Shown here: piece by piece, positions 1 through 64,000 of the stretch
Numbering within the stretch: position 1 is the stretch's first letter
Layout: every line of letters starts with the position of its first letter
Origin: Patescibacteria group bacterium
Lineage (GTDB): Bacteria > Patescibacteriota > Patescibacteriia > Patescibacteriales > BM507
DNA: 64,000 bases
NCBI GenBank assembly: GCA_027858235.1
Contig: JAQIDC010000072.1
Location: 9,499 to 73,498, forward strand
Reading direction: 5' to 3'
The notes under the pieces: model-generated
What the model saw: only the letters and a program-made list of their open reading frames with translations
Told to the model about the DNA's origin: nothing
The model's database searches: none
Made by a program: the position numbers and the translations under genes

Positions 1-221
1 CCCGAAAAAGGATTTGCTGATCTTCTGAGATTTTTTATTTTTACACTTTCAATCCCCTCTTCTTCTAACTTAATTGGCAAATAGCCATCTTCGCCATATG
101 CGACTGTCACGGTCTGCCCTGATTCTTTTAAGCATCTCGCTAAATTCAAAAGAAAAACCTGAGCACCGCCAAGTTCACCCTTTGTTATTACTAATAAAAT
201 ATTTTTTAGAGTCTTTTCCAT
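1..221 (-). CDS. glycosyltransferase (GT4-like), N-terminal part; 3' end lies outside the window
   Basis: Not in the ORF track. Reverse translation from ATG at 221..219 gives MEKTLKNILLVITKGELGGAQVFLLNLARCLKESGQTVTVAYGEDG... The frame stays open to position 1. The 'GGAQ...L...G..V.V' N-terminus is typical of GT-B family 4 enzymes. Confidence 0.5.
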   Translation of the reverse strand, partial: MEKTLKNILLVITKGELGGAQVFLLNLARCLKESGQTVTVAYGEDGYLPIKLEEEGIESVKIKNLRRSANPFS

Positions 222-226
222 TGTTT

Positions 227-640
227 TTAAAGTAATTTATCTTGATTGTTTTTTTCTTTAAAATAGTTCTCAGATTTATTAAATACTTCTTCGATCCATA
301 GAATTGTCTCCTGCGCGTCTTTATCAGAAACTGCTAGTCCGCCAGAATATAAATCATAATTTCTTTTTTTTCTTATCTTGTTCCCAACAGATTTAATATC
401 CTTCTTTTTAAGTACTATTGCTAATTCATCTATCAACTCTTTATGGTGACCTCTATTTGAATCAACTCTCAATCCTTCTTTTGCACAAACCGATATAGCT
501 AGCTTCAAGAGAGCATCATAGGCAAATCTAAATTTAACGTCATTGTTGTCGCTTCTTTTTGCTATCTTAAAATCTTTGTTTGCTGCACTAAAATATTTTG
601 TAATTTGATTCTCAGTAAATTTAAACTTTTTGAATGTCAT
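227..640 (-). CDS. HEPN-like helical protein, putative toxin partner of the upstream nucleotidyltransferase
   Basis: 137-aa ORF with a 4-nt overlap with the upstream NTase ORF. Predicted helical protein with 'AYDALLKLAISVCAKEGLRVDSNRGHHKEL' and a later 'RKKRNYDLY' segment, resembling HEPN proteins paired with MNT. Confidence 0.5.
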   Translation of the reverse strand: MTFKKFKFTENQITKYFSAANKDFKIAKRSDNNDVKFRFAYDALLKLAISVCAKEGLRVDSNRGHHKELIDELAIVLKKKDIKSVGNKIRKKRNYDLYSGGLAVSDKDAQETILWIEEVFNKSENYFKEKNNQDKLL

Positions 641-1179
641 ATTATTTTTAAATACTCGTTTGCGAAGATATTTTTTAAAAAATCATCTTCCCCTTTTTTC
701 TCTAAAAAATCTTTTTTGGAATAATTTACAACATTTATTTCTCTTCCAAAATCTTCCTCAAGACTAGACATTGCCTTAATGATTTCTATTGAAGAATGTT
801 TTCCAACAAGCAATAAATCAATATCGCTATTTTTGTTAAAATCACTTCTTAAAAATGATCCAAAAATATAGGCCAAATCTATCCCTGAAATTTTTTTCAA
901 TTCTTCTTTGATTCTGTTTTCAAAACCATACTTAAATATATAAATTTTTTTATATTCTTCGATAAGCGGAAAATTATTATTTAAAAAATATATTTTTCTA
1001 TTTCCATCCACCTCGCTACTTAGTAATTTTTCATCTTCTAGTTCTTTAAGTTTCTTACTTAAATTACTCACATCCAGCTTTAGAACACCTGCCAAATCGT
1101 GAAGATGTTTCCTTGTCTCTGGATTCATAAAAAAATATCCCAGCACCTTTATTATTATTTGAGATTTTTTATTAAACAT
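637..1179 (-). CDS. wHTH + minimal nucleotidyltransferase (MNT-type, putative antitoxin)
   Basis: N-terminal winged-helix-like segment, then 'YIFGSFLRSDFNKNSDIDLLLVG' (GS...DxD polbeta-NTase motif). Overlaps the downstream HEPN-like ORF by 4 nt. Confidence 0.65.
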   Translation of the reverse strand: MFNKKSQIIIKVLGYFFMNPETRKHLHDLAGVLKLDVSNLSKKLKELEDEKLLSSEVDGNRKIYFLNNNFPLIEEYKKIYIFKYGFENRIKEELKKISGIDLAYIFGSFLRSDFNKNSDIDLLLVGKHSSIEIIKAMSSLEEDFGREINVVNYSKKDFLEKKGEDDFLKNIFANEYLKII

Positions 1180-1254
1180 ATTGTGGTAAATAATTACTAT
1201 GATTATGGTATAAATATACCATGTTTTTATTTTTTGTCAACTCTAAAAGATAAA

Positions 1255-2025
1255 CTATATACCCTCCGCTCTAAAGAGTACATTCACAGTTTTATAGATT
1301 ATCTTCATGTCAAACATCAATATCTTCAGGGCTGAATTGTTGCGACAAAAATCTATATATTCATTATCCAGCTCAATATGACTTTTTTTTGCTATTCCTT
1401 TTTGTGACTGATAATTACCTGTCAAACCTGCCTTAATAACTTTCTTGCAATCATCCCCCCTGTCGAGTAAAACTTGATACACTTCAAGATTCACTGGTCT
1501 TGGCCCAACAAAGCTAATATCACCTATCAGAATGGCTAAAAACTGCGGAAATTCGTCGATATAGGTCTTTTGTAGAAGTTTACCCATATACGTCAAACTA
1601 TGGCCATTATGCTCCAAGGTTTTCGTGTGAATAAGAACTCCTCTTTTTCTTAAATCTTCTATTACTCTTGGTTTAAATATATTAAATTTTATCAGATTGA
1701 ATGGTTTTCCTTGAGATATTCTCTTTTCCACATAAAACAAAGACGCAAAAGTACGGTGGAGTGTAATATGTTCAATAAATACAAGAATCGCAATAAGAAG
1801 TGTAAACGGTAATGTTGCAATAATAATAATCAAAGAAAAAACAATATCAAGTATTCTTTTTGATATTGGCATATTTACTTGTATATTTTGGTTGTTATTT
1901 TTATTCATTCTTAATATTTTAACATATTTAACATACATGTCACTAGTTTGTTGGGTTGGATTGGGTTTGGATTGACATTTTAAAAGCCCATCGTTTTCTG
2001 ATGGGCTTTTTTTGCTCTGTTTCAT
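1255..2025 (-). CDS. polyprenyl-phosphate sugar phosphotransferase (bacterial sugar transferase family)
   Basis: TM helix followed by 'DEFPQFLAILIGDISFVGPRPV', the signature of WbaP/EpsL-type initiating transferases. Confidence 0.8.
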   Translation of the reverse strand: MKQSKKSPSENDGLLKCQSKPNPTQQTSDMYVKYVKILRMNKNNNQNIQVNMPISKRILDIVFSLIIIIATLPFTLLIAILVFIEHITLHRTFASLFYVEKRISQGKPFNLIKFNIFKPRVIEDLRKRGVLIHTKTLEHNGHSLTYMGKLLQKTYIDEFPQFLAILIGDISFVGPRPVNLEVYQVLLDRGDDCKKVIKAGLTGNYQSQKGIAKKSHIELDNEYIDFCRNNSALKILMFDMKIIYKTVNVLFRAEGI

Positions 2026-2327
2026 AAGTCTTCCTTTTTAAGAACGTCATTCCATAGATAGTCTACTATGCAATACTCTCCGTTGTCGTCATCCCTGAAC
2101 TTAAAAAATATCTTTTTTGGAGATGGGAATAAAAGTACGCAACCATTCTTTTTTTCAATTTCAACCATATATTCAGAAAATTTCGAAGGATGTACATACA
2201 TGAAAGTATCCAACAATTCATCTAGTGAAAAAATATTGTCTTGTGGTATGAATTTGTTTCCTGAATTGTTGTCTTCTGGAGTTGATATTTTTGATATATC
2301 AATATTATTTTTATTGATCTGTCTCAT
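2022..2327 (-). CDS. hypothetical protein
   Basis: 101-aa ORF, 4-nt overlap with the sugar transferase start. No motif recognised. Confidence 0.45.
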   Translation of the reverse strand: MRQINKNNIDISKISTPEDNNSGNKFIPQDNIFSLDELLDTFMYVHPSKFSEYMVEIEKKNGCVLLFPSPKKIFFKFRDDDNGEYCIVDYLWNDVLKKEDL

Positions 2328-2425
2328 AACAAACTCCTTTCAAAGGTTGGGTTAAAAAGGGCTAGCTACTTTCATTATGACATAGTTAAGCTTATTGGCC
2401 TATGACACAGAAGTTTGGCTTCCAA

Positions 2426-2454
2426 GACAAAAAGCCCCGTTTCTCAAGGGCTTT
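2426..2454 (-). terminator. intrinsic terminator candidate downstream of 2594..3052
   Basis: Minus strand reads AAAGCCC-uugagaaacg-GGGCUUU followed by UUUUUGUC. Confidence 0.5.
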
Positions 2455-2593
2455 ATTTATTAAAATTCATCAACTTCATCATTAGGAACTGAATTTGCTA
2501 CATAGAAAATGTTATTTTAAATATTCATCAAAGGATTTATCATTTTATATTCTGTTCATTTTGCCCTCCTTCTGAAAAGAGTTTAGGGTTCTG

Positions 2594-3052
2594 TTACCTG
2601 TTCTTGTCTTTCAATATATCAATTTTCTTTTTTACTTCATGAGGTTTCTCTATACTGCTTAAAAAAACCTCCTCCTGACTTGTTCCAGCAGTATTTATGG
2701 AAAGATGTCCTGTGTGAGTTATTATTCTTTCAAAAAAAGGTTCTCCTACATTTATATCAGTAATTTTTGAATAATCTATGCTGGTCAAATTGGTTGACAG
2801 CCAACCCCTGTGAATCAATATCCGTTTGTTCGTGAGTGCATAGGCATTGGCCACTCGGAAATAAAAACCAAAGAAAAACCAAACAGAAAGCAGAAGCATC
2901 GTTGCTGAATACACCTCAATGAACATCATCAAAACAGAAATAACAGTCAAGACGACAAGGCCAATCTTGAGATATCTTTCCCCTATTGAGAATTCATATT
3001 CTATCTTTTCATCAGTTCCCAAAACTTTTTTCCAAATTTTTTCGTAATTCAT
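2594..3052 (-). CDS. membrane protein with bacterial PH (bPH_2/YdbT-like) domain
   Basis: Two N-terminal TM helices, then 'YALTNKRILIHRGWLSTNLTSIDYSKITDINV', typical of bPH domains. Confidence 0.6.
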   Translation of the reverse strand: MNYEKIWKKVLGTDEKIEYEFSIGERYLKIGLVVLTVISVLMMFIEVYSATMLLLSVWFFFGFYFRVANAYALTNKRILIHRGWLSTNLTSIDYSKITDINVGEPFFERIITHTGHLSINTAGTSQEEVFLSSIEKPHEVKKKIDILKDKNR

Positions 3053-3057
3053 AAATT

Positions 3058-3684
3058 TTAAATATTAACTCTTTTACTATCGAGTAGCCCAATTAAAAAC
3101 TTTTTGACTTTTTCTAACTCGACCTTATTGTCGTGTTTAAACATAATAGGCTCAGTATCTATGTCATCGAAATATACCAAACTTTTCAAGATTAAATTAA
3201 CATCAATATCCTCAAACTTTTTCTGACATAAATCTAAAATTTCTTCAAAATCATGCTCTTTGAAAATAAAATATAAATCAATATAATCTTTATTTGTAGC
3301 TCTGCTTAAGATAGCTGACAACTTCATGCAGGCAATATCCTCGATTGAGGCTAGGGCCAAATAATCTTCTTCAATCAAATTCTTTAGCAGTTTATATCTA
3401 TAGGAAAAAAAACTCAATTTAACATCACCGTCAATCAAGACAGTTAGCGTATTTTTATCTTCTTGAATTTTCAAAACTTTATAATCAACAAACACCTCTT
3501 TTATTGCTGTGAATAATTCCGTGGTATCAATATTTCCTTGTTTAAAGAAATCAAAATCAACACTATCTCTGTGCCCGATTTGCAAAGCCAAAGAAGTCCC
3601 TCCAGCCAAGTAAAACTCTTTTTTAAAAAAACTTAAAAGAGGTAAAATCTTAATTCTTTTTTTATCTAAAATGTCGTAAAACAT
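3058..3684 (-). CDS. nucleotidyltransferase, AbiEii/AbiGii toxin-like family
   Basis: 'YLAGGTSLALQIGHRDSVDFDFF' N-terminal NTase motif characteristic of the AbiEii-like (DUF1814) family. Confidence 0.65.
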   Translation of the reverse strand: MFYDILDKKRIKILPLLSFFKKEFYLAGGTSLALQIGHRDSVDFDFFKQGNIDTTELFTAIKEVFVDYKVLKIQEDKNTLTVLIDGDVKLSFFSYRYKLLKNLIEEDYLALASIEDIACMKLSAILSRATNKDYIDLYFIFKEHDFEEILDLCQKKFEDIDVNLILKSLVYFDDIDTEPIMFKHDNKVELEKVKKFLIGLLDSKRVNI

Positions 3685-3955
3685 GTTTTGTTTTTTTAGG
3701 TTCTAACTTGAAAATAATTGACCAATAATTTAATGATTTATTGTTCCATTCACCGGGTAAGGGGTTTTCGACTTGCTCTTTTATGTCTTTTTTGCCATAA
3801 ATACTAAACAATAAATCAGTTGTTTCTTTTGTGCCTAGATTTAAAATATTGGTAATAATCCTTTTTTTATTTTTATAAATATCCATTTTGGAAACATCAA
3901 ATGACCAAAGAAATGGCTTAAATTTTTTTAAAATTTCTGTTTGATTTTGTTCCAT
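3662..3955 (-). CDS. small partner protein of the AbiEii-like NTase (antitoxin candidate)
   Basis: 97-aa ORF overlapping the NTase start by 23 nt. The 'FKPFLWSFDVSKMDIYKNKKRIITNILNLG' pattern resembles small proteins commonly found upstream of AbiEii-like genes (family name recalled from memory only, not verified). Confidence 0.45.
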   Translation of the reverse strand: MEQNQTEILKKFKPFLWSFDVSKMDIYKNKKRIITNILNLGTKETTDLLFSIYGKKDIKEQVENPLPGEWNNKSLNYWSIIFKLEPKKTKHVLRHFR

Positions 3956-4059
3956 ATAACGCTATATTATCACATATTTAACCAAAAATCAAGAAAGAAT
4001 TTATACTTTTTTAAACAAAAATTCCCCTACAACTAGGGGAATTTTAAGAGTTTGTTATG

Positions 4060-4115
4060 CGGAGAGGACGAGATTCGAACTCGTGGTACCTTTGACAGCA
4101 CACACGCTTTCTCCG
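4060..4115 (-). other. tRNA-like 3' fragment (T-arm + acceptor 3' strand of a Ser-type tRNA), no complete cloverleaf
   Basis: Minus strand: CGGAGA-aagcgtgtgtgctgtcaaaggtacc-ACGAG-TTCGAAT-CTCGT-CCTCTCC-G. It has a perfect T-arm and the acceptor 3' strand CCTCTCCG. No matching 5' strand (GGAGAGG), D-arm or anticodon arm could be found upstream. Confidence 0.4.
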
Positions 4116-4163
4116 TTCAGCTAGCTTTGCTAGTGAACGGATCCGTTCGCTCTGCCGAACGGA
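4112..4163 (-). repeat. two abutting hairpins sharing the same arms (TCCGTTC / GAACGGA)
   Basis: 4112..4141 = TCCGTTCAGCTAGC-TTT-GCTAGTGAACGGA. 4142..4163 = TCCGTTCG-CTCTGC-CGAACGGA. The arms are interchangeable, so alternative or cruciform pairings are possible. Confidence 0.55.
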
Positions 4164-4181
4164 CAAGCATAGGTTTTCCTG

Positions 4182-4265
4182 CGGAAGGAGAGGGATTCGA
4201 ACCCTCGTGGGCTTTCACCCACCTGCTTTCCAAGCAGGCGCCATAGGCCACTAGGCGACCCTTCC
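4182..4265 (-). tRNA. tRNA-Ser (anticodon GGA)
   Basis: Reverse complement: GGAAGGG-TC-GCC-TAGTGGCCTAT-GGC-G-CCTGC-TTGGAAA-GCAGG-TGGGTGAAAGCCCAC-GAGGG-TTCGAAT-CCCTC-TCCTTCC-G. Full class II cloverleaf with long variable arm. CCA is not encoded. Confidence 0.93.
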
Positions 4266-4270
4266 AAATA

Positions 4271-4519
4271 CTATTTTAAAAAATATAACCTTTTATCCAA
4301 AATACGTCTACCCTGACTTGTCTTATAAAAAATTTCTTGATCTCTTGCCGCTTTTTCGTCTATAAATGCTTCATAATAAACAAGTTTTAATGGTCTTCTG
4401 TTTTTAGTGATTTCGATTCTTCCTTTTTGATGATCTTCTATTCTCTTTTTCAAGTCTGAACTAAACCCAGTGTATCTATTCCCATCTTTTTCGCTATTTA
4501 GAACATAAACATAAAACAT
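4271..4519 (-). CDS. GIY-YIG nuclease family protein (small, UPF0213-like)
   Basis: 'MFYVYVLNSEKDGNRYTGFSSDLKKRIEDHQKG' = GIY...YTG motif block. 82 aa. Confidence 0.8.
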   Translation of the reverse strand: MFYVYVLNSEKDGNRYTGFSSDLKKRIEDHQKGRIEITKNRRPLKLVYYEAFIDEKAARDQEIFYKTSQGRRILDKRLYFLK

Positions 4520-4543
4520 ATTTTTCCTTTGTTTTCAATTTTT

Positions 4544-5296
4544 TTATCTTCTCAACCCTTCCTCAACTATAGTTTTTAATCCTTTTTTTTCTTTCCCTAA
4601 CTGATCAACGAAATCATCATATGGATAAGCCCCTGCTAATGGTTTGCCGTTTATAAAAGTAGTTGGGGTTCCAGTCACTCCGTAACTCTTTGCTTCTTGG
4701 ACTAATTTTTCAATTTTATTTTTATACTTTTCTGATTCAAGGCATTCTGTAAATTGCTCAACATTTAACTCAAGCTCTTCTGCGTCTTTTATATATTCTA
4801 ATCTACTTTGTAATTTATTCGCACTGTCTTCATAGAGTTTATCATACATTCCCCATGTACTGCCTTGCTCAACTGCACATTCAAATGCAAATGCAGCATC
4901 AAGAGCTAGACTATGGTTACTTAAAATAAAATGTCTAAAAGCGAACACAACATTATCGGCATATTCTTCACTAATTCTTTTTAAGTCACTAACATATGTA
5001 TTACAAAAAGGACATTCAAAATCTGAATAATATATTATTTTTACTGGGGCGTCCAAATTACCAATATAATTATCATCTTCGCTAATTGGTCTCATTTGTA
5101 ACTGTTGAACCCTCTTGGCTGCATCAATTGCTTGCATATATGGATTTTCGGATTCGGAATCATCAATCAATCCAGTGTCTCCCAATATATTTTCAACGGC
5201 CACCTTGTCTTCTCTAAAAGAGTAGGCATAAGCAAGACCTATTAACGCAAAAACTACCAATAAAACAACTATTGAATAACCTTTATTATTTTTCAT
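4544..5296 (-). CDS. DsbA-like thioredoxin-fold oxidoreductase, membrane anchored
   Basis: N-terminal TM helix, 'YSDFECPFCNTY' CxxC active site, and a C-terminal 'GTPTTFINGK' block typical of the DsbA/thioredoxin_4 family. Confidence 0.75.
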   Translation of the reverse strand: MKNNKGYSIVVLLVVFALIGLAYAYSFREDKVAVENILGDTGLIDDSESENPYMQAIDAAKRVQQLQMRPISEDDNYIGNLDAPVKIIYYSDFECPFCNTYVSDLKRISEEYADNVVFAFRHFILSNHSLALDAAFAFECAVEQGSTWGMYDKLYEDSANKLQSRLEYIKDAEELELNVEQFTECLESEKYKNKIEKLVQEAKSYGVTGTPTTFINGKPLAGAYPYDDFVDQLGKEKKGLKTIVEEGLRR

Positions 5297-5323
5297 ACAC
5301 TTTATTTAGATAATAAATAATAT

Positions 5324-6775
5324 TTAAAAACTAATTTCTGGTTTTGTGATATTATAATTCTTCTCAAAATTCCCCGCAACTCTCAAAATTGTTTTTTCAT
5401 CAAACCTAGCACCAATCAATTGCATCCCTATGGGAAGCCCTTCCGAAAAACCACATGGAACCGATACAGCTGGCAAACCAGCCAATGATGCACTCGTCAC
5501 GTAAATATCTTCCAAATACATTTTGAGTGGATCATTTGATTGCTCCCCTATCTTAAAAGCTGTATGAGGTGAAGTTGGGGTAAGAATAACATCTACTTTT
5601 TTTAAAGCCTCATCCATTTCATTCTTAATTAATGTTCTGACTTTTTGAGCTTTCAAATAATAAGCATCGTAATAGCCGGCCGACAAAGCATATGTTCCAA
5701 GCATTATCCTTCTCTTTGCTTCTGGCCCAAAACCCCTACCCCTGCTTTTTGAATATATTTCAAACAAATCATTTCCATTTTGCTCAGATAGGCCGTATCG
5801 AATGCCGTCAAAACGAGCGAGATTCGAACTTATTTCCGAAGGAGTTATAATATAATAAACAGGAACAGCATATTTTGTGTGAGGCAAACTAATATCAACA
5901 AATTCTGCTCCTAGCTCTTTTAGTTTTTCAATAGAATTGTTTAGCGCTTCTGCAACATCCCCTTCCATTCCTTCTTCAAAATATTCTTTTGGTAGGCCGA
6001 TTTTTAATCCTTTAATGTCTTTTGACAATTCTTCGCTATACTTATCTATTTTTTCGTCTACTGTTGTTAAATCATTTTTATCTATTCCAGAAATAATTTC
6101 CTGAACAATAGCAGCGTCTTCGACTGTTTTTGTGAGAGGTCCCGGAACGTCAGTAGAACTAGTCATTGCAATAAGCCCAAAACGTGAAGCTCTCCCATAG
6201 GTTGGTTTCAATCCAACTACACCGCAAAAAGATGCTGGACAGCGAACTGAACCTCCGGTGTCTGTTCCTAGTGCAAATACGCACATGTCAGAAGCCACGG
6301 CAGCTGCTGAGCCACCAGAAGATCCACCTGGAACTCGTGTTAAATCCCATGGATTGTGAGTGGTCCCAAAAGCAGAGTTTTCTGTTGAAGCCCCATGAGC
6401 AAACTCATCTAGATTTGATTTGGCTAGCAAAATTGCCCCTGCTTCCTTGAGTTTTTTTATAATCGTTGCATCATACGGAGCAATATATTTTTCTAATATT
6501 TTTGATGAAGCAGTTGTTTTCACTCCTTTTGTTAGAATATTGTCTTTTGCAATAAATGGAATACCCAAAAGTTCTGTCCATTCACCTTTCGCTATTTTTT
6601 CATCGGCAATGCTAGCTTCCTCTAAAGCCTCTTTTTCCAAAACAGTAATAAGGGCCTTTATTTTTCCGTCTTCTTTTTTTATCCTATCAAGACAAGCGGT
6701 CACTAATTCAACAGAAGTTATTTCTCTGCTTTTTAGTTTAGTTTGCGCTTGAGTTAAGCTAAGTTCATTTAACAT
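5324..6775 (-). CDS. gatA: Asp-tRNA(Asn)/Glu-tRNA(Gln) amidotransferase subunit A
   Basis: Amidase signature 'GGSSGGSAAAVA' and 'GTDTGGSVRCPASFCG'. 483 aa. Lies next to gatC. Confidence 0.93.
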   Translation of the reverse strand: MLNELSLTQAQTKLKSREITSVELVTACLDRIKKEDGKIKALITVLEKEALEEASIADEKIAKGEWTELLGIPFIAKDNILTKGVKTTASSKILEKYIAPYDATIIKKLKEAGAILLAKSNLDEFAHGASTENSAFGTTHNPWDLTRVPGGSSGGSAAAVASDMCVFALGTDTGGSVRCPASFCGVVGLKPTYGRASRFGLIAMTSSTDVPGPLTKTVEDAAIVQEIISGIDKNDLTTVDEKIDKYSEELSKDIKGLKIGLPKEYFEEGMEGDVAEALNNSIEKLKELGAEFVDISLPHTKYAVPVYYIITPSEISSNLARFDGIRYGLSEQNGNDLFEIYSKSRGRGFGPEAKRRIMLGTYALSAGYYDAYYLKAQKVRTLIKNEMDEALKKVDVILTPTSPHTAFKIGEQSNDPLKMYLEDIYVTSASLAGLPAVSVPCGFSEGLPIGMQLIGARFDEKTILRVAGNFEKNYNITKPEISF

Positions 6776-6779
6776 AGAT

Positions 6780-6811
6780 CATGTAGCATGTAACACAAAA
6801 CATGTAACATA
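6780..6811. repeat. left arm of the inverted repeat bracketing the four-helix-bundle gene
   Basis: CATGTAGCATGTAACACAAAACATGTAACATA. Its reverse complement matches TATGTTACATGTTTTGTG...CTACATG at 7172..7196 (18 + 7 nt identical, one 7-nt indel). Confidence 0.7.
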
Positions 6812-6819
6812 CAAAAAAT

Positions 6820-7164
6820 TTATTTTATTATTTTATATACCATAGCCCCTATCTCTTCTGACAATACTAGTGCTTTTTCATAATCACTCTTTTGTAAATA
6901 CTTTTCTACTAGACAGAAATGCAGTAAATATTTTGATTCCTTTAGGGATCCGTAAGATATTTCTAAGAAATTTTTATAAACTTTACAATTATCACCTTTC
7001 CTCCTAGCATAGCCCTCAATGTAGTTGAGAACAACCGACAAAGATGATCTTCTTAATTGAGATGTAATCCCGTAAATTTCATCTTTAGGAAAATTTTTAG
7101 TAAATCCATAAACCAAATGAGCATATTCATCCATTCTAATTCTTAGTTTTTCATGATATGTCAT
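6820..7164 (-). CDS. four-helix-bundle protein ('23S rRNA intervening-sequence protein' / Avd-like family)
   Basis: 114 aa. 'LVYGFTKNFPKDEIYGITSQLRRSSLSVVLNYIEGYARRKG...SLKESKYLLHF' matches the hallmark blocks of this family. Confidence 0.8.
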   Translation of the reverse strand: MTYHEKLRIRMDEYAHLVYGFTKNFPKDEIYGITSQLRRSSLSVVLNYIEGYARRKGDNCKVYKNFLEISYGSLKESKYLLHFCLVEKYLQKSDYEKALVLSEEIGAMVYKIIK

Positions 7165-7171
7165 ATGTTTT

Positions 7172-7196
7172 TATGTTACATGTTTTGTGCTACATG
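7172..7196. repeat. right arm of the inverted repeat bracketing the four-helix-bundle gene
   Basis: TATGTTACATGTTTTGTGCTACATG, complementary to 6780..6811. Confidence 0.7.
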
Positions 7197-7205
7197 TTTT
7201 GTGCA

Positions 7206-7496
7206 CTATAGTACTCTCTTTACCTTCACTTGATGATTTTCTAACTCAGGTGCTTGGCTCAAAGCATCCTCTCTTTCGTCATTAAGCCATTGTTCATCTT
7301 TGTCTTCTCTTAGTCCATTTAAAAGTCCTGTCACTTGAGCAGTTGGCTCGACTTGACTTGTATCGACTTCCTGAAGCTGGTCAATATAACCTAGAATATC
7401 TGACAATTGATCACCATACTGTATAAATTCTGCTTCGCTTAACTCAAGACGAGCTAATTTTGCAATATGTTCTATATCTTTTTTCTCTAATTTCAT
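7206..7496 (-). CDS. gatC: Asp-tRNA(Asn)/Glu-tRNA(Gln) amidotransferase subunit C
   Basis: 96 aa. 'IEHIAKLARLELSEAE...LSDILGYIDQLQEVDTSQVEP' is the typical GatC sequence. Confidence 0.9.
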   Translation of the reverse strand: MKLEKKDIEHIAKLARLELSEAEFIQYGDQLSDILGYIDQLQEVDTSQVEPTAQVTGLLNGLREDKDEQWLNDEREDALSQAPELENHQVKVKRVL

Positions 7497-7555
7497 AGTT
7501 TTAGTTAATAGTTAAAAGATGAAAGTTAAAAGTTACTTATTAATTCTTTATATTT

Positions 7556-9670
<2,115 letters not shown>

Positions 9671-10102
9671 CTAATAGACTAGACGCACTGCTCTTCTGGT
9701 TCCCCTATATTCTCCGAAGTTAGTTAATGTTGTTGTGGCATCAACTGTATCGTAATTATATAAAATATAATATTCGGCACCATCAAAGAGAGTTGATCTT
9801 TGTTCAGTGCCCACACAGCCATCAAAGCCTGTATTTATATACTCTCCATCTTCACAAGTTGGCGTCCCAGTTGGCGGATCAAATACCCCTTTCCTAACCT
9901 CCCAAAGGAACTTCTCTGCGCCAGCCTCAGCCGCAAAATAAGCTTGTGTCGCATTGGCCTGAGTCTTAGACACTTTCAATCCATTTATAACAACACTACC
10001 AAGAGACAAGCCCACTGTCAAAATACTAGTCATTATCAACAATGTTATCATCAATAAAGTAGCACCTCTTTTGTTTGTTAATATTTTTTTTAAATTATTC
10101 AT
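9671..10102 (-). CDS. PilX-N-like pseudopilin / pilus-associated protein
   Basis: 'KRGATLLMITLLIMTSILTVGLSL' hydrophobic N-terminus resembling the PilX N-terminal domain. Last gene of the minor-pilin block. Confidence 0.5.
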   Translation of the reverse strand: MNNLKKILTNKRGATLLMITLLIMTSILTVGLSLGSVVINGLKVSKTQANATQAYFAAEAGAEKFLWEVRKGVFDPPTGTPTCEDGEYINTGFDGCVGTEQRSTLFDGAEYYILYNYDTVDATTTLTNFGEYRGTRRAVRLVY

Positions 10103-10721
10103 AATATCTTGAAGTTATTGTCGTCTGCAAAGTTGTTTTTTGTTTATGAATTTCTCTTCCCTTGCTTGTTTCAACATCCACCTTTAATGTCACTGAGGGT
10201 TGCCTTGAATGAAAAGCACCAATCTCATCATCCCAGACATTGAAATATAAATTCTCCAAACTTATCTCATTGGGAGTCACGAACATCTCTTCATCATCCA
10301 ATCCTTTTACTCTTCTAATTGTCCAACTATCTACATCGCCATTATTTCCAATAGCATATGAAACACACTCTTCTTTTCTATTCATAAAATAGAGAACATG
10401 ATAGCCAGGAAATGTTGTAGAATCTATATTAAAAATTTTATTTGGTACAGTTGCTGGAGCAATAATATCGGCAGTCAACCCAAGGGTCGCTGCACAAGAG
10501 TCTTCACTTTTCACTGCTGTTCTTATTTCTTTACTTACCATCTCAAAAACAAATTTCATACTTTCTTGAATATTCTGAGTCGCTATAACGCTTTTTTGAG
10601 ACTCAATCATTGACAGATAAATACTTGTTATCATTAAAAAAACGACCGCAAATATGGCAATAGCCACTATCATTTCCAGTAGAGAATACCCCCTTTCATT
10701 TTTAATAATATTTTTTATCAT
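10095..10721 (-). CDS. prepilin-type N-terminal cleavage/methylation domain protein (minor pilin)
   Basis: 'ERGYSLLEMIVAIAIFAVV' class III signal peptide motif (G|xxLxE). Confidence 0.65.
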   Translation of the reverse strand: MIKNIIKNERGYSLLEMIVAIAIFAVVFLMITSIYLSMIESQKSVIATQNIQESMKFVFEMVSKEIRTAVKSEDSCAATLGLTADIIAPATVPNKIFNIDSTTFPGYHVLYFMNRKEECVSYAIGNNGDVDSWTIRRVKGLDDEEMFVTPNEISLENLYFNVWDDEIGAFHSRQPSVTLKVDVETSKGREIHKQKTTLQTTITSRYYE

Positions 10722-11282
10722 TTATCTCCAATTATATAATAATGTTTTTGCGATATAGTCATTCGATTTTCCAGAAGTCACCCAATTGACCCTAGACTCA
10801 ACCTCCCAACAATCTGAACTAGAGGGAGTGCAATCACTTACAGTTATTAATCTTCTATAAGTCGAAGGTGCCCCTCCTGCTACATGGTCATAAAAATTAC
10901 CATTATATCTCAGAATGGTGTCAGAGTCATTGATTGAGGCCACATCATTGGTCGTGATACTGTCACCATAGTAAATAGTAAAAGTTCTATCAGTCCCTCC
11001 AAAATTATCATCCCAATCAGGAAGGGATGAATTGAGCCAATTCTCATCTCTGTAACCCCGAACCAGTTCTAGGCCCTCTTGAGCAAACAAGGACGCCTTT
11101 AGATAACCAGCATTTAATGATTCCGCTCGCATAGTCATGAGCATAAGAGATGATATTCCAACTAAGCCAAAAGAGAACATAGCCAAAACAACAATAATTT
11201 CCATAAGAGAAAAACCTCTTTTGTTTGAGGGGGGGAATAAGAATATTTTTTTAGAAATATTAGTCAACATCAACAAGGCCAA
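10722..11282 (-). CDS. prepilin-type minor pilin (PilV-like)
   Basis: 'KRGFSLMEIIVVLAMFSFGL' prepilin motif. The true start may be an internal Met. Confidence 0.65.
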   Translation of the reverse strand: MALLMLTNISKKIFLFPPSNKRGFSLMEIIVVLAMFSFGLVGISSLMLMTMRAESLNAGYLKASLFAQEGLELVRGYRDENWLNSSLPDWDDNFGGTDRTFTIYYGDSITTNDVASINDSDTILRYNGNFYDHVAGGAPSTYRRLITVSDCTPSSSDCWEVESRVNWVTSGKSNDYIAKTLLYNWR

Positions 11283-11850
11283 ATTTATTTAATATAATAG
11301 ATTTTGTAGCACCCCTGGAGTGCTCCAAGGTTATTGTTACTTCAATAGCGCTATCAGTGGCTCCAAAAACAAAGCTCCCGTCTGTTGGGTGATCACTCCC
11401 TCTTAGCATAATTATTGGATCAGGAGGATAAAAAATTGCCCAGAAGTAGCTGGAGTGATCTGTCCCATCACTAATATCTGAAACATGTACATTTTTCCCA
11501 ATAACCTTATTAACAAAAACTTCATTCGTTGGTAATATATCTGATTTTCCAGAATTACTGAGATCAAAAAATAAGATAAAATTCTCTGGGTTGCCAGCAG
11601 TATCATCTGTGAGCCTTATTCCCCACCCTCCTACATCAGAAATGCTCCCAGCATATTCCTTATAGCTCAAAGCATATCCCTGAGCTTTTCTTATTTCACT
11701 AACAAGATTCTGAGTGGCGATATTAAGCTCTTCAGATGATCCTCCTTGGCGATAATTAGCGACCATTATACCAGATATAAGACCAATAATAGCAATAGAA
11801 ACTATAAGTTCAATTAGAGTAAAACCGTTGCTGTTTTTAAATATATTCAT
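11260..11850 (-). CDS. prepilin-type minor pilin (GspH/FimT-like)
   Basis: 'SNGFTLIELIVSIAIIGLISG' prepilin motif. Confidence 0.65.
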   Translation of the reverse strand: MNIFKNSNGFTLIELIVSIAIIGLISGIMVANYRQGGSSEELNIATQNLVSEIRKAQGYALSYKEYAGSISDVGGWGIRLTDDTAGNPENFILFFDLSNSGKSDILPTNEVFVNKVIGKNVHVSDISDGTDHSSYFWAIFYPPDPIIMLRGSDHPTDGSFVFGATDSAIEVTITLEHSRGATKSIILNKFGLVDVD

Positions 11851-11962
11851 TTAAAAAAATTATAATATTATCTATTATACCACAAAACACGCTCCCTGTA
11901 ACACAAAAAAACGCCCTAAAGAGAACGGCGTAAGGTCATGGCATGAAGAATAAAAATATACT

Positions 11963-12766
11963 TTACAACAAAGCAATATACCAACTAAGTATTTGATTAC
12001 CCCAAAAAAGAGTTATAATTGAAGCTGTCGTCAAAAATATCCCAAGAGGGACTTCCGACCCCCACTTTTTCATCCCAAAAACAACCAAGAAAATAGAAAT
12101 AACTGAACCAATAAGATAGGCCAAAAGGATGGCAAGTAAAATCATGGGCCAAGAAAACATCACACCCATCAACAAACCAAGACGAATATCCCCTCCCCCA
12201 ATCCAGCGACCCCTCGAAACAATGAACTGAGCCAAGAAAAATCCCCCACCAATAAATGCCCCAATTAGAAGATTTGTCCAAGACAAGCCAAGAAATAAAT
12301 TAATCCCAAATATTATTGCAATGGCCGGCAAGGTAACTCTATCTAGAATCAAATACCACTTTAAGTCATAGATAAAAATGATAATCATGATTGAGATAAA
12401 AAATAAATCGCGAGCGAGAGTTAAAAGATGAAAGTTAAAAGTAGAAAGAAAATAGGCTATATCGAAATTCAAAATTCGAAATTCAAAAATATTCCAAAAT
12501 GCATATAAAAACAATATCCCAGTTATAAATTCAACCGCTGGATATTGCCAACTGATTTTTTCATGACATTTTCGGCACTTGCCTCTCAAAAATATAAAAC
12601 TAAAAACTGGAATATTGTCATACCAAGCAATCTGTTTTTTGCATTTCGGGCAATAAGAGCGACCCATTATAGTTTCCCCTTCATGTAAACGATAAAGCAA
12701 TGCATTCAAAAAAGAACCGATAATAAGGCCGAGAGTTAAAATGTAGAATAGTATTAAATATGTCAT
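11963..12766 (-). CDS. pilD: prepilin peptidase (A24 family)
   Basis: Polytopic membrane protein with the N-terminal 'CPKCKKQIAWYDNIPVFSFIFLRGKCRKC' Zn-binding segment typical of PilD/GspO. Confidence 0.85.
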   Translation of the reverse strand: MTYLILFYILTLGLIIGSFLNALLYRLHEGETIMGRSYCPKCKKQIAWYDNIPVFSFIFLRGKCRKCHEKISWQYPAVEFITGILFLYAFWNIFEFRILNFDIAYFLSTFNFHLLTLARDLFFISIMIIIFIYDLKWYLILDRVTLPAIAIIFGINLFLGLSWTNLLIGAFIGGGFFLAQFIVSRGRWIGGGDIRLGLLMGVMFSWPMILLAILLAYLIGSVISIFLVVFGMKKWGSEVPLGIFLTTASIITLFWGNQILSWYIALL

Positions 12767-13651
12767 TTATTTATATTTACCCATTTTACCAAGCAAAAAA
12801 TCTCTCACTCCCAATATCATACCATATACCATTTTATTTTTCCCTTGAATCGTCCACTGAATAATTCTAATCGGGACAACTATAAATAATAGAAAAAAAC
12901 CGCCTATATAATTATTAATTCTCTTAAAAGCAAAATATAATCTATTTCTAGTTCCATAATATCCGTTTGAAAAAGAAAATTCCCCATCTCTTGAAAAACT
13001 TACTTTGTGCCAAATCATTGAATCAAGAGCTACTTTTATCTTCCAGCCAGCTTTTTTTGCTAAAATAGAGAAATCTAAATCTTCAACCGTCAAAAAATAT
13101 GGCTCAAATAAGTAACCGATGTCTTCAAGGACTTCTTTTCTTATTAGCATTGAACAGCCAGTTATAAAGTCTGCTTCCTCTTCCCCAATTAAAACTTTAT
13201 TTTCATCTCTCATCCATAGCTTATGTTGCCCAGAAACTCTCCACCAAATATATCTCCCCCCAGCAAACCAAATCTTTTTTGGTTCGTCATAGTAGTATAT
13301 TTTAGAACCAACTATCCCGACTTTATCATCTTCTAGAGCCTCAACCATTTTGGTTATAAAATCAGGGTCTACTACTGTATCGTTATTCAACAAGAGAGCT
13401 GCTTCTGCTCCATTATCAAATGCATATTTTATTCCCTGATTGCAAGCTGCAGAAAAACCTAAATTTTCACTATTCTTGACTAAAATAACTTCTGGATAAT
13501 TATTACTTATTAAATCGAGAGAACCATCCAAGGAACCATTGTCAACAATAATTGTATCAAAATTGTCAAAATTAACTTTTCTTAGTGAATCAAGACAATC
13601 TCCTAAAAAATTTTTTCCATTCCAATTAGGAATTATTACTGATATTTTCAT
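12767..13651 (-). CDS. glycosyltransferase family 2
   Basis: 'ISVIIPNWNGKNFL...IVDNGSLDGS' GT-A fold N-terminus with a DxD-type region. Confidence 0.8.
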   Translation of the reverse strand: MKISVIIPNWNGKNFLGDCLDSLRKVNFDNFDTIIVDNGSLDGSLDLISNNYPEVILVKNSENLGFSAACNQGIKYAFDNGAEAALLLNNDTVVDPDFITKMVEALEDDKVGIVGSKIYYYDEPKKIWFAGGRYIWWRVSGQHKLWMRDENKVLIGEEEADFITGCSMLIRKEVLEDIGYLFEPYFLTVEDLDFSILAKKAGWKIKVALDSMIWHKVSFSRDGEFSFSNGYYGTRNRLYFAFKRINNYIGGFFLLFIVVPIRIIQWTIQGKNKMVYGMILGVRDFLLGKMGKYK

Positions 13652-14535
13652 TTTTTTATTATGTTATTTATAAATATTCTGTACCTTTTAAGATTAAACG
13701 GATATAAGTAAATTGAATAAAAAAATAGCTCAAAAAATAAAATAATTTTCTTTAGCCTTATAGCTGGACTTAACCCATCTAACAGTTTTACGGACATCTC
13801 TTTTCTCGTTAAATTGCAAAATCCACTTTTTTTTCTCCTCCTGTAAGCATTCCTTTCAGCTAAAACTCCAGAAAGTCTCCCTAGGTTTTTCAAATTAACA
13901 TCAGGAGTTTTTGAGATACCATTTTGATGAATTCTATAATAATATAAGGGAATTTTTATATATTTTAACCTACCTTTTTCTTCTAGTTTATATATAATAT
14001 CTTTATCGACAGCTGATTTAAGCTCAGGATTATAACCTTCTGTTTTTTTATATAATACTTTCTTAAAAGTTCTTAGCTGGCAAACTTTGAAAGTATGTAA
14101 GTTTGTTTTCCCACTCTCAAGCTCACCGACCCATGGTAGAACCCTTTTAACAGCTAAATTTTCATCGCATTCATAAGTATCGCTATATACAAAATCAACC
14201 TCCGGGTTCTCTCTGTATTCTCTTTCCATGGTAAGTAATGCGTTCTTATCTAAAACATCATCAATATCCAAAACTGCAAAGATATCCCCGGTAGCCATTT
14301 CAGCACATTTTCTTTTTGTTGCCCCGACTCCAAGATTTTTTTTATTTTGAAAAAACTTTATTCTTTTATCTCCTAAATATTCTCTAATTATTACAGCAGA
14401 CCTATCGTTTGAAGCATCATCAACAATCAATAACTCCCAATTCTGATAACTTTGTGCCAAGACACTTTCTATAGCATCTCGCGCAAAATTGGCATTATTA
14501 TAGCTTGCCATTATAATAGAAAATTTTATATCCAT
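13648..14535 (-). CDS. glycosyltransferase family 2
   Basis: 'FSIIMASYNNANFARDAIESVLAQSY...LLIVDDASNDRS'. Confidence 0.8.
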   Translation of the reverse strand: MDIKFSIIMASYNNANFARDAIESVLAQSYQNWELLIVDDASNDRSAVIIREYLGDKRIKFFQNKKNLGVGATKRKCAEMATGDIFAVLDIDDVLDKNALLTMEREYRENPEVDFVYSDTYECDENLAVKRVLPWVGELESGKTNLHTFKVCQLRTFKKVLYKKTEGYNPELKSAVDKDIIYKLEEKGRLKYIKIPLYYYRIHQNGISKTPDVNLKNLGRLSGVLAERNAYRRRKKSGFCNLTRKEMSVKLLDGLSPAIRLKKIILFFELFFYSIYLYPFNLKRYRIFINNIIKK

Positions 14536-15434
14536 ATCTTTTTAAATATTTTTGCAAATGGGAATTTAACAATCCTAAACAAAAAAATTAACCATGCTTT
14601 AAAATTGTATGGATAAATTTTAAATATTTCTGTTAAATAATATTTAAATTTTCCCCAATTTCTCTTCTTCAAATAATATGGAAGAATATCAATCAAAATA
14701 CTTGTTATCTCTTTTTTTGATAAATTATTTTTTTTTCTTCTTTTAAAAGAGTTGAGTTTATTTCTTAAGTTATATAATTTTGCTTCTACTGCATTTTTTT
14801 TCTGAGATATACCTCCGGTATGTATTCTGTATTTATACAAGGGTTTATTGATAAAATAAAAGCCTGTCACTTCTTCTAATTTATATATAATATCCCTATC
14901 GACTGATTTTTTTTGCTTAATATCAAATCCAGCAGTTTTATAGTAGGCGTCTTTTTTAAAAGATTTTATATGTCCTACTTTAATCTCATGCAAATTTGTG
15001 CTGCCATCTTTAATCTCACCAATCCAGGGATTAATTTCTACAATATTTAAATGCTCATCACAGTTATAACAAGTAGAATAAACAAACCCAATATTTTTGT
15101 TTTTTTTATAGGCTTTATCCAGTTCTTCCAGGGAAGAATTAATTAGTGCATCATCAGAATCAAGAATAACGACAACATCACCGCTAGAGAGCTCCACCCC
15201 TCTTTTTAGAGAGGCGGCATAACCAACGTTGGAAGTATTTTTAAAAAATGTTATTCTATCATCATTTAAATATTTTTCAATAACAGAAAAAGAATCGTCA
15301 AAAGAGCAGTCATCAATTATAACTAGTTCCCAGTGCACGAAGGTCTGTTCAAGAACTGACTCTATGGCCTCTGAAATAAAAGCAGCATTATTGTAATTTG
15401 CTAAAATAATTGAAAATTTTAATTCCTTAGCCAT
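14526..15434 (-). CDS. glycosyltransferase family 2 (paralog of 13648..14535)
   Basis: 'FSIILANYNNAAFISEAIESVLEQTF...LVIIDDCSFDDS'. Clearly paralogous to the previous gene. Confidence 0.8.
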   Translation of the reverse strand: MAKELKFSIILANYNNAAFISEAIESVLEQTFVHWELVIIDDCSFDDSFSVIEKYLNDDRITFFKNTSNVGYAASLKRGVELSSGDVVVILDSDDALINSSLEELDKAYKKNKNIGFVYSTCYNCDEHLNIVEINPWIGEIKDGSTNLHEIKVGHIKSFKKDAYYKTAGFDIKQKKSVDRDIIYKLEEVTGFYFINKPLYKYRIHTGGISQKKNAVEAKLYNLRNKLNSFKRRKKNNLSKKEITSILIDILPYYLKKRNWGKFKYYLTEIFKIYPYNFKAWLIFLFRIVKFPFAKIFKKIWI

Positions 15435-16045
15435 CCTTTTAATTTTTTAATAAATATATCTCTCTTAAATGCTTGTAATAAAAATTCATCTTTTTTATTA
15501 TTCCCTACTACTTTGATATTATTTTTTTTAAATTTTTTTATATAAGTCCTGTGTTCTTCAATGGTCATATTAATCCTATTAAAATGCCATTCACAATAAA
15601 TTTTGTTAATTAATTTAATTGCTCCAGACTCTATCATGTCTTCAAGTATTTCATACTCTTTCCCCTCAATATCTATTTTCAATACAAGATAATCCTTCTT
15701 CTCAAAATTTTTTAATAAAAAATCTGAAAAATTTATTGTGTTAACCAGCTCAAATTTTTCAATATCACAATTTATTTTTTCCTTAAGTAAGGAGTTCCCT
15801 TCTTCCCCGTATGTGTCGCCATAATAAAGCTTTACTCCCTCTTGATTTTTTATATCTACAGCTGAATTGTATAATAAAAATCTTTGATCTCTTCCAAATT
15901 TTTCTTTAAGAATTAAAAAATTATTTTTTGTTGGTTCAAACAAATAAAATTTTTCAAAATCATTATATATCTCAAGCGCTTTTTCAGCGCTATCTCCGTT
16001 ATATGCACCTAGGTCTATAAATATCTTTCTTCTATTTTTTTTCAT
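15419..16045 (-). CDS. FkbM-family methyltransferase
   Basis: 'IFIDLGAYNGDSA' SAM-binding start and a size typical of FkbM-type enzymes. Sits in the glycan cluster. Confidence 0.65.
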   Translation of the reverse strand: MKKNRRKIFIDLGAYNGDSAEKALEIYNDFEKFYLFEPTKNNFLILKEKFGRDQRFLLYNSAVDIKNQEGVKLYYGDTYGEEGNSLLKEKINCDIEKFELVNTINFSDFLLKNFEKKDYLVLKIDIEGKEYEILEDMIESGAIKLINKIYCEWHFNRINMTIEEHRTYIKKFKKNNIKVVGNNKKDEFLLQAFKRDIFIKKLKGWLRN

Positions 16046-16610
16046 CTTCTCTATTTTTTATAAATTTAGCTGGAACACCAGCGTAAACAGAATTTTTTTT
16101 AACATTTTTATTGACTACTGCCCCAGCGCCAATGATTGCTCCACTCCCTATTTTAACTCCGTCCAAAATCTTGACATTTGCCCCCAGCCAAACATTGTCT
16201 TCAATGAGAATTCCCTTTTTTGTTATCCCTTGTCTCGATATTTTTTTACTTAGATCGCCATATAAATGATTAGCTGGAATTATAATTGTCTGAACCGCTA
16301 TCCTTACAAAATCACCAATAACGACTCCGCCATGTCCATACACTACACAAAAAGGATTAACGGATGAATTCTCACCTATCTTTATATCACCTCCATAACA
16401 AAGTAAATTAACTAAATCGTGTAATTCAGAATTATCTCCGATGTTAATCATCCCACCTTTAGAGGTATCTAATTTAATACTTTTACCAAAATAAACATTT
16501 TTACCAATAATAATATTACTATTAAATAAGAATTTAAGGCTTCTTGCTTTACTTAAAATTTTATTAAAAAAACTATCATTCATGATTTTATATTTCCCAT
16601 TTATGATCAA
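16032..16610 (-). CDS. hexapeptide-repeat (LbH) O-acetyltransferase
   Basis: 'VWLGANVKILDGVKIGSGAIIGAGAVVNKNV' left-handed beta-helix repeats. Confidence 0.75.
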   Translation of the reverse strand: MIINGKYKIMNDSFFNKILSKARSLKFLFNSNIIIGKNVYFGKSIKLDTSKGGMINIGDNSELHDLVNLLCYGGDIKIGENSSVNPFCVVYGHGGVVIGDFVRIAVQTIIIPANHLYGDLSKKISRQGITKKGILIEDNVWLGANVKILDGVKIGSGAIIGAGAVVNKNVKKNSVYAGVPAKFIKNREDEKK

Positions 16611-17820
16611 CTAAAACACCCTTGTTTTTATATCCGCTAGGAAACTGGCATTCTCCAGAGTAAAAATTACCACTTTTAACATCAAAAACAATGGCATATT
16701 TTACCCAATCTTCAACTTCTTTATTTACTTCGAAAAACAAATCAATGACATATTCTCCTTCAGGTAGTGGCAGCCTCTCTATTTTGCAAACTAATTTTCC
16801 TTTTGGTTCTATGGATTTACCCTTTATCTCACTATGAACCTCCGTTAAACAAGCAAACAAATAATCGCCATTCTGGTTGTTAAATTTAATGCCGACTCTA
16901 TAATTATTTAAAGTATTTTTTAAGTTTGAATTATAATTAATTTCAATTTCTAATTCTTCCCCTGTAACGACTTGATTACCTTTGTTTAATTTTATCCCAG
17001 CAAAAAATATATTATTTTTTCCTTTTCTATCACTTCTTTCAAGGAGGCCTATTTTAGATATTGATTTATTGTTTTTTAAATATCTTTCTACTGTCTCATT
17101 AGTATCCCCAATATAGGAAACCTCCCCATTTGAAAGCAAAAGACTTTTATTACAAAGTTTTTTTATTGAAGACATGTCATGACTTACAAAAATAACAGTC
17201 TTACCATTTCCTTTTGTTATTTTATCAATTTTATTTAAAGACTTTTTTTGAAAATCTACATCACCCACCGCTAAAACTTCGTCAATTAACAAAACGTCTG
17301 AATCAAGGTGTGCTGCTATAGAGAAAGCCAATCTAACAGACATCCCTGAGGAGTAGTATTTAATTGGAGTATCTAAAAATTTCTCAATTCCAGAAAAGTC
17401 AACGATTTCATCTAATTTTTTATAAACGTCTTTCTTGGTCATTCCCAATAAAATAGCATTTATAAAAATATTTTCTCTCCCGGTTAGCTCGGGATGGAAC
17501 CCAGTGCCAACCTCTAGCATAGAGGAAATTCTCCCCTTTATTGAAATATTACCAGATGTTGGCATAGTGATTCTTGATAAAATTTTTAAAAGAGTCGATT
17601 TTCCAGCTCCGTTTGGCCCAATTACACCAAGAACCTCGCCGGCGTTAACATGAAAATTTATATTATTAAGTGCGATGAAGTTTTTTTTTCTTTTTTCGCT
17701 TAAAAAATCTTTCGGGGAAAGAACCATTTTTGAAAATTTATCACGCAAAGACAAGTAACTAGATTCCGCTAAAACCTGATAGTATATTTTTGATAAATTA
17801 TTTACATCTATAACTTTCAT
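16588..17820 (-). CDS. polysaccharide/teichoic-acid-type ABC exporter ATPase (Wzt/TagH-like) with C-terminal extension
   Basis: Walker A 'GPNGAGKST', signature 'YSSGMSVRLAF', Walker B 'LLIDEVLAVGD'. An additional ~150 aa of C-terminal domain follows, as in Wzt. Confidence 0.85.
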   Translation of the reverse strand: MKVIDVNNLSKIYYQVLAESSYLSLRDKFSKMVLSPKDFLSEKRKKNFIALNNINFHVNAGEVLGVIGPNGAGKSTLLKILSRITMPTSGNISIKGRISSMLEVGTGFHPELTGRENIFINAILLGMTKKDVYKKLDEIVDFSGIEKFLDTPIKYYSSGMSVRLAFSIAAHLDSDVLLIDEVLAVGDVDFQKKSLNKIDKITKGNGKTVIFVSHDMSSIKKLCNKSLLLSNGEVSYIGDTNETVERYLKNNKSISKIGLLERSDRKGKNNIFFAGIKLNKGNQVVTGEELEIEINYNSNLKNTLNNYRVGIKFNNQNGDYLFACLTEVHSEIKGKSIEPKGKLVCKIERLPLPEGEYVIDLFFEVNKEVEDWVKYAIVFDVKSGNFYSGECQFPSGYKNKGVLVDHKWEI

Positions 17821-17879
17821 AAAATAAACAACATCTTATATAAATAATTAAATAAGATGTTGAAGGTCAATTAAAATTA

Positions 17880-18410
17880 CTATTTTAATATTATTTCTTT
17901 TGCAATAAATTCTTTTTTTTCTTTTACGTCTTCGCTAGAGAAAACATCTATTCTACTTCCAACCTTTAAATTGTTTAAGTTTATTTTATCTTTGATGAAT
18001 GCCAGAGGTGGTACGATAGATGATTCGGGTGAAAAATTCTCAGCTTTTATTTTCTCAAGATATTCATTCATTTCCATATTATATTCATCCTCTGCTTTAG
18101 AAACTATTTTATATATCGTAGAATTATTAGAAATAAGAACATTTCTTTCATTTAGCGTAGGTGACGAAAAAGGAGAAACTGGATTAAATTTTACTAAAAG
18201 ATGATCAGCAAAAACTTCCAGAACCGTTCCACTCAAAGAAGTAACGGGCGCGTTATTTAATGTGTCTGAAAAATAGCCATTTTCCTCAACTGTTTTTTTT
18301 AAATCAAGCAGGCAATTTGTTTTTTGCTTTTTTTCTCCTAAAAATAACCCTAACAAAAAAGAAGAAACAAGGAATAGAATAAACACTAAAATTATTATAT
18401 TTTTTTTCAT
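17880..18410 (-). CDS. hypothetical secreted/membrane-anchored protein
   Basis: N-terminal hydrophobic helix. No recognisable motif. Confidence 0.45.
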   Translation of the reverse strand: MKKNIIILVFILFLVSSFLLGLFLGEKKQKTNCLLDLKKTVEENGYFSDTLNNAPVTSLSGTVLEVFADHLLVKFNPVSPFSSPTLNERNVLISNNSTIYKIVSKAEDEYNMEMNEYLEKIKAENFSPESSIVPPLAFIKDKINLNNLKVGSRIDVFSSEDVKEKKEFIAKEIILK

Positions 18411-18428
18411 AAATTTATAATATAGATT

Positions 18429-19097
18429 TTAATAACCAACTCCGCACCATCTAATGTTCCATTGCCATGTATTAGCATCCGTAGGAGACCATGCTCCGTC
18501 AGTATACATAACATAAAGTCTAAAAGTTGAAGAACCAGGATTAAAGATACTGTTTGATCCAGTTGTTCTATGGTGATAACCGCTTCCATTTAAACTGACA
18601 AAATAATTTGGTGTCGTCGTAAAACCAGCTAAAGATGTATCTACATCAACATAAACTGCGTCAATTGTATGAACTTGCCAATTTGTTAAACCTGGAACCG
18701 TTCCTCCACAAACTACTTTCAATGGGTTCCCTGATGTGTCAACTAACGTTGGAGAAGGAATTGCTGAGATTGCGGTTGCGATAGAAGTATTCATAGATCC
18801 TCTACTTACTGCGTCAGAATCGACCGCTGGATTGTTTAGATTAGTTATTCTATTGTTCCCCATGTCTATATTTCCACCCATAGTATCACCACTCTTTGCT
18901 ACAAAATCAGCGTCCAATCTATTCCAGTCAACCACGCCCAAGGAATCTCCTGTTAATTTGTTGTAATCTGATGGATTTAGGGCCTTAGCAATATTAATAA
19001 ATGAAATTGGACTAAAAATGAGAATACTCACAGAGAAAGAAAAAAAGATTATTAGAGAAAAGACTAAAAAATGATTTTTATTGCTATTTTTTATCAT
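18429..19097 (-). CDS. membrane-anchored protein with phage-tail-fibre-like N-terminal motif
   Basis: TM anchor, then 'KSGDTMGGNIDMGNNRITNLNNPAVDSDAVSRGSMN', the motif seen at tail-fibre/collar domains (...M.G.L.M..N.I.NL..P....DAVN..). Confidence 0.5.
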   Translation of the reverse strand: MIKNSNKNHFLVFSLIIFFSFSVSILIFSPISFINIAKALNPSDYNKLTGDSLGVVDWNRLDADFVAKSGDTMGGNIDMGNNRITNLNNPAVDSDAVSRGSMNTSIATAISAIPSPTLVDTSGNPLKVVCGGTVPGLTNWQVHTIDAVYVDVDTSLAGFTTTPNYFVSLNGSGYHHRTTGSNSIFNPGSSTFRLYVMYTDGAWSPTDANTWQWNIRWCGVGY

Positions 19098-19143
19098 GTT
19101 TTTAAGTTAATTTATAACTACATTATAGCACATAATGAATACT

Positions 19144-19965
19144 CTAAACAATATCCGCAAAGAATTCTTCTGTTTTTCTAAAATAGTAATAACCAACAGC
19201 CAGCAGAATTAAACAAGCCATTGTTGAAATACCCAGGAGTGGCCAGTTTATTGGAAAATTACCCAAAAGAGCGGCCCTAGCTGCCTTTATTACTCCTGTC
19301 ATTGGATTCATTGCAAGAAACCAAGACCAAATACCTGTAATTGAGGCTGGGTAAATAACAGGGGTTAGGAATAACATGATTTGGATAAAAAATGGCAGTA
19401 TATATCTGACATCCCTATATTTTACATTGAGCGCTGCTAAAAAAAGTCCGAGACCCAGTGCTGCAATAAAAGTAATTAACAATAACAGGGGAAGTATCAA
19501 AAAACCGCTTAAATGAGGCAAGTAACCATAATATATCATTAAAAAAATCAAAATTACAGATGCTATTAAAAAATCTATAAATTTTGTTATGGTTGCTGAA
19601 ATCGGCAAAATTATTCTCGGAAAATAAACCTTAGTAATAATGTCTTTATTGTTTATCAAGCTATTACTGATTTCTGTTACTGACCCAGAGAAAAATTGCC
19701 ACAAAAGAAGTCCTACATAAACAAAAATAGGATAAGGGATATCATCGGATGGCATTTGAGCAAATTTGCCAAAAAAAATCGAAAAAATAATCATGGTCAT
19801 AAGTGGCTGGAATATAGCCCAGGCTACTCCAATTACTGTTTGCTTGTAGCGAACCTTTAAATCACGCCAGGTGAAGAAATACAAAAGTTCTCTATACTCC
19901 CAGATTTCTTTTAGGTCAGAAAAATCGAATGCCGTTCTTGGTTTTATTATTGTTATTTTTTCCAT
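19144..19965 (-). CDS. ABC-2 type exporter permease (Wzm/TagG-like)
   Basis: Six predicted TM helices. 'FTWRDLKVRYKQTVIGVAWAIFQPL' is the ABC-2 N-terminal signature. Confidence 0.8.
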   Translation of the reverse strand: MEKITIIKPRTAFDFSDLKEIWEYRELLYFFTWRDLKVRYKQTVIGVAWAIFQPLMTMIIFSIFFGKFAQMPSDDIPYPIFVYVGLLLWQFFSGSVTEISNSLINNKDIITKVYFPRIILPISATITKFIDFLIASVILIFLMIYYGYLPHLSGFLILPLLLLITFIAALGLGLFLAALNVKYRDVRYILPFFIQIMLFLTPVIYPASITGIWSWFLAMNPMTGVIKAARAALLGNFPINWPLLGISTMACLILLAVGYYYFRKTEEFFADIV

Positions 19966-19996
19966 GTTTTAATTTTATATTTCTAGATTCTGGATC

Positions 19997-20021
19997 CCCA
20001 GTCAAGCTGAGGATGACTGGG
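19997..20021 (-). other. GC-rich hairpin 3' of the ligase-TPR gene (possible terminator, no U-tract)
   Basis: CCCAGTCA-agctgagga-TGACTGGG, a perfect 8-bp stem. Confidence 0.35.
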
Positions 20022-20042
20022 TTGTTCTTGTTTTTATTATTG

Positions 20043-22346
20043 TTATTTTCCCCATTTATTCTCTATGTCTTTTTTTAGATTGATTGCCTCCTGATAATCA
20101 GGGAAGATATCGAGGGATTTATTGACTTCGAATAAAGCATTTTCAAAATCACTGGCCTCGAAATATGATTTTGCAAGATAGTAGCTCCAAAGATGACCCC
20201 CGTCTCCTATTTCCACTGCCTTTTTATTATACCAGATAGCCTCTTCAAAATCACCTTTTTCTTGATACAAATTTGCCATTTTGTTATAGACTCCCGGCAA
20301 CTCAATGATTTGATTAGCTTCTTCAAAATATCTCACAGCTATACCAATATCTCCCCTTTTACCATTTATTTCTCCAAGAAGAATCTTATTTAAAAGAATT
20401 TCACCCTCAACTTGTTGGAGGTGGTCACGATTAATATTTTCGTTGTTTCTATCTGGAATTTTACTAAAATGAATATTGGATAGCTTTTCAGCTTTTTCTA
20501 GTTTATTGTTTTTAAAATAAATATTAGCTAACTTATAATAGTTTCTGGGTATTCCTGGATAATCTAATATTAAATTCTCATATTCCTTTATTGCTTTGGC
20601 AAAATATTCTTCATCCCCATTTGAAAGGTAAGAATATATGTTTGCCCGAGCTAATCTCTCTTCGTATTTATCTCTATCTATATTTTTGATTATTTCTTTT
20701 AAATACTCTGTCCCCTTAAAACTATACACTAAACCATATTTTTCTACCTTTGGAGTCCATTCAGCGAGCATCTCGCCGAAACCTATATCATAGGTATTTG
20801 TTTTTGGTTCTAATTCTTTTATGTAATCAAACAAAAGGAGGGCTTTGAAATATTCTTCATTGACTCTCGCCTGTCTAATCTCCAGATAATATTGATCGGC
20901 AATTATTTTGTTTATTTCTATTCTTAATTGTCCAAAAAGGAAAAATATTAACAAAAAAACAATCATTAATTTTAATAAAGTTTTGAACAAGACATTCTTC
21001 TCGTTTTTTATATTTTGTCCCTTATCTTCATTCTCATCCTCTTGAAAATTTATCCATAAAATAATTGCGAAATAAAACCAAAAGATAATCTCTGATGTGA
21101 TAAATGAAAAATTAAACAAAAGATAAACAAAATATGAGGCAAAAGCTATTCCAAGGGAAATATTTAAAAATTTTTCTCTATTTTTTTTAATATTTTCAAT
21201 TATTAAGCTAAAAAATAAGTAGAGAAGAAGAATATAGGAAATAAGTCCAAAAATACCTGTTGTTAATAAAGTATCAAGAAATATATTATGAGCCCTACTT
21301 GGTCTAACCCCAATGCTAGAGTGGACCGCCCAATTCGTTTCATAATATTTAGGTATAATTTCTCCTTGTGAATCGAGTCCATGCCCAAAAAATGGTTTTT
21401 CTCCTATCCCATCAATGCCCGCTTTCCAAAAATCAACTCTTGCAGCAGTGCTTCCGTTCTCAAAATTAAAAACGGAGCTTATTTTTGTTTTAAACACAGA
21501 GGAAGCACTAATAAACAAAAATAAAATGACTACAATTATACTTGCAATTGTAAGATTTTTTTTGTTTAAAAATTTTAGTTTTGAATTATAAATAAAATAC
21601 AATCCCAAAAGAAAAAGTCCAAATAAAAATCCCAACCAAGAAGCTATGCTATATGTATAGCCGAGAGAAAGAATATTTAAAAATAATACTAGAAGATAGA
21701 AATATCTAAAATATTGTTTTGTTTCTCTAAATAAATATATATTCAACGGAATTACAAGGAGAAGGAATGCACCCAAGAAATTTGGTTGACCGAAAGTCGA
21801 CGTCACTCTTAGCTCTGTAGATTCGATCCAACGAAAAGGGTCGAGACCAAAAGCTTGAGCAATGGCATAGGTGGACACAAAAAATGAAGAAAATATCAAT
21901 GCAATGAGCCCCCGATTGATGCTCCTTTTGTCTTTTAGGTTTAAAAAGGTTAAGCAGAAAAACAGGAAGAAAAATACAATTGATTCAAGCCCGAACAATC
22001 TATCATAAGAGCCCCATATGCTAATGCTATAAAATCGTGAAAAAACAGTTGACACAAATAGAGAGGTAAAATATATGACAAAAATTATGATTGCCATTCT
22101 GTATTTCTTAACCTTATCCCAAAACAAGTTTATGCTTTCTGGGTTACCATAGAAAAAAAATCTAATAAAACTAAAAAATAGTAAAAATATTACAGAAATC
22201 TTGAAAAGAATAAATTTATTTAACTCAAAAACATTATTTGTTTTAACAACAAAAGAAAAAAATAATGGTGTTAAAAACAATATTTCTAATATAAAAAATT
22301 GAATTAAGATATCCAATATTTTCTTATAGCTTAAGTATTTTTTCAT
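20043..22346 (-). CDS. O-antigen ligase/polymerase-like (Wzy_C) polytopic membrane protein fused to C-terminal TPR repeats
   Basis: More than 10 TM helices with a periplasmic loop 'FFGHGLDSQGEI'. The C-terminal ~300 aa carries repeated 'A..YY.LA..Y...g....A' TPR units. Confidence 0.7.
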   Translation of the reverse strand: MKKYLSYKKILDILIQFFILEILFLTPLFFSFVVKTNNVFELNKFILFKISVIFLLFFSFIRFFFYGNPESINLFWDKVKKYRMAIIIFVIYFTSLFVSTVFSRFYSISIWGSYDRLFGLESIVFFFLFFCLTFLNLKDKRSINRGLIALIFSSFFVSTYAIAQAFGLDPFRWIESTELRVTSTFGQPNFLGAFLLLVIPLNIYLFRETKQYFRYFYLLVLFLNILSLGYTYSIASWLGFLFGLFLLGLYFIYNSKLKFLNKKNLTIASIIVVILFLFISASSVFKTKISSVFNFENGSTAARVDFWKAGIDGIGEKPFFGHGLDSQGEIIPKYYETNWAVHSSIGVRPSRAHNIFLDTLLTTGIFGLISYILLLYLFFSLIIENIKKNREKFLNISLGIAFASYFVYLLFNFSFITSEIIFWFYFAIILWINFQEDENEDKGQNIKNEKNVLFKTLLKLMIVFLLIFFLFGQLRIEINKIIADQYYLEIRQARVNEEYFKALLLFDYIKELEPKTNTYDIGFGEMLAEWTPKVEKYGLVYSFKGTEYLKEIIKNIDRDKYEERLARANIYSYLSNGDEEYFAKAIKEYENLILDYPGIPRNYYKLANIYFKNNKLEKAEKLSNIHFSKIPDRNNENINRDHLQQVEGEILLNKILLGEINGKRGDIGIAVRYFEEANQIIELPGVYNKMANLYQEKGDFEEAIWYNKKAVEIGDGGHLWSYYLAKSYFEASDFENALFEVNKSLDIFPDYQEAINLKKDIENKWGK

Positions 22347-22440
22347 GTTTGTATTATAACAGGTAATAAGAGATAGGAGAAAGACTAGCGATTATATTTT
22401 TTACACCTCACCATGTGTATATTATCAGTTTATCTATATA

Positions 22441-22467
22441 AAAAAACCCCCGTTGGGAGGTTTTTTT
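22441..22467 (-). terminator. intrinsic terminator after the major pilin gene
   Basis: Minus strand: CCUCC-CAAC-GGGGG followed by U7, flanked by an A-run (bidirectional shape). Lies 23 nt after the stop at 22490. Confidence 0.6.
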
Positions 22468-22489
22468 ATATAGAATTCGAAATCTTTTA

Positions 22490-22972
22490 TTAGTCGTCTA
22501 CAATACCTGCTGGAGTAGCATAATGACCAGTTACACCAGTAACAACTGCACCAGTTACAGAGCCTGCTGTTTGACCAATACAATAACGTAGTGTGTAACT
22601 ACCGTGAATCACTGATGAGCCACAGTTGCTACCATCTACATCACATGATAAATAAGCGTAATCTACATTAGGACAGCCTTGGTCAGTTCTTGGTGTTGGA
22701 TTATCCGGAATAACACCCATGTAGGTAATACTTGATGACGCAATAGGACTCCCCGTAGCGAACTCTCCTGTTGGAGGATATTGACTCATGTCAGTAAAGT
22801 AAAGCTCCAGTGCTGTCTGGATTTGCTTGATGTCAGATAGACGTCTTGCATCTCTAGCTTTTGCTCTGGCGTTATTTAGAGAAACAACAGCCAGTGTTGA
22901 TAGTAATCCGATAATAGCGATTACTACTAACAACTCAATAAGTGTAAAACCTTTTTGATTAATTTTTTTCAT
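22490..22972 (-). CDS. type IV pilin (major pilin candidate)
   Basis: 'KGFTLIELLVVIAIIGLLSTLAVVSLNNARAKARDARRLSDIKQIQTALELY' is the canonical type IVa pilin N-terminus. AGGAGG RBS, own terminator. Confidence 0.85.
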   Translation of the reverse strand: MKKINQKGFTLIELLVVIAIIGLLSTLAVVSLNNARAKARDARRLSDIKQIQTALELYFTDMSQYPPTGEFATGSPIASSSITYMGVIPDNPTPRTDQGCPNVDYAYLSCDVDGSNCGSSVIHGSYTLRYCIGQTAGSVTGAVVTGVTGHYATPAGIVDD

Positions 22973-23062
22973 AATTCACCTCCTAGCTAATTTACATACT
23001 ATATTCATTTAATCCTAGAATTTAAATAAACAAGCATGGGGATTTAATTAATTAAATTTTAT

Positions 23063-23126
23063 AATTTAAAATTTAGAATTTAAAACGCAAGTATAATTTC
23101 ATGCTCTAAATTCTAAATTTTAAATT
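23063..23126. repeat. 20-bp perfect inverted repeat between pilC and the pilin gene
   Basis: AATTTAAAATTTAGAATTTA (23063..23082) and its exact reverse complement (23107..23126), separated by 24 nt. Confidence 0.6.
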
Positions 23127-23190
23127 TCCAAAACTTATCCACATTATACCACAAAATGTTATATACTAAAACAGCCTATGAACTAATGAG

Positions 23191-24390
23191 CTAAGCGGCC
23201 ATTTGATACATTGGCATAATAATTGCTGCTACCATTATCCCAACACCAATTCCCATGATAACCATAATAATTGGTTCCATTAGAGTCATTAAATTGGCCA
23301 CAATATTGTCAATTTCTCTGGTATAAAATTCTGTAATTTTTTCTAAAATAACATCAAGCTTTCCTGTTTTTTCACCAATGCTCATCATCTGACTAACCAT
23401 TTTTGGTATTTGATCACTTTGGGAAAATTCCTTAGAAATAGAATGTCCATCTTCGATGCTCACAATAGTTTTATCTATCAAATTTTTATAAACTGAATTG
23501 TTTACAATATCTCCTGTAATTTTAAGAGCATGAGTCATAGTAACGCCACCGATTAAAAGAGTATTAAAAGAACGCGTAAAGCGAGTCAAGTATATTAATT
23601 TAAAAAGTCTTCCAAATATCGGAAGTCTTAAAACAATATTATCAAAAATAGTTTTGCCTACTTTTGTTCTGAGAAATGCTTTTAAGCCAAAAAATGCTCC
23701 CAATAACAAAATAATAATTAACCACCAATAATTCTGCAGGACACTTGAGGTGGCAATAAGAATTTTTGTAGCCATGGGTAGCTCTCCTCCACTCTCCTCA
23801 AGAACTGTTGTTAACTTAGGAACAACAAAAACCATCATAACAATCCCGACGGTGCCAAGTCCCGCCATAACGAAGGCTGGGTAGATCATTGCTCCTTTAA
23901 CTTTGCTTATCATGTCGTATTCTTTTTCTATCTCATTGGCCAAATAATCAAGAACTTCATCTAGCTTACCAGAATTTTCACCAGATTTTATAATATTTAC
24001 AAAAAAATTATCAAAGACCTTAGGCCTCTTTGCTAGAGATCCCGAAAGAGTTGATCCTCCATCAATCTCGTCAACAACTTCAGATAATATCATTTTTAGC
24101 TTCATATTCTCTGTTTGGTCGACCAATATCCGCAAAGCTTGAACGATGGCAACATTAGCTGAAATCAAAACAGAAAATTGACGAGAAAAAATAACCATAT
24201 CTTTCGGCTTGACTCTATCTATCACAAAAGCCCCCTTGGCTTGCTCCCCACTAGACTCAAGATAAAGAGAGACAATCGAATAACCCTTTTCTCGCAAGGT
24301 ATCGGCCGCCATATCCTCAGTAACAGCATCAACAAGGCCTGCTAAGGCTTTCCCCGACGGATCTAATACTTTGTATTTATATAATGACAT
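23191..24390 (-). CDS. pilC: type IV pilus platform protein (GspF/PilC family)
   Basis: 399 aa. Two T2SSF repeats and three TM segments, in pilus-cluster context. Confidence 0.85.
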   Translation of the reverse strand: MSLYKYKVLDPSGKALAGLVDAVTEDMAADTLREKGYSIVSLYLESSGEQAKGAFVIDRVKPKDMVIFSRQFSVLISANVAIVQALRILVDQTENMKLKMILSEVVDEIDGGSTLSGSLAKRPKVFDNFFVNIIKSGENSGKLDEVLDYLANEIEKEYDMISKVKGAMIYPAFVMAGLGTVGIVMMVFVVPKLTTVLEESGGELPMATKILIATSSVLQNYWWLIIILLLGAFFGLKAFLRTKVGKTIFDNIVLRLPIFGRLFKLIYLTRFTRSFNTLLIGGVTMTHALKITGDIVNNSVYKNLIDKTIVSIEDGHSISKEFSQSDQIPKMVSQMMSIGEKTGKLDVILEKITEFYTREIDNIVANLMTLMEPIIMVIMGIGVGIMVAAIIMPMYQMAA

Positions 24391-24392
24391 AT

Positions 24393-25427
24393 TTAATAGA
24401 TTTCTGATTCTCTTATTTCCCCAGAATAAATCAAGGCATCAATCGATTTGCTCATACTTATCATTCCTTCTTTTCTAGAGGTTTGGATAATATTGTCTAG
24501 TTGAAAATATCTACCTTCCCTGATTAAAGATTGGATGGCTGAATTATTTATCATCACCTCGTAAGCCATGGCTCTCCCGGAAGGTTTTTTGAAGAATGAT
24601 TTTTGAACAACAATCGCAGTCAAAATATCAGCTAGCATAAAACGGGCGGCTTCTTCATTGTATTTTGATTCAAGGGCGTTTATTAATTTTTCAATTACTT
24701 GAACTGAACTCGGTGCATTTAATTCAAGTATTACAAAAGCATTTCCGGAAGAAAGTTCGGCCATCAGAGGAAAGGCAAGTTCAAAATGTTGTTTGAATTC
24801 ACTAACATAAACGAGGTCAACATCGTCATTCAAGCAGTAGTTAAGAGCGTCTTCAGCAGTTTTTACATCACGACCAATCTGTCTTTGTTCTATTAGAGAT
24901 TTTTTGCGAACGAAAATATTCTCAATTGGTTCTTCTATAGTTACTATGTGTCCGCCTTTATTATTATTTATTTCTTCAACCAAAGCACTACAGGTCGCTG
25001 TTTTTCCTGAACCATAAGGACCAGCAACAACCAAAAGGCCGGCTTTCCTGTCTACTATACGAGAAACTATTTCTGGCAGATTAATCTCTTTTGTTGTTTT
25101 AATTTTATTTGGAACATAATAAAAAGAAATTGAGTATGATGATTTTTGTTTAAAAATATTTATGCGAAACCGAAGCTCTCCAGCCAAGTCTTTTGAAATG
25201 GTTATTTCTTTTTTCTCACCTAAAATTGTCAATTCATCTTCAAATAAAATTGATTTTATAACACCCATCAAGAAATCATTTTCAAGCTTCTCTTCCCCTT
25301 CAAGCTCTATTAACTCATTATGAACTCGAATTATAGGAACACTATCAGCGCTTAAATGAAGAGAAGCTGCTCTCTTTTTTTTACCAGCGAGTAATATTCT
25401 ATTTAAAAATATTGATACAACTTCCAT
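24393..25427 (-). CDS. pilT: PilT-like retraction ATPase
   Basis: 344 aa. Walker A 'GPYGSGKTAT', Asp box 'TIEEPIE'. The size and lack of an N-terminal GspE_N domain fit the PilT/PilU class. Confidence 0.7.
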   Translation of the reverse strand: MEVVSIFLNRILLAGKKKRAASLHLSADSVPIIRVHNELIELEGEEKLENDFLMGVIKSILFEDELTILGEKKEITISKDLAGELRFRINIFKQKSSYSISFYYVPNKIKTTKEINLPEIVSRIVDRKAGLLVVAGPYGSGKTATCSALVEEINNNKGGHIVTIEEPIENIFVRKKSLIEQRQIGRDVKTAEDALNYCLNDDVDLVYVSEFKQHFELAFPLMAELSSGNAFVILELNAPSSVQVIEKLINALESKYNEEAARFMLADILTAIVVQKSFFKKPSGRAMAYEVMINNSAIQSLIREGRYFQLDNIIQTSRKEGMISMSKSIDALIYSGEIRESEIY

Positions 25428-25430
25428 ATT

Positions 25431-25808
25431 TTATTGACCTAATAAGCGATTTATTTTATCTACCACCTCGGAAGGCATAAAGTGTGCTTTTACTAAATAA
25501 TCATCGGCCCCCATTGAAAGACCTTGTTCGACGTCTTGTTTTTGACTTAGATTGGTCAAAAGAATAACAGGGATAGCGCTCGTTGTTGTGTCTGCTTTTA
25601 GCTTTTTCAAAACATCAAAACCATCCATATTCGGAAGCATGATATCCAGAAGAATAATACCTGGTTTTTCCTTCTGAGCCTTTTCAACTCCCATTTCTCC
25701 ATCGCTAGCCATTACGACTTCGTAACCCTCAATTTCAAACTTTGTTGAATACATACTCAATAAAAATTCATCGTCCTCCACTATTAAGATTTTTTTATTA
25801 ATAGACAT
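25431..25808 (-). CDS. single-domain response regulator (CheY/PilH-like receiver)
   Basis: 'ILIVEDDEF...ILLDIMLPNMDGFDVLKKLK...PVILLTN' receiver motifs including the phospho-acceptor Asp. Confidence 0.85.
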   Translation of the reverse strand: MSINKKILIVEDDEFLLSMYSTKFEIEGYEVVMASDGEMGVEKAQKEKPGIILLDIMLPNMDGFDVLKKLKADTTTSAIPVILLTNLSQKQDVEQGLSMGADDYLVKAHFMPSEVVDKINRLLGQ

Positions 25809-25816
25809 ATATTTAT

Positions 25817-27556
25817 TTAATCCTGGGTAACCCTCAAAACATCCTCCATTGTAGTTTTACCCTGAATTATTTTAATTAAACCATCCTCAGTGATGGTGAT
25901 ATATTTTTGATTTTCTCTTATTTCTTCTGTAGAAAAATATTTTTTTCCATCCAAAATTTGTTCTTGCATTTTTTTATTAACATCAATTACTTCTGAAATA
26001 GCGACACGACCTTTATATCCGGTATTGCCACACTTTACACATCCCATCCCTTTAAACATTTTTAAATTATCTACATCATATTCTGGAATAATTTCCTTTA
26101 CATAATCACTTGGAATCTTTTTTAATTCTTTTCTTAGGGATTCACTAACTTCTTTTGTCATTTTAATTTCCTCACGACAATTCTCGCATATTTTACGGGC
26201 CAACCTTTGTGAAACAATTATTCTAAGTGTTGTCCCTACCAAAAATGGCTCTACTCCGATATCAACTAGTCTAGTAATGGCGCCCACAGCGCTAATGGTG
26301 TGGACAGTCGAGAGAACAAAATGTCCAGTCATGGCGGCATGGATTGATAATTCAGCTGTTTCTGTATCTCTAATCTCACCAACCATTATAATGTCTGGAT
26401 CTTGTCTTAAAAAAGAACGTAAACCACTTGAAAAAGTATATCCTATTTCTGGTCTAACTTGAGACTGATTTGCTCCAGGTAAGTGATACTCTACGGGATC
26501 TTCTAGGGTTGATATATTTATTCCTTCTTTATTCAGACTACTTAAGACAGAAAAAAGTGTTGTTGATTTACCAGAACCAGTTGGACCTGTTACTAGGAAA
26601 AGACCTTCTGTTTTTTTTATTCCTTCTTCAATAACCCTTAGGGCATGTCCCTGAAAACCAAGGTCAACTAAGCTAGGGGCTCCCTTGTTGGTATCTAGAA
26701 TTCTCATTACAACCTTTTCAGAACCGGTTAAGGGGAGAATAGAAACACGAAAATCGTACTCCTTGTCATCTATTGCCATTCTAATACGACCATCCTGGGG
26801 TATTCTAGTTTCATCTAATTTCAAATTTGCCATTACTTTAACCCTCGCCACAATAGCCGTATGAATATTTCTAGGTAAAACTAAAGAAGTATGTAGAATA
26901 CCATCAATCCTATACCGAATTCTCGTTTCCTTATCCAATGGTTCTATATGAATATCTGATGCCTTTCCCTCAACTGCATGCCTTATAATAACAGAAACAA
27001 TTTTGGCTACAGGAGCACTCTTGGTTATCTCTTCCATTCCCCCTGAGTCATCTTCTTCTTTTTTCTTCTCCTTTTCCTCCGACTCCTCTTTGCTTTCTAG
27101 GGCACTGGTTAATTCTTTCGATAAAATTTTGTATTTTTTAAATGCAGAATTGAAACTTTTTTTTGATATTAAAAAATATTCTGCTAAGAGACCTCCCCGC
27201 TTGGCTAAAAAATCAACCGCCTCTATCGCTTTGAAATTATTCGTATCAATAATTCCAACTTTAATTTTTTTATCTTCCTTAGCAAAACAAATTATCTTAT
27301 AATTTTGGGCAACCTCACTAGGAATCGTCTGGAGCGCATCATCTGATAAGTCCTTGTCCAAAAGATTTTTATAGGGAAACCCATATGTCTCTGCTTTTAT
27401 TTTTGTTAAACCCTCTATGTCTATTATTTTTTTTCTTTCCAGAAGATCTTCTATTAAAATTTTCTGACTTTCAGCTTCTTCTCTTATACTTATCACGTCC
27501 TTTGCGCCGAGTATTTCTTTTTCAGCCAAAATGTCTAGAATATCTTTATTTTTCAT
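25817..27556 (-). CDS. pilB: type IV pilus assembly ATPase (GspE/PilB family)
   Basis: Walker A 'GPTGSGKSTT', 'LRQDPDIIMVGEIRD', tetracysteine 'CENC...CVKCGNTG'. I place the start at the internal Met (MKNKDILDIL), which removes the overlap with 27567..27869. Confidence 0.85.
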   Translation of the reverse strand: MKNKDILDILAEKEILGAKDVISIREEAESQKILIEDLLERKKIIDIEGLTKIKAETYGFPYKNLLDKDLSDDALQTIPSEVAQNYKIICFAKEDKKIKVGIIDTNNFKAIEAVDFLAKRGGLLAEYFLISKKSFNSAFKKYKILSKELTSALESKEESEEKEKKKEEDDSGGMEEITKSAPVAKIVSVIIRHAVEGKASDIHIEPLDKETRIRYRIDGILHTSLVLPRNIHTAIVARVKVMANLKLDETRIPQDGRIRMAIDDKEYDFRVSILPLTGSEKVVMRILDTNKGAPSLVDLGFQGHALRVIEEGIKKTEGLFLVTGPTGSGKSTTLFSVLSSLNKEGINISTLEDPVEYHLPGANQSQVRPEIGYTFSSGLRSFLRQDPDIIMVGEIRDTETAELSIHAAMTGHFVLSTVHTISAVGAITRLVDIGVEPFLVGTTLRIIVSQRLARKICENCREEIKMTKEVSESLRKELKKIPSDYVKEIIPEYDVDNLKMFKGMGCVKCGNTGYKGRVAISEVIDVNKKMQEQILDGKKYFSTEEIRENQKYITITEDGLIKIIQGKTTMEDVLRVTQD

Positions 27557-27566
27557 AATTTTCAAT

Positions 27567-27869
27567 TTATTCCGCACTAAATGGATTAGAATTACCTTTT
27601 TTAAAATTCGGGCGGAAACCCTCTGGCATTTCAACTAGATCTTTATATCTTTTATCTTCAAAAATATCTAAGCTTATTTTCTTTAAATTGCTATACTTAA
27701 TAACAACGGGAACCGGACCACCTGCATCAGTTGCTAAGGGATTTTCTTCTTCACTTGAACCAAATGACCCAAAATTAGATATCAATAAATATGCAATTAG
27801 ACCAAAAACAACAACAAGAACTACGATATTGATATACATTTTTTTCTTATTTGCTTTTTGAATAATCAT
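27567..27869 (-). CDS. small single-pass membrane protein of the pilus cluster
   Basis: 100 aa with an N-terminal TM helix. Its position between the pilO-like gene and pilB suggests a PilP-like accessory role (context only). Confidence 0.4.
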   Translation of the reverse strand: MIIQKANKKKMYINIVVLVVVFGLIAYLLISNFGSFGSSEEENPLATDAGGPVPVVIKYSNLKKISLDIFEDKRYKDLVEMPEGFRPNFKKGNSNPFSAE

Positions 27870-27871
27870 AT

Positions 27872-28504
27872 TTACAAACTATAATAATAGGCACTTAAGA
27901 CCAAACTAACACCCTCTCCGTCTGAGTAGCTAACATTTTTTATATCCATCAATCTAAGATTTTTTTCAAAATCAGAGATTAAATTTTTCATTGTCATATA
28001 ATCGGTCTCTGAAACACTTAAATTTAAAACAATTTCTTTTACTCCCTTAGACAATGCAGTACTAGTAGTACTCTTGGGGACTGCTCTTGACCTCGAGGCC
28101 CCAGACGCCTGTTCATCTGAATTGATTGTTACGGAATTTAATATTAAACCCCTGTTTTTGATTATATCCTCTACACTAATAACAAGGTCTTCGTAGTCAT
28201 TTTCGCTGGGAATTATTTTATTTATTCTTTCTCTGTCTAAATCGGAAACTTTTTTATATGATTGATTAAAAATTCTTAAACGCTCTAAATAAGTTTCAAG
28301 CTTTTGCAGTTCATCTATTTTTATTTCTGTTAACTCCTCTGAAATACTTTTCATTTTATTGTATTTCGGTTTTATAATAAAGATATAACCTAAAATGAAT
28401 ATAAATAAAAGAAAAATAATTGTAAGGAATTTTGAATATCTAAATAGAAGAAGGGAAAATTTTCTTTTATTCAAACTATTTATATTTTTAAAAGCACTAC
28501 TCAT
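27872..28504 (-). CDS. PilO-like pilus assembly protein
   Basis: N-terminal TM helix plus a coiled-coil segment. Position after the PilN-like gene. Confidence 0.45.
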   Translation of the reverse strand: MSSAFKNINSLNKRKFSLLLFRYSKFLTIIFLLFIFILGYIFIIKPKYNKMKSISEELTEIKIDELQKLETYLERLRIFNQSYKKVSDLDRERINKIIPSENDYEDLVISVEDIIKNRGLILNSVTINSDEQASGASRSRAVPKSTTSTALSKGVKEIVLNLSVSETDYMTMKNLISDFEKNLRLMDIKNVSYSDGEGVSLVLSAYYYSL

Positions 28505-28509
28505 AGTCT

Positions 28510-29280
28510 TTATTTTTTATAAAATATTTCTGGATCAACTTCCAAATTTAGATTAAAATCGACATTTGTTTCACCTGTTTTTTCATCTTCATTTAAGGTT
28601 ATAGATGAGAAAACAACTTTTTTAGTATTTTCATCTTCTTCATAAATTTTAATTTGCTCGGTGGCAATAAAATATGAATCTTTGGCCTTGGATGTAAATC
28701 CATAACTCCCGCTTGTATCTCCAGAAAAACCACTAAAACTAACTTCTTCTAGGGTATTTTTTTCTAAATACGAAAACAAATTTGACCAATAGACATGTTT
28801 ATCCAATAAAGATTCAAGGGCAAATATCTTTTCTTGAAATTTTATTCCTTCATCTACTAACAATTCTTCTTTTGCAATACCCTCTTTTGCATTTAAAATA
28901 TTCTCGTCATATATGCTTGCTTTTTTATTCTCTTCTTTTTCAAGAAACGTCAAATAGGCCAAGCTACCACTAAGGAGCAAAAGGAACACTAGAAAATAAC
29001 TTACAAACACACTCAAATTTGATTTCCAATCAACAAATGTCGCTACGTCATCATTATCGATTAAATTGGTTTTTATCCCCGAACTAGCAGAGAACCCGTC
29101 CCCTAAACCAAGCTTATTCTTTAGCATTTCTAGCTTACTAATATAGGCTCCTTTTTCTTCATTTTCCTTATTCAAAACTTCATCATATTCTGCAATGACC
29201 TCCTTGTTTTTTATTACTCCTCCTTTGGATATGTCTTTTTTTTCTTCTAAATTGTCGTTTTCTCCTTGTTTCTCAAACAT
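28510..29280 (-). CDS. PilN-like pilus assembly protein
   Basis: Single central TM helix ('VFVSYFLVFLLLLSGSLAYLTFL'), immediately downstream of pilM. Confidence 0.45.
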   Translation of the reverse strand: MFEKQGENDNLEEKKDISKGGVIKNKEVIAEYDEVLNKENEEKGAYISKLEMLKNKLGLGDGFSASSGIKTNLIDNDDVATFVDWKSNLSVFVSYFLVFLLLLSGSLAYLTFLEKEENKKASIYDENILNAKEGIAKEELLVDEGIKFQEKIFALESLLDKHVYWSNLFSYLEKNTLEEVSFSGFSGDTSGSYGFTSKAKDSYFIATEQIKIYEEDENTKKVVFSSITLNEDEKTGETNVDFNLNLEVDPEIFYKK

Positions 29281-29288
29281 ATTTCTAC

Positions 29289-30326
29289 TTAATAAATGCT
29301 TCTAAGAGCTAGTCCAGCTGCAACAGCCAATTTTGGGCCAACTTCGCCCAGAAGTGGCTTTAATTCTTCTTGGTAGGAAATCCTGTCCCAAGGGTCACCT
29401 ATAATAACCTTTATATCCAATACCTTGGATAAGTAGTTGGAAAGATTGACAAGCAAAGCACCTCCTCCTGATAAAATTATTTTCTCAACTTTTTTATTAT
29501 CCTTATTTTGATAAAGATTAATGGCGTATTTTATCTCATTTACTACAGGTGATATAACGTCCTCAATTACCTTTGGGATAGTTGCATCTTCGTTCTTAAT
29601 AGAACTTATCCCCAAATCATATTTAAACTGTTCAGCCATCTCTAGTTCCATCGACCCTTTTTCGCTTATCTCTTGAGTGATAGTAAGCCCTCCCACTTCT
29701 ACACTCCTGCTAAAAGAAGGGATTCCATTATCAGCTATTGTAATATCTGAAGTACTATCTCCAATTTCAACTATCATTACTGTTGATTTGTCATGCCCCA
29801 TAAGAGATCTTATCAAGGAAAAAGTTTCTGTTTCAAGACTAAGCAGGTTCATTTGTGCTACCTTAAATATCTCAACATATTTTTTCACTAGAGTTTTTGG
29901 AGCACCAGTTAAAAGAACTTTTATGTTTTTATTATCTTTTTTTTCTGGTTCTTCTATCACTTTCCAGTCCAATATCATTTCTTCAAGTGGAAGAGGAATA
30001 ACTTTTTTAGCCTCCCAGTGAACAGCTGAGGCCATGTCTTTGTTTGCCACATTAGAGAGGCTTAGAATAGAAGAAAAAACAGCATATGTTGGCAGAGCAG
30101 CAACAGCAGCCTTATTGTGAATACCAGCATCATTACAAACCTTATTTAAAAGCTGGGCAGCATAAGAAACATCATCCATTAAGCCTGGTTTTATTTTTGA
30201 GTTTTCCGAAAAACCGTATGAAACAAGTTTTGCCCCTCTTCCCTCTTTCTTTAACTCCACTACTTTTATCCCAGAACTACCAATATCAACTCCGAGATAT
30301 GAATCAACTGAAGAAAATAAACCCAT
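29289..30326 (-). CDS. pilM: type IV pilus assembly protein PilM (actin-like ATPase fold)
   Basis: 'YLGVDIGSSGIKVVEL' phosphate-1 motif and 'ILSGGGALL' phosphate-2 motif. ATG at 30326 preferred over the TTG at 30338. Confidence 0.8.
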   Translation of the reverse strand: MGLFSSVDSYLGVDIGSSGIKVVELKKEGRGAKLVSYGFSENSKIKPGLMDDVSYAAQLLNKVCNDAGIHNKAAVAALPTYAVFSSILSLSNVANKDMASAVHWEAKKVIPLPLEEMILDWKVIEEPEKKDNKNIKVLLTGAPKTLVKKYVEIFKVAQMNLLSLETETFSLIRSLMGHDKSTVMIVEIGDSTSDITIADNGIPSFSRSVEVGGLTITQEISEKGSMELEMAEQFKYDLGISSIKNEDATIPKVIEDVISPVVNEIKYAINLYQNKDNKKVEKIILSGGGALLVNLSNYLSKVLDIKVIIGDPWDRISYQEELKPLLGEVGPKLAVAAGLALRSIY

Positions 30327-30458
30327 AAATATTTGCAATAATTAATTTCTTTACTTTACAGTATTTATATAAAATTATATAATAATAATATATTTAAATA
30401 TGTTGTAGCTATTATAACATATTTCACTCATTAGAGGCAAAATTTTAATCCCCAATAA

Positions 30459-31706
30459 ATGCTTAGTCAAAATCAAAAAAAAATATTAATGATTCTCGGT
30501 TTTACTTCCTTGATTATTTTTCTTGGTTTTCTTTTATATTTAACTTTTTTTCGACAAATGTTGGATGAACCTGTTGCCCAACAGGTCTCCACCACCACCC
30601 CGAGCACTGGATCTCTCCCAATTGCAAATGAAGGTGGTGACCCCAATGTAGTAAGCACTCCAAACAACGACTATACTCAGGATTTAAAAACCAATGATTT
30701 TCCCCAACTAATAGCCAGTGAAGTAGCTCGAGGAGGCTTAACAAAAACGACTAAGTTAAACAAAACAGAAAGTTCTGATGTTGTTCTTAGCTCTGATGGA
30801 AAAAAACTTCAATTCTACGACAACAGTGATGGAAAGTTTTATTATATTGATTCGAAAGGAAACATTACTCCAATGTCGGATAAAGTTTTTCACAATGTTG
30901 AAAAAACTACTTGGTCAAGTAAAAGAAATGAAGCTATTCTAGAATATCCAGACGGTTCAAACATAGTCTACAACTTCGAAACAGGTAAACAAGTAACTCT
31001 CCCGAAACATTGGGAAGATTTTCAATTTTCCTCAAGCGGTGACAAAATTACAATGAAAAGTATTGGGCTTGACCCAAGTAATAGATACTTGGCAGTGGCT
31101 AACACTGACGGTTCAATGGCAAAAACTATTGATAAGATAGGAAACAATGCCGACGATGTTTATCCTTCGTGGTCGCCTAATGACCAAGTTGTTGCTCTAT
31201 TTACCGAAGGAATAGATTTTAATAGACAAGAAGTATTTTTCATTGGACAAAATAACGAGAATTTTAAATCCACCGTTATCGAAGGTAGAGGCTTCCAACC
31301 AAAATGGTCCCCCGATGGTGATCAACTACTCTACAGCGTTTATTCTTCCGACAATGAAATGAAACCATCTCTATGGCTAGTTAACTCCCAAGGAGAAGAT
31401 ATTGGCTCTAACAGAAAAAGTCTGCGTATTGATACCTGGGCAGAAAAATGTAATTTCTCTAGCGCCAATGAAGTATATTGTGCTGTACCAAACGAGCTTG
31501 AAGAAGGGGCGGGTCTTTTCCCAGAACTTGCTAAAAATACTGTGGACAAACTATACAGGATAGACACAAACACTGGAGCTAAAAAAATAATAGCTATCCC
31601 TGAGAATGATTACAATATTTCAAACATAATAATAAGTGAAGATGAAAGTTATCTTTATTTTACTGATGAAACAACAAGTAGAATCCACAGGATAAACCTT
31701 AAATAA
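30459..31706 (+). CDS. membrane-anchored TolB-like beta-propeller (PD40 repeat) protein
   Basis: N-terminal TM helix. Repeated 'YPSWSPNDQ' / 'QPKWSPDGDQLLYS' PD40 motifs. Confidence 0.65.
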   Translation: MLSQNQKKILMILGFTSLIIFLGFLLYLTFFRQMLDEPVAQQVSTTTPSTGSLPIANEGGDPNVVSTPNNDYTQDLKTNDFPQLIASEVARGGLTKTTKLNKTESSDVVLSSDGKKLQFYDNSDGKFYYIDSKGNITPMSDKVFHNVEKTTWSSKRNEAILEYPDGSNIVYNFETGKQVTLPKHWEDFQFSSSGDKITMKSIGLDPSNRYLAVANTDGSMAKTIDKIGNNADDVYPSWSPNDQVVALFTEGIDFNRQEVFFIGQNNENFKSTVIEGRGFQPKWSPDGDQLLYSVYSSDNEMKPSLWLVNSQGEDIGSNRKSLRIDTWAEKCNFSSANEVYCAVPNELEEGAGLFPELAKNTVDKLYRIDTNTGAKKIIAIPENDYNISNIIISEDESYLYFTDETTSRIHRINLK

Positions 31707-32482
31707 TGCTTAGTCGTGCTTTAAATACTGCAAAAAATTACGTCACAATTTGGCGTAATTTTTTATTAGATTTAATTTTCCCCATTGAATGCTTGTCTTG
31801 CTCAATTGAATCCAAGTGGATATGTAATAATTGCTATAAAGATATTATTATAAAACAAACCCAGCAATGCCTTTCTTGCGGTAAAAATAATCTTCTCGGA
31901 TCATTCTGTAAAAAATGTAAAAATAACAACTTTCTTGACGGAGTATTGGTTGCCTCAAATTATGACGATAAATTATTGTCTCAAGCAATAAAATCCTACA
32001 AGTATAAACTTGTAAAAGGCTTATCCATTCCCCTCTCTCAACTATTAATTGACTTGCTTACTCAAATTTTAGAAGATCCTGAAAAAAATTATTTTTGGCA
32101 TGGTTCACAAAAAAATATTATAAATAATTTTACAAAAAATATTGTCATTCCCGTTCCTCTTCACAAAAAAAGATTTAGATGGAGGGGCTTCAATCAATCG
32201 GAAGAATTAGCAAAAATAGTTGCTGAACATTTTAAACTAAGAATAAACGCAGAAAATCTAAAAAGAATAATATTCAAAAAACCACAAACAGCCCTAGATA
32301 AAGATGAAAGATTTAATAACATAAAAAACAGTTTTATCTGGAACGGTAGTGAAATAGATAAAAAAAACATCATACTTATTGATGATGTTAGTACTAGCAC
32401 TGCCACTCTCAATGAGTGCGCTAAAGTTTTAAAAAAAGCTGGAGCCAACAAAGTCTGGGGTTTAGTTATTGCTCATGGATAA
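31706..32482 (+). CDS. comF: ComF-family phosphoribosyltransferase-domain protein
   Basis: N-terminal Cys pairs ('CLSCSIE...CNNC', 'CLSCGK...CKKC') and a C-terminal PRTase loop 'ILIDDVSTSTATL'. Start overlaps the upstream stop (ATGA). Confidence 0.8.
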   Translation: MLSRALNTAKNYVTIWRNFLLDLIFPIECLSCSIESKWICNNCYKDIIIKQTQQCLSCGKNNLLGSFCKKCKNNNFLDGVLVASNYDDKLLSQAIKSYKYKLVKGLSIPLSQLLIDLLTQILEDPEKNYFWHGSQKNIINNFTKNIVIPVPLHKKRFRWRGFNQSEELAKIVAEHFKLRINAENLKRIIFKKPQTALDKDERFNNIKNSFIWNGSEIDKKNIILIDDVSTSTATLNECAKVLKKAGANKVWGLVIAHG

Positions 32483-32483
32483 A

Positions 32484-34367
32484 CTACTGCTTGCTGTTTT
32501 GGTTAGTATTATTATCTAATTTCAGAACAATTCGTCCTTCTTGAATTTCTTCTATTTGATTTATTCCACTAGACCAGCTTATAAAATTTTGCAAAAACTC
32601 ATTCTTTTCTTTCCCGAGCATTAAATCAATCTGACTCATATTTGATTTTAGAGGATAGAGAAATAATGCAAGTTTGTCGCTCTCATAGCTTATACCAATT
32701 GCAAGACCCTCTTGTGTATCCTTGGAAAAATATTGATCAAAAACAAAATTACCCAAAGAATAAAAAATCGGTTTTCCTTTATACATTTCCATCCCTTGAA
32801 CAACGTGTGGATGGTGGCCAATAATAACATCTGATCCGGCATCAATCAGCTCATGTCCAACCATTCTTTGTGTCTGATTGAAATTGTGTTGATATTCTAC
32901 TCCCCAGTGGACATTGGTAATCACAAAATCCGATTTGCTCCTAAGCTCTTCAATAGTTGCCTTAGCTGCCTCTTGGTCAAACAGACCATATACCATGCTG
33001 AACCCAGCCATCCCTATTTTTTTTCCACCGATTTCAATTATTTTCGTGCTACACTCTCCAATTTCTTTATCTCGACAACCAACATAAGAAAAATCTAGCT
33101 TGTCTAGGTTCTCTCTGGTTTCTTCCTCCCCCTGTCTTCCTTGATCAGCAAAATGATTATTAGCTAGATTGAAAAAATTGAAATTGTACTTTTTTATTTG
33201 AAATATTTTTTCTGGGCCAAATGCAAAATCAAAAATATTTTGTGGCATATAATGTTCACCATCATCACTTACGACTCCTTCAAGATTGGCTCCGACAACA
33301 TCTATCCCCTGAAAAAATCTATTCTCATCCCCCGCCAGTTTCTCAAATATATAATCAATTCCCTTATCATCAATCCTCTCGGCAACATGACGATCAAGCA
33401 TCAAGTCTCCTAAAAAAAGAAAATTTACTAGAGGAGTGTCGGTCTTTTCTCCTTCGCTAAAATAATATAAATTGTGACTAGTCGTGGGCTCGTCAGGCAG
33501 ACCAACTAATCTTCCAGAATTAGTAGAAAAAATATTTTCCGAATGTCGAAAGCCCTGCAAATCAAGATATTTAAGCAAAACATAAATAGATGAAGGAGAA
33601 TCAATCTCCAGGTCATAGACTCGTTCAAAATCAAAACTTTCTATAACAGCCCTACTTTTTTCGTCATGAAAATCAGCTACAGAGACTGGCTGATAGTGAG
33701 AGAAATCAACACTTGAGATAACAAGAACATTCTTTTTTTCAATACTTTTAGATAAAACGCTAGCCAAGACTTCAGACTCTTTTTCACTAGTCCCTACTTT
33801 CAAAATAACTGGAACAAATTTTGCATTTGGAAAACTTTTTTTTACAAAAGATACAAGCCCAGAAATGGAGTGTTCTTGAACAAATGGTTTTTCTTCTATT
33901 TTCAAGATGTCACTATCTCTCAAAAAATCAATCAATTCTAAATCTGGCTCTAGAACACCGTAAGGTGTTTTCCAATTTGCAACTGAGGAAATTATATTAG
34001 ACTCCCCTACCGAGAAATGATTTGGGCCAATTAAAACAACGGTCTCGTAAGAAGTGCCCTCTATTCCAGCAAAAAATGCTGCTATTTTATCTTTTACTAT
34101 GAGATGATGCGGTATAATACCACCTGAAACAAATCCTGCTGGCTTTTTTATTTGCAATTTTGCATTCTGGTAGGCCTCATCAAAAAATTCTTTTTTTGAA
34201 AAATACGAATAGTGGTTCGGAAGCACTCGCTCTACATTTTTGAATAACTTTGAAAGCCATATTTTCTGTTCGACCGAATCACTACTACTCCTAGCTGTCA
34301 AAATTCCAATTTGTATCAAAAAAAGAATAAGGAGAAAATATATAACTATTTTACCAATCTTTTCCAT
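32484..34367 (-). CDS. fusion protein: Memo/AmmeMemoRadiSam-B-like N-domain + CapA-type metallophosphatase C-domain
   Basis: N-half 'GGIIPHHL...VLIGPNH...SVDFSH' (Memo-like). C-half 'LFLGDLMLDR...ANLEG...ANNHFADQG...HWGVEYQ...IIGHHPHVVQG...YSLGNFVFDQ' (CapA/PGA_cap). Start placed at the internal Met (MEKIGKIV). Confidence 0.7.
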   Translation of the reverse strand: MEKIGKIVIYFLLILFLIQIGILTARSSSDSVEQKIWLSKLFKNVERVLPNHYSYFSKKEFFDEAYQNAKLQIKKPAGFVSGGIIPHHLIVKDKIAAFFAGIEGTSYETVVLIGPNHFSVGESNIISSVANWKTPYGVLEPDLELIDFLRDSDILKIEEKPFVQEHSISGLVSFVKKSFPNAKFVPVILKVGTSEKESEVLASVLSKSIEKKNVLVISSVDFSHYQPVSVADFHDEKSRAVIESFDFERVYDLEIDSPSSIYVLLKYLDLQGFRHSENIFSTNSGRLVGLPDEPTTSHNLYYFSEGEKTDTPLVNFLFLGDLMLDRHVAERIDDKGIDYIFEKLAGDENRFFQGIDVVGANLEGVVSDDGEHYMPQNIFDFAFGPEKIFQIKKYNFNFFNLANNHFADQGRQGEEETRENLDKLDFSYVGCRDKEIGECSTKIIEIGGKKIGMAGFSMVYGLFDQEAAKATIEELRSKSDFVITNVHWGVEYQHNFNQTQRMVGHELIDAGSDVIIGHHPHVVQGMEMYKGKPIFYSLGNFVFDQYFSKDTQEGLAIGISYESDKLALFLYPLKSNMSQIDLMLGKEKNEFLQNFISWSSGINQIEEIQEGRIVLKLDNNTNQNSKQ

Positions 34368-34368
34368 T

Positions 34369-36186
34369 TTATTTATGGAGAGCTCCGCCCCACTCAACTA
34401 CAGTAAATCCTAGCCTTTCTTTTCTTTCAATTTTTTGTTCTGTAACTTGAGTATAATTATCTAGCCCTTCAAAGTCCATAAAGACTCTAATGACTGTATC
34501 TGGTTTTGGGTTGACTGTTAATGGTGCCATCTTCTCAAAATCAACTTGGGGCATAAAGGTTATAAAATAAAAATCACTAGCTTGCATTCGAGGTAACCAA
34601 AATTCTACAAAATCATCGTATTCTTTTTTAATTAAGTTCATCTCGGAAAGTTTCTCTTCTAAAAATGATTTAACATTTTCTTTCTTCACGACGAAGCCCT
34701 CGTCTGGACGAATATAATCCATCCCATAACCCTCCCAAAAAAGATAAGGATAAACATTGTCATCACCGTAATTATATATATCGCTATCAGGTGTAGCGCG
34801 AACATTCCAGCCATTGTTATAAGCTGGTTCTGTCACCGTAAATCCACCACTTGGTTCTACCCAAACCGACACGTTCATTTCCTGCTCTGGATAAAGATAA
34901 ATAACAGGCTTACCACATTCAGCCATTGGAATAAATGCAGCATTGCTATATTCTATAAAATCCCCAAAAGGGTCTTGCCAATATATAATTGGTTTTTTTG
35001 TTAAAAAATCTTCGTAGCTCAGCTTCTCACTTTGCTCTGGGACATAATACATGTCATACATTTCTTGGAGCAATGACTTATCTCTTCCCTCCATAGTAAA
35101 TGCTATGTCCTTAAGATAGTAATATTTTCCAGATGGGCCTTCTCCTATTAATGCTAAGTCATCAATACCTACGTAATCAACATAATTATAACAAGTACCA
35201 AAACTACATCCGCCTGCCTTTGATATATACTCATCAATATTTTTCTCACCATTTTTCCAAACAATATCTAGTACCGCAGGAACACTAGGAGCTATATCTC
35301 CGGAAGTTTTATCAAGTTTAGCAGTAGCTGAGTCAATATTATAATATCTGATAGTCCCATCGCCCTCTTCGGTAAAAAAGCAATCTGCTTGCGTGTCTCT
35401 ATAAACAACTCCTCCCTCATAACTAAACATTTCTTTGGGGTTATCAACATTCATTTTTAATAAAAAAGGTTCCTCTTCTCTTTTTATTAAAAATATATCC
35501 GAATCAGGAATTTGGATTTTTTCTGGGGAGCTGTAGTTCAATATTTTTGTCCCACTGTCCTTCACGTATAAATCTTCATATATTCCCCACGGAGCATCTG
35601 AATAATTAGCTAACAAAACTAGTCTGCCTTCGTCTTTGACTACCCGGCTCATACTATCTCTATGAACTGGACCCTCTGGCCTATAAGTAACTATAAACAA
35701 ATCTTTTCCTGAATAAGGACCATTATCAATCACTCCGACCTTGTATATAGTGTGTATTCTTGAAAATTCTTCAATTGCTATTGGGTTATATTTATTCTCA
35801 CTTTTGTTATTATGAGTCTCCAATAAACCATAGATTTTATTATAATCGAACAAATCATAAAAAGTGCTAACAACTGGCCACTTGTTCCAGGTTACGGTTA
35901 TCTCATCTCCCTTTAAAACTAGTTTATCATCATCACTATTCACTTCTTCAATATCCTCCGAGCTAGTCGCTACTTCATCTTGAATTTCATCGACGACATT
36001 ATTATCTTGCACAACTTCATCTGAATCTAGATTAGTATTAACATTTTCAACAACGCTGTTTTTATTTAATCCTGAAAACAAAAAATAAAATGCAACAACG
36101 TTACTAATTAAAAGAAGGGCTACTATAACATATAATAAAACATTGCTCTTGTTTGTTTTTACTTCCGTTGTTTCAATATTTTCCAT
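34369..36186 (-). CDS. hypothetical membrane-anchored protein
   Basis: 605 aa. N-terminal TM helix, acidic low-complexity linker, and a large C-terminal region without a motif I recognise. Confidence 0.45.
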   Translation of the reverse strand: MENIETTEVKTNKSNVLLYVIVALLLISNVVAFYFLFSGLNKNSVVENVNTNLDSDEVVQDNNVVDEIQDEVATSSEDIEEVNSDDDKLVLKGDEITVTWNKWPVVSTFYDLFDYNKIYGLLETHNNKSENKYNPIAIEEFSRIHTIYKVGVIDNGPYSGKDLFIVTYRPEGPVHRDSMSRVVKDEGRLVLLANYSDAPWGIYEDLYVKDSGTKILNYSSPEKIQIPDSDIFLIKREEEPFLLKMNVDNPKEMFSYEGGVVYRDTQADCFFTEEGDGTIRYYNIDSATAKLDKTSGDIAPSVPAVLDIVWKNGEKNIDEYISKAGGCSFGTCYNYVDYVGIDDLALIGEGPSGKYYYLKDIAFTMEGRDKSLLQEMYDMYYVPEQSEKLSYEDFLTKKPIIYWQDPFGDFIEYSNAAFIPMAECGKPVIYLYPEQEMNVSVWVEPSGGFTVTEPAYNNGWNVRATPDSDIYNYGDDNVYPYLFWEGYGMDYIRPDEGFVVKKENVKSFLEEKLSEMNLIKKEYDDFVEFWLPRMQASDFYFITFMPQVDFEKMAPLTVNPKPDTVIRVFMDFEGLDNYTQVTEQKIERKERLGFTVVEWGGALHK

Positions 36187-36248
36187 ATTAATAACTTAAT
36201 ATTTATATTTATATTTATATAATATACCCTATCTATAATACAGTAAAG

Positions 36249-36284
36249 AAAAAAGCCTACACAAAGATTTGCGTAGGCTTTTTA
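36249..36284 (-). terminator. intrinsic terminator after tyrS (bidirectional shape)
   Basis: AGCCTAC(A/G)CA-aagattt-GCGTAGGCT flanked by A5 and T5 runs, 16 nt after the tyrS stop. Confidence 0.6.
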
Positions 36285-36299
36285 TATGTAAACCAAGAA

Positions 36300-37556
36300 T
36301 TAAAAACTTAAAATAATCTTATTTTTCTTCCCTCTCTTTAAAATCGCAATTGTATTTGTAGTTAGTTTGGGATTTAGTCTAAACATTGTATCTGTAACTT
36401 TATCATTATCAACACTAACAGCTCCATTTTCTATAAATTCTCTAGCCTCTCTCTTACTTGAGGCAAGTTTTGAATCAACCAGAATATCCACAAGACTCAT
36501 ATCTTCATAGACATTGAAACTTGGTGCTTCTTTTAGTAAAAGCTCTTTTTCATCTTCATTCAAATTATTAGTTCCCTCTCCGCTAAACAAAATTTCAGCT
36601 ATTTTTTTAATGGACCCGGCCAATTCCTCTCCATGAACAAACTTTGTCACCTCATAAGCCAGACTTTTTTGAGCCATTCTTTGCTCTGGATAATTTTTCA
36701 TTTCATTTTCAATGTCTTTAATTTCTTCCAAAGACATTATTGTAAACAGCTTTAAATATTCAATGGAATTTTCATCATTTGAATTAAGCCAAAATTGATA
36801 AAATTCATATGGACTGGTTTTCTCTGGATCAAGCCAAACAGAATTCCCCTCACTCTTACCAAACTTTCTTCCTGTATTTTTATCAACTAGCAGTGGCACG
36901 GTTATTCCAAAGGATTCTTTTCCTGTTTTTCTTCTGATTAATTCAACTCCGGAAACAATATTTCCCCATTGGTCAGAACCACCAATCTGCAAATCACACT
37001 TTTTTTCTTGGTTTAGGTAAAAATAATCATATCCCTGAAGCAAGGTATAAGAAAATTCTGTAAAAGATATTCCGTTTTCTCCCTCCACTCTTCTGGCAAC
37101 AGATTCTTTTTTAATCATATTGTTAACTGTAAAATGCTTTCCAACCTCCCTCAAAAACTCCATAACATTCATTTTAGAAAACCAATCATAGTTATTTACC
37201 ATTTCAATATTGTCAATTTTCAAAAGTCCTTCAATTTGTTTTGTTAAACTTAGGGCATTTCTAGCCACATCATCTTCCTTCAGAAATTGTCTTTCCATGT
37301 CTTTCCCGGAAGGATCTCCAATCAAAGCAGTAGCACCACCGATAAGCAAGATAACCTTGTGCCCAGCCTGAAGCAAGTGATAAGTCAACATATAAACCAC
37401 TAGATGTCCAACATGAATAGAACCAGCAGTTGGATCAACTCCAAGATAAATAGTCCTTTTTTCTTTTTCGTTCAAAATATCTTCCAACTTATCTGTTGAA
37501 TATTGATATATATATCCTCGTTCTTTTAATTCATCTGCTAAACTGATTTTTATCAT
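36300..37556 (-). CDS. tyrS: tyrosyl-tRNA synthetase
   Basis: 'GVDPTAGSIHVGHLV' (HIGH), 'KFGKSEGN' (KMSKS-type), and a C-terminal S4 domain 'SKREAREFIENGAVSVD'. Confidence 0.93.
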   Translation of the reverse strand: MIKISLADELKERGYIYQYSTDKLEDILNEKEKRTIYLGVDPTAGSIHVGHLVVYMLTYHLLQAGHKVILLIGGATALIGDPSGKDMERQFLKEDDVARNALSLTKQIEGLLKIDNIEMVNNYDWFSKMNVMEFLREVGKHFTVNNMIKKESVARRVEGENGISFTEFSYTLLQGYDYFYLNQEKKCDLQIGGSDQWGNIVSGVELIRRKTGKESFGITVPLLVDKNTGRKFGKSEGNSVWLDPEKTSPYEFYQFWLNSNDENSIEYLKLFTIMSLEEIKDIENEMKNYPEQRMAQKSLAYEVTKFVHGEELAGSIKKIAEILFSGEGTNNLNEDEKELLLKEAPSFNVYEDMSLVDILVDSKLASSKREAREFIENGAVSVDNDKVTDTMFRLNPKLTTNTIAILKRGKKNKIILSF

Positions 37557-37631
37557 ATAATGTTTTTAATAATATTAATATAATAATAGCTTTTTTTGGT
37601 TATTTTAGTCAAATTACTCAAAAAACAATTA

Positions 37632-39125
37632 TCATCCATGTGAAATATTTTTTAATTTTTCATAGATTCTCACCATTGCCCAAGTATCCAATTTACAATA
37701 TTCAAGTAAATCTCTTTTTATCATTTCTTTTTCTTCCTCGGAAGTATCAGGGGAAATCATTCTCTCCCATCGTTCACTGGCTTGGTCGCCTTTTGAAATA
37801 TTTAGATTCTTGTATGTAAACTCTGGAACAATGACTGGTAGAACTTTTTTAATACTAGAACTCCCCATAAAGGCTGGATGAACATAATAATTATTTGAAA
37901 AAATTGTCATCAAATCAAACATCTTTTCGTTTATCACTTCAAAGAATTCCGCATGTTCAGGATGTAACTCGGCTAATTTTTGATTACGCTGTTTTTCGTA
38001 TGTTTTATACCAAGAAACTACCGTCCCTTTTGTTTTTATATCTTCAACAATTCTTTCAACCAAGGGTTTAGTAATATCACCAACTGGTTCAGTTATCAAA
38101 AATTCTCTGTGTTCAATACTTCCATCCGCCTGCATAATGTGCAAGGAATACTGAAAAGGCACTTGTTCATATGCTCCAAATCCATCAAACATCGGAACGG
38201 CCGAGACAAAGCCTTCATAATCAAAAAAGTACAGGGGAAATTCTAGAGCATCGAGTTCTTGCTTAATGGCGACAGGATCAATTATGGGACGACCTAGGAT
38301 ATAGGCATCGTACTGCATTTTTTTGGCACCAGTTAATGCTTCTGGATTATCAATATCATCGAGAGAAAAAATCCGCCTATCTATCCAATCAAATAAAAGT
38401 TTTTTACTATTACCAATACGAGCGATATCATGGACAGAGTATTCGGGCACTTCTGGGTTTGAATATTGAAAAGTCGTACAATGATTATTCCTCCCTCGAT
38501 ACAAACACTCACAACCTTTTTCTTCCTCCATGGATAAATATTCTTTCATATCACTCATTTGATTTTGAACTCCCTCCAAAGAATCAGCCACCTCATCGCT
38601 CAGATCTTCAATAATAAAAAGTTCCCTATAATTTACCTCGCCATTCTTTTTATACTCTCTATTGAGATAAATAACTCCTGCTTTAATAATATTTATTCCA
38701 CTTTTTTCTATAACACTTTTCTGAAAAGCAAGATCATGAATATAGTGATGAGGCTCTTTTCTTTTTATCTCATTGGATGCCTTCACCTCATAAAGTTCAT
38801 AACCATCATTTTTCTTATCGTAGACAAGAATATCAGCTCGAATAAAAAAAGACTCTTCCGAAAAAGTAGCCTGAAAGATAACACTCTCTTTTTTTTCTAA
38901 ATATTGCTTAGTATCCAAAACAGCATCATTACCCTGAGAATCAACCAATACCCCTTCCGGGAAAAGATTCCTAGCCTCAGCATCCGCCATATTCCCCTCC
39001 TCAATAATCTTCTTCTCAAAAGCAGACAATTCCACCCCCTCAAAAAGACTCGGTTTATGTTTCTTCAACCAAAGATTCTTTTTACAAAATGTATATTCAA
39101 GATAATCTGTTTTTGTTATGAACAT
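37632..39125 (-). CDS. DUF2779-family protein (PD-(D/E)xK / Cas4-like nuclease fold suspected)
   Basis: N-terminus 'ITKTDYLEYTFCKKNLWLKKHKP' matches the DUF2779 signature as I recall it. Cys cluster 'CECLYRGRNNHC'. Confidence 0.6.
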   Translation of the reverse strand: MFITKTDYLEYTFCKKNLWLKKHKPSLFEGVELSAFEKKIIEEGNMADAEARNLFPEGVLVDSQGNDAVLDTKQYLEKKESVIFQATFSEESFFIRADILVYDKKNDGYELYEVKASNEIKRKEPHHYIHDLAFQKSVIEKSGINIIKAGVIYLNREYKKNGEVNYRELFIIEDLSDEVADSLEGVQNQMSDMKEYLSMEEEKGCECLYRGRNNHCTTFQYSNPEVPEYSVHDIARIGNSKKLLFDWIDRRIFSLDDIDNPEALTGAKKMQYDAYILGRPIIDPVAIKQELDALEFPLYFFDYEGFVSAVPMFDGFGAYEQVPFQYSLHIMQADGSIEHREFLITEPVGDITKPLVERIVEDIKTKGTVVSWYKTYEKQRNQKLAELHPEHAEFFEVINEKMFDLMTIFSNNYYVHPAFMGSSSIKKVLPVIVPEFTYKNLNISKGDQASERWERMISPDTSEEEKEMIKRDLLEYCKLDTWAMVRIYEKLKNISHG

Positions 39126-39150
39126 TTTTTTTAAATTTTAAATCTTTAAA

Positions 39151-39187
39151 TAGGGTACTCTATAGAGTACCCTATAGAGTACCCTAT
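39151..39187. repeat. perfect 22-bp palindrome plus tandem 12-mer
   Basis: AGGGTACTCTATAGAGTACCCT (39152..39173) is self-complementary. ATAGAGTACCCT is then repeated once more. Confidence 0.6.
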
Positions 39188-39275
39188 TTTTATTTCGATA
39201 TCAACAGGTCATGAATGTGGGAAAGATGGACCTAACCCCAATTATTGTAATTATTTTATATTTTCATAAATATCT

Positions 39276-40037
39276 TTATGAAATAATTAGTTTAAGGATT
39301 TCATTATTTATAATTTTTATCTCTTTATCGTTGTGGCGATAATTATGACCAATCTCAGAAATATTTACAAACTTTTTTGGATCATTGGCATTGTCATAGA
39401 GTTTTTTAACATTCTCTGGTAATATCATTTCATCCAATTCTCCTGCAATTAGAATAATTGGTACTTTAACATTTTTTATGTCTACTAAAGCGCTGTATTT
39501 ATCTCCATCAATTACATGGGCAAATGGAAGTTGAAATTCTATATATTTTTCCACATTAGCTGGCAAATCTCGCTTTGCAACAAGAAGCCCTCTATCTTCC
39601 CATTCTCTGCGCCACTGTCCATCTCTTATTGGACCAGAAGATGGCATAATACCGAGAACTGTAGTTATCCTTGAATCTCGTGCCGCATACAAAATAGAGA
39701 GTTGTCCACCACGACTATGACCACCAAGCAAAATCTTCTTATACTCATTCTCTTTATTCATATATTCAAAAACATTTTCTATGTCTTTTAAACACTGAGA
39801 ATTGGTATATTCGGATATGTTTCCATCGCTTTCCCATGTTCCTATTGGATCAAATCTGACTGTAGTATATCCATTCTCACTCAGTAACACAGCTAATTTT
39901 TCTAAATGATTATAATCTTTTGAATCTAAAAAACCGGGGCACAAAATAGCTAGCTGATCTGTTTTAGAGCTAGACTTATTTATGACCGCAGAAATATTTC
40001 CTTTCTCAGTTGGAATTTTTATTTTATTTACTTCCAT
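39276..40037 (-). CDS. alpha/beta-fold hydrolase
   Basis: Nucleophile elbow 'LGGHSRGG' and a C-terminal 'GHNY' His region. 253 aa. Confidence 0.75.
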   Translation of the reverse strand: MEVNKIKIPTEKGNISAVINKSSSKTDQLAILCPGFLDSKDYNHLEKLAVLLSENGYTTVRFDPIGTWESDGNISEYTNSQCLKDIENVFEYMNKENEYKKILLGGHSRGGQLSILYAARDSRITTVLGIMPSSGPIRDGQWRREWEDRGLLVAKRDLPANVEKYIEFQLPFAHVIDGDKYSALVDIKNVKVPIILIAGELDEMILPENVKKLYDNANDPKKFVNISEIGHNYRHNDKEIKIINNEILKLIIS

Positions 40038-40142
40038 AGGCTATAATCCTAAATTTATTATCAATATTCAAGATAATATGTTTTCGTTACGAACATCTAT
40101 AATACTTTAAATATTTTCTTAATATCTATATATTAGCATATT

Positions 40143-40760
40143 CTATAAAATTTTATTACTATTAGAAATTTCGAAAAATTCCATTATCTTTTTTTCTTGT
40201 TTTATGAATTTATTTATTAACTTGGGATTATTCCCGAGAAAATATTTGTTGAGATTTTGGATTTGATATATTTTTATAAAAAATGTATGAGAGAGACACA
40301 AAATATTTTTATATTCTTTTGAGAGTTCTTCAAGTTCAGTATTTAATAAATTTATTCTTCCTATTAGTTGTTCTCTTTTTTCAAGAAGATTATTATTTAT
40401 AAATTGTTTGATAAATATTCTTCTCACTTCATTGCTTCCTTCTTTTTCATAGCTTTCCTTTGTGCAGTCTTGTGATATGTCAAAATGTATTTCTTTTAAC
40501 AAGTCAGTTTTCCTGTATTTAACTTCTGTGTTTAAATAATTGTTTTTTAAATATTCAAAACTCTGCGTTGATCTACCCAGACTTGAAAAGAGAACAAAAT
40601 CAATTTTAGCCAAGCTCTCCCTGTCTAGCTGAAAATCTTTTATCAGGTCTTTATCAAGAGGTGGATTATATTTATTCTGAGTCAATAATTTGACGCTTTC
40701 GAATTTTGATAAATTATTTTTTGTTGGACTATATGGTCCTATTTTTATAAATTTGAACAT
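40143..40760 (-). CDS. hypothetical protein, weak histidine-phosphatase-like features
   Basis: 'LFSSLGRSTQS' and 'LCLSHTFFI' resemble histidine phosphatase blocks, but the N-terminal RHG motif is absent. Confidence 0.35.
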   Translation of the reverse strand: MFKFIKIGPYSPTKNNLSKFESVKLLTQNKYNPPLDKDLIKDFQLDRESLAKIDFVLFSSLGRSTQSFEYLKNNYLNTEVKYRKTDLLKEIHFDISQDCTKESYEKEGSNEVRRIFIKQFINNNLLEKREQLIGRINLLNTELEELSKEYKNILCLSHTFFIKIYQIQNLNKYFLGNNPKLINKFIKQEKKIMEFFEISNSNKIL

Positions 40761-40766
40761 AGCTTT

Positions 40767-40798
40767 TATACTGCCTCATCCGAAGATAAGGCAGTATA
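40767..40798 (-). other. 10-bp perfect hairpin between the T-box-controlled ORF and the next ORF
   Basis: TATACTGCCT-catccgaagata-AGGCAGTATA. No U-tract. Confidence 0.4.
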
Positions 40799-40801
40799 TA
40801 A

Positions 40802-41602
40802 TTAATACATTTGGCTATCAATTATTCCCAGAGGGATTTTAGGAGTATTCTCAAGACTTTCATGTCCTTTGAAAAACTTAGCAAGATGAAAGTTCGTCAG
40901 ATTAGTTGTTAAGTGATTAACAATAATAACATTATCACCCAAAAACCTCTCTCTAATCAGTGTACCATGAGTTACATACAAACTCATGCCATGTGCAGCT
41001 GCTTCACGCAACTCATCTCTAGAGAGCGCTCGTCCTCGAAAAAGTTTTGCCAGCTCAGCTCTCTCAGCTACAAATGAATTGAACTTTGAACTGAAATCAC
41101 TATGCTCTGCAGCAGCTAATATATTTCTAGCTACCTCTTCCTGATGAAACAAATAATCAATCTCTGAATAAAACTGACTAAAGGTCATTACACCGCATTT
41201 CCTCGTAGCCATTTTCTCTATATTTATTACTGAGTGACAACACCTTCTGATATATTCCTCCTTACTTCCCGCTACCCTTTCAAAAAATTCTTTTTGAGCA
41301 TCAACCAGTTCTGGTAAATCAGCGACCAAAATCGTCCAATCGACCTCGAGTCCAATCTCACTGAGACTATCCAGAAAACCAGGTACTGCACGCAAATGTC
41401 TAATAGCTGTCAGACTCGCACTCTCCCCTAGGTCCCCATTAAAAACATATTTCTCTCCATCATGGGGATAATCTGGACATACCGTAGAAACAACACGTAC
41501 TCTCCCGTTCATCTTTCTTATTCTTCTCTCATCTTTTCTTGAGAAATATATTGGTAATCCGAACTCACTAAATGCACTGTAGTTATCAAGATTAATCTTC
41601 AT
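40802..41602 (-). CDS. uncharacterised 266-aa protein under T-box control
   Basis: ORF with AGAGGAG RBS, directly downstream of the T-box terminator. Visibly less AT-rich than its neighbours. I cannot assign 'VVSTVCPDYPHDG' or the other blocks to any family. Confidence 0.6.
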   Translation of the reverse strand: MKINLDNYSAFSEFGLPIYFSRKDERRIRKMNGRVRVVSTVCPDYPHDGEKYVFNGDLGESASLTAIRHLRAVPGFLDSLSEIGLEVDWTILVADLPELVDAQKEFFERVAGSKEEYIRRCCHSVINIEKMATRKCGVMTFSQFYSEIDYLFHQEEVARNILAAAEHSDFSSKFNSFVAERAELAKLFRGRALSRDELREAAAHGMSLYVTHGTLIRERFLGDNVIIVNHLTTNLTNFHLAKFFKGHESLENTPKIPLGIIDSQMY

Positions 41603-41643
41603 AGCTAACTCCTCTCTTGGTTAGTATTGATAGTTTAAAAGAA

Positions 41644-41702
41644 CAAAAAAATCCCTCATCTCTTTGCCAATTACAAAAGTAATTGACAAAAGGACGAGGG
41701 AT
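41644..41702 (-). terminator. T-box terminator hairpin
   Basis: Minus strand: AUCCCUCGUCCUUUUGUCAAUUAC-UUUU-GUAAUUGGCAAAGAGAUGAGGGAU (~22 bp) followed by U7. Its 5' arm overlaps the 3' arm of the antiterminator. Confidence 0.8.
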
Positions 41703-41905
41703 CAAGACCACCCGCGGTACCACCTTTATTATTTTGAATCAAACTAACGAATTAAAAAATCCGTCAGTAAAACGGATTCAAAATCACTTTTACTGACTCA
41801 TGACCTTCATATGAAGCGACATCAGATATCCCATGATTACGGAGGAAACCGAGCTTTCACTAACGCAAAAGCCATCCTGCAAAATTTGCCAACTAGTCCC
41901 AACCC
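41644..41905 (-). promoter_or_regulatory. T-box riboswitch leader
   Basis: Reverse complement of 41711..41727 = AAAGGUGGUACCGCGGG (T-box core). Antiterminator: AAAGG/CCUUU helix, 7-nt bulge UGGUACC, GCGGG/CUCGU helix. 'AGUGAAAGCU' (rc 41852..41861) resembles the Stem I distal-loop motif, and 'CCGUUUUAC' is F-box-like. Confidence 0.8.
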
Positions 41906-41962
41906 CCGGCAAACCCGAGGAACTAATTATGGATTTTCTAATTTTTAATTAACTAAAAATAG

Positions 41963-41989
41963 ATTATCATTATATCAATTTTTTGTCAA
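41963..41989 (-). promoter_or_regulatory. possible promoter of the T-box leader
   Basis: Minus strand TTGACA (rc 41984..41989), 15 nt, GATAAT (rc 41963..41968). The spacing is suboptimal. Confidence 0.3.
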
Positions 41990-42043
41990 AAACTGGACTA
42001 CTATATTTAAAAGTCTTAATTCAAAATCTTTCCTCAATCATTC

Positions 42044-43405
42044 CTAATAACGTGCTGTAAACAATCCCCCAACTGAATTACTTTCTTTATTGTTTTGTAA
42101 AAATGATTGTTGCATTTTCTTTACAGCAATCTTACCAAGCTCGCTGTATTCTTTCAAATCTTTTTTGGAATTTTTAATCAATTTTTTATTAAAATCAATG
42201 GCCTTGTCATTAACTTTTAAGGCTTGGTCGTTGATGCCAACTAGTTTTATTCCATCAAGTGAACGAACACGAGAAAGAGCAACGTAGCCCATTCCGTATT
42301 CAAAGGTTTTACTTAGGTCAATTTCGGCACAATCCAAACTCATTCCTTGACTCTTGTGAATAGTTATAGCCCAGGCCAAACGCAGGGGAACTTGGCTAAC
42401 AGAGGCAACAGTCTCTCCCCCTTCTTCAATTATCCATTTCTCCTGAAAAGCGGTAATAAGATCGCCAGAAAAAGTTTCAATAATGGGGTAGTGATTATCA
42501 TCATCAAAGCCGACAACACGACCCAGAGTACCATTTACAAATTTTTTGACAAAATTATTTTTAACAAACATCACCACTGCTCCAAGTTTCAATTTTAAAG
42601 CTTCAGGAGCAAGGCAGTATCCATTTTTTAAACTCTCGACCAAATATGGAACGCCTTCTGAATGCATCTCGTAAATATATCCGTCCTCCTCTAGTTTATC
42701 CAACTCAATATTATTGTGTGTATCAACATTTATATTGTGGGTGTGAAGTATTGTTGGTTTAATTTTTGATTTAATTTCTTTGTTCAATCTTCCCTGTAAT
42801 AACTCGTGAGTTTTTAGGTTAGCGGTATTGTTTCTAATATCGCTAAGCACACTTAAAAACTTTTTATCTTCCTGTCTATGCTGTTCTTCGAGATAACATA
42901 TTTTCAAATCCATATTTTTCCAAATTTTTGATTCCGTGACAAATCTATCGTCTTCCTTGCCTCTAGACACCGGGGGAAGTTGAAAAAAATCTCCACATAA
43001 AACAACTTGCATGCCACCAAATGGTCTCAAATCTTGTTTAAATACTTTGCAAACTTGGTCAATCAAGTCGAGTCTATTAGCATTCAGCATTGATATCTCA
43101 TCAATAATCAAAACCTTAGCGGGAATAATTCTAGAAGACAGATTATCTTTTTCTTTTAAACCTTTTAGCTGTGAATCTGTAAGTTTTTCATTTATCCCAA
43201 TTCCACACCATGAATGAATTGTCCGACCATTGATGTGTGAGGCCGCAATGCCAGTTGAGGCTGTTACTGAAACTTTAATTTTGTTCTTCTTTAAATATTC
43301 AATGTATTTATTTAACAAAAAAGTCTTACCAGACCCAGCTGGACCAGTAAGAAAAACATTGTTCCCCTGTTTTAAAATGTCGATAGCATCCTTTTGTTTC
43401 ATCAT
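42044..43405 (-). CDS. PIF1/RecD-like SF1B helicase
   Basis: Walker A 'GPAGSGKTFLL', 'LIIDEISML', and a C-terminal 'AITIHKSQGMSLD' block. Confidence 0.8.
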   Translation of the reverse strand: MMKQKDAIDILKQGNNVFLTGPAGSGKTFLLNKYIEYLKKNKIKVSVTASTGIAASHINGRTIHSWCGIGINEKLTDSQLKGLKEKDNLSSRIIPAKVLIIDEISMLNANRLDLIDQVCKVFKQDLRPFGGMQVVLCGDFFQLPPVSRGKEDDRFVTESKIWKNMDLKICYLEEQHRQEDKKFLSVLSDIRNNTANLKTHELLQGRLNKEIKSKIKPTILHTHNINVDTHNNIELDKLEEDGYIYEMHSEGVPYLVESLKNGYCLAPEALKLKLGAVVMFVKNNFVKKFVNGTLGRVVGFDDDNHYPIIETFSGDLITAFQEKWIIEEGGETVASVSQVPLRLAWAITIHKSQGMSLDCAEIDLSKTFEYGMGYVALSRVRSLDGIKLVGINDQALKVNDKAIDFNKKLIKNSKKDLKEYSELGKIAVKKMQQSFLQNNKESNSVGGLFTARY

Positions 43406-43457
43406 TCAAATATATTTATGTCAATATTAATCAACCATAAAAGGCTCAATTCTAAAT

Positions 43458-45014
43458 CTAGACCGAGAAAATTGTTCTTTCTAATTCATCTCTGATTTCA
43501 AAACTTTTAGTCTCCAAATCAGCTTTTAGACTCAAGCTTTTCCCGTTTTTTCTCCAAGTGATGCCAATAATATTTTCAGACGTATTGTCTAATTTATATT
43601 TTCCTCTAAACACTGGGTTCGAATTCCTTAATTTACAAAGCTTAAATAATTTCTTCACCACTTCTCTTTCTTTTTCCTGTTCTATCTCAGCTAAAGTATA
43701 ATAGTGGCGGTTCACATCTCGGCCATTTTTTGTTTTATTTAAAAGCTTTTTGTCATTAGCCCCGACAAAAAGTCCTACATAATAAATTTGTGGGATGCCC
43801 GGCAAAAACAACTGGATAGCACGAGCTAGCAGATAGGCTTTATCATTTTTATCCAATGCGCTGTAATAAGTGCAATTAATCTGATAAACATCAACATTCA
43901 CAGAACTACTGCCAGATGCTCGCGTGGCTGCGTTACCACCGTTTCGATAGACTTGATCTGTGGTCTTTTGAATTTCTTCTGGCGGTAATAAGTCTTCCAC
44001 ATCAACTACACCAATACCGTCATGTGTATCTAGGTTCGAGATACTGTTCTGCGGTCTAATCTTAAACCAATTTTTCAGATACTGCCCCCGTCCGCTAAAT
44101 AGTGCATTCAGCATTAAAAAAGGTAGAGCAAAATCATAAACATAATCCACCCCATTCAAATGAGCTAGTGAGATTTGTGTTTTGTAGTGAAAATGAACTT
44201 CTGGCACAACCTTCATACCATGATGATGAGCATGTCGAGCCAACCATTTAATAAAAATATAGGTTCTCGGTATCAAAAAACTATTTGTACTCCTTTGTTT
44301 GCCAGCATAAGCAACTGCATCCAGACGCAAATATTTCACTCCCAGAGTTTCCAAAAACCGAATGTCCCGACGGAATTTACGACGGACCGCCAAGCTTTTA
44401 ATATTCAAATCAATCTGTTCGGGAGAAAAAGTGCACCAAAGGTAGCGTTTACTACCATCAGCACGGATGAATTTCACAAAAGGAGAACCAGGACGTGGAC
44501 GATAAATCTTTTTCAATATCAAACGGTTTACACCTTGCTCATGAAAAATGAAATCCAGGTTTCGCATAATTGTCACAATCTGACCAATGCTAAAATAGAA
44601 AAACCGACCTAATTTCGATTTCGGTCTTTTGTACCAACGCCGGGAAAAATATCTAGCATTGATAAAAAAATTATGATACTTGGACCTATCCCCTTTGGCC
44701 AAATAATCTTGAAAATATTTTGATTCTTTGGAAACATGATTAACAATCAAATCAGCCATGAGATTGTAATCAGCACTGATAGCAGAAAGATCCTCAACTC
44801 GTCCGAAAGCTGGATCAATCTTTCTATGCGTCAAAGGCGCAAAACCTCTATCCCCAGAGGATGGATAAAAAGGCAAAATATGAACACCTTTCACCACACT
44901 TTTAAGATGAGTATCTAGAACGTATTTCAAGTCATTCAAATTATTACCCAATGAGTCTGCGTAAGTAATTAACTGTACGCCCGAATTTTCTTTATATTCA
45001 ATGTTATCTTTCAT
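43458..45014 (-). CDS. GH13 sucrose-phosphorylase-like glycoside phosphorylase
   Basis: 'VQLITYADSLG...GVHILPFYPSSGDRGFAP', 'DLIVNHVS', 'YLRLDAVAYA' (nucleophile Asp), 'VPEVH'. Confidence 0.75.
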   Translation of the reverse strand: MKDNIEYKENSGVQLITYADSLGNNLNDLKYVLDTHLKSVVKGVHILPFYPSSGDRGFAPLTHRKIDPAFGRVEDLSAISADYNLMADLIVNHVSKESKYFQDYLAKGDRSKYHNFFINARYFSRRWYKRPKSKLGRFFYFSIGQIVTIMRNLDFIFHEQGVNRLILKKIYRPRPGSPFVKFIRADGSKRYLWCTFSPEQIDLNIKSLAVRRKFRRDIRFLETLGVKYLRLDAVAYAGKQRSTNSFLIPRTYIFIKWLARHAHHHGMKVVPEVHFHYKTQISLAHLNGVDYVYDFALPFLMLNALFSGRGQYLKNWFKIRPQNSISNLDTHDGIGVVDVEDLLPPEEIQKTTDQVYRNGGNAATRASGSSSVNVDVYQINCTYYSALDKNDKAYLLARAIQLFLPGIPQIYYVGLFVGANDKKLLNKTKNGRDVNRHYYTLAEIEQEKEREVVKKLFKLCKLRNSNPVFRGKYKLDNTSENIIGITWRKNGKSLSLKADLETKSFEIRDELERTIFSV

Positions 45015-45134
45015 AATATCATTTTAACATATGTCAGATAATTTAAAAAACGCCACTCAATAAAGTGACGTAATCAAGTTTTTGATATTTTTTTAAAAAA
45101 TTATAGAAAAGAGAAAAGAAAGGCCTGTCCCCAA

Positions 45135-45455
45135 CTACTCGCAAAGAATATTAAATGCAGCAGTATAATAAGCTGGCTTCATCTTTATTTCAATTTCAGA
45201 AGCATTATTTATCATTTCCGCAATACTCACTCTTGAAGATTTTTTCAAAAGATCATAAGCATTCACATAGGTATCTGAAGATTTATTTACGGGATTCCCT
45301 TTTTTTAAGTTCACCATAAAATCAAACCTATCCCTAAACAATGTGTTTATTGCAGTTCTTTCGTCAAAACTTGAAAAATCAGGACTCTCTTCAGATTCCT
45401 TGATTGGTTCTTTTTTTTCTCTCCCACCACCTGGAAATTGTAATAATTCACCCAT
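45135..45455 (-). CDS. hypothetical protein
   Basis: 106-aa ORF. No motif recognised. Confidence 0.45.
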   Translation of the reverse strand: MGELLQFPGGGREKKEPIKESEESPDFSSFDERTAINTLFRDRFDFMVNLKKGNPVNKSSDTYVNAYDLLKKSSRVSIAEMINNASEIEIKMKPAYYTAAFNILCE

Positions 45456-45600
45456 TCTTATTATTTCAATTACTTATTATGATTTTTTCTTTATCTTTAG
45501 AATATCACATTCTACATTATATGAAATCCTTTGTTTTATTTCAATATAATAAATTATGAAAGACTGGAAGCTAGATCTGGCCCAGTTGCTACATAATTAT

Positions 45601-48498
45601 TTATATCTTTATATTTCTCGGACCAAACACAACGACGGACATTTTCTTTATATCTCCTGGCAAATAATTCTTAACAACTTTTTTTATCTTTGCCGGGTTA
45701 ACTCTAAAAATTGCGTCACGAAAGTTTTGCTTTATCTCAATATCATAACCAGCATATTCATCAAAATAGTCACTTTGAGCTTTTTCGGTTTTGGTTTTGG
45801 CTTTGTCAAGTTTTGAAATAGACATTATAATCGCCTCGGTCATCATTTCTTTACTTATGCTAAGGTCTAAAATATAATCACGAGCTCTAGCATAAGTTTT
45901 TAAAGTATTTTCGACGTTCGGGTCTCTATATGATCCAAAAGAAAAAATATTTTCAAAAATTGAGAACTCTGCAAAGCCTCCATAAGCTCCGCCTTTTTCT
46001 CTTATTTCATTGTGCAAAAAACCTCTTGCAAGCATTTTGGCCAAGACAAAGAAAGTCGCTTTTTGTTCAATGTTTATTTCAGGTATTTTAATTGATGCAG
46101 CCACGAAAGAAACCGCTGAAGGGACTTCTTTAGTTTCTTTCAAATTTTTCGAGCTAAAAACTTGTTTATCTTTTTCTATAAAGTTAACTTTGGGAAAATT
46201 ACTTAAGATCTCTTTTACATAATTATCAACTTTATCGTCCTCTTTATAACTAAAAATAACAAACTTCACCTTATTGCTTGATATAAAACTCTTGGCGATT
46301 TTTTCGAGTCTTAAAGATAGAGCTTTCAAGTTTTCTAGACTCAAATCCTTTGCCAATTCTTTCAAAAAATCCAACTGGCTAATACCATGTAGACGCTCAT
46401 TAGTCTCTGCCACTTCCCCCAAACTACTCTCTGCCCTGGTTATAGCATATGTATGGCCGCTACTTATAACTTGTGACTCAATCCCTGCTATTTTTTCTAG
46501 TAAAAATCTTTTTAGCAAGCTTGAGTTACTGAAATCAGTTTGCAAAATGATCTCCTCAAAAATTTCAAGCAACTTTGTTTTATTCACTTCAAGACTTTTC
46601 CCCTTAACCACGAAAGGGGAAACAAGATCACCTGTCGCTTTATTTGAAGTAATAGGAGTAGAAAAATTTATTCCGCCAGTATTAATTTCAAGATAATTAG
46701 CTAAATCTTTATACCCCCTCTTCTTTGTCCCCATTCTCGAAAAAAGATAGCAAAGTAATGGCAAATAGTTTTCTTCTTTTTTTTCAATTCCTTTAACGTC
46801 AAAAAGGCAGGAAAAATAAAACAAACCGTTTGTGTCAACTCTATATTTCACAAAATTTTCTGATATTCTTTTTGACTTCTCCAGTTTTTCAACAGTTTTA
46901 TCAATATCTTCAAGCTCAATAATAGGAAGAACATTTAACTCTTCTTTACTAGATTGTAGTATTTCTAAATTTTTTGCGAGATCTTTTATCTCTTTAATTT
47001 CCTTATTAGATAAACTCTTCCTAGCTTGATCTAACTGAAAATTTTCCTTTTTAATTAATTCCTCTTGCAACTCCTTGCTGGGTTTTAAAATAACTTGAGA
47101 GCAATGTTTATTTTTTAACAAATACTCATCTATTAAATTTTCGAAGAATCTACCTTTCTTTATTTCTTTTTTTAATTTTGCAATATTTTTTTCTTGTTCA
47201 ATTAAAGTTAAAGGATCACAAGAATGAATCCAGGGTGTAATCATATCAAGCCAAACATTTAAACCATGGGGATAAGGTAGGTTTGAAATATCTTTCCTGC
47301 TTATCTCTAATTTATGCATAGCCGCCTTAACTAAATCTTCTTCAATTCCCTTTTCTTTTATCCCCTCCAAAGTTTCATAGATCAAATTTTTCACTTTTGA
47401 AACATCTCCCTTTTTAATTTCTTTGAGACCAACACTAAAAAGTGTGTCTCTAAGTTCAGAATCATATCCAGTATTATCAGACATGTCATTACCAAGACCC
47501 GACTCAATCAAAGAATGTCTTAAGGGAGCAGCCGTATTTCCTATCAAAATATCAAACAATAGATTGGCAGACATTACACGATAAGTATCTTCTCCAGGAC
47601 AAATGAGCCAATTGACACAAGTTTGATATTTTTTGGATGCTTCTTCTTCTCGATCAACAGGAAATTCTATAGTTAATTTATTTTCTTCTTGGCGACGAGG
47701 TTCAAGAATAAATTCATTATTTTGTTCTTCTCTTTTAAAACGACTTAAAACATTTATTGAAACTTGTTCTAGAGTTTTTTTCAGTGGTAAATTTCCATAA
47801 CTAAAAAACCAAGCATTGCTGGGATGATAAAATTTCTTATGAAAAGCTTTTAAATCTTCGTATGCAAGATTAACAATTTTTACAGGTTCTCCTCCTGAAT
47901 TAACTCTATAACTTGATTTATCAAAAAGTGATTGTTTTATTGCTTCGGCCATGATGCGGTCTGGAGAGGACATTACGCCTTTCATCTCGTTAAAGACAAC
48001 TCCCTTGTGGACCAATCGCTTCCCTTCAAAATCATAACGCCACCCTTCTTGTCGAAAACTTAATTCGGAAATTTTTGGAAAAAAACTTGCATCAAGATAA
48101 ACTGATAAAAGATTATAAAAATCTTTTTTGTTTTGTGTAGAAAAAGGATAGGCTGTCCAATCCTCAGAAGTAAAAGCATTCATGAAGGTTTGCAAGCTCC
48201 TCTTAAGCATAGAGAAAAAAGGATCTCTTACGGGGTATTTTTCTGAACCAGTGAGGACGGTATGTTCAAGAATATGAGCCACACCAGTTGAATCTTCTGG
48301 CTTTGTTTTAAAAGTTACAGCAAAAGCATTGTTTTTATCATCTGCTTCCAAGTGAACATATCTCGCACCAGTTTCATTGTGTTCTAATTCATAAAAAATC
48401 ATTGAATCATTCTTAATATTTTCTATTCTTTTTACAGTCCAACCAAAATAACTTTTCTGAAGTTTAAGATTTTTATTTTTACTTTCTTTTTTTGTCAT
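45601..48498 (-). CDS. M16-family (pitrilysin/PreP-like) zinc metallopeptidase
   Basis: Inverted zinc motif 'HILEHTVLTGSEKYP' (HxxEH). ~965 aa, four-domain size typical of M16C. Confidence 0.85.
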   Translation of the reverse strand: MTKKESKNKNLKLQKSYFGWTVKRIENIKNDSMIFYELEHNETGARYVHLEADDKNNAFAVTFKTKPEDSTGVAHILEHTVLTGSEKYPVRDPFFSMLKRSLQTFMNAFTSEDWTAYPFSTQNKKDFYNLLSVYLDASFFPKISELSFRQEGWRYDFEGKRLVHKGVVFNEMKGVMSSPDRIMAEAIKQSLFDKSSYRVNSGGEPVKIVNLAYEDLKAFHKKFYHPSNAWFFSYGNLPLKKTLEQVSINVLSRFKREEQNNEFILEPRRQEENKLTIEFPVDREEEASKKYQTCVNWLICPGEDTYRVMSANLLFDILIGNTAAPLRHSLIESGLGNDMSDNTGYDSELRDTLFSVGLKEIKKGDVSKVKNLIYETLEGIKEKGIEEDLVKAAMHKLEISRKDISNLPYPHGLNVWLDMITPWIHSCDPLTLIEQEKNIAKLKKEIKKGRFFENLIDEYLLKNKHCSQVILKPSKELQEELIKKENFQLDQARKSLSNKEIKEIKDLAKNLEILQSSKEELNVLPIIELEDIDKTVEKLEKSKRISENFVKYRVDTNGLFYFSCLFDVKGIEKKEENYLPLLCYLFSRMGTKKRGYKDLANYLEINTGGINFSTPITSNKATGDLVSPFVVKGKSLEVNKTKLLEIFEEIILQTDFSNSSLLKRFLLEKIAGIESQVISSGHTYAITRAESSLGEVAETNERLHGISQLDFLKELAKDLSLENLKALSLRLEKIAKSFISSNKVKFVIFSYKEDDKVDNYVKEILSNFPKVNFIEKDKQVFSSKNLKETKEVPSAVSFVAASIKIPEINIEQKATFFVLAKMLARGFLHNEIREKGGAYGGFAEFSIFENIFSFGSYRDPNVENTLKTYARARDYILDLSISKEMMTEAIIMSISKLDKAKTKTEKAQSDYFDEYAGYDIEIKQNFRDAIFRVNPAKIKKVVKNYLPGDIKKMSVVVFGPRNIKI

Positions 48499-48574
48499 AT
48501 TTTGAAATTCATATTATTAAATGCTTATTTATTCAAGATTTGACCCCAATTTCCCACTACCGTAGTTTTAATTA

Positions 48575-49051
48575 TTAAACAAAAACATGAGAAACCCAAT
48601 GTCCAATATAATAAGTTGCAGCTATAACAAAAGTTGCAATAGTTAGGTGCTCTGAGATTATTTTCCAACATGGTGTTTTTGCTCCCTTCGATATACTATA
48701 ACTCAAATATCCAAGCAAGAAATATCCCCAAACAATATCAACAATAATGGCAGTTTTCATTTCAAAAAACATAAACGGAATTGCATAGGTAAGGGCAAAG
48801 AAGAATTTTGATAGTAATGTAAAAATAGTTAAAGCCCAAATCTCTTTTTCAGTGGAATTGTTTTTCGACTCTTCTGCAACGTGCACACCGAGAGAATCAG
48901 AAAAAGCGTCAGCTAAGGCAATAATTAAAATACCTCCAAAAACAACTGATTTAGAATTAGTACTTGAATACAGACCAATTATCAAGCCAAGAGTTGTAAT
49001 AGTAGCAGAAGTTAAACCAAAGCTCACCCCACTTTTAAAAATTTTTCTCAT
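48575..49051 (-). CDS. VIT1/CCC1-like membrane protein (TM part only)
   Basis: Five TM helices. 'ALADAFSDSLGVHVAEES' resembles VIT-family helix motifs. Confidence 0.55.
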   Translation of the reverse strand: MRKIFKSGVSFGLTSATITTLGLIIGLYSSTNSKSVVFGGILIIALADAFSDSLGVHVAEESKNNSTEKEIWALTIFTLLSKFFFALTYAIPFMFFEMKTAIIVDIVWGYFLLGYLSYSISKGAKTPCWKIISEHLTIATFVIAATYYIGHWVSHVFV

Positions 49052-49159
49052 ATATATTTTATTTCCGATAGTTATTTTACTATTTTGTTTTTGCTAATGC
49101 AGAGGGTAAGGTCTGACTTCGATTATTCCTATATTTTAATTATATCAAATATTAGTCCA

Positions 49160-51328
49160 TTACTCCACAAAAACATCTCTCGGTTTATTTTGAATACTTG
49201 GCCCGACCACTCCTTGTTTTTCTAAATTATCGAGTATCCTATTTGCTCTTGGATATCCTATTCCTAGTCTTGATTGAAGCATTGTTGCTGACGCTTTGCC
49301 GGAATCTAGAATCATCTTTCTTGCCTCCTCCATCATGACATCTCCTTCTTCATCTTCTCCTCCAAAATCAAAATCAGACTGCCCTTTCCCTTCGAATTCA
49401 ACTTCATAGTCAGCGACACCTGATTTCTTCTTTATATATCTAACCACTTCTTTTATTTCTGCTTTATCTATGTAAGTTCCTTGTATTCTCACCGGTTTGC
49501 TCATGGCAGAATTGATATACAACATATCACCATGACCGAGTAATTTTTCTGCTCCTGTATGCTCTAAAATAGTTTTTGAGTTAACTGACGATGTCACTGA
49601 AAAGGCCGCTCTAGCAGGTAAATTTGCCTTAATTAACCCTGATAATATATCAACTGATGGTCTTTGAGTGGCTAGGACCAAGTGAATTCCCGCTGCTCTA
49701 GACTTTTGACCAAGCCGGATTATCGCCCCTTCTGCCTCTTTTTTAGAAGTAGATAAAAGGTCACCAAGCTCATCAACCACAACCACCAAACACGGCATAC
49801 TGTCATTTGGTTTTCTTTTATTATAGTCAAGCATATTCTGACAACCCGCTTTGTTTATTATCGTTAGTCTCTTATCCATCTCTTCAACACACCATTGCAA
49901 AGCTCTTATCGCTCTTTTGTGTTCCGTGATAACTGGAGCTATGAGGTATGGAATTTTGTCATACATACTTAGCTCAACTTGTTTTTGATCTATCATGACA
50001 AACTTTAGGTCGTCAGGATTGTTTTGAAACATTAAACTAATTATAAGTGAATGCAAGAAAACGGACTTCCCAGATGCGGTCTGTCCAGCAATTAAAACAT
50101 GAGGCATCTTCACAAGATCATCAAGCCAAACCTTTCCAGTCACATCTCTACCCATAGGAATTATTGTATTTGATTTACGACTAGTAAATACTTTTGATTT
50201 TAAAACTTCCTTCAAACTGACTAATACTTTTGTTTGATTTGGTATTTCAAGACCAACAAAAGGCTTTCCTGGAATTGGAGCTTCGATACGAACTGGGTGG
50301 ACGGCTAGATTCATAGCCAAGTCATCTGCATAAAATTTTACCCTGCTAACAGATATTCCATTAGCTGGCTTGAAAGTGTATTGAGTAATAGTTGGCCCAA
50401 CGGTAACATCCCCCATATTTATAGGAATGCCAAAATCAGCCAAAGTTTGTTTTATAATTTCTTGATATCTAACAATATTTCCACTGGTTGGTTTTTTTGT
50501 TTTGCTTCTCAATAAGTCTAGCGGTATATTTATTTTTAAATTAGTTTTCTTCCAATTAAAATTCTTCTTATCCTTCTCATTCAAATCATGTGATGACGAT
50601 TCATCTGACAACTCAAAATTATTTTCAAGGGAATGCCCCTTGTCGTCTTCTTCAATATCATATTCTTTTATAACCGCTCCCTTGTCATCCTCAAACTCAA
50701 GATCATATCCATCATCCTCAATCCTCTCCACCTTTGTCATTCCGGGTTTAGCCCGGAACACAGAAACAAGGGGATAAAATATTATCCCAAAAAGAAAAAT
50801 TAGCATTCTAAACAAAATACTCCCCTCTCCAATAATATTTGAAAGACTAGTGTTGAGAATCAATATCAAAGATATCAATACCAAAGAAGAAAGAAGCACT
50901 GCACTCACAGGAGAACCGAGATAATCAATAAGTAGTGGCGAAATAGCTGAGCCTAAAATCCCTCCTCCTATTTCAGTATTCCAAAAATACAATAATCCAG
51001 AGATACTAATCAAAAACAGTCCAATCCCAAAAACATTAGCACCATCAAAATCATCGTCATCATTGCGAGCCAAAGCTATAACAGTTAAAAACAATAAAAC
51101 CGGAACACTCCATTTAGCATAACCAAAAAACACACCAAGATAGATACTAGCAAGACTACCTAATTCACCAGCCTTACCCAGATAACCAAACAAACACAAA
51201 AGACCAAGCAACAAAAAAAAGATCAAGAAAATCCCTTTCCTAGCACCACGAGAAAGACTCCAACTTGGAATAAACACCCCAAGAAGTCTTTTAAAAATAC
51301 TTTTTCTTTTTTTCTTTTTTTTAAACAT
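49160..51328 (-). CDS. ftsK: DNA translocase FtsK/SpoIIIE
   Basis: N-terminal TM helices. Motor domain 'LIAGQTASGKSVFL' (Walker A) and 'LVVVVDELGDL' (Walker B). C-terminal gamma wHTH 'ASATMLQSRLGIGYPRANRILDNLEKQGVV'. Confidence 0.93.
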   Translation of the reverse strand: MFKKKKKRKSIFKRLLGVFIPSWSLSRGARKGIFLIFFLLLGLLCLFGYLGKAGELGSLASIYLGVFFGYAKWSVPVLLFLTVIALARNDDDDFDGANVFGIGLFLISISGLLYFWNTEIGGGILGSAISPLLIDYLGSPVSAVLLSSLVLISLILILNTSLSNIIGEGSILFRMLIFLFGIIFYPLVSVFRAKPGMTKVERIEDDGYDLEFEDDKGAVIKEYDIEEDDKGHSLENNFELSDESSSHDLNEKDKKNFNWKKTNLKINIPLDLLRSKTKKPTSGNIVRYQEIIKQTLADFGIPINMGDVTVGPTITQYTFKPANGISVSRVKFYADDLAMNLAVHPVRIEAPIPGKPFVGLEIPNQTKVLVSLKEVLKSKVFTSRKSNTIIPMGRDVTGKVWLDDLVKMPHVLIAGQTASGKSVFLHSLIISLMFQNNPDDLKFVMIDQKQVELSMYDKIPYLIAPVITEHKRAIRALQWCVEEMDKRLTIINKAGCQNMLDYNKRKPNDSMPCLVVVVDELGDLLSTSKKEAEGAIIRLGQKSRAAGIHLVLATQRPSVDILSGLIKANLPARAAFSVTSSVNSKTILEHTGAEKLLGHGDMLYINSAMSKPVRIQGTYIDKAEIKEVVRYIKKKSGVADYEVEFEGKGQSDFDFGGEDEEGDVMMEEARKMILDSGKASATMLQSRLGIGYPRANRILDNLEKQGVVGPSIQNKPRDVFVE

Positions 51329-51470
51329 ATTAGCAATCCCCTCCTTTTATATTCTCCTCTCGAGACAAGGTGAATCGCTACCAAGCGAGAGAGAGTGCCC
51401 TGGGGTAGGAGTACCCGCCAGGGGGAGGTGTGTTAAAAATAGTGTGTAATAGTCCTGCCTTTAAATCAAT

Positions 51471-51527
51471 AAAAAAAGCGACCAAAAGTCTTATCTAAAT
51501 AAAATTTAGACAAAACTTCCAACCGCT
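51471..51527 (-). terminator. intrinsic terminator (23-bp helix + U7)
   Basis: Minus strand: GCGGUUGGAAGUUUUGUCUAAAU-UUU-AUUUAGAUAAGACUUUUGGUCGC followed by UUUUUUU. All 23 positions pair (Watson-Crick or G-U). Confidence 0.75.
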
Positions 51528-51680
51528 TTAACACTAACGTGTAAGTGATGGACAATTATTTCATTCTCGTGTCATTCTGAAGTTAATTCAGAATCCAGAA
51601 AATAATATTCAGTAAAAGGTGCGACTTGCCCCGCTTTGCGGGAAGAAATAAGTGTGCGGCATAACCGCAGGGGAACTTAT
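51471..51680 (-). ncRNA. candidate ~210-nt non-coding RNA or attenuating leader (unclassified)
   Basis: Bounded by a near-consensus promoter and a very strong terminator. Contains only tiny ORFs without RBS. Several local hairpins: AUAAGU..ACUUAU enclosing UGCGG/CCGCA; CCCGC-AAA-GCGGG; AUUCUGAA-UUAAC-UUCAGAAU. The 5' end is estimated from the -10 box. Confidence 0.5.
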
Positions 51681-51686
51681 AATACC

Positions 51687-51714
51687 ATTATAACACAAAT
51701 ATAGCGTTTGTCAA
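51687..51714 (-). promoter_or_regulatory. sigma70-type promoter with extended -10
   Basis: Minus strand: TTGACA-16 nt-TGtTATAAT. The -35 box sits inside the palindrome TGTCAAcaTTGACA. Confidence 0.6.
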
Positions 51715-51739
51715 TGTTGACAGGATTTTTTTCTTTAAA

Positions 51740-51839
51740 AAAAGATGAAATCTAGATTTATCCCGTTAAATTATTTCCATTTAACTGGTATTCATACCGT
51801 GAAACCCTTTTTGTTTAACTGGTACCTGATCCCAATTAC
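51740..51839 (-). repeat. cassette repeat copy 1
   Basis: Plus strand: ...AGATTTATCCCGTTAAATTATTTCCATTTAACTGGTATTCATACCGTGAAACCCTTTTTGTTTAACTGGTACCTGATCCCAATTAC. Ends 2 nt before the stop codon at 51842. Shares extra flanks (AAAAAGATGAAATCT / AATTAC) with copy 2. Confidence 0.9.
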
Positions 51840-51841
51840 TT

Positions 51842-52678
51842 TTATTTCTTAGTTAACACCAAAACATCTTGATCCATTTCTTCCCCTTCCTGGACTTCTT
51901 TATTTAGAAGCCCCTTCCAATCTCCTAAATATATCTCAAACCCGTGAGCTTCGGCTAATTCTTTTATTTTATCAGCTGAATGATAATATTTAACAGTTTC
52001 GGCTCCCTCAAGATATCCCGAGTTTGGCTCACCAGAAATTTTGAAAAGTTTAACAGTAAAATTATCGCCATCTTTTAAGATCTTTATCTTATTATCGGAA
52101 AACAGCTCACCGTTATATAGATATCTGGCATTGGTTGAATAGCTTTTTAGTTCTGGGCTTAAATTCCCCATCGTAGCTACCAATTTTCCTTTTTGTTTTA
52201 ATTTTTTTGATAATAATTCAAACAAGGCATCAAGATTGTCTAAATGATCAATAGTGTATTTCATGATGCTGATATCAAGCTTCTCATCATCCAGTACACG
52301 CAAATATTCTAAAATATCACTTTTTATAAAGCTTGTCACTTCTTTGCGCTTTTCATATTCTTCTGTTTCCAAATACTTCTTAGCCAATTCAAGCATATAG
52401 GAAGATACATCCACCCAGTCAATGTGACCTCTGGGTTCGTTCAGTAGCTTGGCAAAAAATTCATGATATCTGTCCGGATGAGCACCTCCGCCCAGCTCAG
52501 CTGAATATACAGGTCTATCTAACTCTTTCGTTTCTTGCATTATTATCCCATCAACAATTTGAGCTACTCTAAAATTTTTGTCGTTCTGTTCAAGCTCAGC
52601 AAATTTTTCTGCTATCTCGGGAGAGAAATACATACCTAGCCCTTCTTTTTTATTTTGATTTATTTTTTCTTGATTCAT
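51842..52678 (-). CDS. class I SAM-dependent methyltransferase (cassette A)
   Basis: 'VYSAELGGGAHPDRY' (motif I, ExGxGxG-like) and 'IDWVDVSSYMLELAK' (motif II). Confidence 0.65.
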   Translation of the reverse strand: MNQEKINQNKKEGLGMYFSPEIAEKFAELEQNDKNFRVAQIVDGIIMQETKELDRPVYSAELGGGAHPDRYHEFFAKLLNEPRGHIDWVDVSSYMLELAKKYLETEEYEKRKEVTSFIKSDILEYLRVLDDEKLDISIMKYTIDHLDNLDALFELLSKKLKQKGKLVATMGNLSPELKSYSTNARYLYNGELFSDNKIKILKDGDNFTVKLFKISGEPNSGYLEGAETVKYYHSADKIKELAEAHGFEIYLGDWKGLLNKEVQEGEEMDQDVLVLTKK

Positions 52679-52705
52679 ATCTTTATTTTTAATATTTTTT
52701 TTATG

Positions 52706-52806
52706 AAAAAGATGAAATCTAGATTTATCCCGTTAAATTATTTCCATTTAACTGGTATTCATACCGTGAAACCCTTTTTGTTTAACTGGTACCTGACCCC
52801 AATTAC
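52706..52806 (-). repeat. cassette repeat copy 2
   Basis: Near-identical to copy 1, including the extended flanks. Lies 6 nt after the stop at 52813 and 27 nt before the start at 52678. Confidence 0.9.
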
Positions 52807-52812
52807 CTTCAA

Positions 52813-53679
52813 TTAACTCTTCATATCATTTTCCAGTTGATTCTCCCAGTTTGGAATAATTTTTTTCATTTTCTTTTGCCAATCTGGTGGAATGCTAGCA
52901 TGACGGATAAACAGAAGCTGCGGATCTGGAATTGAATACATAACATCATAAAAAGCCGTTGTCCCTGATCCCGCTACTCCATTGCTTGATTTCCATTTTC
53001 CGAGTTCTGACAAATCCTTATTTGTATAATTGCAAATAGCTAGATTTGTCATTCCTTCATTAAATCTTTTCAGGACATAAAGAGATATGGCTGCCAACTT
53101 TTTTGCTGAATTTTTGTAAACATTGAATGGAACGAGTCGAAAATACCAATTAAGAATATAATGAGCAATTGAGTCAACATTCTGATCTCTTGCATCTTTT
53201 TCCATCTCATCAGTAATTCCTTGTTTTTTAAGTATTTTTTCAATCTCAATAATTCTTTTATTTGACTCTTCTTCAATATTCACTAAATACTTATCAATTT
53301 CTATATGAGCACTATAAAGAAGCTCGACAAAGGCCTTATAGTCAGTTGGTTGTTTCATTCTACACTCATGTTTTGACAAATCAACACCATACAAGAAACG
53401 AGAAACGGGCTCACCGTTTGGCATTATGTTTACATAGTAACTTGAAAAAACCTGGAAATCCCTCACGTAAGGGTTTAAATCATCATAAACCTTTAAAGCA
53501 CCTTTAGCAAATATTTTTTTAACACTATCAAGAAAAGCTTTTTCTGATATTTGAATATCAGTAAACATTAACAACCTCTCAATATCATTAATATCTTTTT
53601 CATCCAAAGCAAAACTACTCGCTGTCTTGCAAAACCTATTCCTTGCGGAACTATATAATTTTTTTAATATTATTTCCAT
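52813..53679 (-). CDS. hypothetical protein (cassette B)
   Basis: 288-aa ORF filling the interval between copies 3 and 2. No motif recognised. Confidence 0.5.
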   Translation of the reverse strand: MEIILKKLYSSARNRFCKTASSFALDEKDINDIERLLMFTDIQISEKAFLDSVKKIFAKGALKVYDDLNPYVRDFQVFSSYYVNIMPNGEPVSRFLYGVDLSKHECRMKQPTDYKAFVELLYSAHIEIDKYLVNIEEESNKRIIEIEKILKKQGITDEMEKDARDQNVDSIAHYILNWYFRLVPFNVYKNSAKKLAAISLYVLKRFNEGMTNLAICNYTNKDLSELGKWKSSNGVAGSGTTAFYDVMYSIPDPQLLFIRHASIPPDWQKKMKKIIPNWENQLENDMKS

Positions 53680-53726
53680 AAGACATATATCTTAATTTAA
53701 TTTATATATTATTTAAACAAAAAACA

Positions 53727-53840
53727 AGATTTATCCCGTTAAATTATTTCCATTTAACTGGTATTCATACCGTGAAACCCTCTTTGTTTAACTGGTATTC
53801 ATACCGTGAAACCCTCTTTGTTTAACTGGTACCTGACCCC
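53727..53840 (-). repeat. cassette repeat copy 3 (with internal 34-nt tandem duplication)
   Basis: Same unit, but AACTGGTATTCATACCGTGAAACCCTCTTTGTTT occurs twice. This gives three TTTAACTGG half-sites at 53753, 53787 and 53821, 34 nt apart. Confidence 0.9.
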
Positions 53841-53925
53841 CACTAGCTTTTCAGCTAATATTCAGATATTTTAAATATTCTAATTGACTTATAATAAAAA
53901 TATGTAATATTATAAGTATCAAGAT

Positions 53926-53969
53926 AAAAGGGTCGCTGAAGCTGTGAGGCAGATGGCCCCCTTTTTTTT
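53926..53969. terminator. GC-rich hairpin flanked by A-run and T8 (bidirectional terminator shape)
   Basis: AAAA-GGGTCGCTGAAGCTGTGAGGCAGATGGCCCCC-TTTTTTTT. The T8 is on the plus strand and a T4 on the minus strand. Confidence 0.45.
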
Positions 53970-54010
53970 ATTCTCTTTTAATCTTATTTTTTAAATTCAA
54001 AATTCAAGAT

Positions 54011-54364
54011 TTATTTAATTTCTTTTTTAAACATTTCTCTTACTAAGTTATCAAAGTCTTTATTTTTCTTCCATATAATTTTCATTTTATCATATGTTTT
54101 ATCAAAACCCATATATGGTTTAAATTCTTCTGTTCCTTTGTATTTAGCTATTTCTCTCCAATATTTTTCATTCTCCAAAAGCAAATTAAACGCCTCAGTG
54201 AATTCCCAAAATAGCCGGTCATTATCATGGCATTCTTTTGGTTCTAACTTATATTTCTTCTCAAGATAGTCATAAGTAATAAAATGTAACATTTCATGAG
54301 CAATAACAATATTAGAAGAACCCGGTTTATTTATTGGAAATGAAAACTCTTTTTCTTCTATCAT
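54011..54364 (-). CDS. HExxH zinc-metallopeptidase-like protein, probably 5'-truncated
   Basis: 'IVIAHEMLHFITYD' HExxH motif. The reading frame stays open for 42 codons upstream of the ATG without any start codon. Confidence 0.45.
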   Translation of the reverse strand: MIEEKEFSFPINKPGSSNIVIAHEMLHFITYDYLEKKYKLEPKECHDNDRLFWEFTEAFNLLLENEKYWREIAKYKGTEEFKPYMGFDKTYDKMKIIWKKNKDFDNLVREMFKKEIK

Positions 54365-54531
54365 TCTTGGATAAACTTCTAGAATAGAAGCACTCCCCGT
54401 ATATTCACCTTCTGGCCAATCATAACCTTTGAATATTCTATCTACTTCTTTTAGGAAACTACCCTCTACTTCCTTCCATCTCTCGTTGGCTTCATTTAAC
54501 TTTAGCTCAAAGCTATCGTTGTTTTTTTTAT

Positions 54532-54708
54532 ACTAATCAAATATAAAATTTTTCGCCTCCTTTTCAATTTTCTCTTTTTCTTTATACTTTTCTAGATATT
54601 TCAAATCAGAAAGAATAGCCCTGTTGTCCTCCTCTAAAAAAGAAAGAAAAAATCCTAAATCATCTTCCTTGTTTAAAACTAAATTTAATTTTGGTTTTTT
54701 ATTAGTCA
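54532..54708 (-). CDS. small ORF (58 aa), possibly the detached N-terminus of the HExxH gene
   Basis: Not in the track. MTNKKPKLNLVLNKEDDLGFFLSFLEEDNRAILSDLKYLEKYKEKEKIEKEAKNFIFD*. Ends at a TAG, in a different frame from 54011..54364. Confidence 0.3.
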
Positions 54709-54748
54709 TATTAAAGATTACTTTTTATAAAAGTCTTTCAATGCAAGA

Positions 54749-54846
54749 AACAAGATTTGACCACGTTAATCTGTTAAAAAAGGATAAAAGCTAGACCTCG
54801 TATATTAACTTTTAAAAGCCTGAAAAATGGATCAAAACCCTTTTAC
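54749..54846 (-). repeat. decayed copy of the cassette repeat
   Basis: AAACAAGATTTGACCACGTTAAT...TCAAAACCCTTTTACTA retains the two ends of the unit (AAACAAGATTTATCCCGTTAAAT...GAAACCCTCTTTG). It sits exactly at the 3' end of ORF 54846..55472. Confidence 0.4.
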
Positions 54847-55472
54847 TACAATTCTTCATTAGTTTTAAACCACCAATCAAACTCATCGGAATATTTTTTG
54901 ACATTCCTATTGAACCAATCTGACATTTTAAAAGCATCAAGTGCCCCTGGGAAACTATTTTTAGCTTGAAATGGTCTACTCCACTTATCTTCATCTAATC
55001 CGAGTCGAATAGCTAGAATATAATGCCTAATGCCTTGATTATCCAAAGGGTTTGCTCTCAAAAGTTTTCTAAATATAAACAAAGCCTGTTCAGTCTTCCC
55101 TTTTCGCCAGCATAAAAATCCATAGGCTTCAATGACTCTCATAAGATGACGATTTTCCAAATAACCCCAACGCAATTCTTTTGGCCAATTTCCATCTTTA
55201 TCAACTATTTTCATTAATGCTTTTGTATAAGCAGCCTGTAACAGCTCATCCGCCTCCTCTACCCTATTACTATGAGACAATATATCAGCCAAGCTGATAT
55301 AAGAATCAAAAAAATATTCATCCACCTCAATAAGTCTTCTCAACTCAATCTCCACTTCATTATCAGACATTTCGCTCTCGTAAATATCGTAAAAATCATC
55401 CATTACTTCATGGTGATTATCATCAACAAATTCTTTTAGTTGTTTTTTTCGCAATGAATTTTTGATTTCCAT
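54846..55472 (-). CDS. hypothetical helical-repeat (TPR-like) protein
   Basis: 208 aa. Segments such as 'EQALFIFRKLLRANPLDNQGIRHYILAI' look TPR-like. No catalytic motif. Confidence 0.5.
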   Translation of the reverse strand: MEIKNSLRKKQLKEFVDDNHHEVMDDFYDIYESEMSDNEVEIELRRLIEVDEYFFDSYISLADILSHSNRVEEADELLQAAYTKALMKIVDKDGNWPKELRWGYLENRHLMRVIEAYGFLCWRKGKTEQALFIFRKLLRANPLDNQGIRHYILAIRLGLDEDKWSRPFQAKNSFPGALDAFKMSDWFNRNVKKYSDEFDWWFKTNEEL

Positions 55473-55799
55473 AGTTTTCTAAATTATTTTTTATACAAAA
55501 TTTATTTAAATACAAAACTTTAATTTAAAGTTCGAGACTTGCTCCGATTATAGTCAATAATTTCACCAAAAATAATCTCAGCACAGCCAGAACCTAATTT
55601 GAATATAAGGTGAAGAAGGTGCATTGCGGATGCAAATGAGGCCGGCCTGGGTCGTACGGAAGCAGAGAGGGTGCTCTGGGGTGCTTTTCGGACATTTCTG
55701 TCCTCAATTTTTCTCCTTGTTATATATTTTTTAATCTATATTATAATCATGGTTATAATATAGATTACTTTTTATTGAAATTTACTTATTCAAAAAACA

Positions 55800-55879
55800 A
55801 GATTTATCCCGTTAAATTATTTCCATTTAACTGGTATTCATACCGTGAAACCCTCTTTGTTTAACTGGTACCTGACCCC
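55800..55879 (-). repeat. cassette repeat copy 4
   Basis: AGATTTATCCCGTTAAATTATTTCCATTTAACTGGTATTCATACCGTGAAACCCTCTTTGTTTAACTGGTACCTGACCCC. Confidence 0.9.
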
Positions 55880-55880
55880 A

Positions 55881-56041
55881 GGAGTCACTTGCGTCTTGAG
55901 TTGTTTAATAAAAGCACGTTCCAGTTCTGCTTCGCTTTAACAAGAAACACTATCCTGAACTCGGTCTGCATGTCTTCGGTATTCAGCGACAACTGTGCTG
56001 TGAGAATTTTCCGCAACTAGATTGTATTTATTGTATGACAT
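55881..56041 (-). pseudogene. hsdR: 5' remnant of a type I restriction enzyme R-subunit gene (hsdR), cut off at repeat copy 4
   Basis: Minus-strand translation: MSYNKYNLVAENSHSTVVAEYRRHADRVQDSVSC*SEAELERAFIKQLKTQ.. This matches the HsdR N-terminus pattern (...ESNNFIVLDKY........YQSE.DLER..I..L..QGY). It has an in-frame TAA where YQ is expected, and the homology ends at the repeat. Confidence 0.6.
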
Positions 56042-56078
56042 ATTTCATAAATTTTATAATTACATTACATCACATTTT

Positions 56079-56957
56079 CTAATCTTCTTCTTCATAATAA
56101 TAAGAGTAGTCTATTCCTTTCATAAACATTTCACGATTGTTAATTTTACTAGTAAGAGCATTTTTAAATAAATTTTTTATTTTTATACTATTTTTGGAGC
56201 TATGTGTCATTGCATTTATATAATCTTTTTTGCCTATTTTACTCCACTCCACACATTTTTTAAGGCTTTTTTTCAATATTAAATCAAGCCAAATACGAGT
56301 ACTTCTTCCATTGCCTTCCATGAAGGGATGAGCGACATTCATTTCTACATATTTATCGGCAATTTGTTCAAAATTATTTTCAGGCATTTGTTCAATTTGT
56401 TTAAGCGTGTTTTCTAAATATTGTGCCATCGCAAATTGAAAACCATTTTTTGAAATATTTTTCTGTCGTATTTTTCCTGCAAAATTATACAAACCGCCAA
56501 ATAAATAAGCATGAATTTGTTGCAAGCCCTTGGTTGTGCCGATTTCAATGCTATTAATAAGAGAACTTTCAAACAAGGCATAAGCTTTTGTTTTACTTTT
56601 TCCATCGATACTCTCATCACCATGAATAAACCAGTCAATAAATCGGTTAGCTTTAGTCCCGGGGAATGTTTTACCTAGGGCAATAATCCCGTCATAGTCT
56701 AACGTATCAGTTAAATATCGTTTCCCATCACTTGCCAAAAGTTTCAGTTGGGTAGTAGCACTAACCACCTGACTGTTCTCTTTCTTGAGCTTGGCTTTGA
56801 GATATTTCCAATAATTGCGGGCTTTGGCGTAGTCGTCTTGATCAGTGAGAACGGCGATGATGTCTAACACACTAAACCACCATTTATTATTTTTTTCATC
56901 CCAAACGGCACGAACTTCTCGATCGTCAAAGAAACGAATTGAAATTTTATGATTCAT
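56079..56957 (-). CDS. Bro-N-like DNA-binding domain fused to a Fic (AMPylase-type) domain
   Basis: N-terminal '[31 protein letters not shown]' (Bro-N/antirepressor-like). C-terminal '[14 protein letters not shown]' = Fic motif HPFx(D/E)GNGRxxR. Confidence 0.8.
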
Positions 56958-56993
56958 ATTTTTTAAAAGTTAATAATTTTACCTCGATAATAT

Positions 56994-57254
56994 TCATATT
57001 GCTTCTTTCTCATAGCAAGCCCTGCATTTAACTGACTTTTCAATAGAACTTCGGTGTCCTATTGGTAACACCCAAAAAAAACCATCAATCGAACCCCATG
57101 CTTCCGCTGGCATTTCGTAATCTATTTCTGCACTTAGAGGCTCAAAATCGATACAAAAAGTTTGGATCCGTTCTCCTTCACTTGTATAATGCGCTGGCAT
57201 TTTTCTTCTAGCCGTATAAACAAGGTGAAGTGTTTTCCTTAAAATTTCATTCAT
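56994..57254 (-). CDS. hypothetical 86-aa protein downstream of the AbrB-like gene (toxin candidate by position only)
   Basis: ORF starts 35 nt after the AbrB-like stop. No motif recognised. Confidence 0.4.
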   Translation of the reverse strand: MNEILRKTLHLVYTARRKMPAHYTSEGERIQTFCIDFEPLSAEIDYEMPAEAWGSIDGFFWVLPIGHRSSIEKSVKCRACYEKEAI

Positions 57255-57289
57255 AATATTTTTATAAATAATCCTTTGGTGTCATATTT

Positions 57290-57448
57290 TTATTTCCAAT
57301 CCTCAATAATTATCTTCTTCCCACTCCGACGTATTGTTAATTTTTGTCTTTCCCTTATTTTCAACTCGGAAACAATATCAGCAGGGATAACAACAGACAA
57401 ACTCCTCTGCCCAACACGAGTAACTTTTCTAATATATTTTTTTATCAT
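57290..57448 (-). CDS. AbrB/MazE/SpoVT-type DNA-binding protein (antitoxin-like)
   Basis: Not in the track (52 aa): MIKKYIRKVTRVGQRSLSVVIPADIVSELKIRERQKLTIRRSGKKIIIEDWK. 'VGQRSLSVVIPADIV..L.I' is the swapped-hairpin barrel signature. The plus-strand ORF 57276..57485 is its antisense artefact. Confidence 0.7.
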   Translation of the reverse strand: MIKKYIRKVTRVGQRSLSVVIPADIVSELKIRERQKLTIRRSGKKIIIEDWK

Positions 57449-57457
57449 ATTTTTCTT

Positions 57458-57481
57458 GTTACGTAACATGCTACGTAACAG
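57458..57481 (-). promoter_or_regulatory. operator-like paired palindromes just upstream of the AbrB-like gene
   Basis: GTTACGTAAC (57458..57467, perfect palindrome) and CTACGTAACAG (57471..57481), 10-33 nt upstream of the start codon. Confidence 0.4.
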
Positions 57482-57601
57482 ATAATTTCAAATTATTTTT
57501 TCACTATATAATACTTGGTAATCTATCTATACTATACTCTTAATTCACAATTCCGGATCCAAATCACCCTATCAACTACCTCTTTAAAAACTTATTCCAT
57601 G

Positions 57602-57949
57602 TCACCGTTTCTTTAAATAACCATCAATTCTCCCTCTATCTTCATTCTCTTTATCCCCTTTAAAATACACTTCAATAAATTCAATACTTATTAACTCAAA
57701 ACGACTACAATCCTTATTACAAGAGTATATAATTCGTAGGGAGCTCTTTTTTAAGCTTTTAGAAAACAGTCTTGCCTTAATTATTAGCAAGTCATCAGTT
57801 TTGGTTAAAATATTGGAATGTCTTCCATTGCCGAAAGGAAATTTTTTTAAAATATCTTTAAACAATTCAATATCATCTTTCAGAGTTTTAAATTTCTTTG
57901 AAAGTTTTTTAAAGTCTTTTTCAAATTCTTTTGTGCAACTATAATTCAT
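57602..57949 (-). CDS. small toxin candidate (RelE/ParE-superfamily-like) paired with the Panacea antitoxin
   Basis: 115 aa, overlapping the upstream antitoxin gene by 11 nt. The 'FEKDFKKLSKKFKTLKDDIELFKDIL' N-terminus and beta-rich C-half are reminiscent of RelE/YafQ-type toxins. The assignment is weak. Confidence 0.4.
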   Translation of the reverse strand: MNYSCTKEFEKDFKKLSKKFKTLKDDIELFKDILKKFPFGNGRHSNILTKTDDLLIIKARLFSKSLKKSSLRIIYSCNKDCSRFELISIEFIEVYFKGDKENEDRGRIDGYLKKR

Positions 57950-58712
57950 CCTCGTAATTTCTTACGGAATGATCATTGTCGCGATAAAAGACAGATTCAT
58001 ATCGAATCTTCTCACCATCTTCATGTATCATCCATGGTGTATCAGTATGTGAATAAGCACTTAACTCTTTGGCAGATTTGCCTGCAAGACGAGATAAAAC
58101 ATCATCGATATGTGATGTCTCCTGAGCTGACAAATTCTTTAAGTTGGCGGACTTTAAGGGTAGATATTTTTTTTGCTCGTACTGAAAATGTTTTGACTTT
58201 ATCATTTCTAGTTCACCATCTTTCTGCATTTTATCAACTATTTTTTTAAACTCCACTGGCGTTGGACCGTAATGATTTTTTATATAAGTTGCGCCCATTA
58301 AGTTTTCTTCAAACTTCTCGTAATAATCAAAATCAATAAAATATAGAAGTTTGTAAACAACTGTCTCTCCAACGTTTGGTTTTGCTCCAACTTTCTCTAA
58401 TATATAAAGTAGAACTTGTTTAAACTTTTTCAAATCCTTCTCCTCAACACGAATCTCAATATCTTTGTTAGATTTCTTCTTTTTACTCTCTATTATTTTA
58501 ACTTTTACAGATTCTTCCCTGTTGGCTAAAAGATCCTGTAAGCTCATCCCAAAAAGTCTAGACAATTTCTCCGCTTCAGATATCCTGAGTTCAGTCTCAC
58601 CATTCTCAATCTTTTCATAGGTTGGTCGAGAGACTCCAATTTTCTCTGCAACAAAAGACTGGCTAAAGCCATTCTTTTTTCTTAACTTTTGGACAAGTAG
58701 ATGCTTAATCAT
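57939..58712 (-). CDS. XRE-family HTH + Panacea (DUF4065/SocA-like) domain antitoxin
   Basis: 'LRKKNGFSQSFVAEKIGVSRPTYEKIENGE' HTH_XRE. 'VVYKLLYFIDFDYYEKFEENLMGATYIKNHYGPTPVEF' DUF4065 core. Confidence 0.8.
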   Translation of the reverse strand: MIKHLLVQKLRKKNGFSQSFVAEKIGVSRPTYEKIENGETELRISEAEKLSRLFGMSLQDLLANREESVKVKIIESKKKKSNKDIEIRVEEKDLKKFKQVLLYILEKVGAKPNVGETVVYKLLYFIDFDYYEKFEENLMGATYIKNHYGPTPVEFKKIVDKMQKDGELEMIKSKHFQYEQKKYLPLKSANLKNLSAQETSHIDDVLSRLAGKSAKELSAYSHTDTPWMIHEDGEKIRYESVFYRDNDHSVRNYEDEL

Positions 58713-58740
58713 AAATTTAAACTATTTTTCCTATGACAAT

Positions 58741-58769
58741 ATTATACATAATGTAAAATATTTTGTCAA
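58741..58769 (-). promoter_or_regulatory. consensus sigma70 promoter of the Panacea TA operon
   Basis: Minus strand: TTGACA-17 nt-TATAAT (rc of 58764..58769 and 58741..58746), ~30 nt upstream of the start at 58712. Confidence 0.6.
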
Positions 58770-58929
58770 TATCAATGTAATATTTATTTACATATTAACC
58801 TATCAACATTAGAAAATTATTAAACCCTATTTTTCTTGATTGCTCAACCTCATCAGAGATTTTCTACCTCCTCATAAATATTTAAACTACAGCTAGTTTA
58901 TCTATATTATAATCACAATTCACAATTTA

Positions 58930-59009
58930 AGATTTATACCGTTAAATTATTTCCATTTAACTGGTATTCATACCGTGAAACCCTCTTTGTTTAACTGGTA
59001 CCTGTCCCC
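58930..59009 (-). repeat. cassette repeat copy 5
   Basis: AGATTTATACCGTTAAAT...GTTTAACTGGTACCTGTCCCC. Followed by a C10-T8 homopolymer junction running into the methyltransferase stop codon at 59022. Confidence 0.9.
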
Positions 59010-59021
59010 CCCCCCTTTTTT

Positions 59022-60269
59022 TTATATAAAATCTCTTAATGCTTCTCCTATTTTTTTCACAACCCCAACAACAAGAGCATTCCCCATAATATAGGCTCTC
59101 TTCGTGTCTGGGACACCTTCTGTGTGGTTATCTGGAAACATATTTAATCTCTCTAATTCTATCGGAAGTAATCTTCGTAAACGTCCATTTTTTATTTTAA
59201 TTACATGCTTAAATCTTGAAGGGGATGACCCTCCTTCTCCTGTAACAATTGTTCGAGATGCGTTATTCAAATTATCAGGAAAAATCATTCCACCTTCAGA
59301 ATAGTTATACTCAAAACCATCTTTTGTTTTTCTATTTTCAGTTTTCCCATTTTTTAAATATTTCCAACGCTCAAGGGTGTTTTTCTTAATAAAAAACTCT
59401 TCTGGCACCTCTTTATCATTCACAAGAACGTCTTTTAACATAATCTTTTTACCATCATACTTTGAAGTTACTTTTTTTGTATAAATTTTACTATTAATCA
59501 TTATCCCTGCGTTATGGAAAGGACTAATTTTTGGAGAATCGCTAGAAAAATCCCTTGAAACAATAGCAGGGTCTGCATCTAGAGTAAAAAAATCAACTTC
59601 AACATCATCCTTATTAACAGGGAAACCAGATGCTATTATGCCTTTTGAATTTATCCATTCTTTAGGATTTGTATTTTTAGCTTCTTTATATGCAGTGGTT
59701 CCTTTTTTGTAGGCTAAAATAAAAACTCGTCTTCTTCGTTGAGGAAAACCATATTCTGCTGCATTAATTATTCTCCATTCTACAATGTACCCCAAAGAAG
59801 CTAAAGATGAAAGCATTACTGCAAAGTCTCGTCCTCTTTGTTTAGTTGGAGATTTAAGAAGTCTATCAACATTCTCTAACAATAAAAAATTAGGTGAGTT
59901 TTTACCACTTTTTTTCAAAATATTAAAAATAGACCACCACAAAACACCCTTTTTACCAACTAAACCGTTTGCCTGATTTGCTGTACGTGCAACAGAATAA
60001 TCCTGGCAAGGAAAACCACCGACCAATAAATCGTGTTGTGGTATTGTCTTAAATTTGCTTTTTACAACAAGCTGAATATCTTCACAAGAGTGACCCTCTG
60101 TACCAAAACGTTCTTTATATATATCTGAAGCATGCTGAGTCTTTGTGCTTGGCTCCCATTGGCTATTCCAAACAGTTTGATATTTAATTTTCTTATTACT
60201 TGCTTGGTCAAGGCCTATTCTAAAGCCTCCAACTCCCGCAAATAATTCAACTACTTTTATTGTTTTCAT
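59022..60269 (-). CDS. DNA (cytosine-5) methyltransferase, M.Sau3AI-like
   Basis: Motif I 'ELFAGVGGF', motif IV 'GGFPCQDYS', motif VI 'LLENVDRLL', motif VIII 'QRRRRVFIL', motif X 'GNALVVGV'. Confidence 0.9.
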   Translation of the reverse strand: MKTIKVVELFAGVGGFRIGLDQASNKKIKYQTVWNSQWEPSTKTQHASDIYKERFGTEGHSCEDIQLVVKSKFKTIPQHDLLVGGFPCQDYSVARTANQANGLVGKKGVLWWSIFNILKKSGKNSPNFLLLENVDRLLKSPTKQRGRDFAVMLSSLASLGYIVEWRIINAAEYGFPQRRRRVFILAYKKGTTAYKEAKNTNPKEWINSKGIIASGFPVNKDDVEVDFFTLDADPAIVSRDFSSDSPKISPFHNAGIMINSKIYTKKVTSKYDGKKIMLKDVLVNDKEVPEEFFIKKNTLERWKYLKNGKTENRKTKDGFEYNYSEGGMIFPDNLNNASRTIVTGEGGSSPSRFKHVIKIKNGRLRRLLPIELERLNMFPDNHTEGVPDTKRAYIMGNALVVGVVKKIGEALRDFI

Positions 60270-60326
60270 ATTTTAAAAATTACTATCTATATAATAGCAA
60301 AATTATCAATTTTGATCAAATTTTAA

Positions 60327-61736
60327 CTAACTTATATTTTCTAACACTTTTTGAATATATTTTGCATTCAACCAAAAAGATTTTTTCATCTCTTGCGTTC
60401 CTTGGGGTGTTTCAGCGGTATCCCTAGAATCTTTTCCATGTGGGCGCACATGTGCCACGTCATTATCACTAATCTTTGGTAAGTCCTCATATCGGTCTTC
60501 ATTTATACAATCAATTGTTTTATTCCAGACATCCTCTGCTTCAGACATGTCTTCTATGGGAAAATTCCAAAACAAAAATTTCTTGAATACAATTTCTTCA
60601 CTGCCCTTTTGTTTTTGAAATACAGCAAATAAAAATCGCTTTGTTTCTAGTTGCGCGTGAAATTCACTCATTTCCTCCTCTTCTTCGTCATACCAAACTT
60701 GCGTTACTAAATCCTTATAGTCAAAAGCAGGGAACGACAATGATTCTGTAAGTACTCCAGTGTGTTCCAAGGTAATTGCCTTAAGTGTAATATTCGCTTT
60801 TTCTAACTCTTCAATCCTATTTGATTTAACTCCAAGCATTCTGTTTACCAATAATCGTTTCCATTGTTTTGGTTCTTTCTTAAGATCCCATTTTACAGCT
60901 TTCTTTATTTCGGTATCAGTTTTTCCAATGAATTGTGCAAATTTTTCTTTCACAACGTCTTCAACAGTAGCCAGCCGTCGCTTTTTTTTAAAGATTGACT
61001 CAGTGCTAATATCTTTTCCAAGCAACTCTTTTTGGATTAAGAAATTAAGATATTGTTGTTTAAAAGAAAAAGCTCTTGGCTTAGCAGGTGTCCTCGCCAT
61101 AGGCTGGTCGCGCACAACTCTACTATTTGCAGCTTTCGTGCAAGCTCCCAAGTAATATGTATCTCCTTCAGACAATAAATGTGCCTCTCCTCGTTTTATT
61201 TTTCCAACAATATATTCCCAGTCTTTTTGTATTTGGTAAATATCTTCCTCGGAAATATCATCGAGTAAATCAAGTAAATGCACAAACTTAAATTTATAGT
61301 CTAGGATGTCTTGCTCTTTAAGCCACAGATAGAACATTAACAAAAGAACTTTGTTCTTCTTGAGAAATGAGCTTGTCTCCCACGATTCATTAATCACCTC
61401 ATCATAGTTAATCATTGAAAAAACAAGTCTTTCCTTTGAAACATATTTTTTCACCGCATGCGCTTTGAGTGGGTTTGTCTTTAATTCTATTCCCGCAATT
61501 TTGAAATCTGCCTCTGCTCTATTATTAACATCCAAACCAAATACAAACTCTTCCACCAACTCACCGAGAAGACCCTTTCTTCGGCTTCCATATTTCAAAA
61601 GTCTTTGCTCAATTTCTTCTAGGTCAACTCCATCGTCAGACATTACTGAACGCAAAGATCGCCCAAGAATTTTTTGAGCTTCGGTAAGTACTGATTCTTT
61701 TGTGGTGTATGTTTTAGTCATTATTACTCTTTCCAT
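60327..61736 (-). CDS. Sau3AI/MutH-family type II restriction endonuclease
   Basis: MutH-type catalytic block 'EADFKIAGIELKTNPLK' (D...E.K), 'SKERLVFSMINYDEV', 'EAHLLSEGDTYYLGACTKAAN', and a C-terminal 'HVRPHGKDSRDT'. Length ~470 aa, as for two-domain Sau3AI. Confidence 0.8.
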   Translation of the reverse strand: MERVIMTKTYTTKESVLTEAQKILGRSLRSVMSDDGVDLEEIEQRLLKYGSRRKGLLGELVEEFVFGLDVNNRAEADFKIAGIELKTNPLKAHAVKKYVSKERLVFSMINYDEVINESWETSSFLKKNKVLLLMFYLWLKEQDILDYKFKFVHLLDLLDDISEEDIYQIQKDWEYIVGKIKRGEAHLLSEGDTYYLGACTKAANSRVVRDQPMARTPAKPRAFSFKQQYLNFLIQKELLGKDISTESIFKKKRRLATVEDVVKEKFAQFIGKTDTEIKKAVKWDLKKEPKQWKRLLVNRMLGVKSNRIEELEKANITLKAITLEHTGVLTESLSFPAFDYKDLVTQVWYDEEEEEMSEFHAQLETKRFLFAVFQKQKGSEEIVFKKFLFWNFPIEDMSEAEDVWNKTIDCINEDRYEDLPKISDNDVAHVRPHGKDSRDTAETPQGTQEMKKSFWLNAKYIQKVLENIS

Positions 61737-63460
61737 TTTTTAATAATCTCTTCAAACTGAACTTCTTTCCATTTTTCTTTCCATTTTTCTAAATATTTCA
61801 CATCATTTGATGATGGCTGTCTGTCTTCATCACATTTTTCTATTTTAACCAAAGAAGGCATTATAATTGATTCTCCAAGTAAAAGACCCTCGCCAGATTG
61901 TAATGACGGCAAATTATCAATCAAATTTCCAAGTGTGTCAGGCAACAATCTTTTCACATAATTTTGATCGGTTGGATTTGTTAGCCTCATGGCAATGAAA
62001 TTATTACATTGAGAAAAAATAGTTTCTGATATTTCAGATGGTCTTTGGCTCACAATTCCTAGTGTTACTCCATATTTTCTTCCTTCTTTAGCTATTCTTT
62101 CAATAGCATTTCTAGATGCTCTAAATTTTGCAGAATCATTTTTGGGCACATACTTATGCGCTTCCTCATACACAAGCAATAATGGAGTTTCTAAATCAAT
62201 ACCATCATTTAAATATTTTTTATAGAAATATCCATAATCGAACAGTATTCTTGAGATTAAAGAAACTGTAATACTAAGAACTTCAAAAGGAACCCCACTT
62301 AGATCAATGACTGTTACATTCGATTTATTGGCATCTTTATATCCAATAAATTGTTTAATAGCATTTTCAAAAGAAATACTTTTTGAATTATTCCCTAATA
62401 AAAATTCAAATCTCTTGTCATTTAATTTATTTTCTAATCTACTTACAAAATTTGTTAATTGTCCGTACAAACTTCCTTGCACTGTTTTTGGCTGACCTTT
62501 TTTGACACCAGAGGCATATACCTCCCCTGTATCAATAGTTTCATTATTTTTATTTTGAGCAAACTCCAAAACTTTTTGAATATCAAATGGAACAGGAGAA
62601 TCATAATGGATTTTCTCCTTTCTGTTGCTAAATGCTTCATCGCTTTCATCTTTTTCCGATATTAAGCCGTCTTTTTTATTAATTACGATCGATTCCTTAA
62701 AAACATTTTTTTGATTGTGGTCGTTAGCTTCTGTATCAATAAAAAGTTCTTCTAATTCTTCACTATTAAGCAACCAGTAAGGCAGGGTCAGATTGTTAAT
62801 ATTCAAAAAATTAGCCTCTGGGAAAGCTGTTTTGTATTCATTGTGAATATCAAATACGACAATATGAGAGTTATTTAATTCAAATTCACCATTTTTCTCT
62901 GCGATAGCTTTTTGTATAATTTTAGCGATCGTATGTGATTTTCCTGAACCGCTGGATCCGACAATTGCGAAATGCTTATTAAAAAATTTATTTCCATTTA
63001 CTGGAACCTCAATATTTCCATCTTGAACTAATTTTGCAAATAAGAATTTCTCTTCTGGCTTAAATCCATTTTCATAAATTAATTTTATATTAGCCTCACT
63101 TGCTGGCTTAACTTCTGTAGGGGGGATAGTTAAAGCATCACCACCTCTTACAAATTTTTCATCAGTAATCGTACCAAGCGGGCTGGCTTCAAGAACATAA
63201 GCATTGTAGACCTCTTTTACCTTGCTTCCTTGACCATCTTCAACGACTCTTTCTTTAAGTTCTATTTGGTAACTTTCAATAATAGCAATAAGCACGCACC
63301 CGTCATTGTCAGAAATTTCAAGATAAGACCCAATTTTTAGATCTCCAAGAGCATCATCTATACTATCTTTAAAAGCCGTCAAATTTTCGACTTCGATTTT
63401 TACTTTGTTAGGATAAACAGAAGTTACAAAGGCTAATTTTTCATCTGTAGAATTTGGCAT
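61724..63460 (-). CDS. herA: HerA-like (DUF87) hexameric ATPase
   Basis: N-terminal HAS-barrel-like segment. Walker A 'IVGSSGSGKSHT', Walker B 'LLLVYEEAHKYVP', and 'RKYGVTLGIVSQRPSEISETIFSQCNNFIAMRL'. The stop overlaps the endonuclease start by 13 nt. Confidence 0.85.
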   Translation of the reverse strand: MPNSTDEKLAFVTSVYPNKVKIEVENLTAFKDSIDDALGDLKIGSYLEISDNDGCVLIAIIESYQIELKERVVEDGQGSKVKEVYNAYVLEASPLGTITDEKFVRGGDALTIPPTEVKPASEANIKLIYENGFKPEEKFLFAKLVQDGNIEVPVNGNKFFNKHFAIVGSSGSGKSHTIAKIIQKAIAEKNGEFELNNSHIVVFDIHNEYKTAFPEANFLNINNLTLPYWLLNSEELEELFIDTEANDHNQKNVFKESIVINKKDGLISEKDESDEAFSNRKEKIHYDSPVPFDIQKVLEFAQNKNNETIDTGEVYASGVKKGQPKTVQGSLYGQLTNFVSRLENKLNDKRFEFLLGNNSKSISFENAIKQFIGYKDANKSNVTVIDLSGVPFEVLSITVSLISRILFDYGYFYKKYLNDGIDLETPLLLVYEEAHKYVPKNDSAKFRASRNAIERIAKEGRKYGVTLGIVSQRPSEISETIFSQCNNFIAMRLTNPTDQNYVKRLLPDTLGNLIDNLPSLQSGEGLLLGESIIMPSLVKIEKCDEDRQPSSNDVKYLEKWKEKWKEVQFEEIIKKWKE

Positions 63461-63470
63461 AATGTTGGGG

Positions 63471-64000
63471 TTAAAGAATAAATTTTATATCTGATATGTT
63501 TTTTATTTGTATCTCTACATTTTTTATATTTGGTTGATTCGTAATACTTTCACTTATAAAAAACTGATAGATTTCTTTCGGTTTTGCGAAACTCTCACTT
63601 ATCAAGCTATTTAATATATCTTCATTATTAACTAGTTTTAAGCAAAGATTATTATGTATTGTAGAATCTTCTTTTATAGAGACTAAAGAAAAAGGAGCGC
63701 CAGAAAAATCAAAACCATCCTTAAAAATAATTTTCTCATCTAATAACTCCTTTTTTAATTGTATTAGGTTTTCTTCAGAGATACCTTTTAAGAATATATA
63801 CGGTGCAGGAGATTTTATTCTCTCAAATTTCCATGTTCCTGACTTATTATAGAATTTATCTTTAATTTTAAAAATAACTTCTTTTATCTCTGCGATACCT
63901 TCATTTCCACATAACTCGACTATCAAAAATCGTTCAATATAATCTATATTTCTATTGGAAAAATGTTGTTTTTTAATAAACTTGAAATAACCCTCATCTC
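63471..64000 (-). CDS. C-terminal part of the HerA partner protein (5' end outside the window)
   Basis: The frame is open from 63471 to the window edge; the 'M' at 63926 in the track is only a TTG inside the open frame. Stop lies 10 nt before the herA start. No motif recognised in the visible ~176 aa. Confidence 0.6.
   Translation of the reverse strand, partial: DEGYFKFIKKQHFSNRNIDYIERFLIVELCGNEGIAEIKEVIFKIKDKFYNKSGTWKFERIKSPAPYIFLKGISEENLIQLKKELLDEKIIFKDGFDFSGAPFSLVSIKEDSTIHNNLCLKLVNNEDILNSLISESFAKPKEIYQFFISESITNQPNIKNVEIQIKNISDIKFIL

Follow-up and report, generated by a model that had tools for sequence, protein, structure and literature searches.

A terminator-bearing RNA before an accessory ftsK gene in a Patescibacteria group bacterium is probably part of an attenuating leader and shares its hairpin with alarmone-hydrolase leaders

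Introduction

Leader RNAs in which an antiterminator and a terminator exclude one another are known from riboswitches and attenuators such as the ppGpp riboswitch (ykkC subtype 2a), the T-box and pyrG-type leaders. In Escherichia coli, ftsK has an SOS-inducible dinH promoter, and control is exerted by LexA at the promoter. Patescibacteria are ultra-small bacteria whose tiny genomes encode few recognisable regulators, and little of their RNA-based regulation has been charted. In integrons, cassettes that carry no open reading frame (ORF) have been reported to possess promoter activity, according to the accessible parts of two sources (PMC6557892; 10.1101/2023.11.21.568050).

The unit analysed here occupies positions 51471-51714, on the minus strand, of a stretch of 64,000 nucleotides (the window), which corresponds to C10:9499-73498 of a 1.43-Mb genome (33% G+C, 95.6% complete) from an order whose genomes are ~1 Mb in size. 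It resembles riboswitch and attenuator leaders in having a strong promoter, a long untranslated leader, a terminator before a gene and an alternative partner for the 5′ arm of that terminator, but it matches no Rfam family and has no known ligand or binding protein, and its platform is more conserved than its presumed sensor, the reverse of typical riboswitches. Like dinH-ftsK of E. coli, it constitutes a dedicated regulatory region before an FtsK gene; unlike dinH-ftsK, the control element here would be an RNA terminator, and the palindrome at its -35 box is unlike the GAAC/GTTC-type motifs upstream of the lexA genes of this genome. With ORF-less integron cassettes, as far as the accessible parts of the sources describe them, it shares a non-coding character, a strong promoter and a position at a cassette array, whereas it is unbounded by repeats, has its own terminator, and is linked to the downstream gene, termed ftsK2, in genomes where the array repeat was not found.

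The promoter and the 5′ part of the unit

A sigma-70 promoter, TTGACA-16-TGtTATAAT, is present at 51687..51714 on the minus strand, where the first-pass annotation had placed it, and a promoter scan scored it 12/12 with the TG extension. The -35 box TTGACA lies at 51714-51709, the TG at 51695-51694 and the -10 box TATAAT at 51692-51687, with a spacer of 16 nt. Among the 22 promoter-like sites returned by a consensus scan of 49000-54000 it is the sole 12/12 site, and both strands of the 1.43-Mb genome together contain 19 perfect sites, this one included. From the position of the -10 box, transcription is predicted to start near 51680. Two of the other perfect promoters (n = 17) drive tRNAs and one is antisense to a tRNA and, given these proportions (2/17 and 1/17), a perfect promoter is uninformative as a mark of RNA genes.

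The -35 box is embedded in the palindrome TGTCAAcaTTGACA (51709..51722, minus strand), an observation of the first-pass annotation that was confirmed at 51722-51709 by reading the sequence. Palindromes of this kind (spacing 0-6) number four in the entire genome, and this copy is a possible operator. A LexA/SOS operator was rejected, as the lexA homologues of the genome have GAAC/GTTC-type motifs upstream instead and lack TGTCAAcaTTGACA. A divergent promoter in the other half of the palindrome was likewise rejected, since reading of the sequence revealed no -10 box for it.

The first hairpin of the leader, P1 (51648..51680, minus strand), is predicted by folding to comprise an outer AUAAGU/ACUUAU helix and an inner UGCGG(U)/(G)CCGCA helix, and is followed by the U-rich segment UUAUUUCUU. 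Folds also contain a small GC hairpin, P2 (CCCGC-AAA-GCGGG; 51630..51642, minus strand), and P1 and P2 together fold at -16.7 kcal/mol (z = -3.2). The ~200 nt behind the promoter had been described as hairpin-rich, a description that has to be tempered for the 5′ 151 nt: taken alone, these are structured modestly beyond chance (z = -2.4), and 6/200 shuffles fold equally well. The variable middle of the leader contains an inserted REP-like palindromic repeat, GATTCTGAA-loop-TTCAGAATGAC (51570..51607, minus strand), of which the genome has two more copies, one at C10:5032 and one at C24:8903, immediately before a small GIY-YIG gene, and relatives have others.

From promoter to terminator the unit measures ~210 nt and holds no credible ORF. 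The 17-codon ORF reported in the first-pass annotation is present and, as stated there, has no Shine-Dalgarno sequence. A small-protein gene was rejected in view of the absence of a ribosome-binding site both from this ORF and from a 29-codon ORF with a TTG start (51555-51466), which extends through the terminator.

The terminator hairpin

The unit ends in an intrinsic terminator at 51471..51529 on the minus strand. The 23-bp uninterrupted helix with seven U residues that had been read from the letters is indeed there, and three basal A-U pairs extend it to a 26-bp hairpin (51529-51475) with a 3-nt loop and a U-run at 51477-51471. A scan of the whole 1.43-Mb genome for uninterrupted hairpins with 14 bp or more and a run of five or more T residues behind them gave 36, and this one is the longest of them. 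The helix includes seven G.U pairs and no A.C pairs, and therefore fits the transcript of the minus strand only; the fold of the minus strand (-61.7 kcal/mol, z = -4.8) is also stronger than that of the plus strand (-48.6 kcal/mol, z = -2.9). As judged from the sequence, 51529-51471 thus has the make-up expected of a rho-independent terminator, namely a stable hairpin and a U-run on the transcribed strand.

The downstream gene and its surroundings

The gene behind the unit, ftsK2 (49160..51328, minus strand), encodes a 722-aa protein of the FtsK/SpoIIIE family in which Pfam recognises 4TM, alpha, motor and gamma domains. Its ATG at 51328 lies 143 nt beyond the U-run, in agreement with the ~140 nt given in the first-pass annotation, and is preceded by the Shine-Dalgarno sequence GGAGGGG at 51344-51338. 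The label ftsK attached to it earlier is correct as to family, but this is not the housekeeping gene: it is a second, accessory paralogue, and the core paralogue is located on contig C50. Core FtsK is 77% identical to the FtsK of the genus-mate, and the ftsK2 protein exhibits 42-50% identity with core-type FtsKs.

The GC-rich hairpin that had been noted before the ATG is a GC-rich stretch as described, and it proves to be a composite of two nested, genome-wide REP-like repeat families (51346..51433, minus strand), located between the terminator and the ribosome-binding site, with copies of 51433-51346 on contigs C25, C60, C48, C29, C7, C30 and C64. A consensus scan for sigma-70-type sites detected no promoter-like site on the same strand between the U-run and the ATG of ftsK2.

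On its other side, the unit adjoins an array of gene cassettes separated by a tandem-hairpin repeat and begins right after the last copy of that repeat (51747..51829, minus strand), which is context and lies outside the leader. No copy of the array repeat was found below 51747 with nhmmer, and there is no remnant of it after the unit, where local alignment reached a score of 13 at best, with a null of 15.2 +/- 2.3. A synteny comparison with the genus-mate G001 matched only one gene (36.3-37.6 kb) and did not find the M16 peptidase.

ftsK2 leaders in related genomes

Five orthologues of ftsK2 were identified: G037 in family f18 (51% identity) and, through a survey of 316 genomes from the order, four closer ones in family f15 (G132, 66%; G136, 57%; G129, 57%; G128, 55%). 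FtsKs of core-type appearance gave 42-49%. The proteins are ~710-730 aa long and have a common N-terminus, M(L)FKKKK, and each gene has a unit upstream on the same strand. In G037, the promoter is followed by a P1 hairpin, then by a linker rich in U, and by a long terminator that contains many G.U pairs and shares its base (AAAGCGGUU...) with the window copy; the gene for its FtsK (710 aa, 51% identity with the protein of the window) lies ~137 nt further downstream. The covariance-model match of G037 is marginal, at 24.5-24.7 bits (E = 0.006-0.017 per genome).

In the f15 leaders, a consensus promoter of the TTGAC-17-TATACT type precedes, at 15-35 nt from the -10 box, a hairpin that ends in a U-run; further 3′ come small hairpins with C-rich loops, a second terminator-like hairpin and the gene. 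In 6/6 ftsK2 leaders, a hairpin between A-rich and U-rich flanks occupies a corresponding position behind the promoter, within ~15-35 nt of it, and is followed by further hairpins (z of the hairpin segments -1.3 to -7.0); the correspondence is one of position, between stems that differ in sequence. The leaders of the window and of G136 begin with the same bases, AUUAUAAG. The likeness among the 5′ halves of the ftsK2 leaders is an unscored reading of the sequences. The hairpin of the small-alarmone-hydrolase (SAH) type described below is absent from the four f15 leaders, in which the best score of a model of the 3′ domain of the window (R1) was 18.9 bits and fell on the first hairpin; the terminator platform is thus common to 2/6 ftsK2 leaders. 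Just upstream of eleven other ftsK loci, the model of the unit gave no significant match (best 14.8 bits, E = 0.43).

The first-pass annotation had called the unit an orphan. The linkage of unit and gene recurs in G037 and the same layout is seen in the four f15 orthologues; from this comparative linkage to ftsK2, orphan is the wrong word. Taken together, the linkage, the layout in orthologues and the lack of an intervening promoter suggest that the unit most probably forms the first part of the ftsK2 leader, that is, the promoter-proximal two thirds of a 5′ leader of ~350 nt.

Searches against known RNA families and sequence collections

No known RNA family had been recognised in the unit on first reading, and this was upheld by cmscan against Rfam 15. 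Over the window, a single tRNA elsewhere is all that reaches its gathering score; in 51250-51900, nothing scores below E = 0.3, the best matches (E = 0.32-9) being to unrelated eukaryotic families. The families whose gathering score the unit does not reach include 6S, SRP, RNase P, tmRNA, T-box, ykkC, ZTP and TPP. 6S RNA was rejected on two grounds: RF00013 has no match genome-wide at E <= 1, in a search that recovered 6S in 5/14 control genomes, and the ends of the RNA of the unit do not pair with each other.

BLAST of the unit against 41 genomes, two genomes of the family and 316 of the order returned short chance or REP matches only, so that the unit itself was not found in the 315 other genomes of the order, the genus-mate included; BLAST against phages gave none. 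Scans of metagenome, genome and viral contigs with hairpin patterns found no match, and these are weak negatives because the patterns tolerate transitions only. A pattern search of genome contigs for FtsK2 gave 79 matches, none of which was confirmed. Homologues of the unit surfaced only with covariance models.

A covarying leader family of alarmone-hydrolase genes

A single-sequence covariance model of the 3′ domain of the window alone, R1, found full-length matches in G222, G152 and G252 (31.6-35.8 bits), which belong to three genera of family f11 and whose sequences are 98% identical over 200 nt. Two further models were built, R2 from these three sequences and R3 from an alignment of nine sequences, and neither contains the sequence of the window. 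R2 has matches in 9/148 f11 genomes. In the nine-sequence alignment, 96.8% of cells are paired, and 14 pairs change on both sides compared with 7.5 +/- 1.6 in shuffled alignments (0/500 reach 14) and at most four in slid controls. When applied to 151 relatives, R3 added G109 (f9, 185 bits), G048 and G050 (f3, 46 and 43 bits), the unit of the window (33 bits) and G037 (f18, 24.5 bits), so that 14 genomes carry the hairpin.

These RNAs are leaders of ~200 nt with covarying structure that stand before HD_4 genes in the same bacterial order, and they have no Rfam match. Downstream sequence is available at nine loci, eight in f11 and one in f9; the leader is followed there, directly or after one small variable ORF, by an ORF that belongs to one family throughout, and in the three copies scanned with Pfam this ORF is HD_4, a SpoT-type small-alarmone-hydrolase domain. 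Conservation at the f11 loci continues up to the start codon, and the f3 copies stand before unknown genes.

R2 and R3 score the unit of the window at 31.8 and 33 bits, with E-values of 5e-6 (64 kb) and 7.5e-7 (13 kb, filters off). The match, 51467-51597 on the minus strand, is the sole match of R2/R3 in the window at the E 0.2 level, and the matched part is the terminator hairpin. In the conserved lower stem (AAgGCGGUUGGGAG / CUCUUAGCCGCcUUUUU), 191/195 cells (15 pairs in 13 sequences) are paired; the window copy pairs at 15/15 positions and has the commonest pair of the family at 10/15. It retains the conserved U.G, G.U and G.U pairs, and its other differences preserve pairing, two of them as double compensatory changes. 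Conservation of the hairpin sequence, including its invariant G.U pairs, extends to five families. On the evidence of these sequence models, the terminator hairpin of the window is homologous to the hairpin of the alarmone-hydrolase leaders. The first-pass annotation had tied the reality of its unit to conservation in related genomes; a related hairpin was found there by the covariance models, and covariation was demonstrated in the nine sequences of the family.

The homology does not extend to the 5′ domain, which in the family consists of a hairpin with a UUAACAA loop, helix 2, the long-range pairing CAUUUAUU/AAUAAAUG, and helices 4-5 with GGGAAAUCUGC. A covarying 5′ domain was not found in the window copy or in G037: in aligning the window, R2/R3 delete 63-69 positions and place the first hairpin of the family on the REP-like repeat, and the sole likeness to the 5′ domain in the minimum-energy fold is a long-range helix rich in A and U, CACUUAUUUC/GAAAUAAUUGU. 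A pairwise alignment of the 5′ half of the window copy with the alarmone-hydrolase leader of G222 was not significant (26 against 22 +/- 3.4). There is also no HD_4 gene directly behind the unit of the window or after one small ORF; the gene there is FtsK/SpoIIIE. As the 5′ domain is absent, the unit falls short of full membership of the family, with which it has the expression platform in common. The window copy and the alarmone-hydrolase leaders have in common a consensus promoter, a position before a gene on the same strand, an A-run before the stem, a U-run after it, the same lower stem with its wobble pairs, and an upstream partner for the 5′ arm. They differ in that the window and G037 lack helices 3-5, the motif GGGAAAUCUGC and the linker ACUAAUCG, in the identity of the gene behind the window copy, and in the top of the hairpin, which in the window is a plain continuous helix.

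A candidate antiterminator

Each leader was also folded after cutting before the 3′ arm of the terminator. All the truncated leaders tested (9/9) show the 5′ arm of the terminator paired to a segment upstream of it. In the window copy, its predicted partner is UCCAUCACUU (51543..51552, minus strand), with nine pairs over 51552-51543, and this strand is therefore a candidate antiterminator; it falls in the stretch kept by the relative in run X7 (below). The corresponding partner in G037 is the 5′-proximal UCCCUUAA, and in the alarmone-hydrolase leaders it is the strand immediately before the arm in 7/7 cases (ACUAAUCG in f11), with an additional short distal CUC/GAG helix in three f11 members. 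Transcription attenuation of ftsK2 is proposed because of this alternative pairing, in which the 5′ arm would form either the antiterminator or the terminator, and the fixed wobble pairs of the stem may be explained by a need of the 5′ arm to accommodate two pairing partners. The terminator, with 26 bp and the bulk of the -61.7 kcal/mol fold, dwarfs the nine interrupted pairs of the candidate antiterminator, and regulated read-through is therefore not evident thermodynamically.

RNA and DNA from other sequencing runs

The region of the unit is present in RNA. A 162-nt contig from a metatranscriptome run, X4, covers 51462..51622 with no differences at a depth of 10.6, and extends 9 nt beyond the U-run. 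The only other X4 contig in 49000-54000 is one of 250 nt inside ftsK2 (50916-51165); the cassette genes have no X4 contigs, and gaps in X4 coverage say nothing about missing transcription. The RNA evidence thus consists of two contigs from one run, which probably represent few molecules and show neither strand nor ends. The question raised at the outset of whether transcripts stop at the terminator or run on into the gene is accordingly answered in part: the region is covered and the U-run is crossed, and the end of the contig 9 nt past it fits some read-through, whereas contigs do not display transcript ends.

A relative is represented in run X7, from another study, by a 358-nt DNA contig that matches 51462-51562 (4/101 positions differing) and 51677-51717 (3/41 differing), and in which the 114-nt middle is replaced by 76 different letters. 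Conservation in this relative thus covers the promoter and the last 100 nt at the 3′ end, and the middle is variable. The coding pieces of ftsK2 in X7 diverge by 3/68 to 10/114, and since this divergence is similar, conservation in X7 alone is no proof of selection. Run X5 contained short pieces only.

Discussion

It is considered reasonably probable that the unit is the transcription-attenuating part of the ftsK2 leader and that it is built on a terminator module of the alarmone-hydrolase type. Transcription would start at the consensus promoter near 51680, and RNA polymerase would then have to pass a leader ending in a very strong terminator (51529-51471). Most transcripts would end there, yielding an RNA of ~210 nt, and a fraction would continue into ftsK2, the size of that fraction depending on how the terminator competes with the upstream strand that can pair with its 5′ arm. 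The antiterminator/terminator module would be homologous to that of the HD_4-gene leaders, with a different sensor part, through which a ligand or protein might act. Attenuation may be conditional or leaky; alternatively, it may be constitutive and serve to keep down the amount of an accessory translocase whose promoter is strong. The window copy could be a degenerate switch, because the 5′ sensor domain is missing and a REP-like element is inserted in the middle, and this insertion may have disabled sensing.

The first-pass annotation had left two options, a stand-alone small RNA and an attenuator-type leader of ftsK, of which the comparative evidence favours the leader and weakens the small RNA, which may be a by-product of termination. 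The alternative would be an sRNA of ~210 nt with targets in trans: its C-rich single-stranded motifs might bind G-rich ribosome-binding sites, for example, or its hairpin might bind a protein, and its position before ftsK2 would then reflect co-inheritance alone. A consensus promoter, a very strong terminator and the lack of an ORF would suit such an RNA, as would the X4 contig over the 3′ 160 nt, the retention across five families of a hairpin whose invariant G.U pairs go far beyond the needs of termination, and the occurrence of the same module before unrelated genes (HD_4, ftsK2 and the unknown f3 genes). Nevertheless, the RNA stands directly before a gene on the same strand at nine alarmone-hydrolase loci, conservation in f11 runs to the start codon, ftsK2 has no other detected promoter and the X4 contig passes the U-run by 9 nt. 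Moreover, a crude duplex scan of 2154 ORF starts produced only a trivial REP-to-REP match, to the leader of the GIY-YIG gene. An independent sRNA is therefore regarded as unlikely.

It is also quite improbable that the unit is a decaying relic, either of a leader or of the promoter and terminator of a lost gene, which would now serve merely as a landing site of REP-like repeats and from which RNA would be made without regulation. Such decay would account for the REP-like elements in the middle (51607-51570) and downstream (51433-51346), for the missing sensor domain of the related family, for the failure of BLAST to find the unit in the 315 other genomes of the order, and for the differing middle of the X7 relative, whose conserved parts (4/101 and 3/41) diverge no less than its ftsK2 pieces (3/68 to 10/114). 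Against it, the promoter is still 12/12 with TG and 26/26 pairs of the hairpin are intact, the departures of the lower stem from the consensus all preserve pairing, two of them by double changes, and the layout is maintained in orthologues whose proteins are merely 51-66% identical.

An ORF-less cassette of the neighbouring, integron-like array is very improbable. In its favour, the unit adjoins the last array repeat, and other cassettes have a perfect promoter of their own directly behind a repeat, at window 58769 and at C43:19651. Two repeats also flank a gap at C10:4954-5197 that has no ORF but does contain the REP-like hairpin of the unit, and promoter-active ORF-less cassettes are described in the accessible parts of published sources (PMC6557892; 10.1101/2023.11.21.568050). 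Against it, the repeat is present on one side only (51747-51829), with neither a repeat nor a remnant downstream, the leader precedes ftsK2 in G037 and the f15 genomes, and the array repeat was found in 0/315 other genomes of the order; the suggestion in the first-pass annotation of an ORF-less cassette product is thus not supported.

With attenuation of ftsK2 retained as the preferred reading, a terminator-bearing leader is, as a kind, textbook. What is newly seen is the ftsK2 leader, whose RNA belongs to no Rfam family, its linkage to the gene in six genomes of three families, and the use of one platform in two leaders whose front halves differ; no paper on such a leader in Patescibacteria was found in the accessible part of the literature. 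A second FtsK-type translocase thus comes with its own conserved terminator-bearing leader, and one terminator module serves both this leader and a covarying family of alarmone-hydrolase leaders; the sensor parts of leaders of this kind can be exchanged or lost while the platform stays. For annotation, the locus is a warning that units resembling orphan sRNAs in such genomes may be leaders that REP-like insertions have parted from their genes.

The two templates with one common hairpin provide a testable handle on the control of a DNA pump and of alarmone turnover. A bolder proposal, to which a low probability is assigned, is that the conserved hairpin, with its invariant tandem G.U pairs, serves as a transferable expression platform recognised by a single trans-acting factor specific to the lineage, perhaps a protein or alarmone-loaded RNA polymerase. 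If this were true, one stress signal would govern the leaders of alarmone hydrolases and of the second FtsK translocase, and the handling of the chromosome and of DNA would be linked to a stringent-like response in the regulator-poor Patescibacteria.

Gene-cassette arrays and their repeat

A gene-cassette array occupies positions 51747-59005 of the window, and its cassettes are set apart by a hairpin repeat with copies at 51747, 52714, 53720/53787, 55793 and 58923. Further arrays or repeat sites are present in the same genome on four contigs (C10:1499-5339, C64, C43:19589-21335 and C68:3440), while a search of the 315 other genomes of the order did not detect the repeat. Each copy consists of two to four tandem hairpin units of 34 nt, CCAGTTAAAy-loop-rTTTmACGG with a bulged A, enclosed by the fixed flanks GGTAATTGGGGTCA... 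and ...GGGATAAATCT. The order of the arms is reversed relative to the consensus of canonical attC sites. Array cargo includes Fic/DOC, AbiEii, an HTH-Panacea (SocA) antitoxin, NYN, methyltransferases, AAA_14-DUF4143 and ParA. Cassette genes have perfect (12/12) promoters of their own that directly follow a copy of the repeat, at window positions 58741-58769 on the minus strand and at C43:19651 on the plus strand.

Candidate enzymes for the arrays

The genome encodes two tyrosine recombinases resembling XerA and integron integrases, at C70:212-1033 and C41:89-967 (loci L059, L062), each gene lying at the very start of its own contig. Their TIGR02249 scores, 207 and 157 bits, are both below the cut-off of 265. 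Either protein is a candidate for the enzyme that recombines the arrays. Two more recombinases in the genome are XerC/XerD-like. An IS200-like Y1 transposase (PF01797) is encoded at C68:174-626 (L069), on a contig that also carries a copy of the array repeat, and could recognise the hairpin repeats.

FtsK proteins and repeats around the proposed ftsK2 leader

Two full-length FtsK proteins are encoded in the genome, at window 49160-51328 (the accessory ftsK2) and at C50:19120-21369. Among the 316 genomes searched, only five others yielded the short form of FtsK, which is ~710-730 aa long and begins with MFKKKK..., at an identity of at least 51%. The proposed leader upstream of ftsK2 contains a REP-like palindrome, GTCATTCTGAA-loop-TTCAGAATC (51570-51607), which recurs at C24:8903-8938 and C10:5032-5069; one copy sits directly 5' of a putative GIY-YIG gene of 97 aa, assigned by eye. 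Similar palindromes are present in several relatives, one of which has them as tandem units. At 51346-51433 lie members of another two GC-rich repeat families, ACACACCTCCCC...GGTACTCCTCTCGAGAGGAGAAT and CCCCAGGGCAC...ATTCACCTTGTC, one nested within the other; these families also occur on contigs C25, C60, C48, C29, C7, C30 and C64.

Alarmone-hydrolase leaders of family f11

In the terminator hairpin of the f11 leaders L082-L089, one strand of the upper stem, CUAAGAG, is an exact complement of the lower 3' arm, CUCUUAG, so that slippage of the hairpin into a second register could occur. This does not apply to the window copy of the hairpin. Three f11 genomes have a SAM riboswitch (RF00162) ~1.2 kb 3' of the leader, at L071:2871-2977, L079:207-313 and L080:138-244, with scores of 62-64 bits. 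The ribosome-binding site and ATG context 3' of the leader are conserved in L082-L089, yet the first ORF before the HD_4 gene is of three unrelated types (~100, 130 and 175 aa), which looks like gene replacement directly after a fixed start.

Follow-up and report, generated by a model that had tools for sequence, protein, structure and literature searches.

Two islands of toxin-antitoxin and defence modules divided by a modular repeat that looks like a recombination joint

The res sites of small serine resolvases (Tn3/gamma-delta) occur in direct repeat, adjoin the resolvase gene, and consist of adjacent subsites with inverted arms of ~12 bp over 60-130 bp, the spacers being 4, 10 and 1 bp. 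The modules of integron arrays carry sites of R''-L''...L'-R' architecture, and pdif/dif modules of Acinetobacter carry single 28-bp sites of 11-6-11 form with a conserved XerD arm, in alternating orientation on plasmids. In most integron cassette arrays that lack an integrase close by (CALIN), no intI pseudogene can be recognised in the vicinity (PMC4889954). The dif site is 28 bp long with a 6-bp centre (PMC6449649). BIMEs are described as regularly spaced REPs forming composite structures, and REPs as normally dispersed at >100 copies per genome (PMC2817692). The repeat described here, found beside ftsK in a Patescibacteria group bacterium, appears to be a recombination joint of an undescribed kind, one that is neither an integron attC nor a dif site. 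The window is the whole stretch of 64,000 nucleotides that was analysed.

Repeat copies and the modules between them

A 46-nt core (CCGTTAAATTATTTCCATTTAACTGGTATTCATACCGTGAAACCCT) has exactly five matches in the window, at 51763, 52730, 53736, 55809 and 58939, all on one strand, where shuffled sequences give an expectation of 0. No sixth match was found in the 64 kb at up to 3 mismatches, and a repeat search and nhmmer recovered the same five copies. The first-pass annotation had reported these five near-identical copies at the right positions, and its distances to neighbouring codons are also correct: the copies begin 2-12 nt after stop codons, and the next start lies 27-47 nt past the end of a copy. 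Its decayed copy at 54749-54846 needs to be redrawn, as the homology covers 54741-54764 and a tail running to 54705, whereas 54770-54846 is unrelated. This tail is homologous to that of c5, and nhmmer scores the locus only marginally (E = 2.5). Two further partial copies, at 53975-54014 and 57519-57560, had been overlooked (Table 1).

Table 1. Features of the window array and its borders (window coordinates)
Feature	Position	Strand	Details
ftsK	49160..51328	-	first core gene beside the array; Pfam FtsK
ftsK leader (core boundary)	51479..51714	-	consensus sigma-70 promoter 51714-51687; long hairpin with T-run 51525-51479; both kept in a relative
Copy c1	51725..51841	-	between methyltransferase stop and ftsK promoter; left motif GGGATCAGG 51833-51825; 2 units 51824-51757; TCTAG and tail R3 (ATTTCATCTTTTT)
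SAM-dependent methyltransferase module, 278 aa	51842..52678	-	Pfam
Copy c2	52692..52808	-	GGGGTCAGG; 2 units 52791-52724; TCTAG and tail R3
288-aa protein module	52813..53679	-	no Pfam match
Copy c3	53700..53845	-	GGGGTCAGG; 3 units 53831-53730; TCTTG and tail R2 (TTTTTTG)
Half copy	53975..54014	-	right end alone: ATAAA/TCTTGAATTTTGAATT, R1-like
Broken HExxH gene (117-aa ORF and upstream fragment) and 58-aa ORF	54011..54709	-	
Copy c4	54705..54770	-	unit-less, degenerate: GTGGTCAAA/TCTTGTTTCTTGCAT 54764-54741 and tail to 54705
TPR protein module, 208 aa	54846..55472	-	
Copy c5	55752..55885	-	GGGGTCAGG; 2 units 55870-55803; TCTTG and tail R2
Putative hsdR N-terminal remnant (..SEAELERAFIKQLKTQ)	55880..56043	-	in-frame stop; direct reading
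MazE/AbrB-type 59 aa, 86-aa ORF, Fic/Bro-N 292 aa	56079..57469	-	
Partial copy	57519..57560	-	tail R1 (AATTGTGAATT..), no units
HTH and SocA/Panacea antitoxin-type 257 aa, 115-aa partner	57602..58712	-	own consensus promoter 58769-58741
Copy c6	58898..59012	-	GGGGACAGG; 2 units 59000-58933; TCTTA and tail R1
Dcm methylase, MutH-like nuclease, HerA ATPase operon	59022..63460	-	upstream of c6; no repeat on far side

As the earlier annotation had it, small accessory and defence modules stand here in a co-oriented array, separated by one conserved element. Copies lie at nearly every boundary between such modules, which are TA pairs, single defence genes or ORF-less pieces, and no TA pair is split internally by a copy. 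Its cargo calls also hold, since Pfam gives FtsK, SAM methyltransferase, Fic/Bro-N, MazE, HTH with SocA/Panacea, Dcm, MutH-like and HerA, and both broken genes are visible in the sequence. One of these is putatively hsdR, by a motif typical of HsdR N-termini; it is truncated where it meets the left motif of c5, which abuts it. The gene for the 288-aa protein follows a MazE-type antitoxin gene in all three homologues found elsewhere, and here a copy stands in place of the lost partner. The half copy lies directly 3' of the stop of the 117-aa HExxH remnant, with an ORF-less segment of 170 nt between it and c3, and the partial copy at 57519 separates the HTH-SocA pair from the MazE/Fic group. Two modules of the window have no good promoter. 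The outermost copy, c6, starts 12 nt past the Dcm stop, and the next 14.4 kb carry none. The same arrangement is present in a second JGI assembly, with consistent Logan unitigs, so assembly error does not account for the array. Any multi-copy repeat would cause contig breaks such as those at the copies.

Beyond the window, ~56 kb from the first array, the contig carries a second one. Its units are diverged, with compensatory changes in the arms, and it is inverted with respect to the first array and also to its own genes; one of its copies begins 6 nt after the stop of an HTH_11 gene, in the opposite orientation. Thus the orientation relative to genes is not fixed, and the earlier rule of one orientation, 3' of minus-strand ORFs, applies to the window array but not to this one. 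A 350-nt segment of the islands that has no ORF is present as a tandem duplicate, and a unit-less copy separates the two. All copies fall within 51725-59012 or within window coordinates -8553 to -4170, and all 12 complete ones belong to the two TA/defence islands, which together measure ~12 kb. None was found in the ~71 kb of contig outside both islands, that is, in the 51 kb of core genes (as first reported), at 59-73.4 kb, or in what remains of the left flank. The scatter behind core genes named at the outset as a possible refutation was therefore not seen.

Anatomy of the element

The repeat had been taken for a site of 80 nt. It is in fact a modular element with decayed edges, in which GGGGTCA(G/C)G is followed by a run of 34-nt inverted-repeat units, TCT(T/A)G and one of three tail types. 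In each unit, inverted arms of 12 and 11 nt enclose a purine-rich spacer of 7 nt, and a linker of 4 nt follows; the consensus is T(A/C)CC-A-GT(T/G)AAAY, spacer, RTTT(A/C)AC-GG(G/T)A, linker. The 12-nt arm has one extra A, present in all distinct units except one. Complete copies of the window array have two or three units and those of the second array 0-4; the 12 complete elements hold 22 intact units, with partial elements besides. The tails R1, R2 and R3 combine freely with 0-4 units and with differing left contexts. In c3 the first unit is duplicated, which accounts for its additional 34 nt. Neighbouring copies are the most alike (c1 with c2, at 95.7% identity over 116 nt; c3 with c4 and c5), which fits local exchange.

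Within the arms, 90% of the cells are paired, and at three pairs both partners have changed. As the closing pair, CG occurs six times, UA six times and UG twice. Covariation of this extent is equalled in about 12-13 of 500 shuffles. On either strand, multi-unit copies fold as single-stranded DNA better than shuffles do (z = -2.2 to -6.3), whereas RNA folding of a two-unit element is no better than shuffles (z = -0.3 to -1.9). A terminator scan did not flag the copies, whose stems are AT-rich and have no T-run directly 3'.

Explanations of the repeat

Our tentative preference is to regard the repeat as a modular joint element, at whose copies DNA segments would be joined, duplicated and deleted by recombination, giving cassette-like islands. 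The 12-7-11 dimensions of the unit would suit a recombinase core site or a bulged DNA hairpin, and the units would most likely be binding sites for an enzyme whose gene lies elsewhere in the genome. Unequal exchange would shift the unit number in steps of 34 nt, and decay of the element edges would leave unit-less forms. Exchange at copies may be site-specific or merely homologous. Against the joint reading count the variable unit number, which is unusual in a dedicated recombination site, the orientation relative to genes, which differs between the arrays, the arm pairs 2-29 and 8-24, which fail to match in roughly half of all distinct units, and other small palindromic repeat families in the same intergenic regions, one of which interrupts a unit. 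Over 82.8 kb of contig, a search with a positive control found no recombinase of the tyrosine or serine family and no IS608-type TnpA; precomputed Pfam matches for all called genes agree. No gain or loss of cassettes, or presence/absence of single ones, was seen among five samples with the organism, because each carries the same strain with the same module order. Since neither a recombinase nor such turnover was seen, a 'cassette-capture system', as the window array was first called, is still something that we infer. Rfam, PLSDB and IMG/VR gave no match to the repeat, and a scan of GTDB representatives for the unit-hairpin pattern gave only four, put down to chance. A non-CPR organism has a CCAGTTAAAT-N7-ATTTAACGG hairpin together with GGGGTCAGRCCTTGYTTT, the latter lying outside the search pattern that found it, and both motifs occur there again in an array of small TA-type genes.

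The main rival, which we consider rather unlikely, is a selfish repeat of the REP/BIME or MITE kind. Bulged 34-nt hairpins would multiply themselves through a HUH/RAYT-type enzyme or slippage and build up where insertion is harmless, in dispensable islands and at gene 3' ends, with no role in gene capture and with rearrangement as a by-product of homology. The imperfect palindromes, their variable tandem number and regular spacing (as in BIMEs; PMC2817692), the single-stranded folding, the position just past stop codons in either orientation, the mixing with other palindromic repeats and the lack of a linked recombinase all suit it. Close relatives, with FtsK 66-87% identical, do not have the repeat, which may therefore have expanded recently as a selfish element. 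However, the ~12 kb of islands contain 12-16 copies, and the 51 kb with ~45 core genes have none behind a gene, whereas REPs normally number >100 per genome and are dispersed (PMC2817692). Flanks and tails are conserved and move together with the units, and there are copies where a gene is truncated, where an operon is split and where a segment is duplicated in tandem. A search of the contig for a Y1 transposase, a weak test, was negative. Improbable, in our view, is an array of sites for a regulator or nucleoid protein, serving as operators, insulators, weak bidirectional terminators or mRNA stabilisers between the modules. Arms of 11-12 bp alternating at 7 and 4 bp in variable tandem runs do resemble multi-operator arrays, HTH and AbrB/MazE proteins abound in the islands, and the position between transcription units is kept in both orientations. 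The silent terminator scan and the RNA folding speak against this, and it leaves unexplained the truncated and split genes at copies, the near-identity of copies beside unrelated cargo, and the same motif pair in an unrelated organism.

A CALIN with atypical attC sites is very unlikely. The co-oriented ~1-kb modules with tight ORF packing, the TA and ORF-less modules, and the two modules without a good promoter would fit it; the arms GTTAAAY / RTTTAAC match GTTRRRY / RYYYAAC, a missing intI pseudogene is usual (PMC4889954), and one 140-nt element in the unrelated organism passes a crude attC test. That test, a scan for R''/R' plus hairpin architecture, detected the control attC_aadA7 but gave 0 candidates in 82.8 kb, in agreement with the earlier view that the site is not a canonical attC. 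Moreover, the heptamer order is inverted relative to attC, the copies are 0-4 short hairpins rather than one imperfect hairpin of 57-141 nt, no intI was found, and the second array is inverted against the first and against its genes. Least likely of all is a chromosomal dif by ftsK with tandem Xer-dependent elements (IMEX or a dif-module array). The array abuts ftsK, the 12-7-11 unit is close to the 11-6-11 of dif, and relatives have islands at the same spot and, in one case, a Xer-like integrase directly downstream of ftsK. However, GC skew (about -0.2) and gene strand stay constant across the locus and 14 kb beyond, so this is not a terminus. The second array is 56 kb off, the arms are unlike the dif consensus, with GTTAAAT at the inner rather than the outer end, the spacing departs from the 28 bp and 6-bp centre of dif (PMC6449649), and no xer gene is on the contig. 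Since the defence islands of relatives beside ftsK differ from this one and lack the repeat, and since skew and strand are constant, the link with ftsK reflects a hot spot for islands and not a dif/FtsK mechanism.

Comparison with known systems

The proposed joint element shares with integron and CALIN arrays the co-oriented ~1-kb modules, each packing an ORF or TA pair with a conserved imperfect palindrome, the ORF-less modules, near-identical sites within one chromosomal array, and independence from an adjacent integrase. It differs from them in having 0-4 units of 34 nt in place of their site architecture, no intI, one array inverted against its genes, and one copy that truncates a gene. 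Like the pdif/dif modules of Acinetobacter and IMEX, it delimits small accessory or TA modules by short sites that resemble recombinase cores, with inverted arms about a 6-7-bp centre, and, as in Xer-dependent modules, a housekeeping locus would supply the enzyme in trans. Here, however, the arms are unrelated in sequence and differ by one base in length, around a 7-bp centre, and the sites are tandem, chromosomal and away from the terminus. Several adjacent subsites of inverted ~12-bp arms over 60-130 bp, in direct repeat, recall res, but all spacers are 7 bp, the subsite number varies and no resolvase is nearby. With enterobacterial BIMEs and REPs, the repeat shares a mosaic of short imperfect palindromes, regularly spaced and variable in number, at gene 3' ends or between operons, interspersed with other small motifs and with a presumed role in recombination close to accessory genes; the NIMEs of Neisseria (dRS3/RS mosaics) share likenesses of this type. 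REPs are GC-rich, genome-wide and alternating in orientation, whereas the present elements are AT-rich direct repeats confined to two islands, with their outer motifs and tails conserved.

Anatomy and folding of the element

On the gene strand (minus), each copy has three parts: a left motif GGGGTCA(G/C)G, a run of tandem 34-nt units, and TCT(T/A)(G/A) leading into one of three tails, AATTGTGAATT (R1), TTTTTTG(C/A)AT (R2) or (A/C)TTTCATCYTTTTT (R3). Each unit consists of a 12-nt 5' arm, T(A/C)CC-A-GT(T/G)AA(A/G)(C/T), a purine-rich 7-nt spacer (e.g., AAAGAGG, AAAAAGG, AAAGATG, GGAAATA), an 11-nt inverted arm, (A/G)TTT(A/C)AC-GG(G/T)A, and a 4-nt linker (TGAA, TAAA or CAGG). The 5' arm of every unit carries one extra base, which is A and once T. 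The parts of the element are mosaic, and all three tails are found with any unit number, zero included; the unit-less form reads GGGGTCAGG joined to TCTTG.... The outer motifs resemble decayed arms, and the element is thus best seen as a unit run with eroded edges.

Across the 14 distinct units, pairing between the arms holds in 90% of cells; two arm pairs are mismatched in about half of these units. Both-sided changes occur in three arm pairs, the closing pair being CG six times, UA six times and UG twice; the observed covariation is reached by about 12-13 of 500 shuffles. Since the arms all resemble one another, other pairings are just as feasible, such as that of a 3' arm with the 5' arm of the next unit across the linker, or nested long hairpins. 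Folded as single-stranded DNA, copies with 2-4 units outperform shuffles on either strand (z = -2.2 to -6.3), and for a 2-unit element the RNA fold does not stand out (z = -0.3 to -1.9). With its 12-7-11 geometry, a unit would match in size a recombinase core site, or the sort of bulged hairpin that integron integrases and HUH enzymes recognise.

Two accessory islands and their module boundaries

With window proteins as handles, 82.8 kb of scaffold Ga0534205_000027 (96,374 bp; Patescibacteria MAG, JGI sample 3300051640) was read. In this span the element is confined to two accessory islands of about 12 kb in total, array 1 next to ftsK and array 2 left of the window. They hold 12 complete copies plus partials, and zero copies were found in the remaining ~71 kb, which includes 51 kb of core genes and the 14.4 kb to the right of array 1. 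The view of the first-pass annotation that the repeat is not dispersed behind core genes therefore holds within the 82.8 kb.

The same annotation had described five near-identical copies in array 1, and these are confirmed. A 46-nt core is present exactly five times, on a single strand; shuffles expect none, no other match appears in the 64-kb window at up to 3 mismatches, and the repeat search and an nhmmer profile both return these five copies. One of them, c3, contains a 34-nt duplication. The "decayed copy" that had been added to the five (c4) is a degenerate version without units, whose homology is real over a short stretch and the tail but not over the rest of the extent claimed for it. 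Two additional partial copies were found. The distances that had been given from copies to stop and start codons are correct, and the cargo annotation was largely right, as judged by Pfam (FtsK, SAM methyltransferase, TPR, Fic/Bro-N, MazE, HTH plus SocA/Panacea, Dcm, a MutH-like nuclease and HerA) and by direct reading of the sequence, in which the broken HExxH gene and the hsdR N-terminal remnant can be recognised. From the outer end, the order is Dcm-MutH-HerA, c6, HTH-SocA plus 115 aa, a partial copy, MazE plus 86 aa plus Fic plus the hsdR remnant, c5, TPR, c4, 58 aa plus the HExxH remnant, a half copy, an ORF-less segment, c3, the 288-aa gene, c2, the methyltransferase, c1 and the ftsK promoter. 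No cassette mobility was observed, the second JGI assembly having the same arrangement at 100% identity; Logan unitigs of three further runs break inside copies, as expected of multi-copy sequence.

Array 2 comprises seven complete elements (n = 0, 1, 0, 0, 3, 3, 4) and a truncated one. Its units have diverged from those of array 1, most of them reading TCCCAGTGAAAT...ATTTCACGGGA. Every copy lies inverted with respect to array 1 and also to the local genes (three AbiEi/AbiEii pairs, HTH_11, NYN and MazE), and despite this inversion one begins 6 nt past a stop codon. Copies are thus co-oriented within each array while the arrays are mutually inverted, and the fixed orientation claimed earlier was wrong. 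A 108-nt module (cccgcccgaaacgccgtgaacgaattaaattgaaagaacgtg) is present in four copies in the same intergenic regions, together with other small palindromic repeat families, one of which interrupts a unit. A 100-N gap lies within a repeated module of the source scaffold, and the sister assembly reads across it with 68 nt.

The copies mark almost every boundary between functional modules in the islands, where they coincide with truncation, operon splitting and segment duplication; no two-gene TA operon within the two islands is split by a copy. The hsdR gene is cut after about 55 codons exactly at c5. The remaining pseudogene, which we take to be an HsdR-type N-terminus (..SEAELERAFIKQLKTQ), is interrupted by an in-frame stop and runs exactly up to the c5 left motif. 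The 288-aa protein is without a Pfam match, and its only homologues, three proteins of 64-67% identity, are each encoded directly after a 56-aa MazE/AbrB-type antitoxin gene in other Patescibacteria defence islands. In the present genome, c3 occupies the place of the MazE-type gene upstream. Since all homologues directly follow such a gene, the 288-aa protein is probably an uncharacterised toxin, partnerless in this genome. Joint travel of site and gene was rejected, as no repeat lies near any of the three homologues. In array 2, an ORF-less 350-nt segment is present in tandem duplicate with a unit-less copy between the duplicates. These three cases place copies at rearrangement breakpoints. 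The most similar copies are neighbours (c1 with c2, and c3 with c4 and c5), and unit variants are private to each array, which points to local exchange or concerted evolution.

Elsewhere on the scaffold, two perfect palindromes with 25-27 nt in common are probably bidirectional terminators of one type. A small bAvd/23S_rRNA_IVP-domain protein is encoded among core genes (gatC, an amidase gene), and the copy number of a nearby 55-nt tandem repeat differs between the two JGI assemblies.

Coordinates of the features discussed (window numbering unless a locus is named; negative values lie left of the window)
Feature	Position	Strand	Remark
Scaffold span read	-9363 to 73459
Array 1	51725-59012
46-nt core matches	51763, 52730, 53736, 55809, 58939
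c4 homology	54741-54764		tail to 54705
Partial copies, array 1	53975-54014; 57519-57560
Array 2	-8553 to -4170		L043 (source scaffold) 11022-20543 covers about -9363 to 0
ftsK	49160-51328	minus
ftsK leader	51479-51714	minus	kept in L037 9770-9985
GC-rich motif	51340-51432; 55590-55700	minus	upstream of ftsK; of TPR gene
288-aa gene	52813-53679
hsdR remnant	55880-56043	minus
288-aa homologue loci	L045 3852-4888; L047 3941-5003; L046; L048
Small palindromic families	51570-51607; L043 15640-15730, 17510-17556, 19224-19270, 12085-12160		GTCATTCTGAA..TTCAGAATC, GTCATTGCGAG..GCAATC
100-N gap	L043 12274-12373		read across in L044 (sister assembly)
Perfect palindromes	39148-39189; about 70092-70118 (L001)
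bAvd-type gene	about 6980-7320		L043 3857-4201
55-nt tandem repeat	L043 6791-7122
tRNA-Ser	4182-4265
Islands of ftsK relatives	L037 1-10000; L038 1-13330
11-7-11 palindromes	L038 9994-10022; L039 3162-3190		spans ftsK start codon; intergenic
Unrelated-organism loci	L019 1-6658; L011 1-1400; L017; L012; L016; L018; L021		JGI contig Ga0208905_1000164 and others
140-nt element	L019 2230-2369		unrelated organism

Relatives, the ftsK site and an unrelated bacterium

The element is absent from genomes with FtsK 66-87% identical. In these relatives, the conserved ftsK promoter and leader are directly preceded by different defence islands. In one (L037) these comprise an RM system and a helicase, with a large serine recombinase 10 kb away, and another (L038) has BREX-like genes (SNF2, MmeI-type methylase, NERD) and a Xer-like integrase immediately downstream of ftsK. 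Thus, the position next to ftsK is a hot spot for island integration and the repeat is lineage-specific. Around the xer gene of the relative, a search for dif-like palindromes found nothing resembling the units. Perfect 11-7-11 palindromes with a common spacer, TCAAAAA, are present in L038 and L039 and are unrelated to the units. In the ftsK leader itself, a perfect sigma-70 consensus promoter precedes a 20-bp G.U-rich hairpin and a T-run; promoter and hairpin are kept in L037 (FtsK 75% identical). This hairpin has no Rfam match and may be a leader, an attenuator or a small RNA. A GC-rich motif, ACCCCAGRGCACYCTCTCT...TTCACCTT, is common to the upstream regions of ftsK and the TPR gene and is likewise without an Rfam match.

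GTDB representatives gave only four matches, all by chance. Phage and plasmid origins were rejected, as three patterns had no match in IMG/VR and PLSDB also gave none. The JGI metagenome collection, which does not include the source sample, gave a chance match within an Arenibacter gene and the element of an unrelated, non-CPR organism, which encodes an NtrC-type sigma-54 activator. This organism has an array of small TA-type genes (PBECR2 nuclease plus DUF2283, AbiEi) with the identical hairpin ACCAGTTAAAT-N7-ATTTAACGG, and several copies of the unit-less form GGGGTCAGRCCTTGYTTT, outside the search pattern. There the hairpin is within an inverted-repeat element of about 165 nt, tandem GGGGTCAGGCCTTGCTTTATGCG repeats are also present, and the AbiEi protein is found on many contigs of only 1-4 kb. 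Recombination breakpoints at this hairpin were rejected, since the contigs differ elsewhere than at the hairpin itself. It is unlikely that two motifs are shared by chance in gene contexts this similar; their presence suggests a system that has spread horizontally.

Possible mechanisms and comparison with known systems

The reading tentatively preferred here, with confidence a little short of even, is that the elements are joints where modules would be gained, lost or duplicated through recombination, the 12-7-11 units being bound by an enzyme encoded elsewhere. No recombinase was found within the 82.8 kb by phmmer (all ORFs of at least 60 aa, E ≤ 0.1) with XerD, IntI1 and gamma-delta resolvase, and neither intI nor a pseudogene of it was found near the array. 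The query sequences were approximate, and the Xer-like L038 integrase was detected as a positive control (3e-8 with IntI1, 1e-10 with XerD). An IS608-like TnpA was not found in the 82.8 kb either, by an approximate query run with no positive control. Precomputed Pfam matches for all called genes agree with the absence of a recombinase.

The main rival, which we regard as unlikely, holds that the element is a selfish hairpin repeat of the REP/BIME or MITE type that dispensable DNA simply tolerates. This accounts for a unit number that varies, for copies lying in either orientation, for relatives that lack the element and for the want of an enzyme linked to it, but leaves the strict island confinement and the conserved tails unexplained. 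REP/BIME elements, which are associated with a RAYT transposase, resemble the present element as regularly spaced imperfect palindromes (34-nt period, 90% arm pairing, 0-4 units per copy). REPs are normally dispersed in more than 100 copies per genome (PMC2817692); within the 82.8 kb, the copies are confined to two islands and zero lie behind core genes. It is improbable that the copies are regulatory operator or insulator arrays. Intrinsic terminators were rejected, as the terminator scan does not flag the copies and their stems are weak. Rfam 15 covariance models have no match at E ≤ 1 in 51300-59100 or array 2, and at gathering thresholds the sole match in the whole window is a tRNA-Ser; an att site made of a tRNA, tmRNA or other RNA gene fragment was rejected, since ARAGORN and Rfam find nothing near either array. 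A DGR target-recognition element was rejected in the absence of a reverse transcriptase and a template/variable repeat pair, and because the upstream ORFs are unrelated.

CRISPR arrays have unique spacers of about 26-40 nt, whereas here only 4-nt linkers lie between units and whole genes between copies, an architecture on which CRISPR was rejected. In ToxIN-like type III TA systems, a single conserved endoribonuclease toxin gene is directly preceded, on its own strand, by tandem repeats of about 34-45 nt; here the downstream genes are mutually unrelated (methyltransferase, 288-aa, TPR, HTH-SocA, ftsK) and those of array 2 run the opposite way, so type III TA repeats were rejected too. The replication terminus, marked by a switch of GC skew and gene strand, is where a chromosomal dif is located. 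Across the whole window GC skew ranges from -0.05 to -0.27, and genes are on the minus strand on both sides of array 1, which is therefore not at the terminus, and a terminus dif was rejected. In addition, dif is 28 bp long with an 11-bp XerC arm, a 6-bp centre and an 11-bp conserved XerD arm (PMC6449649), and the 12-7-11 units have arms unlike these. A dif/IMEX array is the least probable of the readings weighed. An atypical CALIN is scarcely more probable. Each array does have at least two co-oriented sites separating cassette-like modules, as in integrons and CALIN, and CALIN are mostly without a nearby intI (PMC4889954). A crude scan was made for complementary R''/R' pairs 45-190 nt apart and paired in the DNA minimum-energy fold (dG ≤ -8). 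The attC site scanned for is a single imperfect hairpin of 57-141 nt in which a 5' R'' (RYYYAAC) pairs with a 3' R' (GTTRRRY), with inner L boxes and extra-helical bases. The scan gave 0 candidates on both strands of the 82.8 kb and detected the control attC_aadA7; in the unrelated organism, one 140-nt element passes it. Of the earlier cassette-capture reading, the cassette-like array, the site other than a canonical attC and the absence behind core genes stand; a linked recombinase was not found and no cassette was seen to move, the fixed orientation is wrong, and the ftsK/dif link is unsupported.

CPR/Patescibacteria, for all their tiny genomes, carry defence and TA islands, the assembly of which is poorly understood. 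The element appears undescribed, and no paper was found that connects arrays in these bacteria with integrons, attC sites or similar repeats. It offers a concrete, testable handle on island assembly through a short mappable sequence, an enzyme that might be traced by co-occurrence and junctions that reads might reveal. Even as only a selfish hairpin repeat it would be a new repeat family that breaks short-read assemblies exactly at island boundaries. The boldest reading, an unlikely one, is an undescribed gene-cassette system in Patescibacteria and at least one unrelated bacterium, in which runs of bulged 12-7-11 inverted-repeat units would serve as sites instead of attC or dif, and an enzyme encoded elsewhere, either a recombinase or a hairpin binder, would bring TA and defence modules into chromosomal arrays, cut them out and reorder them. 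If true, such a system would do in ultra-small genomes what integrons or dif modules do elsewhere.

Follow-up and report, generated by a model that had tools for sequence, protein, structure and literature searches.

What kind of element is the 80-nt repeat that lies between gene cassettes next to ftsK in this Patescibacteria contig? Recombination sites such as dif, loxP and FRT have two inverted arms around a fixed crossover of 6-8 bp, and FRT has an accessory third arm. A preliminary description of the copy at 55800-55879 had placed the repeat among such sites and held that it was not just a terminator. The window, which is the whole stretch of 64,000 nt that was analysed, contains five near-identical 80-nt units on one strand between 51.75 and 59.0 kb, among gene cassettes that adjoin ftsK.

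Repeat Units in the Window

The letters at 55800-55879, read directly from the sequence, are those quoted before. CCCGTTAAAT (55808-55817) and ATTTAACTGG (55825-55834) are complementary at nine of ten positions, with the 7-nt TATTTCC between them. TTTAACTGGTA is found at 55826 and again, in direct orientation, 34 nt on at 55860, and GGTATTCATACC lies in between. The sequence confirms the layout that had been reported. The same site can be recast as a perfect 7-bp stem, GTTAAAT/ATTTAAC, with a bulged T (55832) and a CC/GG foot.

A 26-nt core occurs exactly at five positions (51763, 52730, 53736, 55809, and 58939), all on the plus strand, and shuffled sequence gives an expectation of 0. There are 11 exact sites for TTTAACTGGTA, and 14 when up to one mismatch is allowed, against 2.2 expected. 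The unit recurs far above chance. Identity among the five co-oriented copies is 93-100%. The units are as follows.

51754..51833, minus strand, copy 1 (HP1 and HP2): core match at 51763, alignment, CM (43.4 and 24.5 bits)
52721..52800, minus strand, copy 2: alignment, core match, CM
53727..53840, minus strand, copy 3: TTTAACTGGTA three times in direct orientation (53753, 53787, 53821), CM matches at 53726-65 and 53794-833
54753..54770 (approximate), minus strand, decayed sixth unit (relic): alignment, repeat family D4 (54705-54758 against 55752-55805)
55800..55879, minus strand, copy 4 (the unit under study): sequence, alignment, core match, DNA fold, CM
58930..59015, minus strand, copy 5: alignment, core match, CM

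Copy 1 has a methyltransferase cassette on one side and ftsK on the other. Copy 2 separates this cassette from one for a 288-aa protein and starts 3-8 nt past a stop codon. These two copies share about 20 extra flanking nucleotides, with 93% identity over 123 nt. In copy 3 the 34-nt HP1 hairpin unit is doubled. The relic retains the right arm and tail only (AGATTTGACCACGTTAAT on the plus strand), together with a 54-nt flank that resembles the flank of copy 4. Copy 4 stands between a Fic/Bro-N cassette and a TPR cassette. Copy 5 follows immediately on the stop codon of a C5-methylase, and its 5' GGGGTCAGG is swapped for a G10 tract (C10 on the plus strand, 59006-59015). All five copies and the relic lie within 7.3 kb, and the CM found no further copy in the other ~71 kb examined of the 96-kb contig (the rest of the window and 14 kb beyond it). 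The copies are clustered rather than dispersed, a pattern that resembles a cassette array more than a genome-wide REP.

The cassettes were identified from ORFs, Pfam, and gene calls on the source contig.

51842..58712, minus strand, unit-bounded cassettes
51842-52678, minus strand, methyltransferase cassette
52813-53679, minus strand, 288-aa putative toxin
inside 51842..58712, minus strand, 117-aa and 58-aa ORFs
54846-55472, minus strand, TPR cassette
56079-56957, minus strand, Bro-N/Fic with small ORFs
57602-58712, minus strand, 115-aa ORF and HTH-Panacea antitoxin

Each of the five copies and the relic is downstream of minus-strand genes, with the unit sequence on the plus strand, and all are co-oriented. 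The units start 3-10 nt past stop codons. Two single-ORF cassettes are tightly bounded by units, with leaders of 42-47 nt and a unit 3-8 nt after the stop; the spacings are 967 and 1006 bp. Such an arrangement resembles that of integrons. Some of the cassettes are multi-gene and carry perfect sigma-70 promoters of their own. The cassettes of the window are horizontally acquired defence and toxin genes, kept apart by the five copies. In other samples, cassettes assemble as isolated contigs of ~950 bp that end at the unit. Among five related samples no cassette presence/absence polymorphism was found; gene order is constant, and the unit is where contigs break. The 288-aa protein has homologues in other CPR-like islands, where the hairpin is absent.

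Two Hairpins in Each Unit

The 80-nt unit is predicted to fold into two imperfect hairpins in tandem.

55807..55836, minus strand, HP2 of copy 4, family-type hairpin: DNA fold, 43 bits to the family model
55841..55870, minus strand, HP1 of copy 4, diverged tandem hairpin: DNA fold of both strands, CM score of 25.2 bits from a training set of 79 sequences that includes HP1

The gene-sense strand of HP2 reads TACC-A-GTTAAAT-GGAAATA-ATTTAAC-GGGA and continues into the tail TAAATCT. The tail GGGATAAATCT is identical in the metagenome members L079 and L145. The gene-sense strand of HP1 reads TACC-A-GTTAAAC-AAAGAGG-GTTTCAC-GGTA (TACC-GTGAAAC-CCTCTTT-GTTTAAC-T-GGTA on the plus strand), and six of its seven stem positions pair. 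It is formed by the downstream TTTAACTGG, which pairs with GTGAAAC (55845-51) in the MFE structure predicted for either DNA strand. Folding each strand as single-stranded DNA, a check that had been proposed, predicted two hairpins on either one, at -10.4 and -11.3 kcal/mol (z about -2.3). By DNA fold and CM the two hairpins stand in tandem, on the same strand and in direct orientation.

This anatomy changes how the other parts of the site are read. What had been called a small palindrome is the feet of both hairpins with a 4-nt linker. The direct copy of the arm, which had been likened to the third arm of FRT, is the left arm, that is one half, of the second tandem hairpin, which copy 3 carries twice as a unit of 34 nt. 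The second hairpin, the doubled unit in copy 3, and the decayed sixth copy at about 54753-54770 had been overlooked.

The hairpins are 26-30 nt long, with a stem of 11 bp in all and one extrahelical base. The foot is CCCC/GGGG (TACC/GGTA in the window), and there is one conserved bulged base. The basic module measures ~33 nt and consists of a GC foot with one purine bulged out, an A/T-rich stem of 7 bp, a loop of 7-9 nt, and a short 3' tail (YARRY). In the Patescibacteria contig it is present as the 80-nt tandem pair HP1 and HP2. Whichever strand is read, GTTAAAT forms the 5' arm and ATTTAAC the 3' arm, and the AAAT/ATTT ends face the loop. The letters of the integron boxes, GTTRRRY/RYYYAAC, are present and arranged otherwise, as had been noted: their order is the reverse of that in attC, and they are at the hairpin apex rather than its base.

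A Hairpin Family in Several Phyla

HP2 follows the pattern CC(CC)-A-GTTAAAT-loop-ATTTAAC-GG(GG)-YARRY. Hairpins of this family were found in 13 MAGs, which represent about six phyla, and, among the matches listed, in more than 120 contigs from metagenomes. An extension by C...G, which was not forced by the search, was seen in 13 of 25 GTDB matches and in 116 of 132 overall among the matches listed. A generic hairpin scan gave 187 units against six in a reversed-sequence control, and the bulged base was A in 170 of the 187. At least 19 identical bases are kept in Patescibacteria, Desulfobacterota, Bacteroidota, Cloacimonadota, and Bdellovibrionota. The family is very large, spread over several phyla, and apparently undescribed. 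Literature searches by sequence and by integron keywords returned nothing relevant, viral contigs gave one chance match only, and a plasmid collection gave no match.

Genes beside family members include those for PIN, PDDEXK_3, TumE, MNT, Fic, RadC, and HEPN proteins, and according to Pfam the window holds the same kinds. All-versus-all BLAST of flanking ORFs revealed no shared neighbour gene; only toxin-antitoxin (TA) and defence cargo recurs. The family moves across phyla alongside TA and defence genes. A second array, at locus L051, is likewise homogeneous and co-oriented; TA operons on both strands separate its units, with several TA modules from one unit to the next. Many other members stand alone, in either orientation, or form tandem or nested sets that lack a cassette. 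A ribozyme-related motif was considered for locus L005, where the hairpin is at the 3' end of a 23S rRNA group I intron, and was set aside; L007 and others have only ~140 nt of intergenic sequence.

Pairing, Loop Length, and Covariation

Loops of 9 nt predominate among the 121 metagenome matches listed, with 75, against 28 for 8 nt and nine for 7 nt, and in some CM matches the loop is 14-35 nt. The supposed 7-nt crossover is 7, 8, and mostly 9 nt across the family, and the loop-closing pairs inside this spacer covary. At the foot, 56 sequences have a CG pair and 16 a UA pair, and the observed covariation was reached by none of 500 shuffles. Independent CM matches carry compensatory arms, namely GTGAAAT/ATTTCAC, GTTGAAT/ATTCAAC, GTGAAGT/ACTTCAC, and ATTAAAT/ATTTAAT. 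One base is always bulged across the family, and the two strands of the element are strongly asymmetric. The pairing of the hairpin is under selection. The arms had been viewed as recombinase half-sites, and this view is contradicted by the double substitutions, the CG/UA switch in the foot, and the conserved bulge. A comparison of conservation between half-sites and spacer had also been proposed; the arms are much better conserved, an outcome that the search pattern forced.

The loop of 7-9 nt, the compensatory changes in arm, foot, and closing pairs, and the constant bulge point to a folded strand rather than to a double-stranded core site with a fixed spacer. A double-stranded site of the Xer/Cre/Flp type, in which inverted 10-bp arms would flank a 7-bp crossover and a direct arm would be accessory, is highly improbable; the variable spacer length and the covariation already contradict it. 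Such a site would account for the inverted arms around 7 nt in all five copies and, subject to the forced search pattern, for arms far better conserved than the spacer. However, the arms are unequal owing to the conserved 1-nt bulge, and the supposed third arm belongs to another hairpin. Nested arrangements of the form L-loop-[L-loop-R]-R are impossible through conservative exchange within the spacer, and a recombinase gene was found neither in the window nor in the following 14 kb.

DNA Level Versus RNA Level

The unit acts as a DNA-level element. Seven terminator-like sites were predicted in 51300-59300, none of them at a unit, and the stems of the unit are A/T-rich. As RNA, the unit folds no better than shuffled sequence (z of -0.45 and -0.29). 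The view that it is not just a terminator is upheld by both results. Rfam gave no match in the window at the gathering score, none for the unit at E <=10, and none at the hairpin in 14 family loci. Mismatches of the G.T type number 29 and those of the A.C type 32, with no excess of wobble pairs. Orientation is neutral with respect to flanking ORFs among the matches listed (34 plus and 45 minus upstream, 35 plus and 46 minus downstream).

It is nevertheless conceivable that the unit serves in the 3' UTRs of cassette mRNAs, as a stabiliser, processing site, atypical terminator, or small RNA. All units of the window are 3' of genes on the coding strand, the hairpins covary, and T runs follow some members of opposite orientation (L007, L009, L010, and L018). 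Against this, the RNA folds and terminator predictions gave no support, and only 11-13 of 103 members have a T run behind them, whichever the orientation, with no association. Orientation relative to genes is unbiased in the family, and the units of L051 share one orientation while its genes occupy both strands. With G.U pairs no more frequent than A.C and no Rfam family at E <=10, an RNA role is very unlikely.

Gain, Loss, and Nesting of Modules

Comparisons between loci can indicate how the module behaves. Locus L015 contains a 34-nt module that is absent from the homologous region of L012. L068, compared with the near-identical L058, has a 33-nt module inserted at AC^GGG and has lost a 16-nt arm and tail. 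Nested sets of the form L1 L2 L3 - R3 R2 R1 were found with matching arm variants. Complementary flanking "outer stems" of at least 7 nt were seen at 25 of the 103 members and at six of 103 in the control. As judged from aligned loci, whole modules of ~33 nt appear to have been gained, lost, and duplicated in tandem, and they are found within the loops and feet of other copies. We infer from these locus-to-locus comparisons that the module is mobile. No conserved target sequence was found at unit boundaries, and the flanks of the five units differ on either strand (AATT, AATT, AGTG, TCCT, and AAAA on the gene-sense strand). Polymorphism of cassette junctions had been expected at the 7-nt loop; none was found, and the unit-level indels fall at hairpin boundaries.

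Search for a Cognate Enzyme

Tyrosine recombinases and Y1 transposases were searched for with query proteins. With these queries, no tyrosine recombinase was found in the window or in the following 14 kb of the source contig, and no IS200-type Y1 transposase in ~0.9 Mb of family loci or beside members. The 60 window ORFs scanned gave no match to Phage_integrase. XerD-like proteins were absent from the window, from L026, and from 130 family loci with the exception of L053, and no TnpB was found near ~130 loci. The tyrosine recombinase of L053 was rejected as cognate enzyme. It is Xer-like rather than IntI and is the RitC of an unrelated recombinase-in-trio (RIT) element, which was followed through 13 further loci, all without the hairpin. 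The RAYT of L149 (223-753) was also rejected, as the RAYT gene is flanked by canonical GTAG REPs of its own. A cognate RAYT flanked by family repeats was found at none of ~130 loci.

Comparison with Known Systems

The hairpin resembles REPs and BIMEs in several ways. These are short imperfect intergenic palindromes with a GC-rich foot, bulges, and a short conserved foot sequence, and they are single or clustered. The hairpin has the foot of at least three G-C pairs and the bulges that define a REP. According to PMC6006769, REPs carry a GT[AG]G tetranucleotide 5' at the hairpin foot and are believed to undergo processing as single-stranded hairpins. In the present family one strand has GCCTG, GTTTA, GCTTG, or ATTTAT beside the foot, the other strand is variable there, and GT[AG]G is absent. 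The same arms recur across about six phyla, not within a single lineage, and no RAYT is associated. Clusters are direct tandems or nested sets and not inverted pairs, and this contig has only five clustered copies.

Guide sequences lie 5' to the foot of each imperfect palindrome in IS608 and in REPs, as PMC3201880 and PMC6006769 describe. Two similar, direct imperfect hairpins on one strand are a likeness to IS200/IS605 elements such as IS608 and to their miniature derivatives. Unlike those elements, the family has no TnpA or TnpB nearby, no conserved flanking target tetranucleotide, and no replication-strand bias, and what moves seems to be one hairpin of ~33 nt. The subterminal hairpin of IS608 has an extrahelical base next to a CCCC/GGGG-type foot, as in the present hairpin.

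In attC sites, R'' (RYYYAAC) at the 5' side and R' (GTTRRRY) at the 3' side pair as the base, with the crossover at G|TT. An attC site spans ~55-140 nt and comprises an R box, a central spacer that stays unpaired, an L box bearing extrahelical bases, and a terminal structure that varies. The array shares with attC and CALIN arrays its homogeneity and common orientation, one copy after each cassette, and the TA and defence cargo, and with attC the folded-strand site, the extrahelical base, and GTT/AAC. It differs in that the boxes are reversed and at the apex, in a length of 26-30 nt against at least ~55 nt, and in that no IntI was found at hairpin loci. Copies are also often solitary, tandem, or nested, and some cassettes are multi-gene and self-promoted. 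All R''/L''/L'/R' assignments were tried on both strands, and only a 27-nt "mini-attC" at the HP1-HP2 junction has the right order. It was rejected, being far too short and not the conserved unit of the family.

The pdif modules bound TA and resistance cassettes. The likeness of the hairpin to dif/pdif, loxP, and FRT is the inverted arms around a short spacer. The differences from dif, loxP, and FRT are a spacer of 7-9 nt or more and arms that covary, are unequal by one bulge, and are 9-11 nt including the foot. The arms, furthermore, have AAAT/ATTT inward, unlike dif, and no recombinase was found at hairpin loci.

The small dispersed repeats (SDRs) of Nostoc and Anabaena are said to be 21-27 nt long and restricted to Nostocaceae. 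They are reportedly nested in one another and within unrelated palindromes and hairpins, often by heptamer tandem repeats, and we know of no enzyme for them. Both families would then be very small mobile repeats, of tens of nucleotides, with similar nesting. The present family differs in sequence, in being itself a hairpin, in its occurrence in several phyla, and in its cassette-spaced arrays. An insertion site of SDR5 is at the HIP1 palindrome, according to PMC5861425.

Possible Nature of the Unit

The explanation preferred here, tentatively and at somewhat less than even confidence, is that the unit is a small mobile DNA hairpin repeat, similar to REPs and SDRs, of which direct copies bound cassettes. 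The hairpin would extrude once the DNA is single-stranded. A structure-specific enzyme, encoded outside the window, would recognise and copy it and would prefer other hairpins as targets. The five co-oriented copies would serve as direct repeats, with cassettes deleted, duplicated, or exchanged by recombination or slippage, and the extra 34-nt HP1 in copy 3 may be one such event between copies. Several results count against this reading: no cognate enzyme in the loci searched, the clustering of the copies in this contig, two tightly bounded single-ORF cassettes, no conserved target at unit boundaries, and no orientation bias of the family relative to GC skew. The earlier proposal of a recombination site survives in part: the unit acts at the DNA level, marks cassette boundaries, and forms a co-oriented array as recombination sites do; the specific core anatomy of a tyrosine recombinase site is not supported.

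The hairpin could also be a folded-DNA attachment site, analogous to that of integrons, at which some recombinase moves cassettes that each carry one 3' unit. Five near-identical co-oriented units, like attC in sedentary integrons, starts 3-10 nt after stops, two single-ORF cassettes, cargo typical of integron arrays, and a second array in L051 are all consistent with this, as are the extrahelical base, the GTT/AAC triplets, the strong strand asymmetry, and the unit-bounded contigs of ~950 bp in other samples. However, the box order is opposite to attC, the hairpin is only 26-30 nt, and one 11-bp stem is too small for two recombinase monomers. Apart from the unrelated RIT element, no integrase or recombinase was found in the window, the next 14 kb, or the 130 loci. 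Many members are solitary, in either orientation, tandem or nested, and have no cassette; some cassettes are multi-gene with their own sigma-70 promoters, L051 has several TA modules per interval, and the five related samples are without cassette polymorphism. An integron analogue is thus possible and rather unlikely. It is likewise unlikely, slightly more so, that the hairpin belongs to an unrecognised cassette system, independent of integron integrases and common to Patescibacteria and several sediment phyla. A candidate enzyme for it would cut and join the folded strand, with its foot, bulged base, and 7-bp stem. If such a system exists, TA and defence cassettes could cross phyla through one universal site. 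It is doubtful that the unit is a non-autonomous element of the IS200/IS605 type (PATE), or a REP, that an HUH Y1 enzyme mobilises and whose left and right ends are the two hairpins. The imperfect hairpins in direct orientation, the GC foot with its extrahelical base and conserved short flank, and a gene-sense hairpin strand that is the lagging-strand template in the window would agree with it. Yet the foot lacks GT[AG]G, the ~130 loci have no nearby Y1 transposase or TnpB, and the sole RAYT seen has different, canonical REPs. Unit boundaries show no conserved target or cleavage tetranucleotide, orientation in the family is unbiased with respect to GC skew (36 against 47), and identity extends across phyla, whereas REP families are lineage-specific.

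CPR genomes are thought to be poor in mobile elements. If the family is as it appears, a structured DNA repeat of ~33 nt accompanies TA and anti-phage genes and is a marker of, and possibly a vehicle for, the exchange of defence cassettes across phyla, reduced CPR genomes included. The hairpin is a concrete, searchable motif with which the enzyme that recognises it could be found. On the practical side, the units break short-read assemblies exactly at cassette boundaries.

The Repeat Unit and Its Copies

The sequence quoted for 55800-55879, the fourth of five copies of an 80-nt unit, was confirmed. The preliminary description was right that this repeat is real and non-random. The 26-nt core CCGTTAAATTATTTCCATTTAACTGG is present in five perfect copies, with zero occurrences expected in shuffled sequence:

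51763, plus strand, core of unit 1
52730, plus strand, core of unit 2
53736, plus strand, core of unit 3
55809, plus strand, core of unit 4
58939, plus strand, core of unit 5

Only four positions vary in the 80-nt alignment of the five units. Copies 1 and 2 have additional sequence in common, about 20 nt on one side and 9 nt on the other, and are 93% identical over 123 nt. Of a sixth, decayed copy (about 54753-54770), only one arm and the tail remain, together with a 54-nt flank.

Since all genes of the region are on the minus strand, the unit is described on that gene-sense strand. It starts with GGGGTCAGG, followed by a first hairpin, HP1, TA-CC-A-GTTAAAC-[AAAGAGG]-GTTTCAC-GG-TA, in which the right arm GTTTCAC has diverged by one base. 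The linker TGAA leads to a second hairpin, HP2, TA-CC-A-GTTAAAT-[GGAAATA]-ATTTAAC-GG-GA, and to the tail TAAATCT. TTTAACTGGTA is found twice per unit at a spacing of 34 nt, and three times in the 53.7-kb copy (copy 3), whose surplus 34 nt are exactly one additional HP1 module. At the unit after the C5-methylase, the usual start is replaced by C10 and then T8 homopolymers (59006-59023; A8, then G10 on the gene strand). These adjoin the methylase stop codon and are possibly slippage-prone.

The inverted 10-mers previously described are present, but they are reread here as HP2, whose 7-bp stem is perfectly paired and is accompanied by a single bulged base and a short foot of G-C pairs. The supposed third direct half-site belongs to HP1, as its left arm, and the small palindrome consists of the two feet (GGTA/TACC) flanking the 4-nt linker. 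Folding each DNA strand to its minimum energy predicts both hairpins, at -10.4 and -11.3 kcal/mol (z = -2.2 and -2.4). RNA folding of the region was not better than that of shuffled sequence.

Genomic Context of the Array

The window corresponds to positions 10763-74762 of a 96-kb metagenome contig (JGI 3300051640 Ga0534205_000027). Its GC content is 32%, and GC skew is strongly negative along the whole plus strand, which makes the minus strand the leading one. The units are interspersed among these genes:

HerA / MutH-like / C5-methylase block, minus strand
HTH-Panacea antitoxin operon with Bro-N/Fic, minus strand
TPR protein, minus strand
two small ORFs, minus strand
288-aa protein (52813-53679), minus strand
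methyltransferase, minus strand
ftsK, minus strand

Two cassettes hold one ORF each, with leaders of 42-47 nt and a stop codon 3-8 nt ahead of the next unit; the others hold several genes. Two perfect (12/12) sigma-70 consensus promoters, TTGACA-17/16-TATAAT, were found on the minus strand. One (58741-58769) lies 170 nt downstream of unit 5, ahead of the HTH-Panacea operon, and the other (51687-51714) lies 40 nt downstream of unit 1, ahead of ftsK. No recombinase or transposase gene was found among 60 window ORFs scanned, and the family covariance model found no further copies in the rest of the window or in 14 kb of contig beyond it. Gene order is identical in four other samples, whose assemblies break at the unit, so that single cassettes end up on contigs of their own, about 950 bp long. 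The preliminary description looked to variable cassettes for junctions within the 7-nt spacer; no cassette polymorphism was found across these four samples.

No Pfam domain was found in the 288-aa protein. In other CPR-like defence islands, its homologues (L165 and L167; 64-67%) always follow a 56-aa MazE-type antitoxin, so it is a candidate new toxin; the MazE partner is absent from the window copy. The region upstream of the array (59022-63926 and L026:1-10000, the contig sequence beyond the window) is a defence island. It comprises a HerA-like ATPase, a MutH/Sau3AI-like endonuclease, and the C5 methylase within the window, and RadC, RhuM, Bro-N, a second Fic, and a peptidase M23 beyond it. 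No hairpin unit was found between its genes. Elsewhere in the window, a 54-nt direct repeat (39093-39146 and 40064-40117; 76% identity) lies 3' of the stop codons of two adjacent hydrolase/phosphatase genes, each time 5' of the next gene. The opposite end of the window (637-3684) carries genes for an MNT-like nucleotidyltransferase and an AbiEii toxin, near a tRNA (4182-4265).

A Widespread Hairpin Family

A GTDB scan of one genome per species, with arms fixed and loop free, gave 25 matches. Thirteen of these agree in features that the pattern left free: CCCC...GGGG feet, an identical bulge, a flank that is conserved, and a loop rich in purines. They are MAGs of Desulfobacterota, Bacteroidota, Cloacimonadota, Armatimonadota, Bdellovibrionales, and Parcubacteria. 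The metagenome scan added at least 120 contigs, predominantly from sediments. Overall, the unforced C...G extension is seen in 116 of 132 matches, among the matches listed. The gene-sense consensus is CC-CC-A-GTTAAAT-loop-ATTTAAC-GGGG-(CAGGC / TAAAC / CAAGC / ATAAAT), and several metagenome members carry exactly the window-unit tail, GGGATAAATCT. With looser hairpin criteria, 187 units were found, against 6 in a reversed-sequence control, with A as the bulge base in 170. The covariance model, of 79 members, scores about 50 bits on the sense strand and about 20 on the antisense, so the element is strongly asymmetric, though palindromic.

The "spacer" is most often 9 nt (75 of the matches listed), less often 8 nt (28) or 7 nt (9), and reaches 35 nt in covariance-model matches. 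Common 9-nt loops have a covarying 2-bp closing helix (GC/GC, TC/GA, AC/GT, GT/AC). The foot pair is C:G in 56 sequences and T:A in 16, and the observed covariation was reached in 0 of 500 shuffles. Compensatory arm variants (GTGAAAT/ATTTCAC, GTTGAAT/ATTCAAC, GTTGAAC/GTTCAAC, GTGAAGT/ACTTCAC, ATTAAAT/ATTTAAT, and GTTTAAT/ATTAAAC) come from members found by the model, not by the search pattern. The variable spacer, foot-pair switch, and compensatory arms jointly show selection on intramolecular pairing, not on a protein half-site and crossover region.

Orientation within the family is neutral relative to both flanking ORFs and local GC skew. G.T mismatches are no more frequent than A.C, and T runs follow only about 12% of members. 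These features argue against an mRNA-embedded or terminator function and for an element that would act at the DNA level. The earlier suggestion that the unit is not just a terminator is borne out; it fails the tests for intrinsic terminators and matches none of the Rfam families.

Module Gain, Loss, and Cargo

The near-identical loci L058 and L068 differ solely by the loss of a 16-nt arm and tail and by an inserted 33-nt module, which interrupts another module precisely at AC^GGG. Likewise, a 34-nt module in L015 is missing from the homologous region of L012. In nested sets (L1 L2 L3 - R3 R2 R1, left and right arms), every left arm matches its own right arm, so modules sit at the 3' end of older modules' loops. 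One quarter of members form the centre of longer palindromes of unrelated sequence, and direct tandem modules are found in L020, L071, and the window unit.

Genes near family members are enriched for PIN, PDDEXK_3, TumE, MNT/HEPN, Fic, RadC, and ORF6N, gene types that the window contains as well. L051 carries five 70-nt units that form a second array, likewise homogeneous and co-oriented; the intervals between them contain toxin-antitoxin operons on both strands, at times several per interval. Family hairpins often lie within or beside tandem arrays of short repeats, of period 7 nt (CTACTGC, CGCAGAT, CACGAAA-type) or 4 nt (GGCA), as at L062:4384-4507, L107:2587-3305, the L051 unit flanks, and L007; these arrays resemble the heptamer repeats around cyanobacterial small repeats. 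In a GTDB MAG (JAUSEG010000008.1; L005:1437-2165), a group I intron of about 730 nt interrupts the 23S rRNA gene at an I-CreI-type site (E. coli ~2593) and encodes a 156-aa LAGLIDADG endonuclease. A family hairpin is its last structured element before the 3' splice site.

Interpretation

The unit is rated as a small palindromic DNA repeat whose conservation across phyla is unusual and whose arrays bound cassettes. The preliminary description took it for the double-stranded core site of a tyrosine recombinase, in which the 7 nt would be the crossover and the extra half-site a third arm like that of FRT. The reread anatomy, a spacer of 7-9 nt or more, and the covarying foot, loop, and arms contradict this, and it is now very improbable; dif, loxP, and FRT have the fixed spacer and conserved half-sites that the unit lacks. 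The main rival, a folded attachment site of an unrecognized cassette system, is kept alive by the tight, co-oriented, homogeneous arrays in the window and L051. It is weakened by the many copies that are solitary, in tandem, or nested, by a box order opposite to that of attC, by the shortness of the stem, and by the absence of a cognate recombinase from the loci searched, and appears rather unlikely. The unit also differs from attC in box order, size, and IntI.

The best-supported reading, still tentative, places the unit with the REP/SDR type, as a small DNA repeat that forms hairpins and is mobile or dispersed; here it is a two-hairpin composite. Structure, covariation, strand asymmetry, module-level indels, and nesting are all shown by the sequence comparisons, as are the cargo association and the local absence of an enzyme. 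The unit has an architecture in common with REP and IS608 hairpins. It lacks the GT[AG]G of canonical REPs and the target tetranucleotide of IS200/IS605 ends, and neither a cognate RAYT nor a TnpA was found in the loci searched. Small dispersed repeats of Nostoc are tiny, nested, and inserted into palindromes, and by that description the unit behaves alike. For such a repeat, the hairpin would extrude in single-stranded DNA and be recognized by a structure-specific enzyme encoded elsewhere, and recombination may occur between copies. Horizontally acquired cassettes lie between the five direct copies, which could mediate the loss, duplication, or exchange of these cassettes.

Search for a Cognate Enzyme

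The unit had no match in a plasmid collection and is not mentioned in the literature that could be searched; in viral contigs the sole match was due to chance. About 0.9 Mb of collected loci, searched with IS200-type Y1 transposase and XerD queries, gave two leads only. The first is a 177-aa RAYT-like Y1 transposase (Pfam Y1_Tnp) at L149:1-1100, a Cloacimonadota-like contig. It was rejected as the cognate enzyme: it lies 9.7 kb from the hairpin, has its own canonical GTAG REP hairpins (GTAGCTCCAGCTA...) on both sides, and is a textbook REPtron. The second, a recombinase fragment (L053:3-599), is Xer-like rather than IntI and belongs to the third gene of a recombinase-in-trio (RIT) element. This was also rejected, as the element is found in many contexts without the hairpin, with one weak match in 83 kb. 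Its genes (L053 and L168-L180) encode proteins of 383, 323, and 338 aa, after Zn-ribbon proteins of 162 and 129 aa. The element is very abundant: RitC has more than 1000 homologues at E < 1e-20, nearly all on short contigs whose flanks differ, a pattern that suggests an active element present in multiple copies in sediment bacteria.
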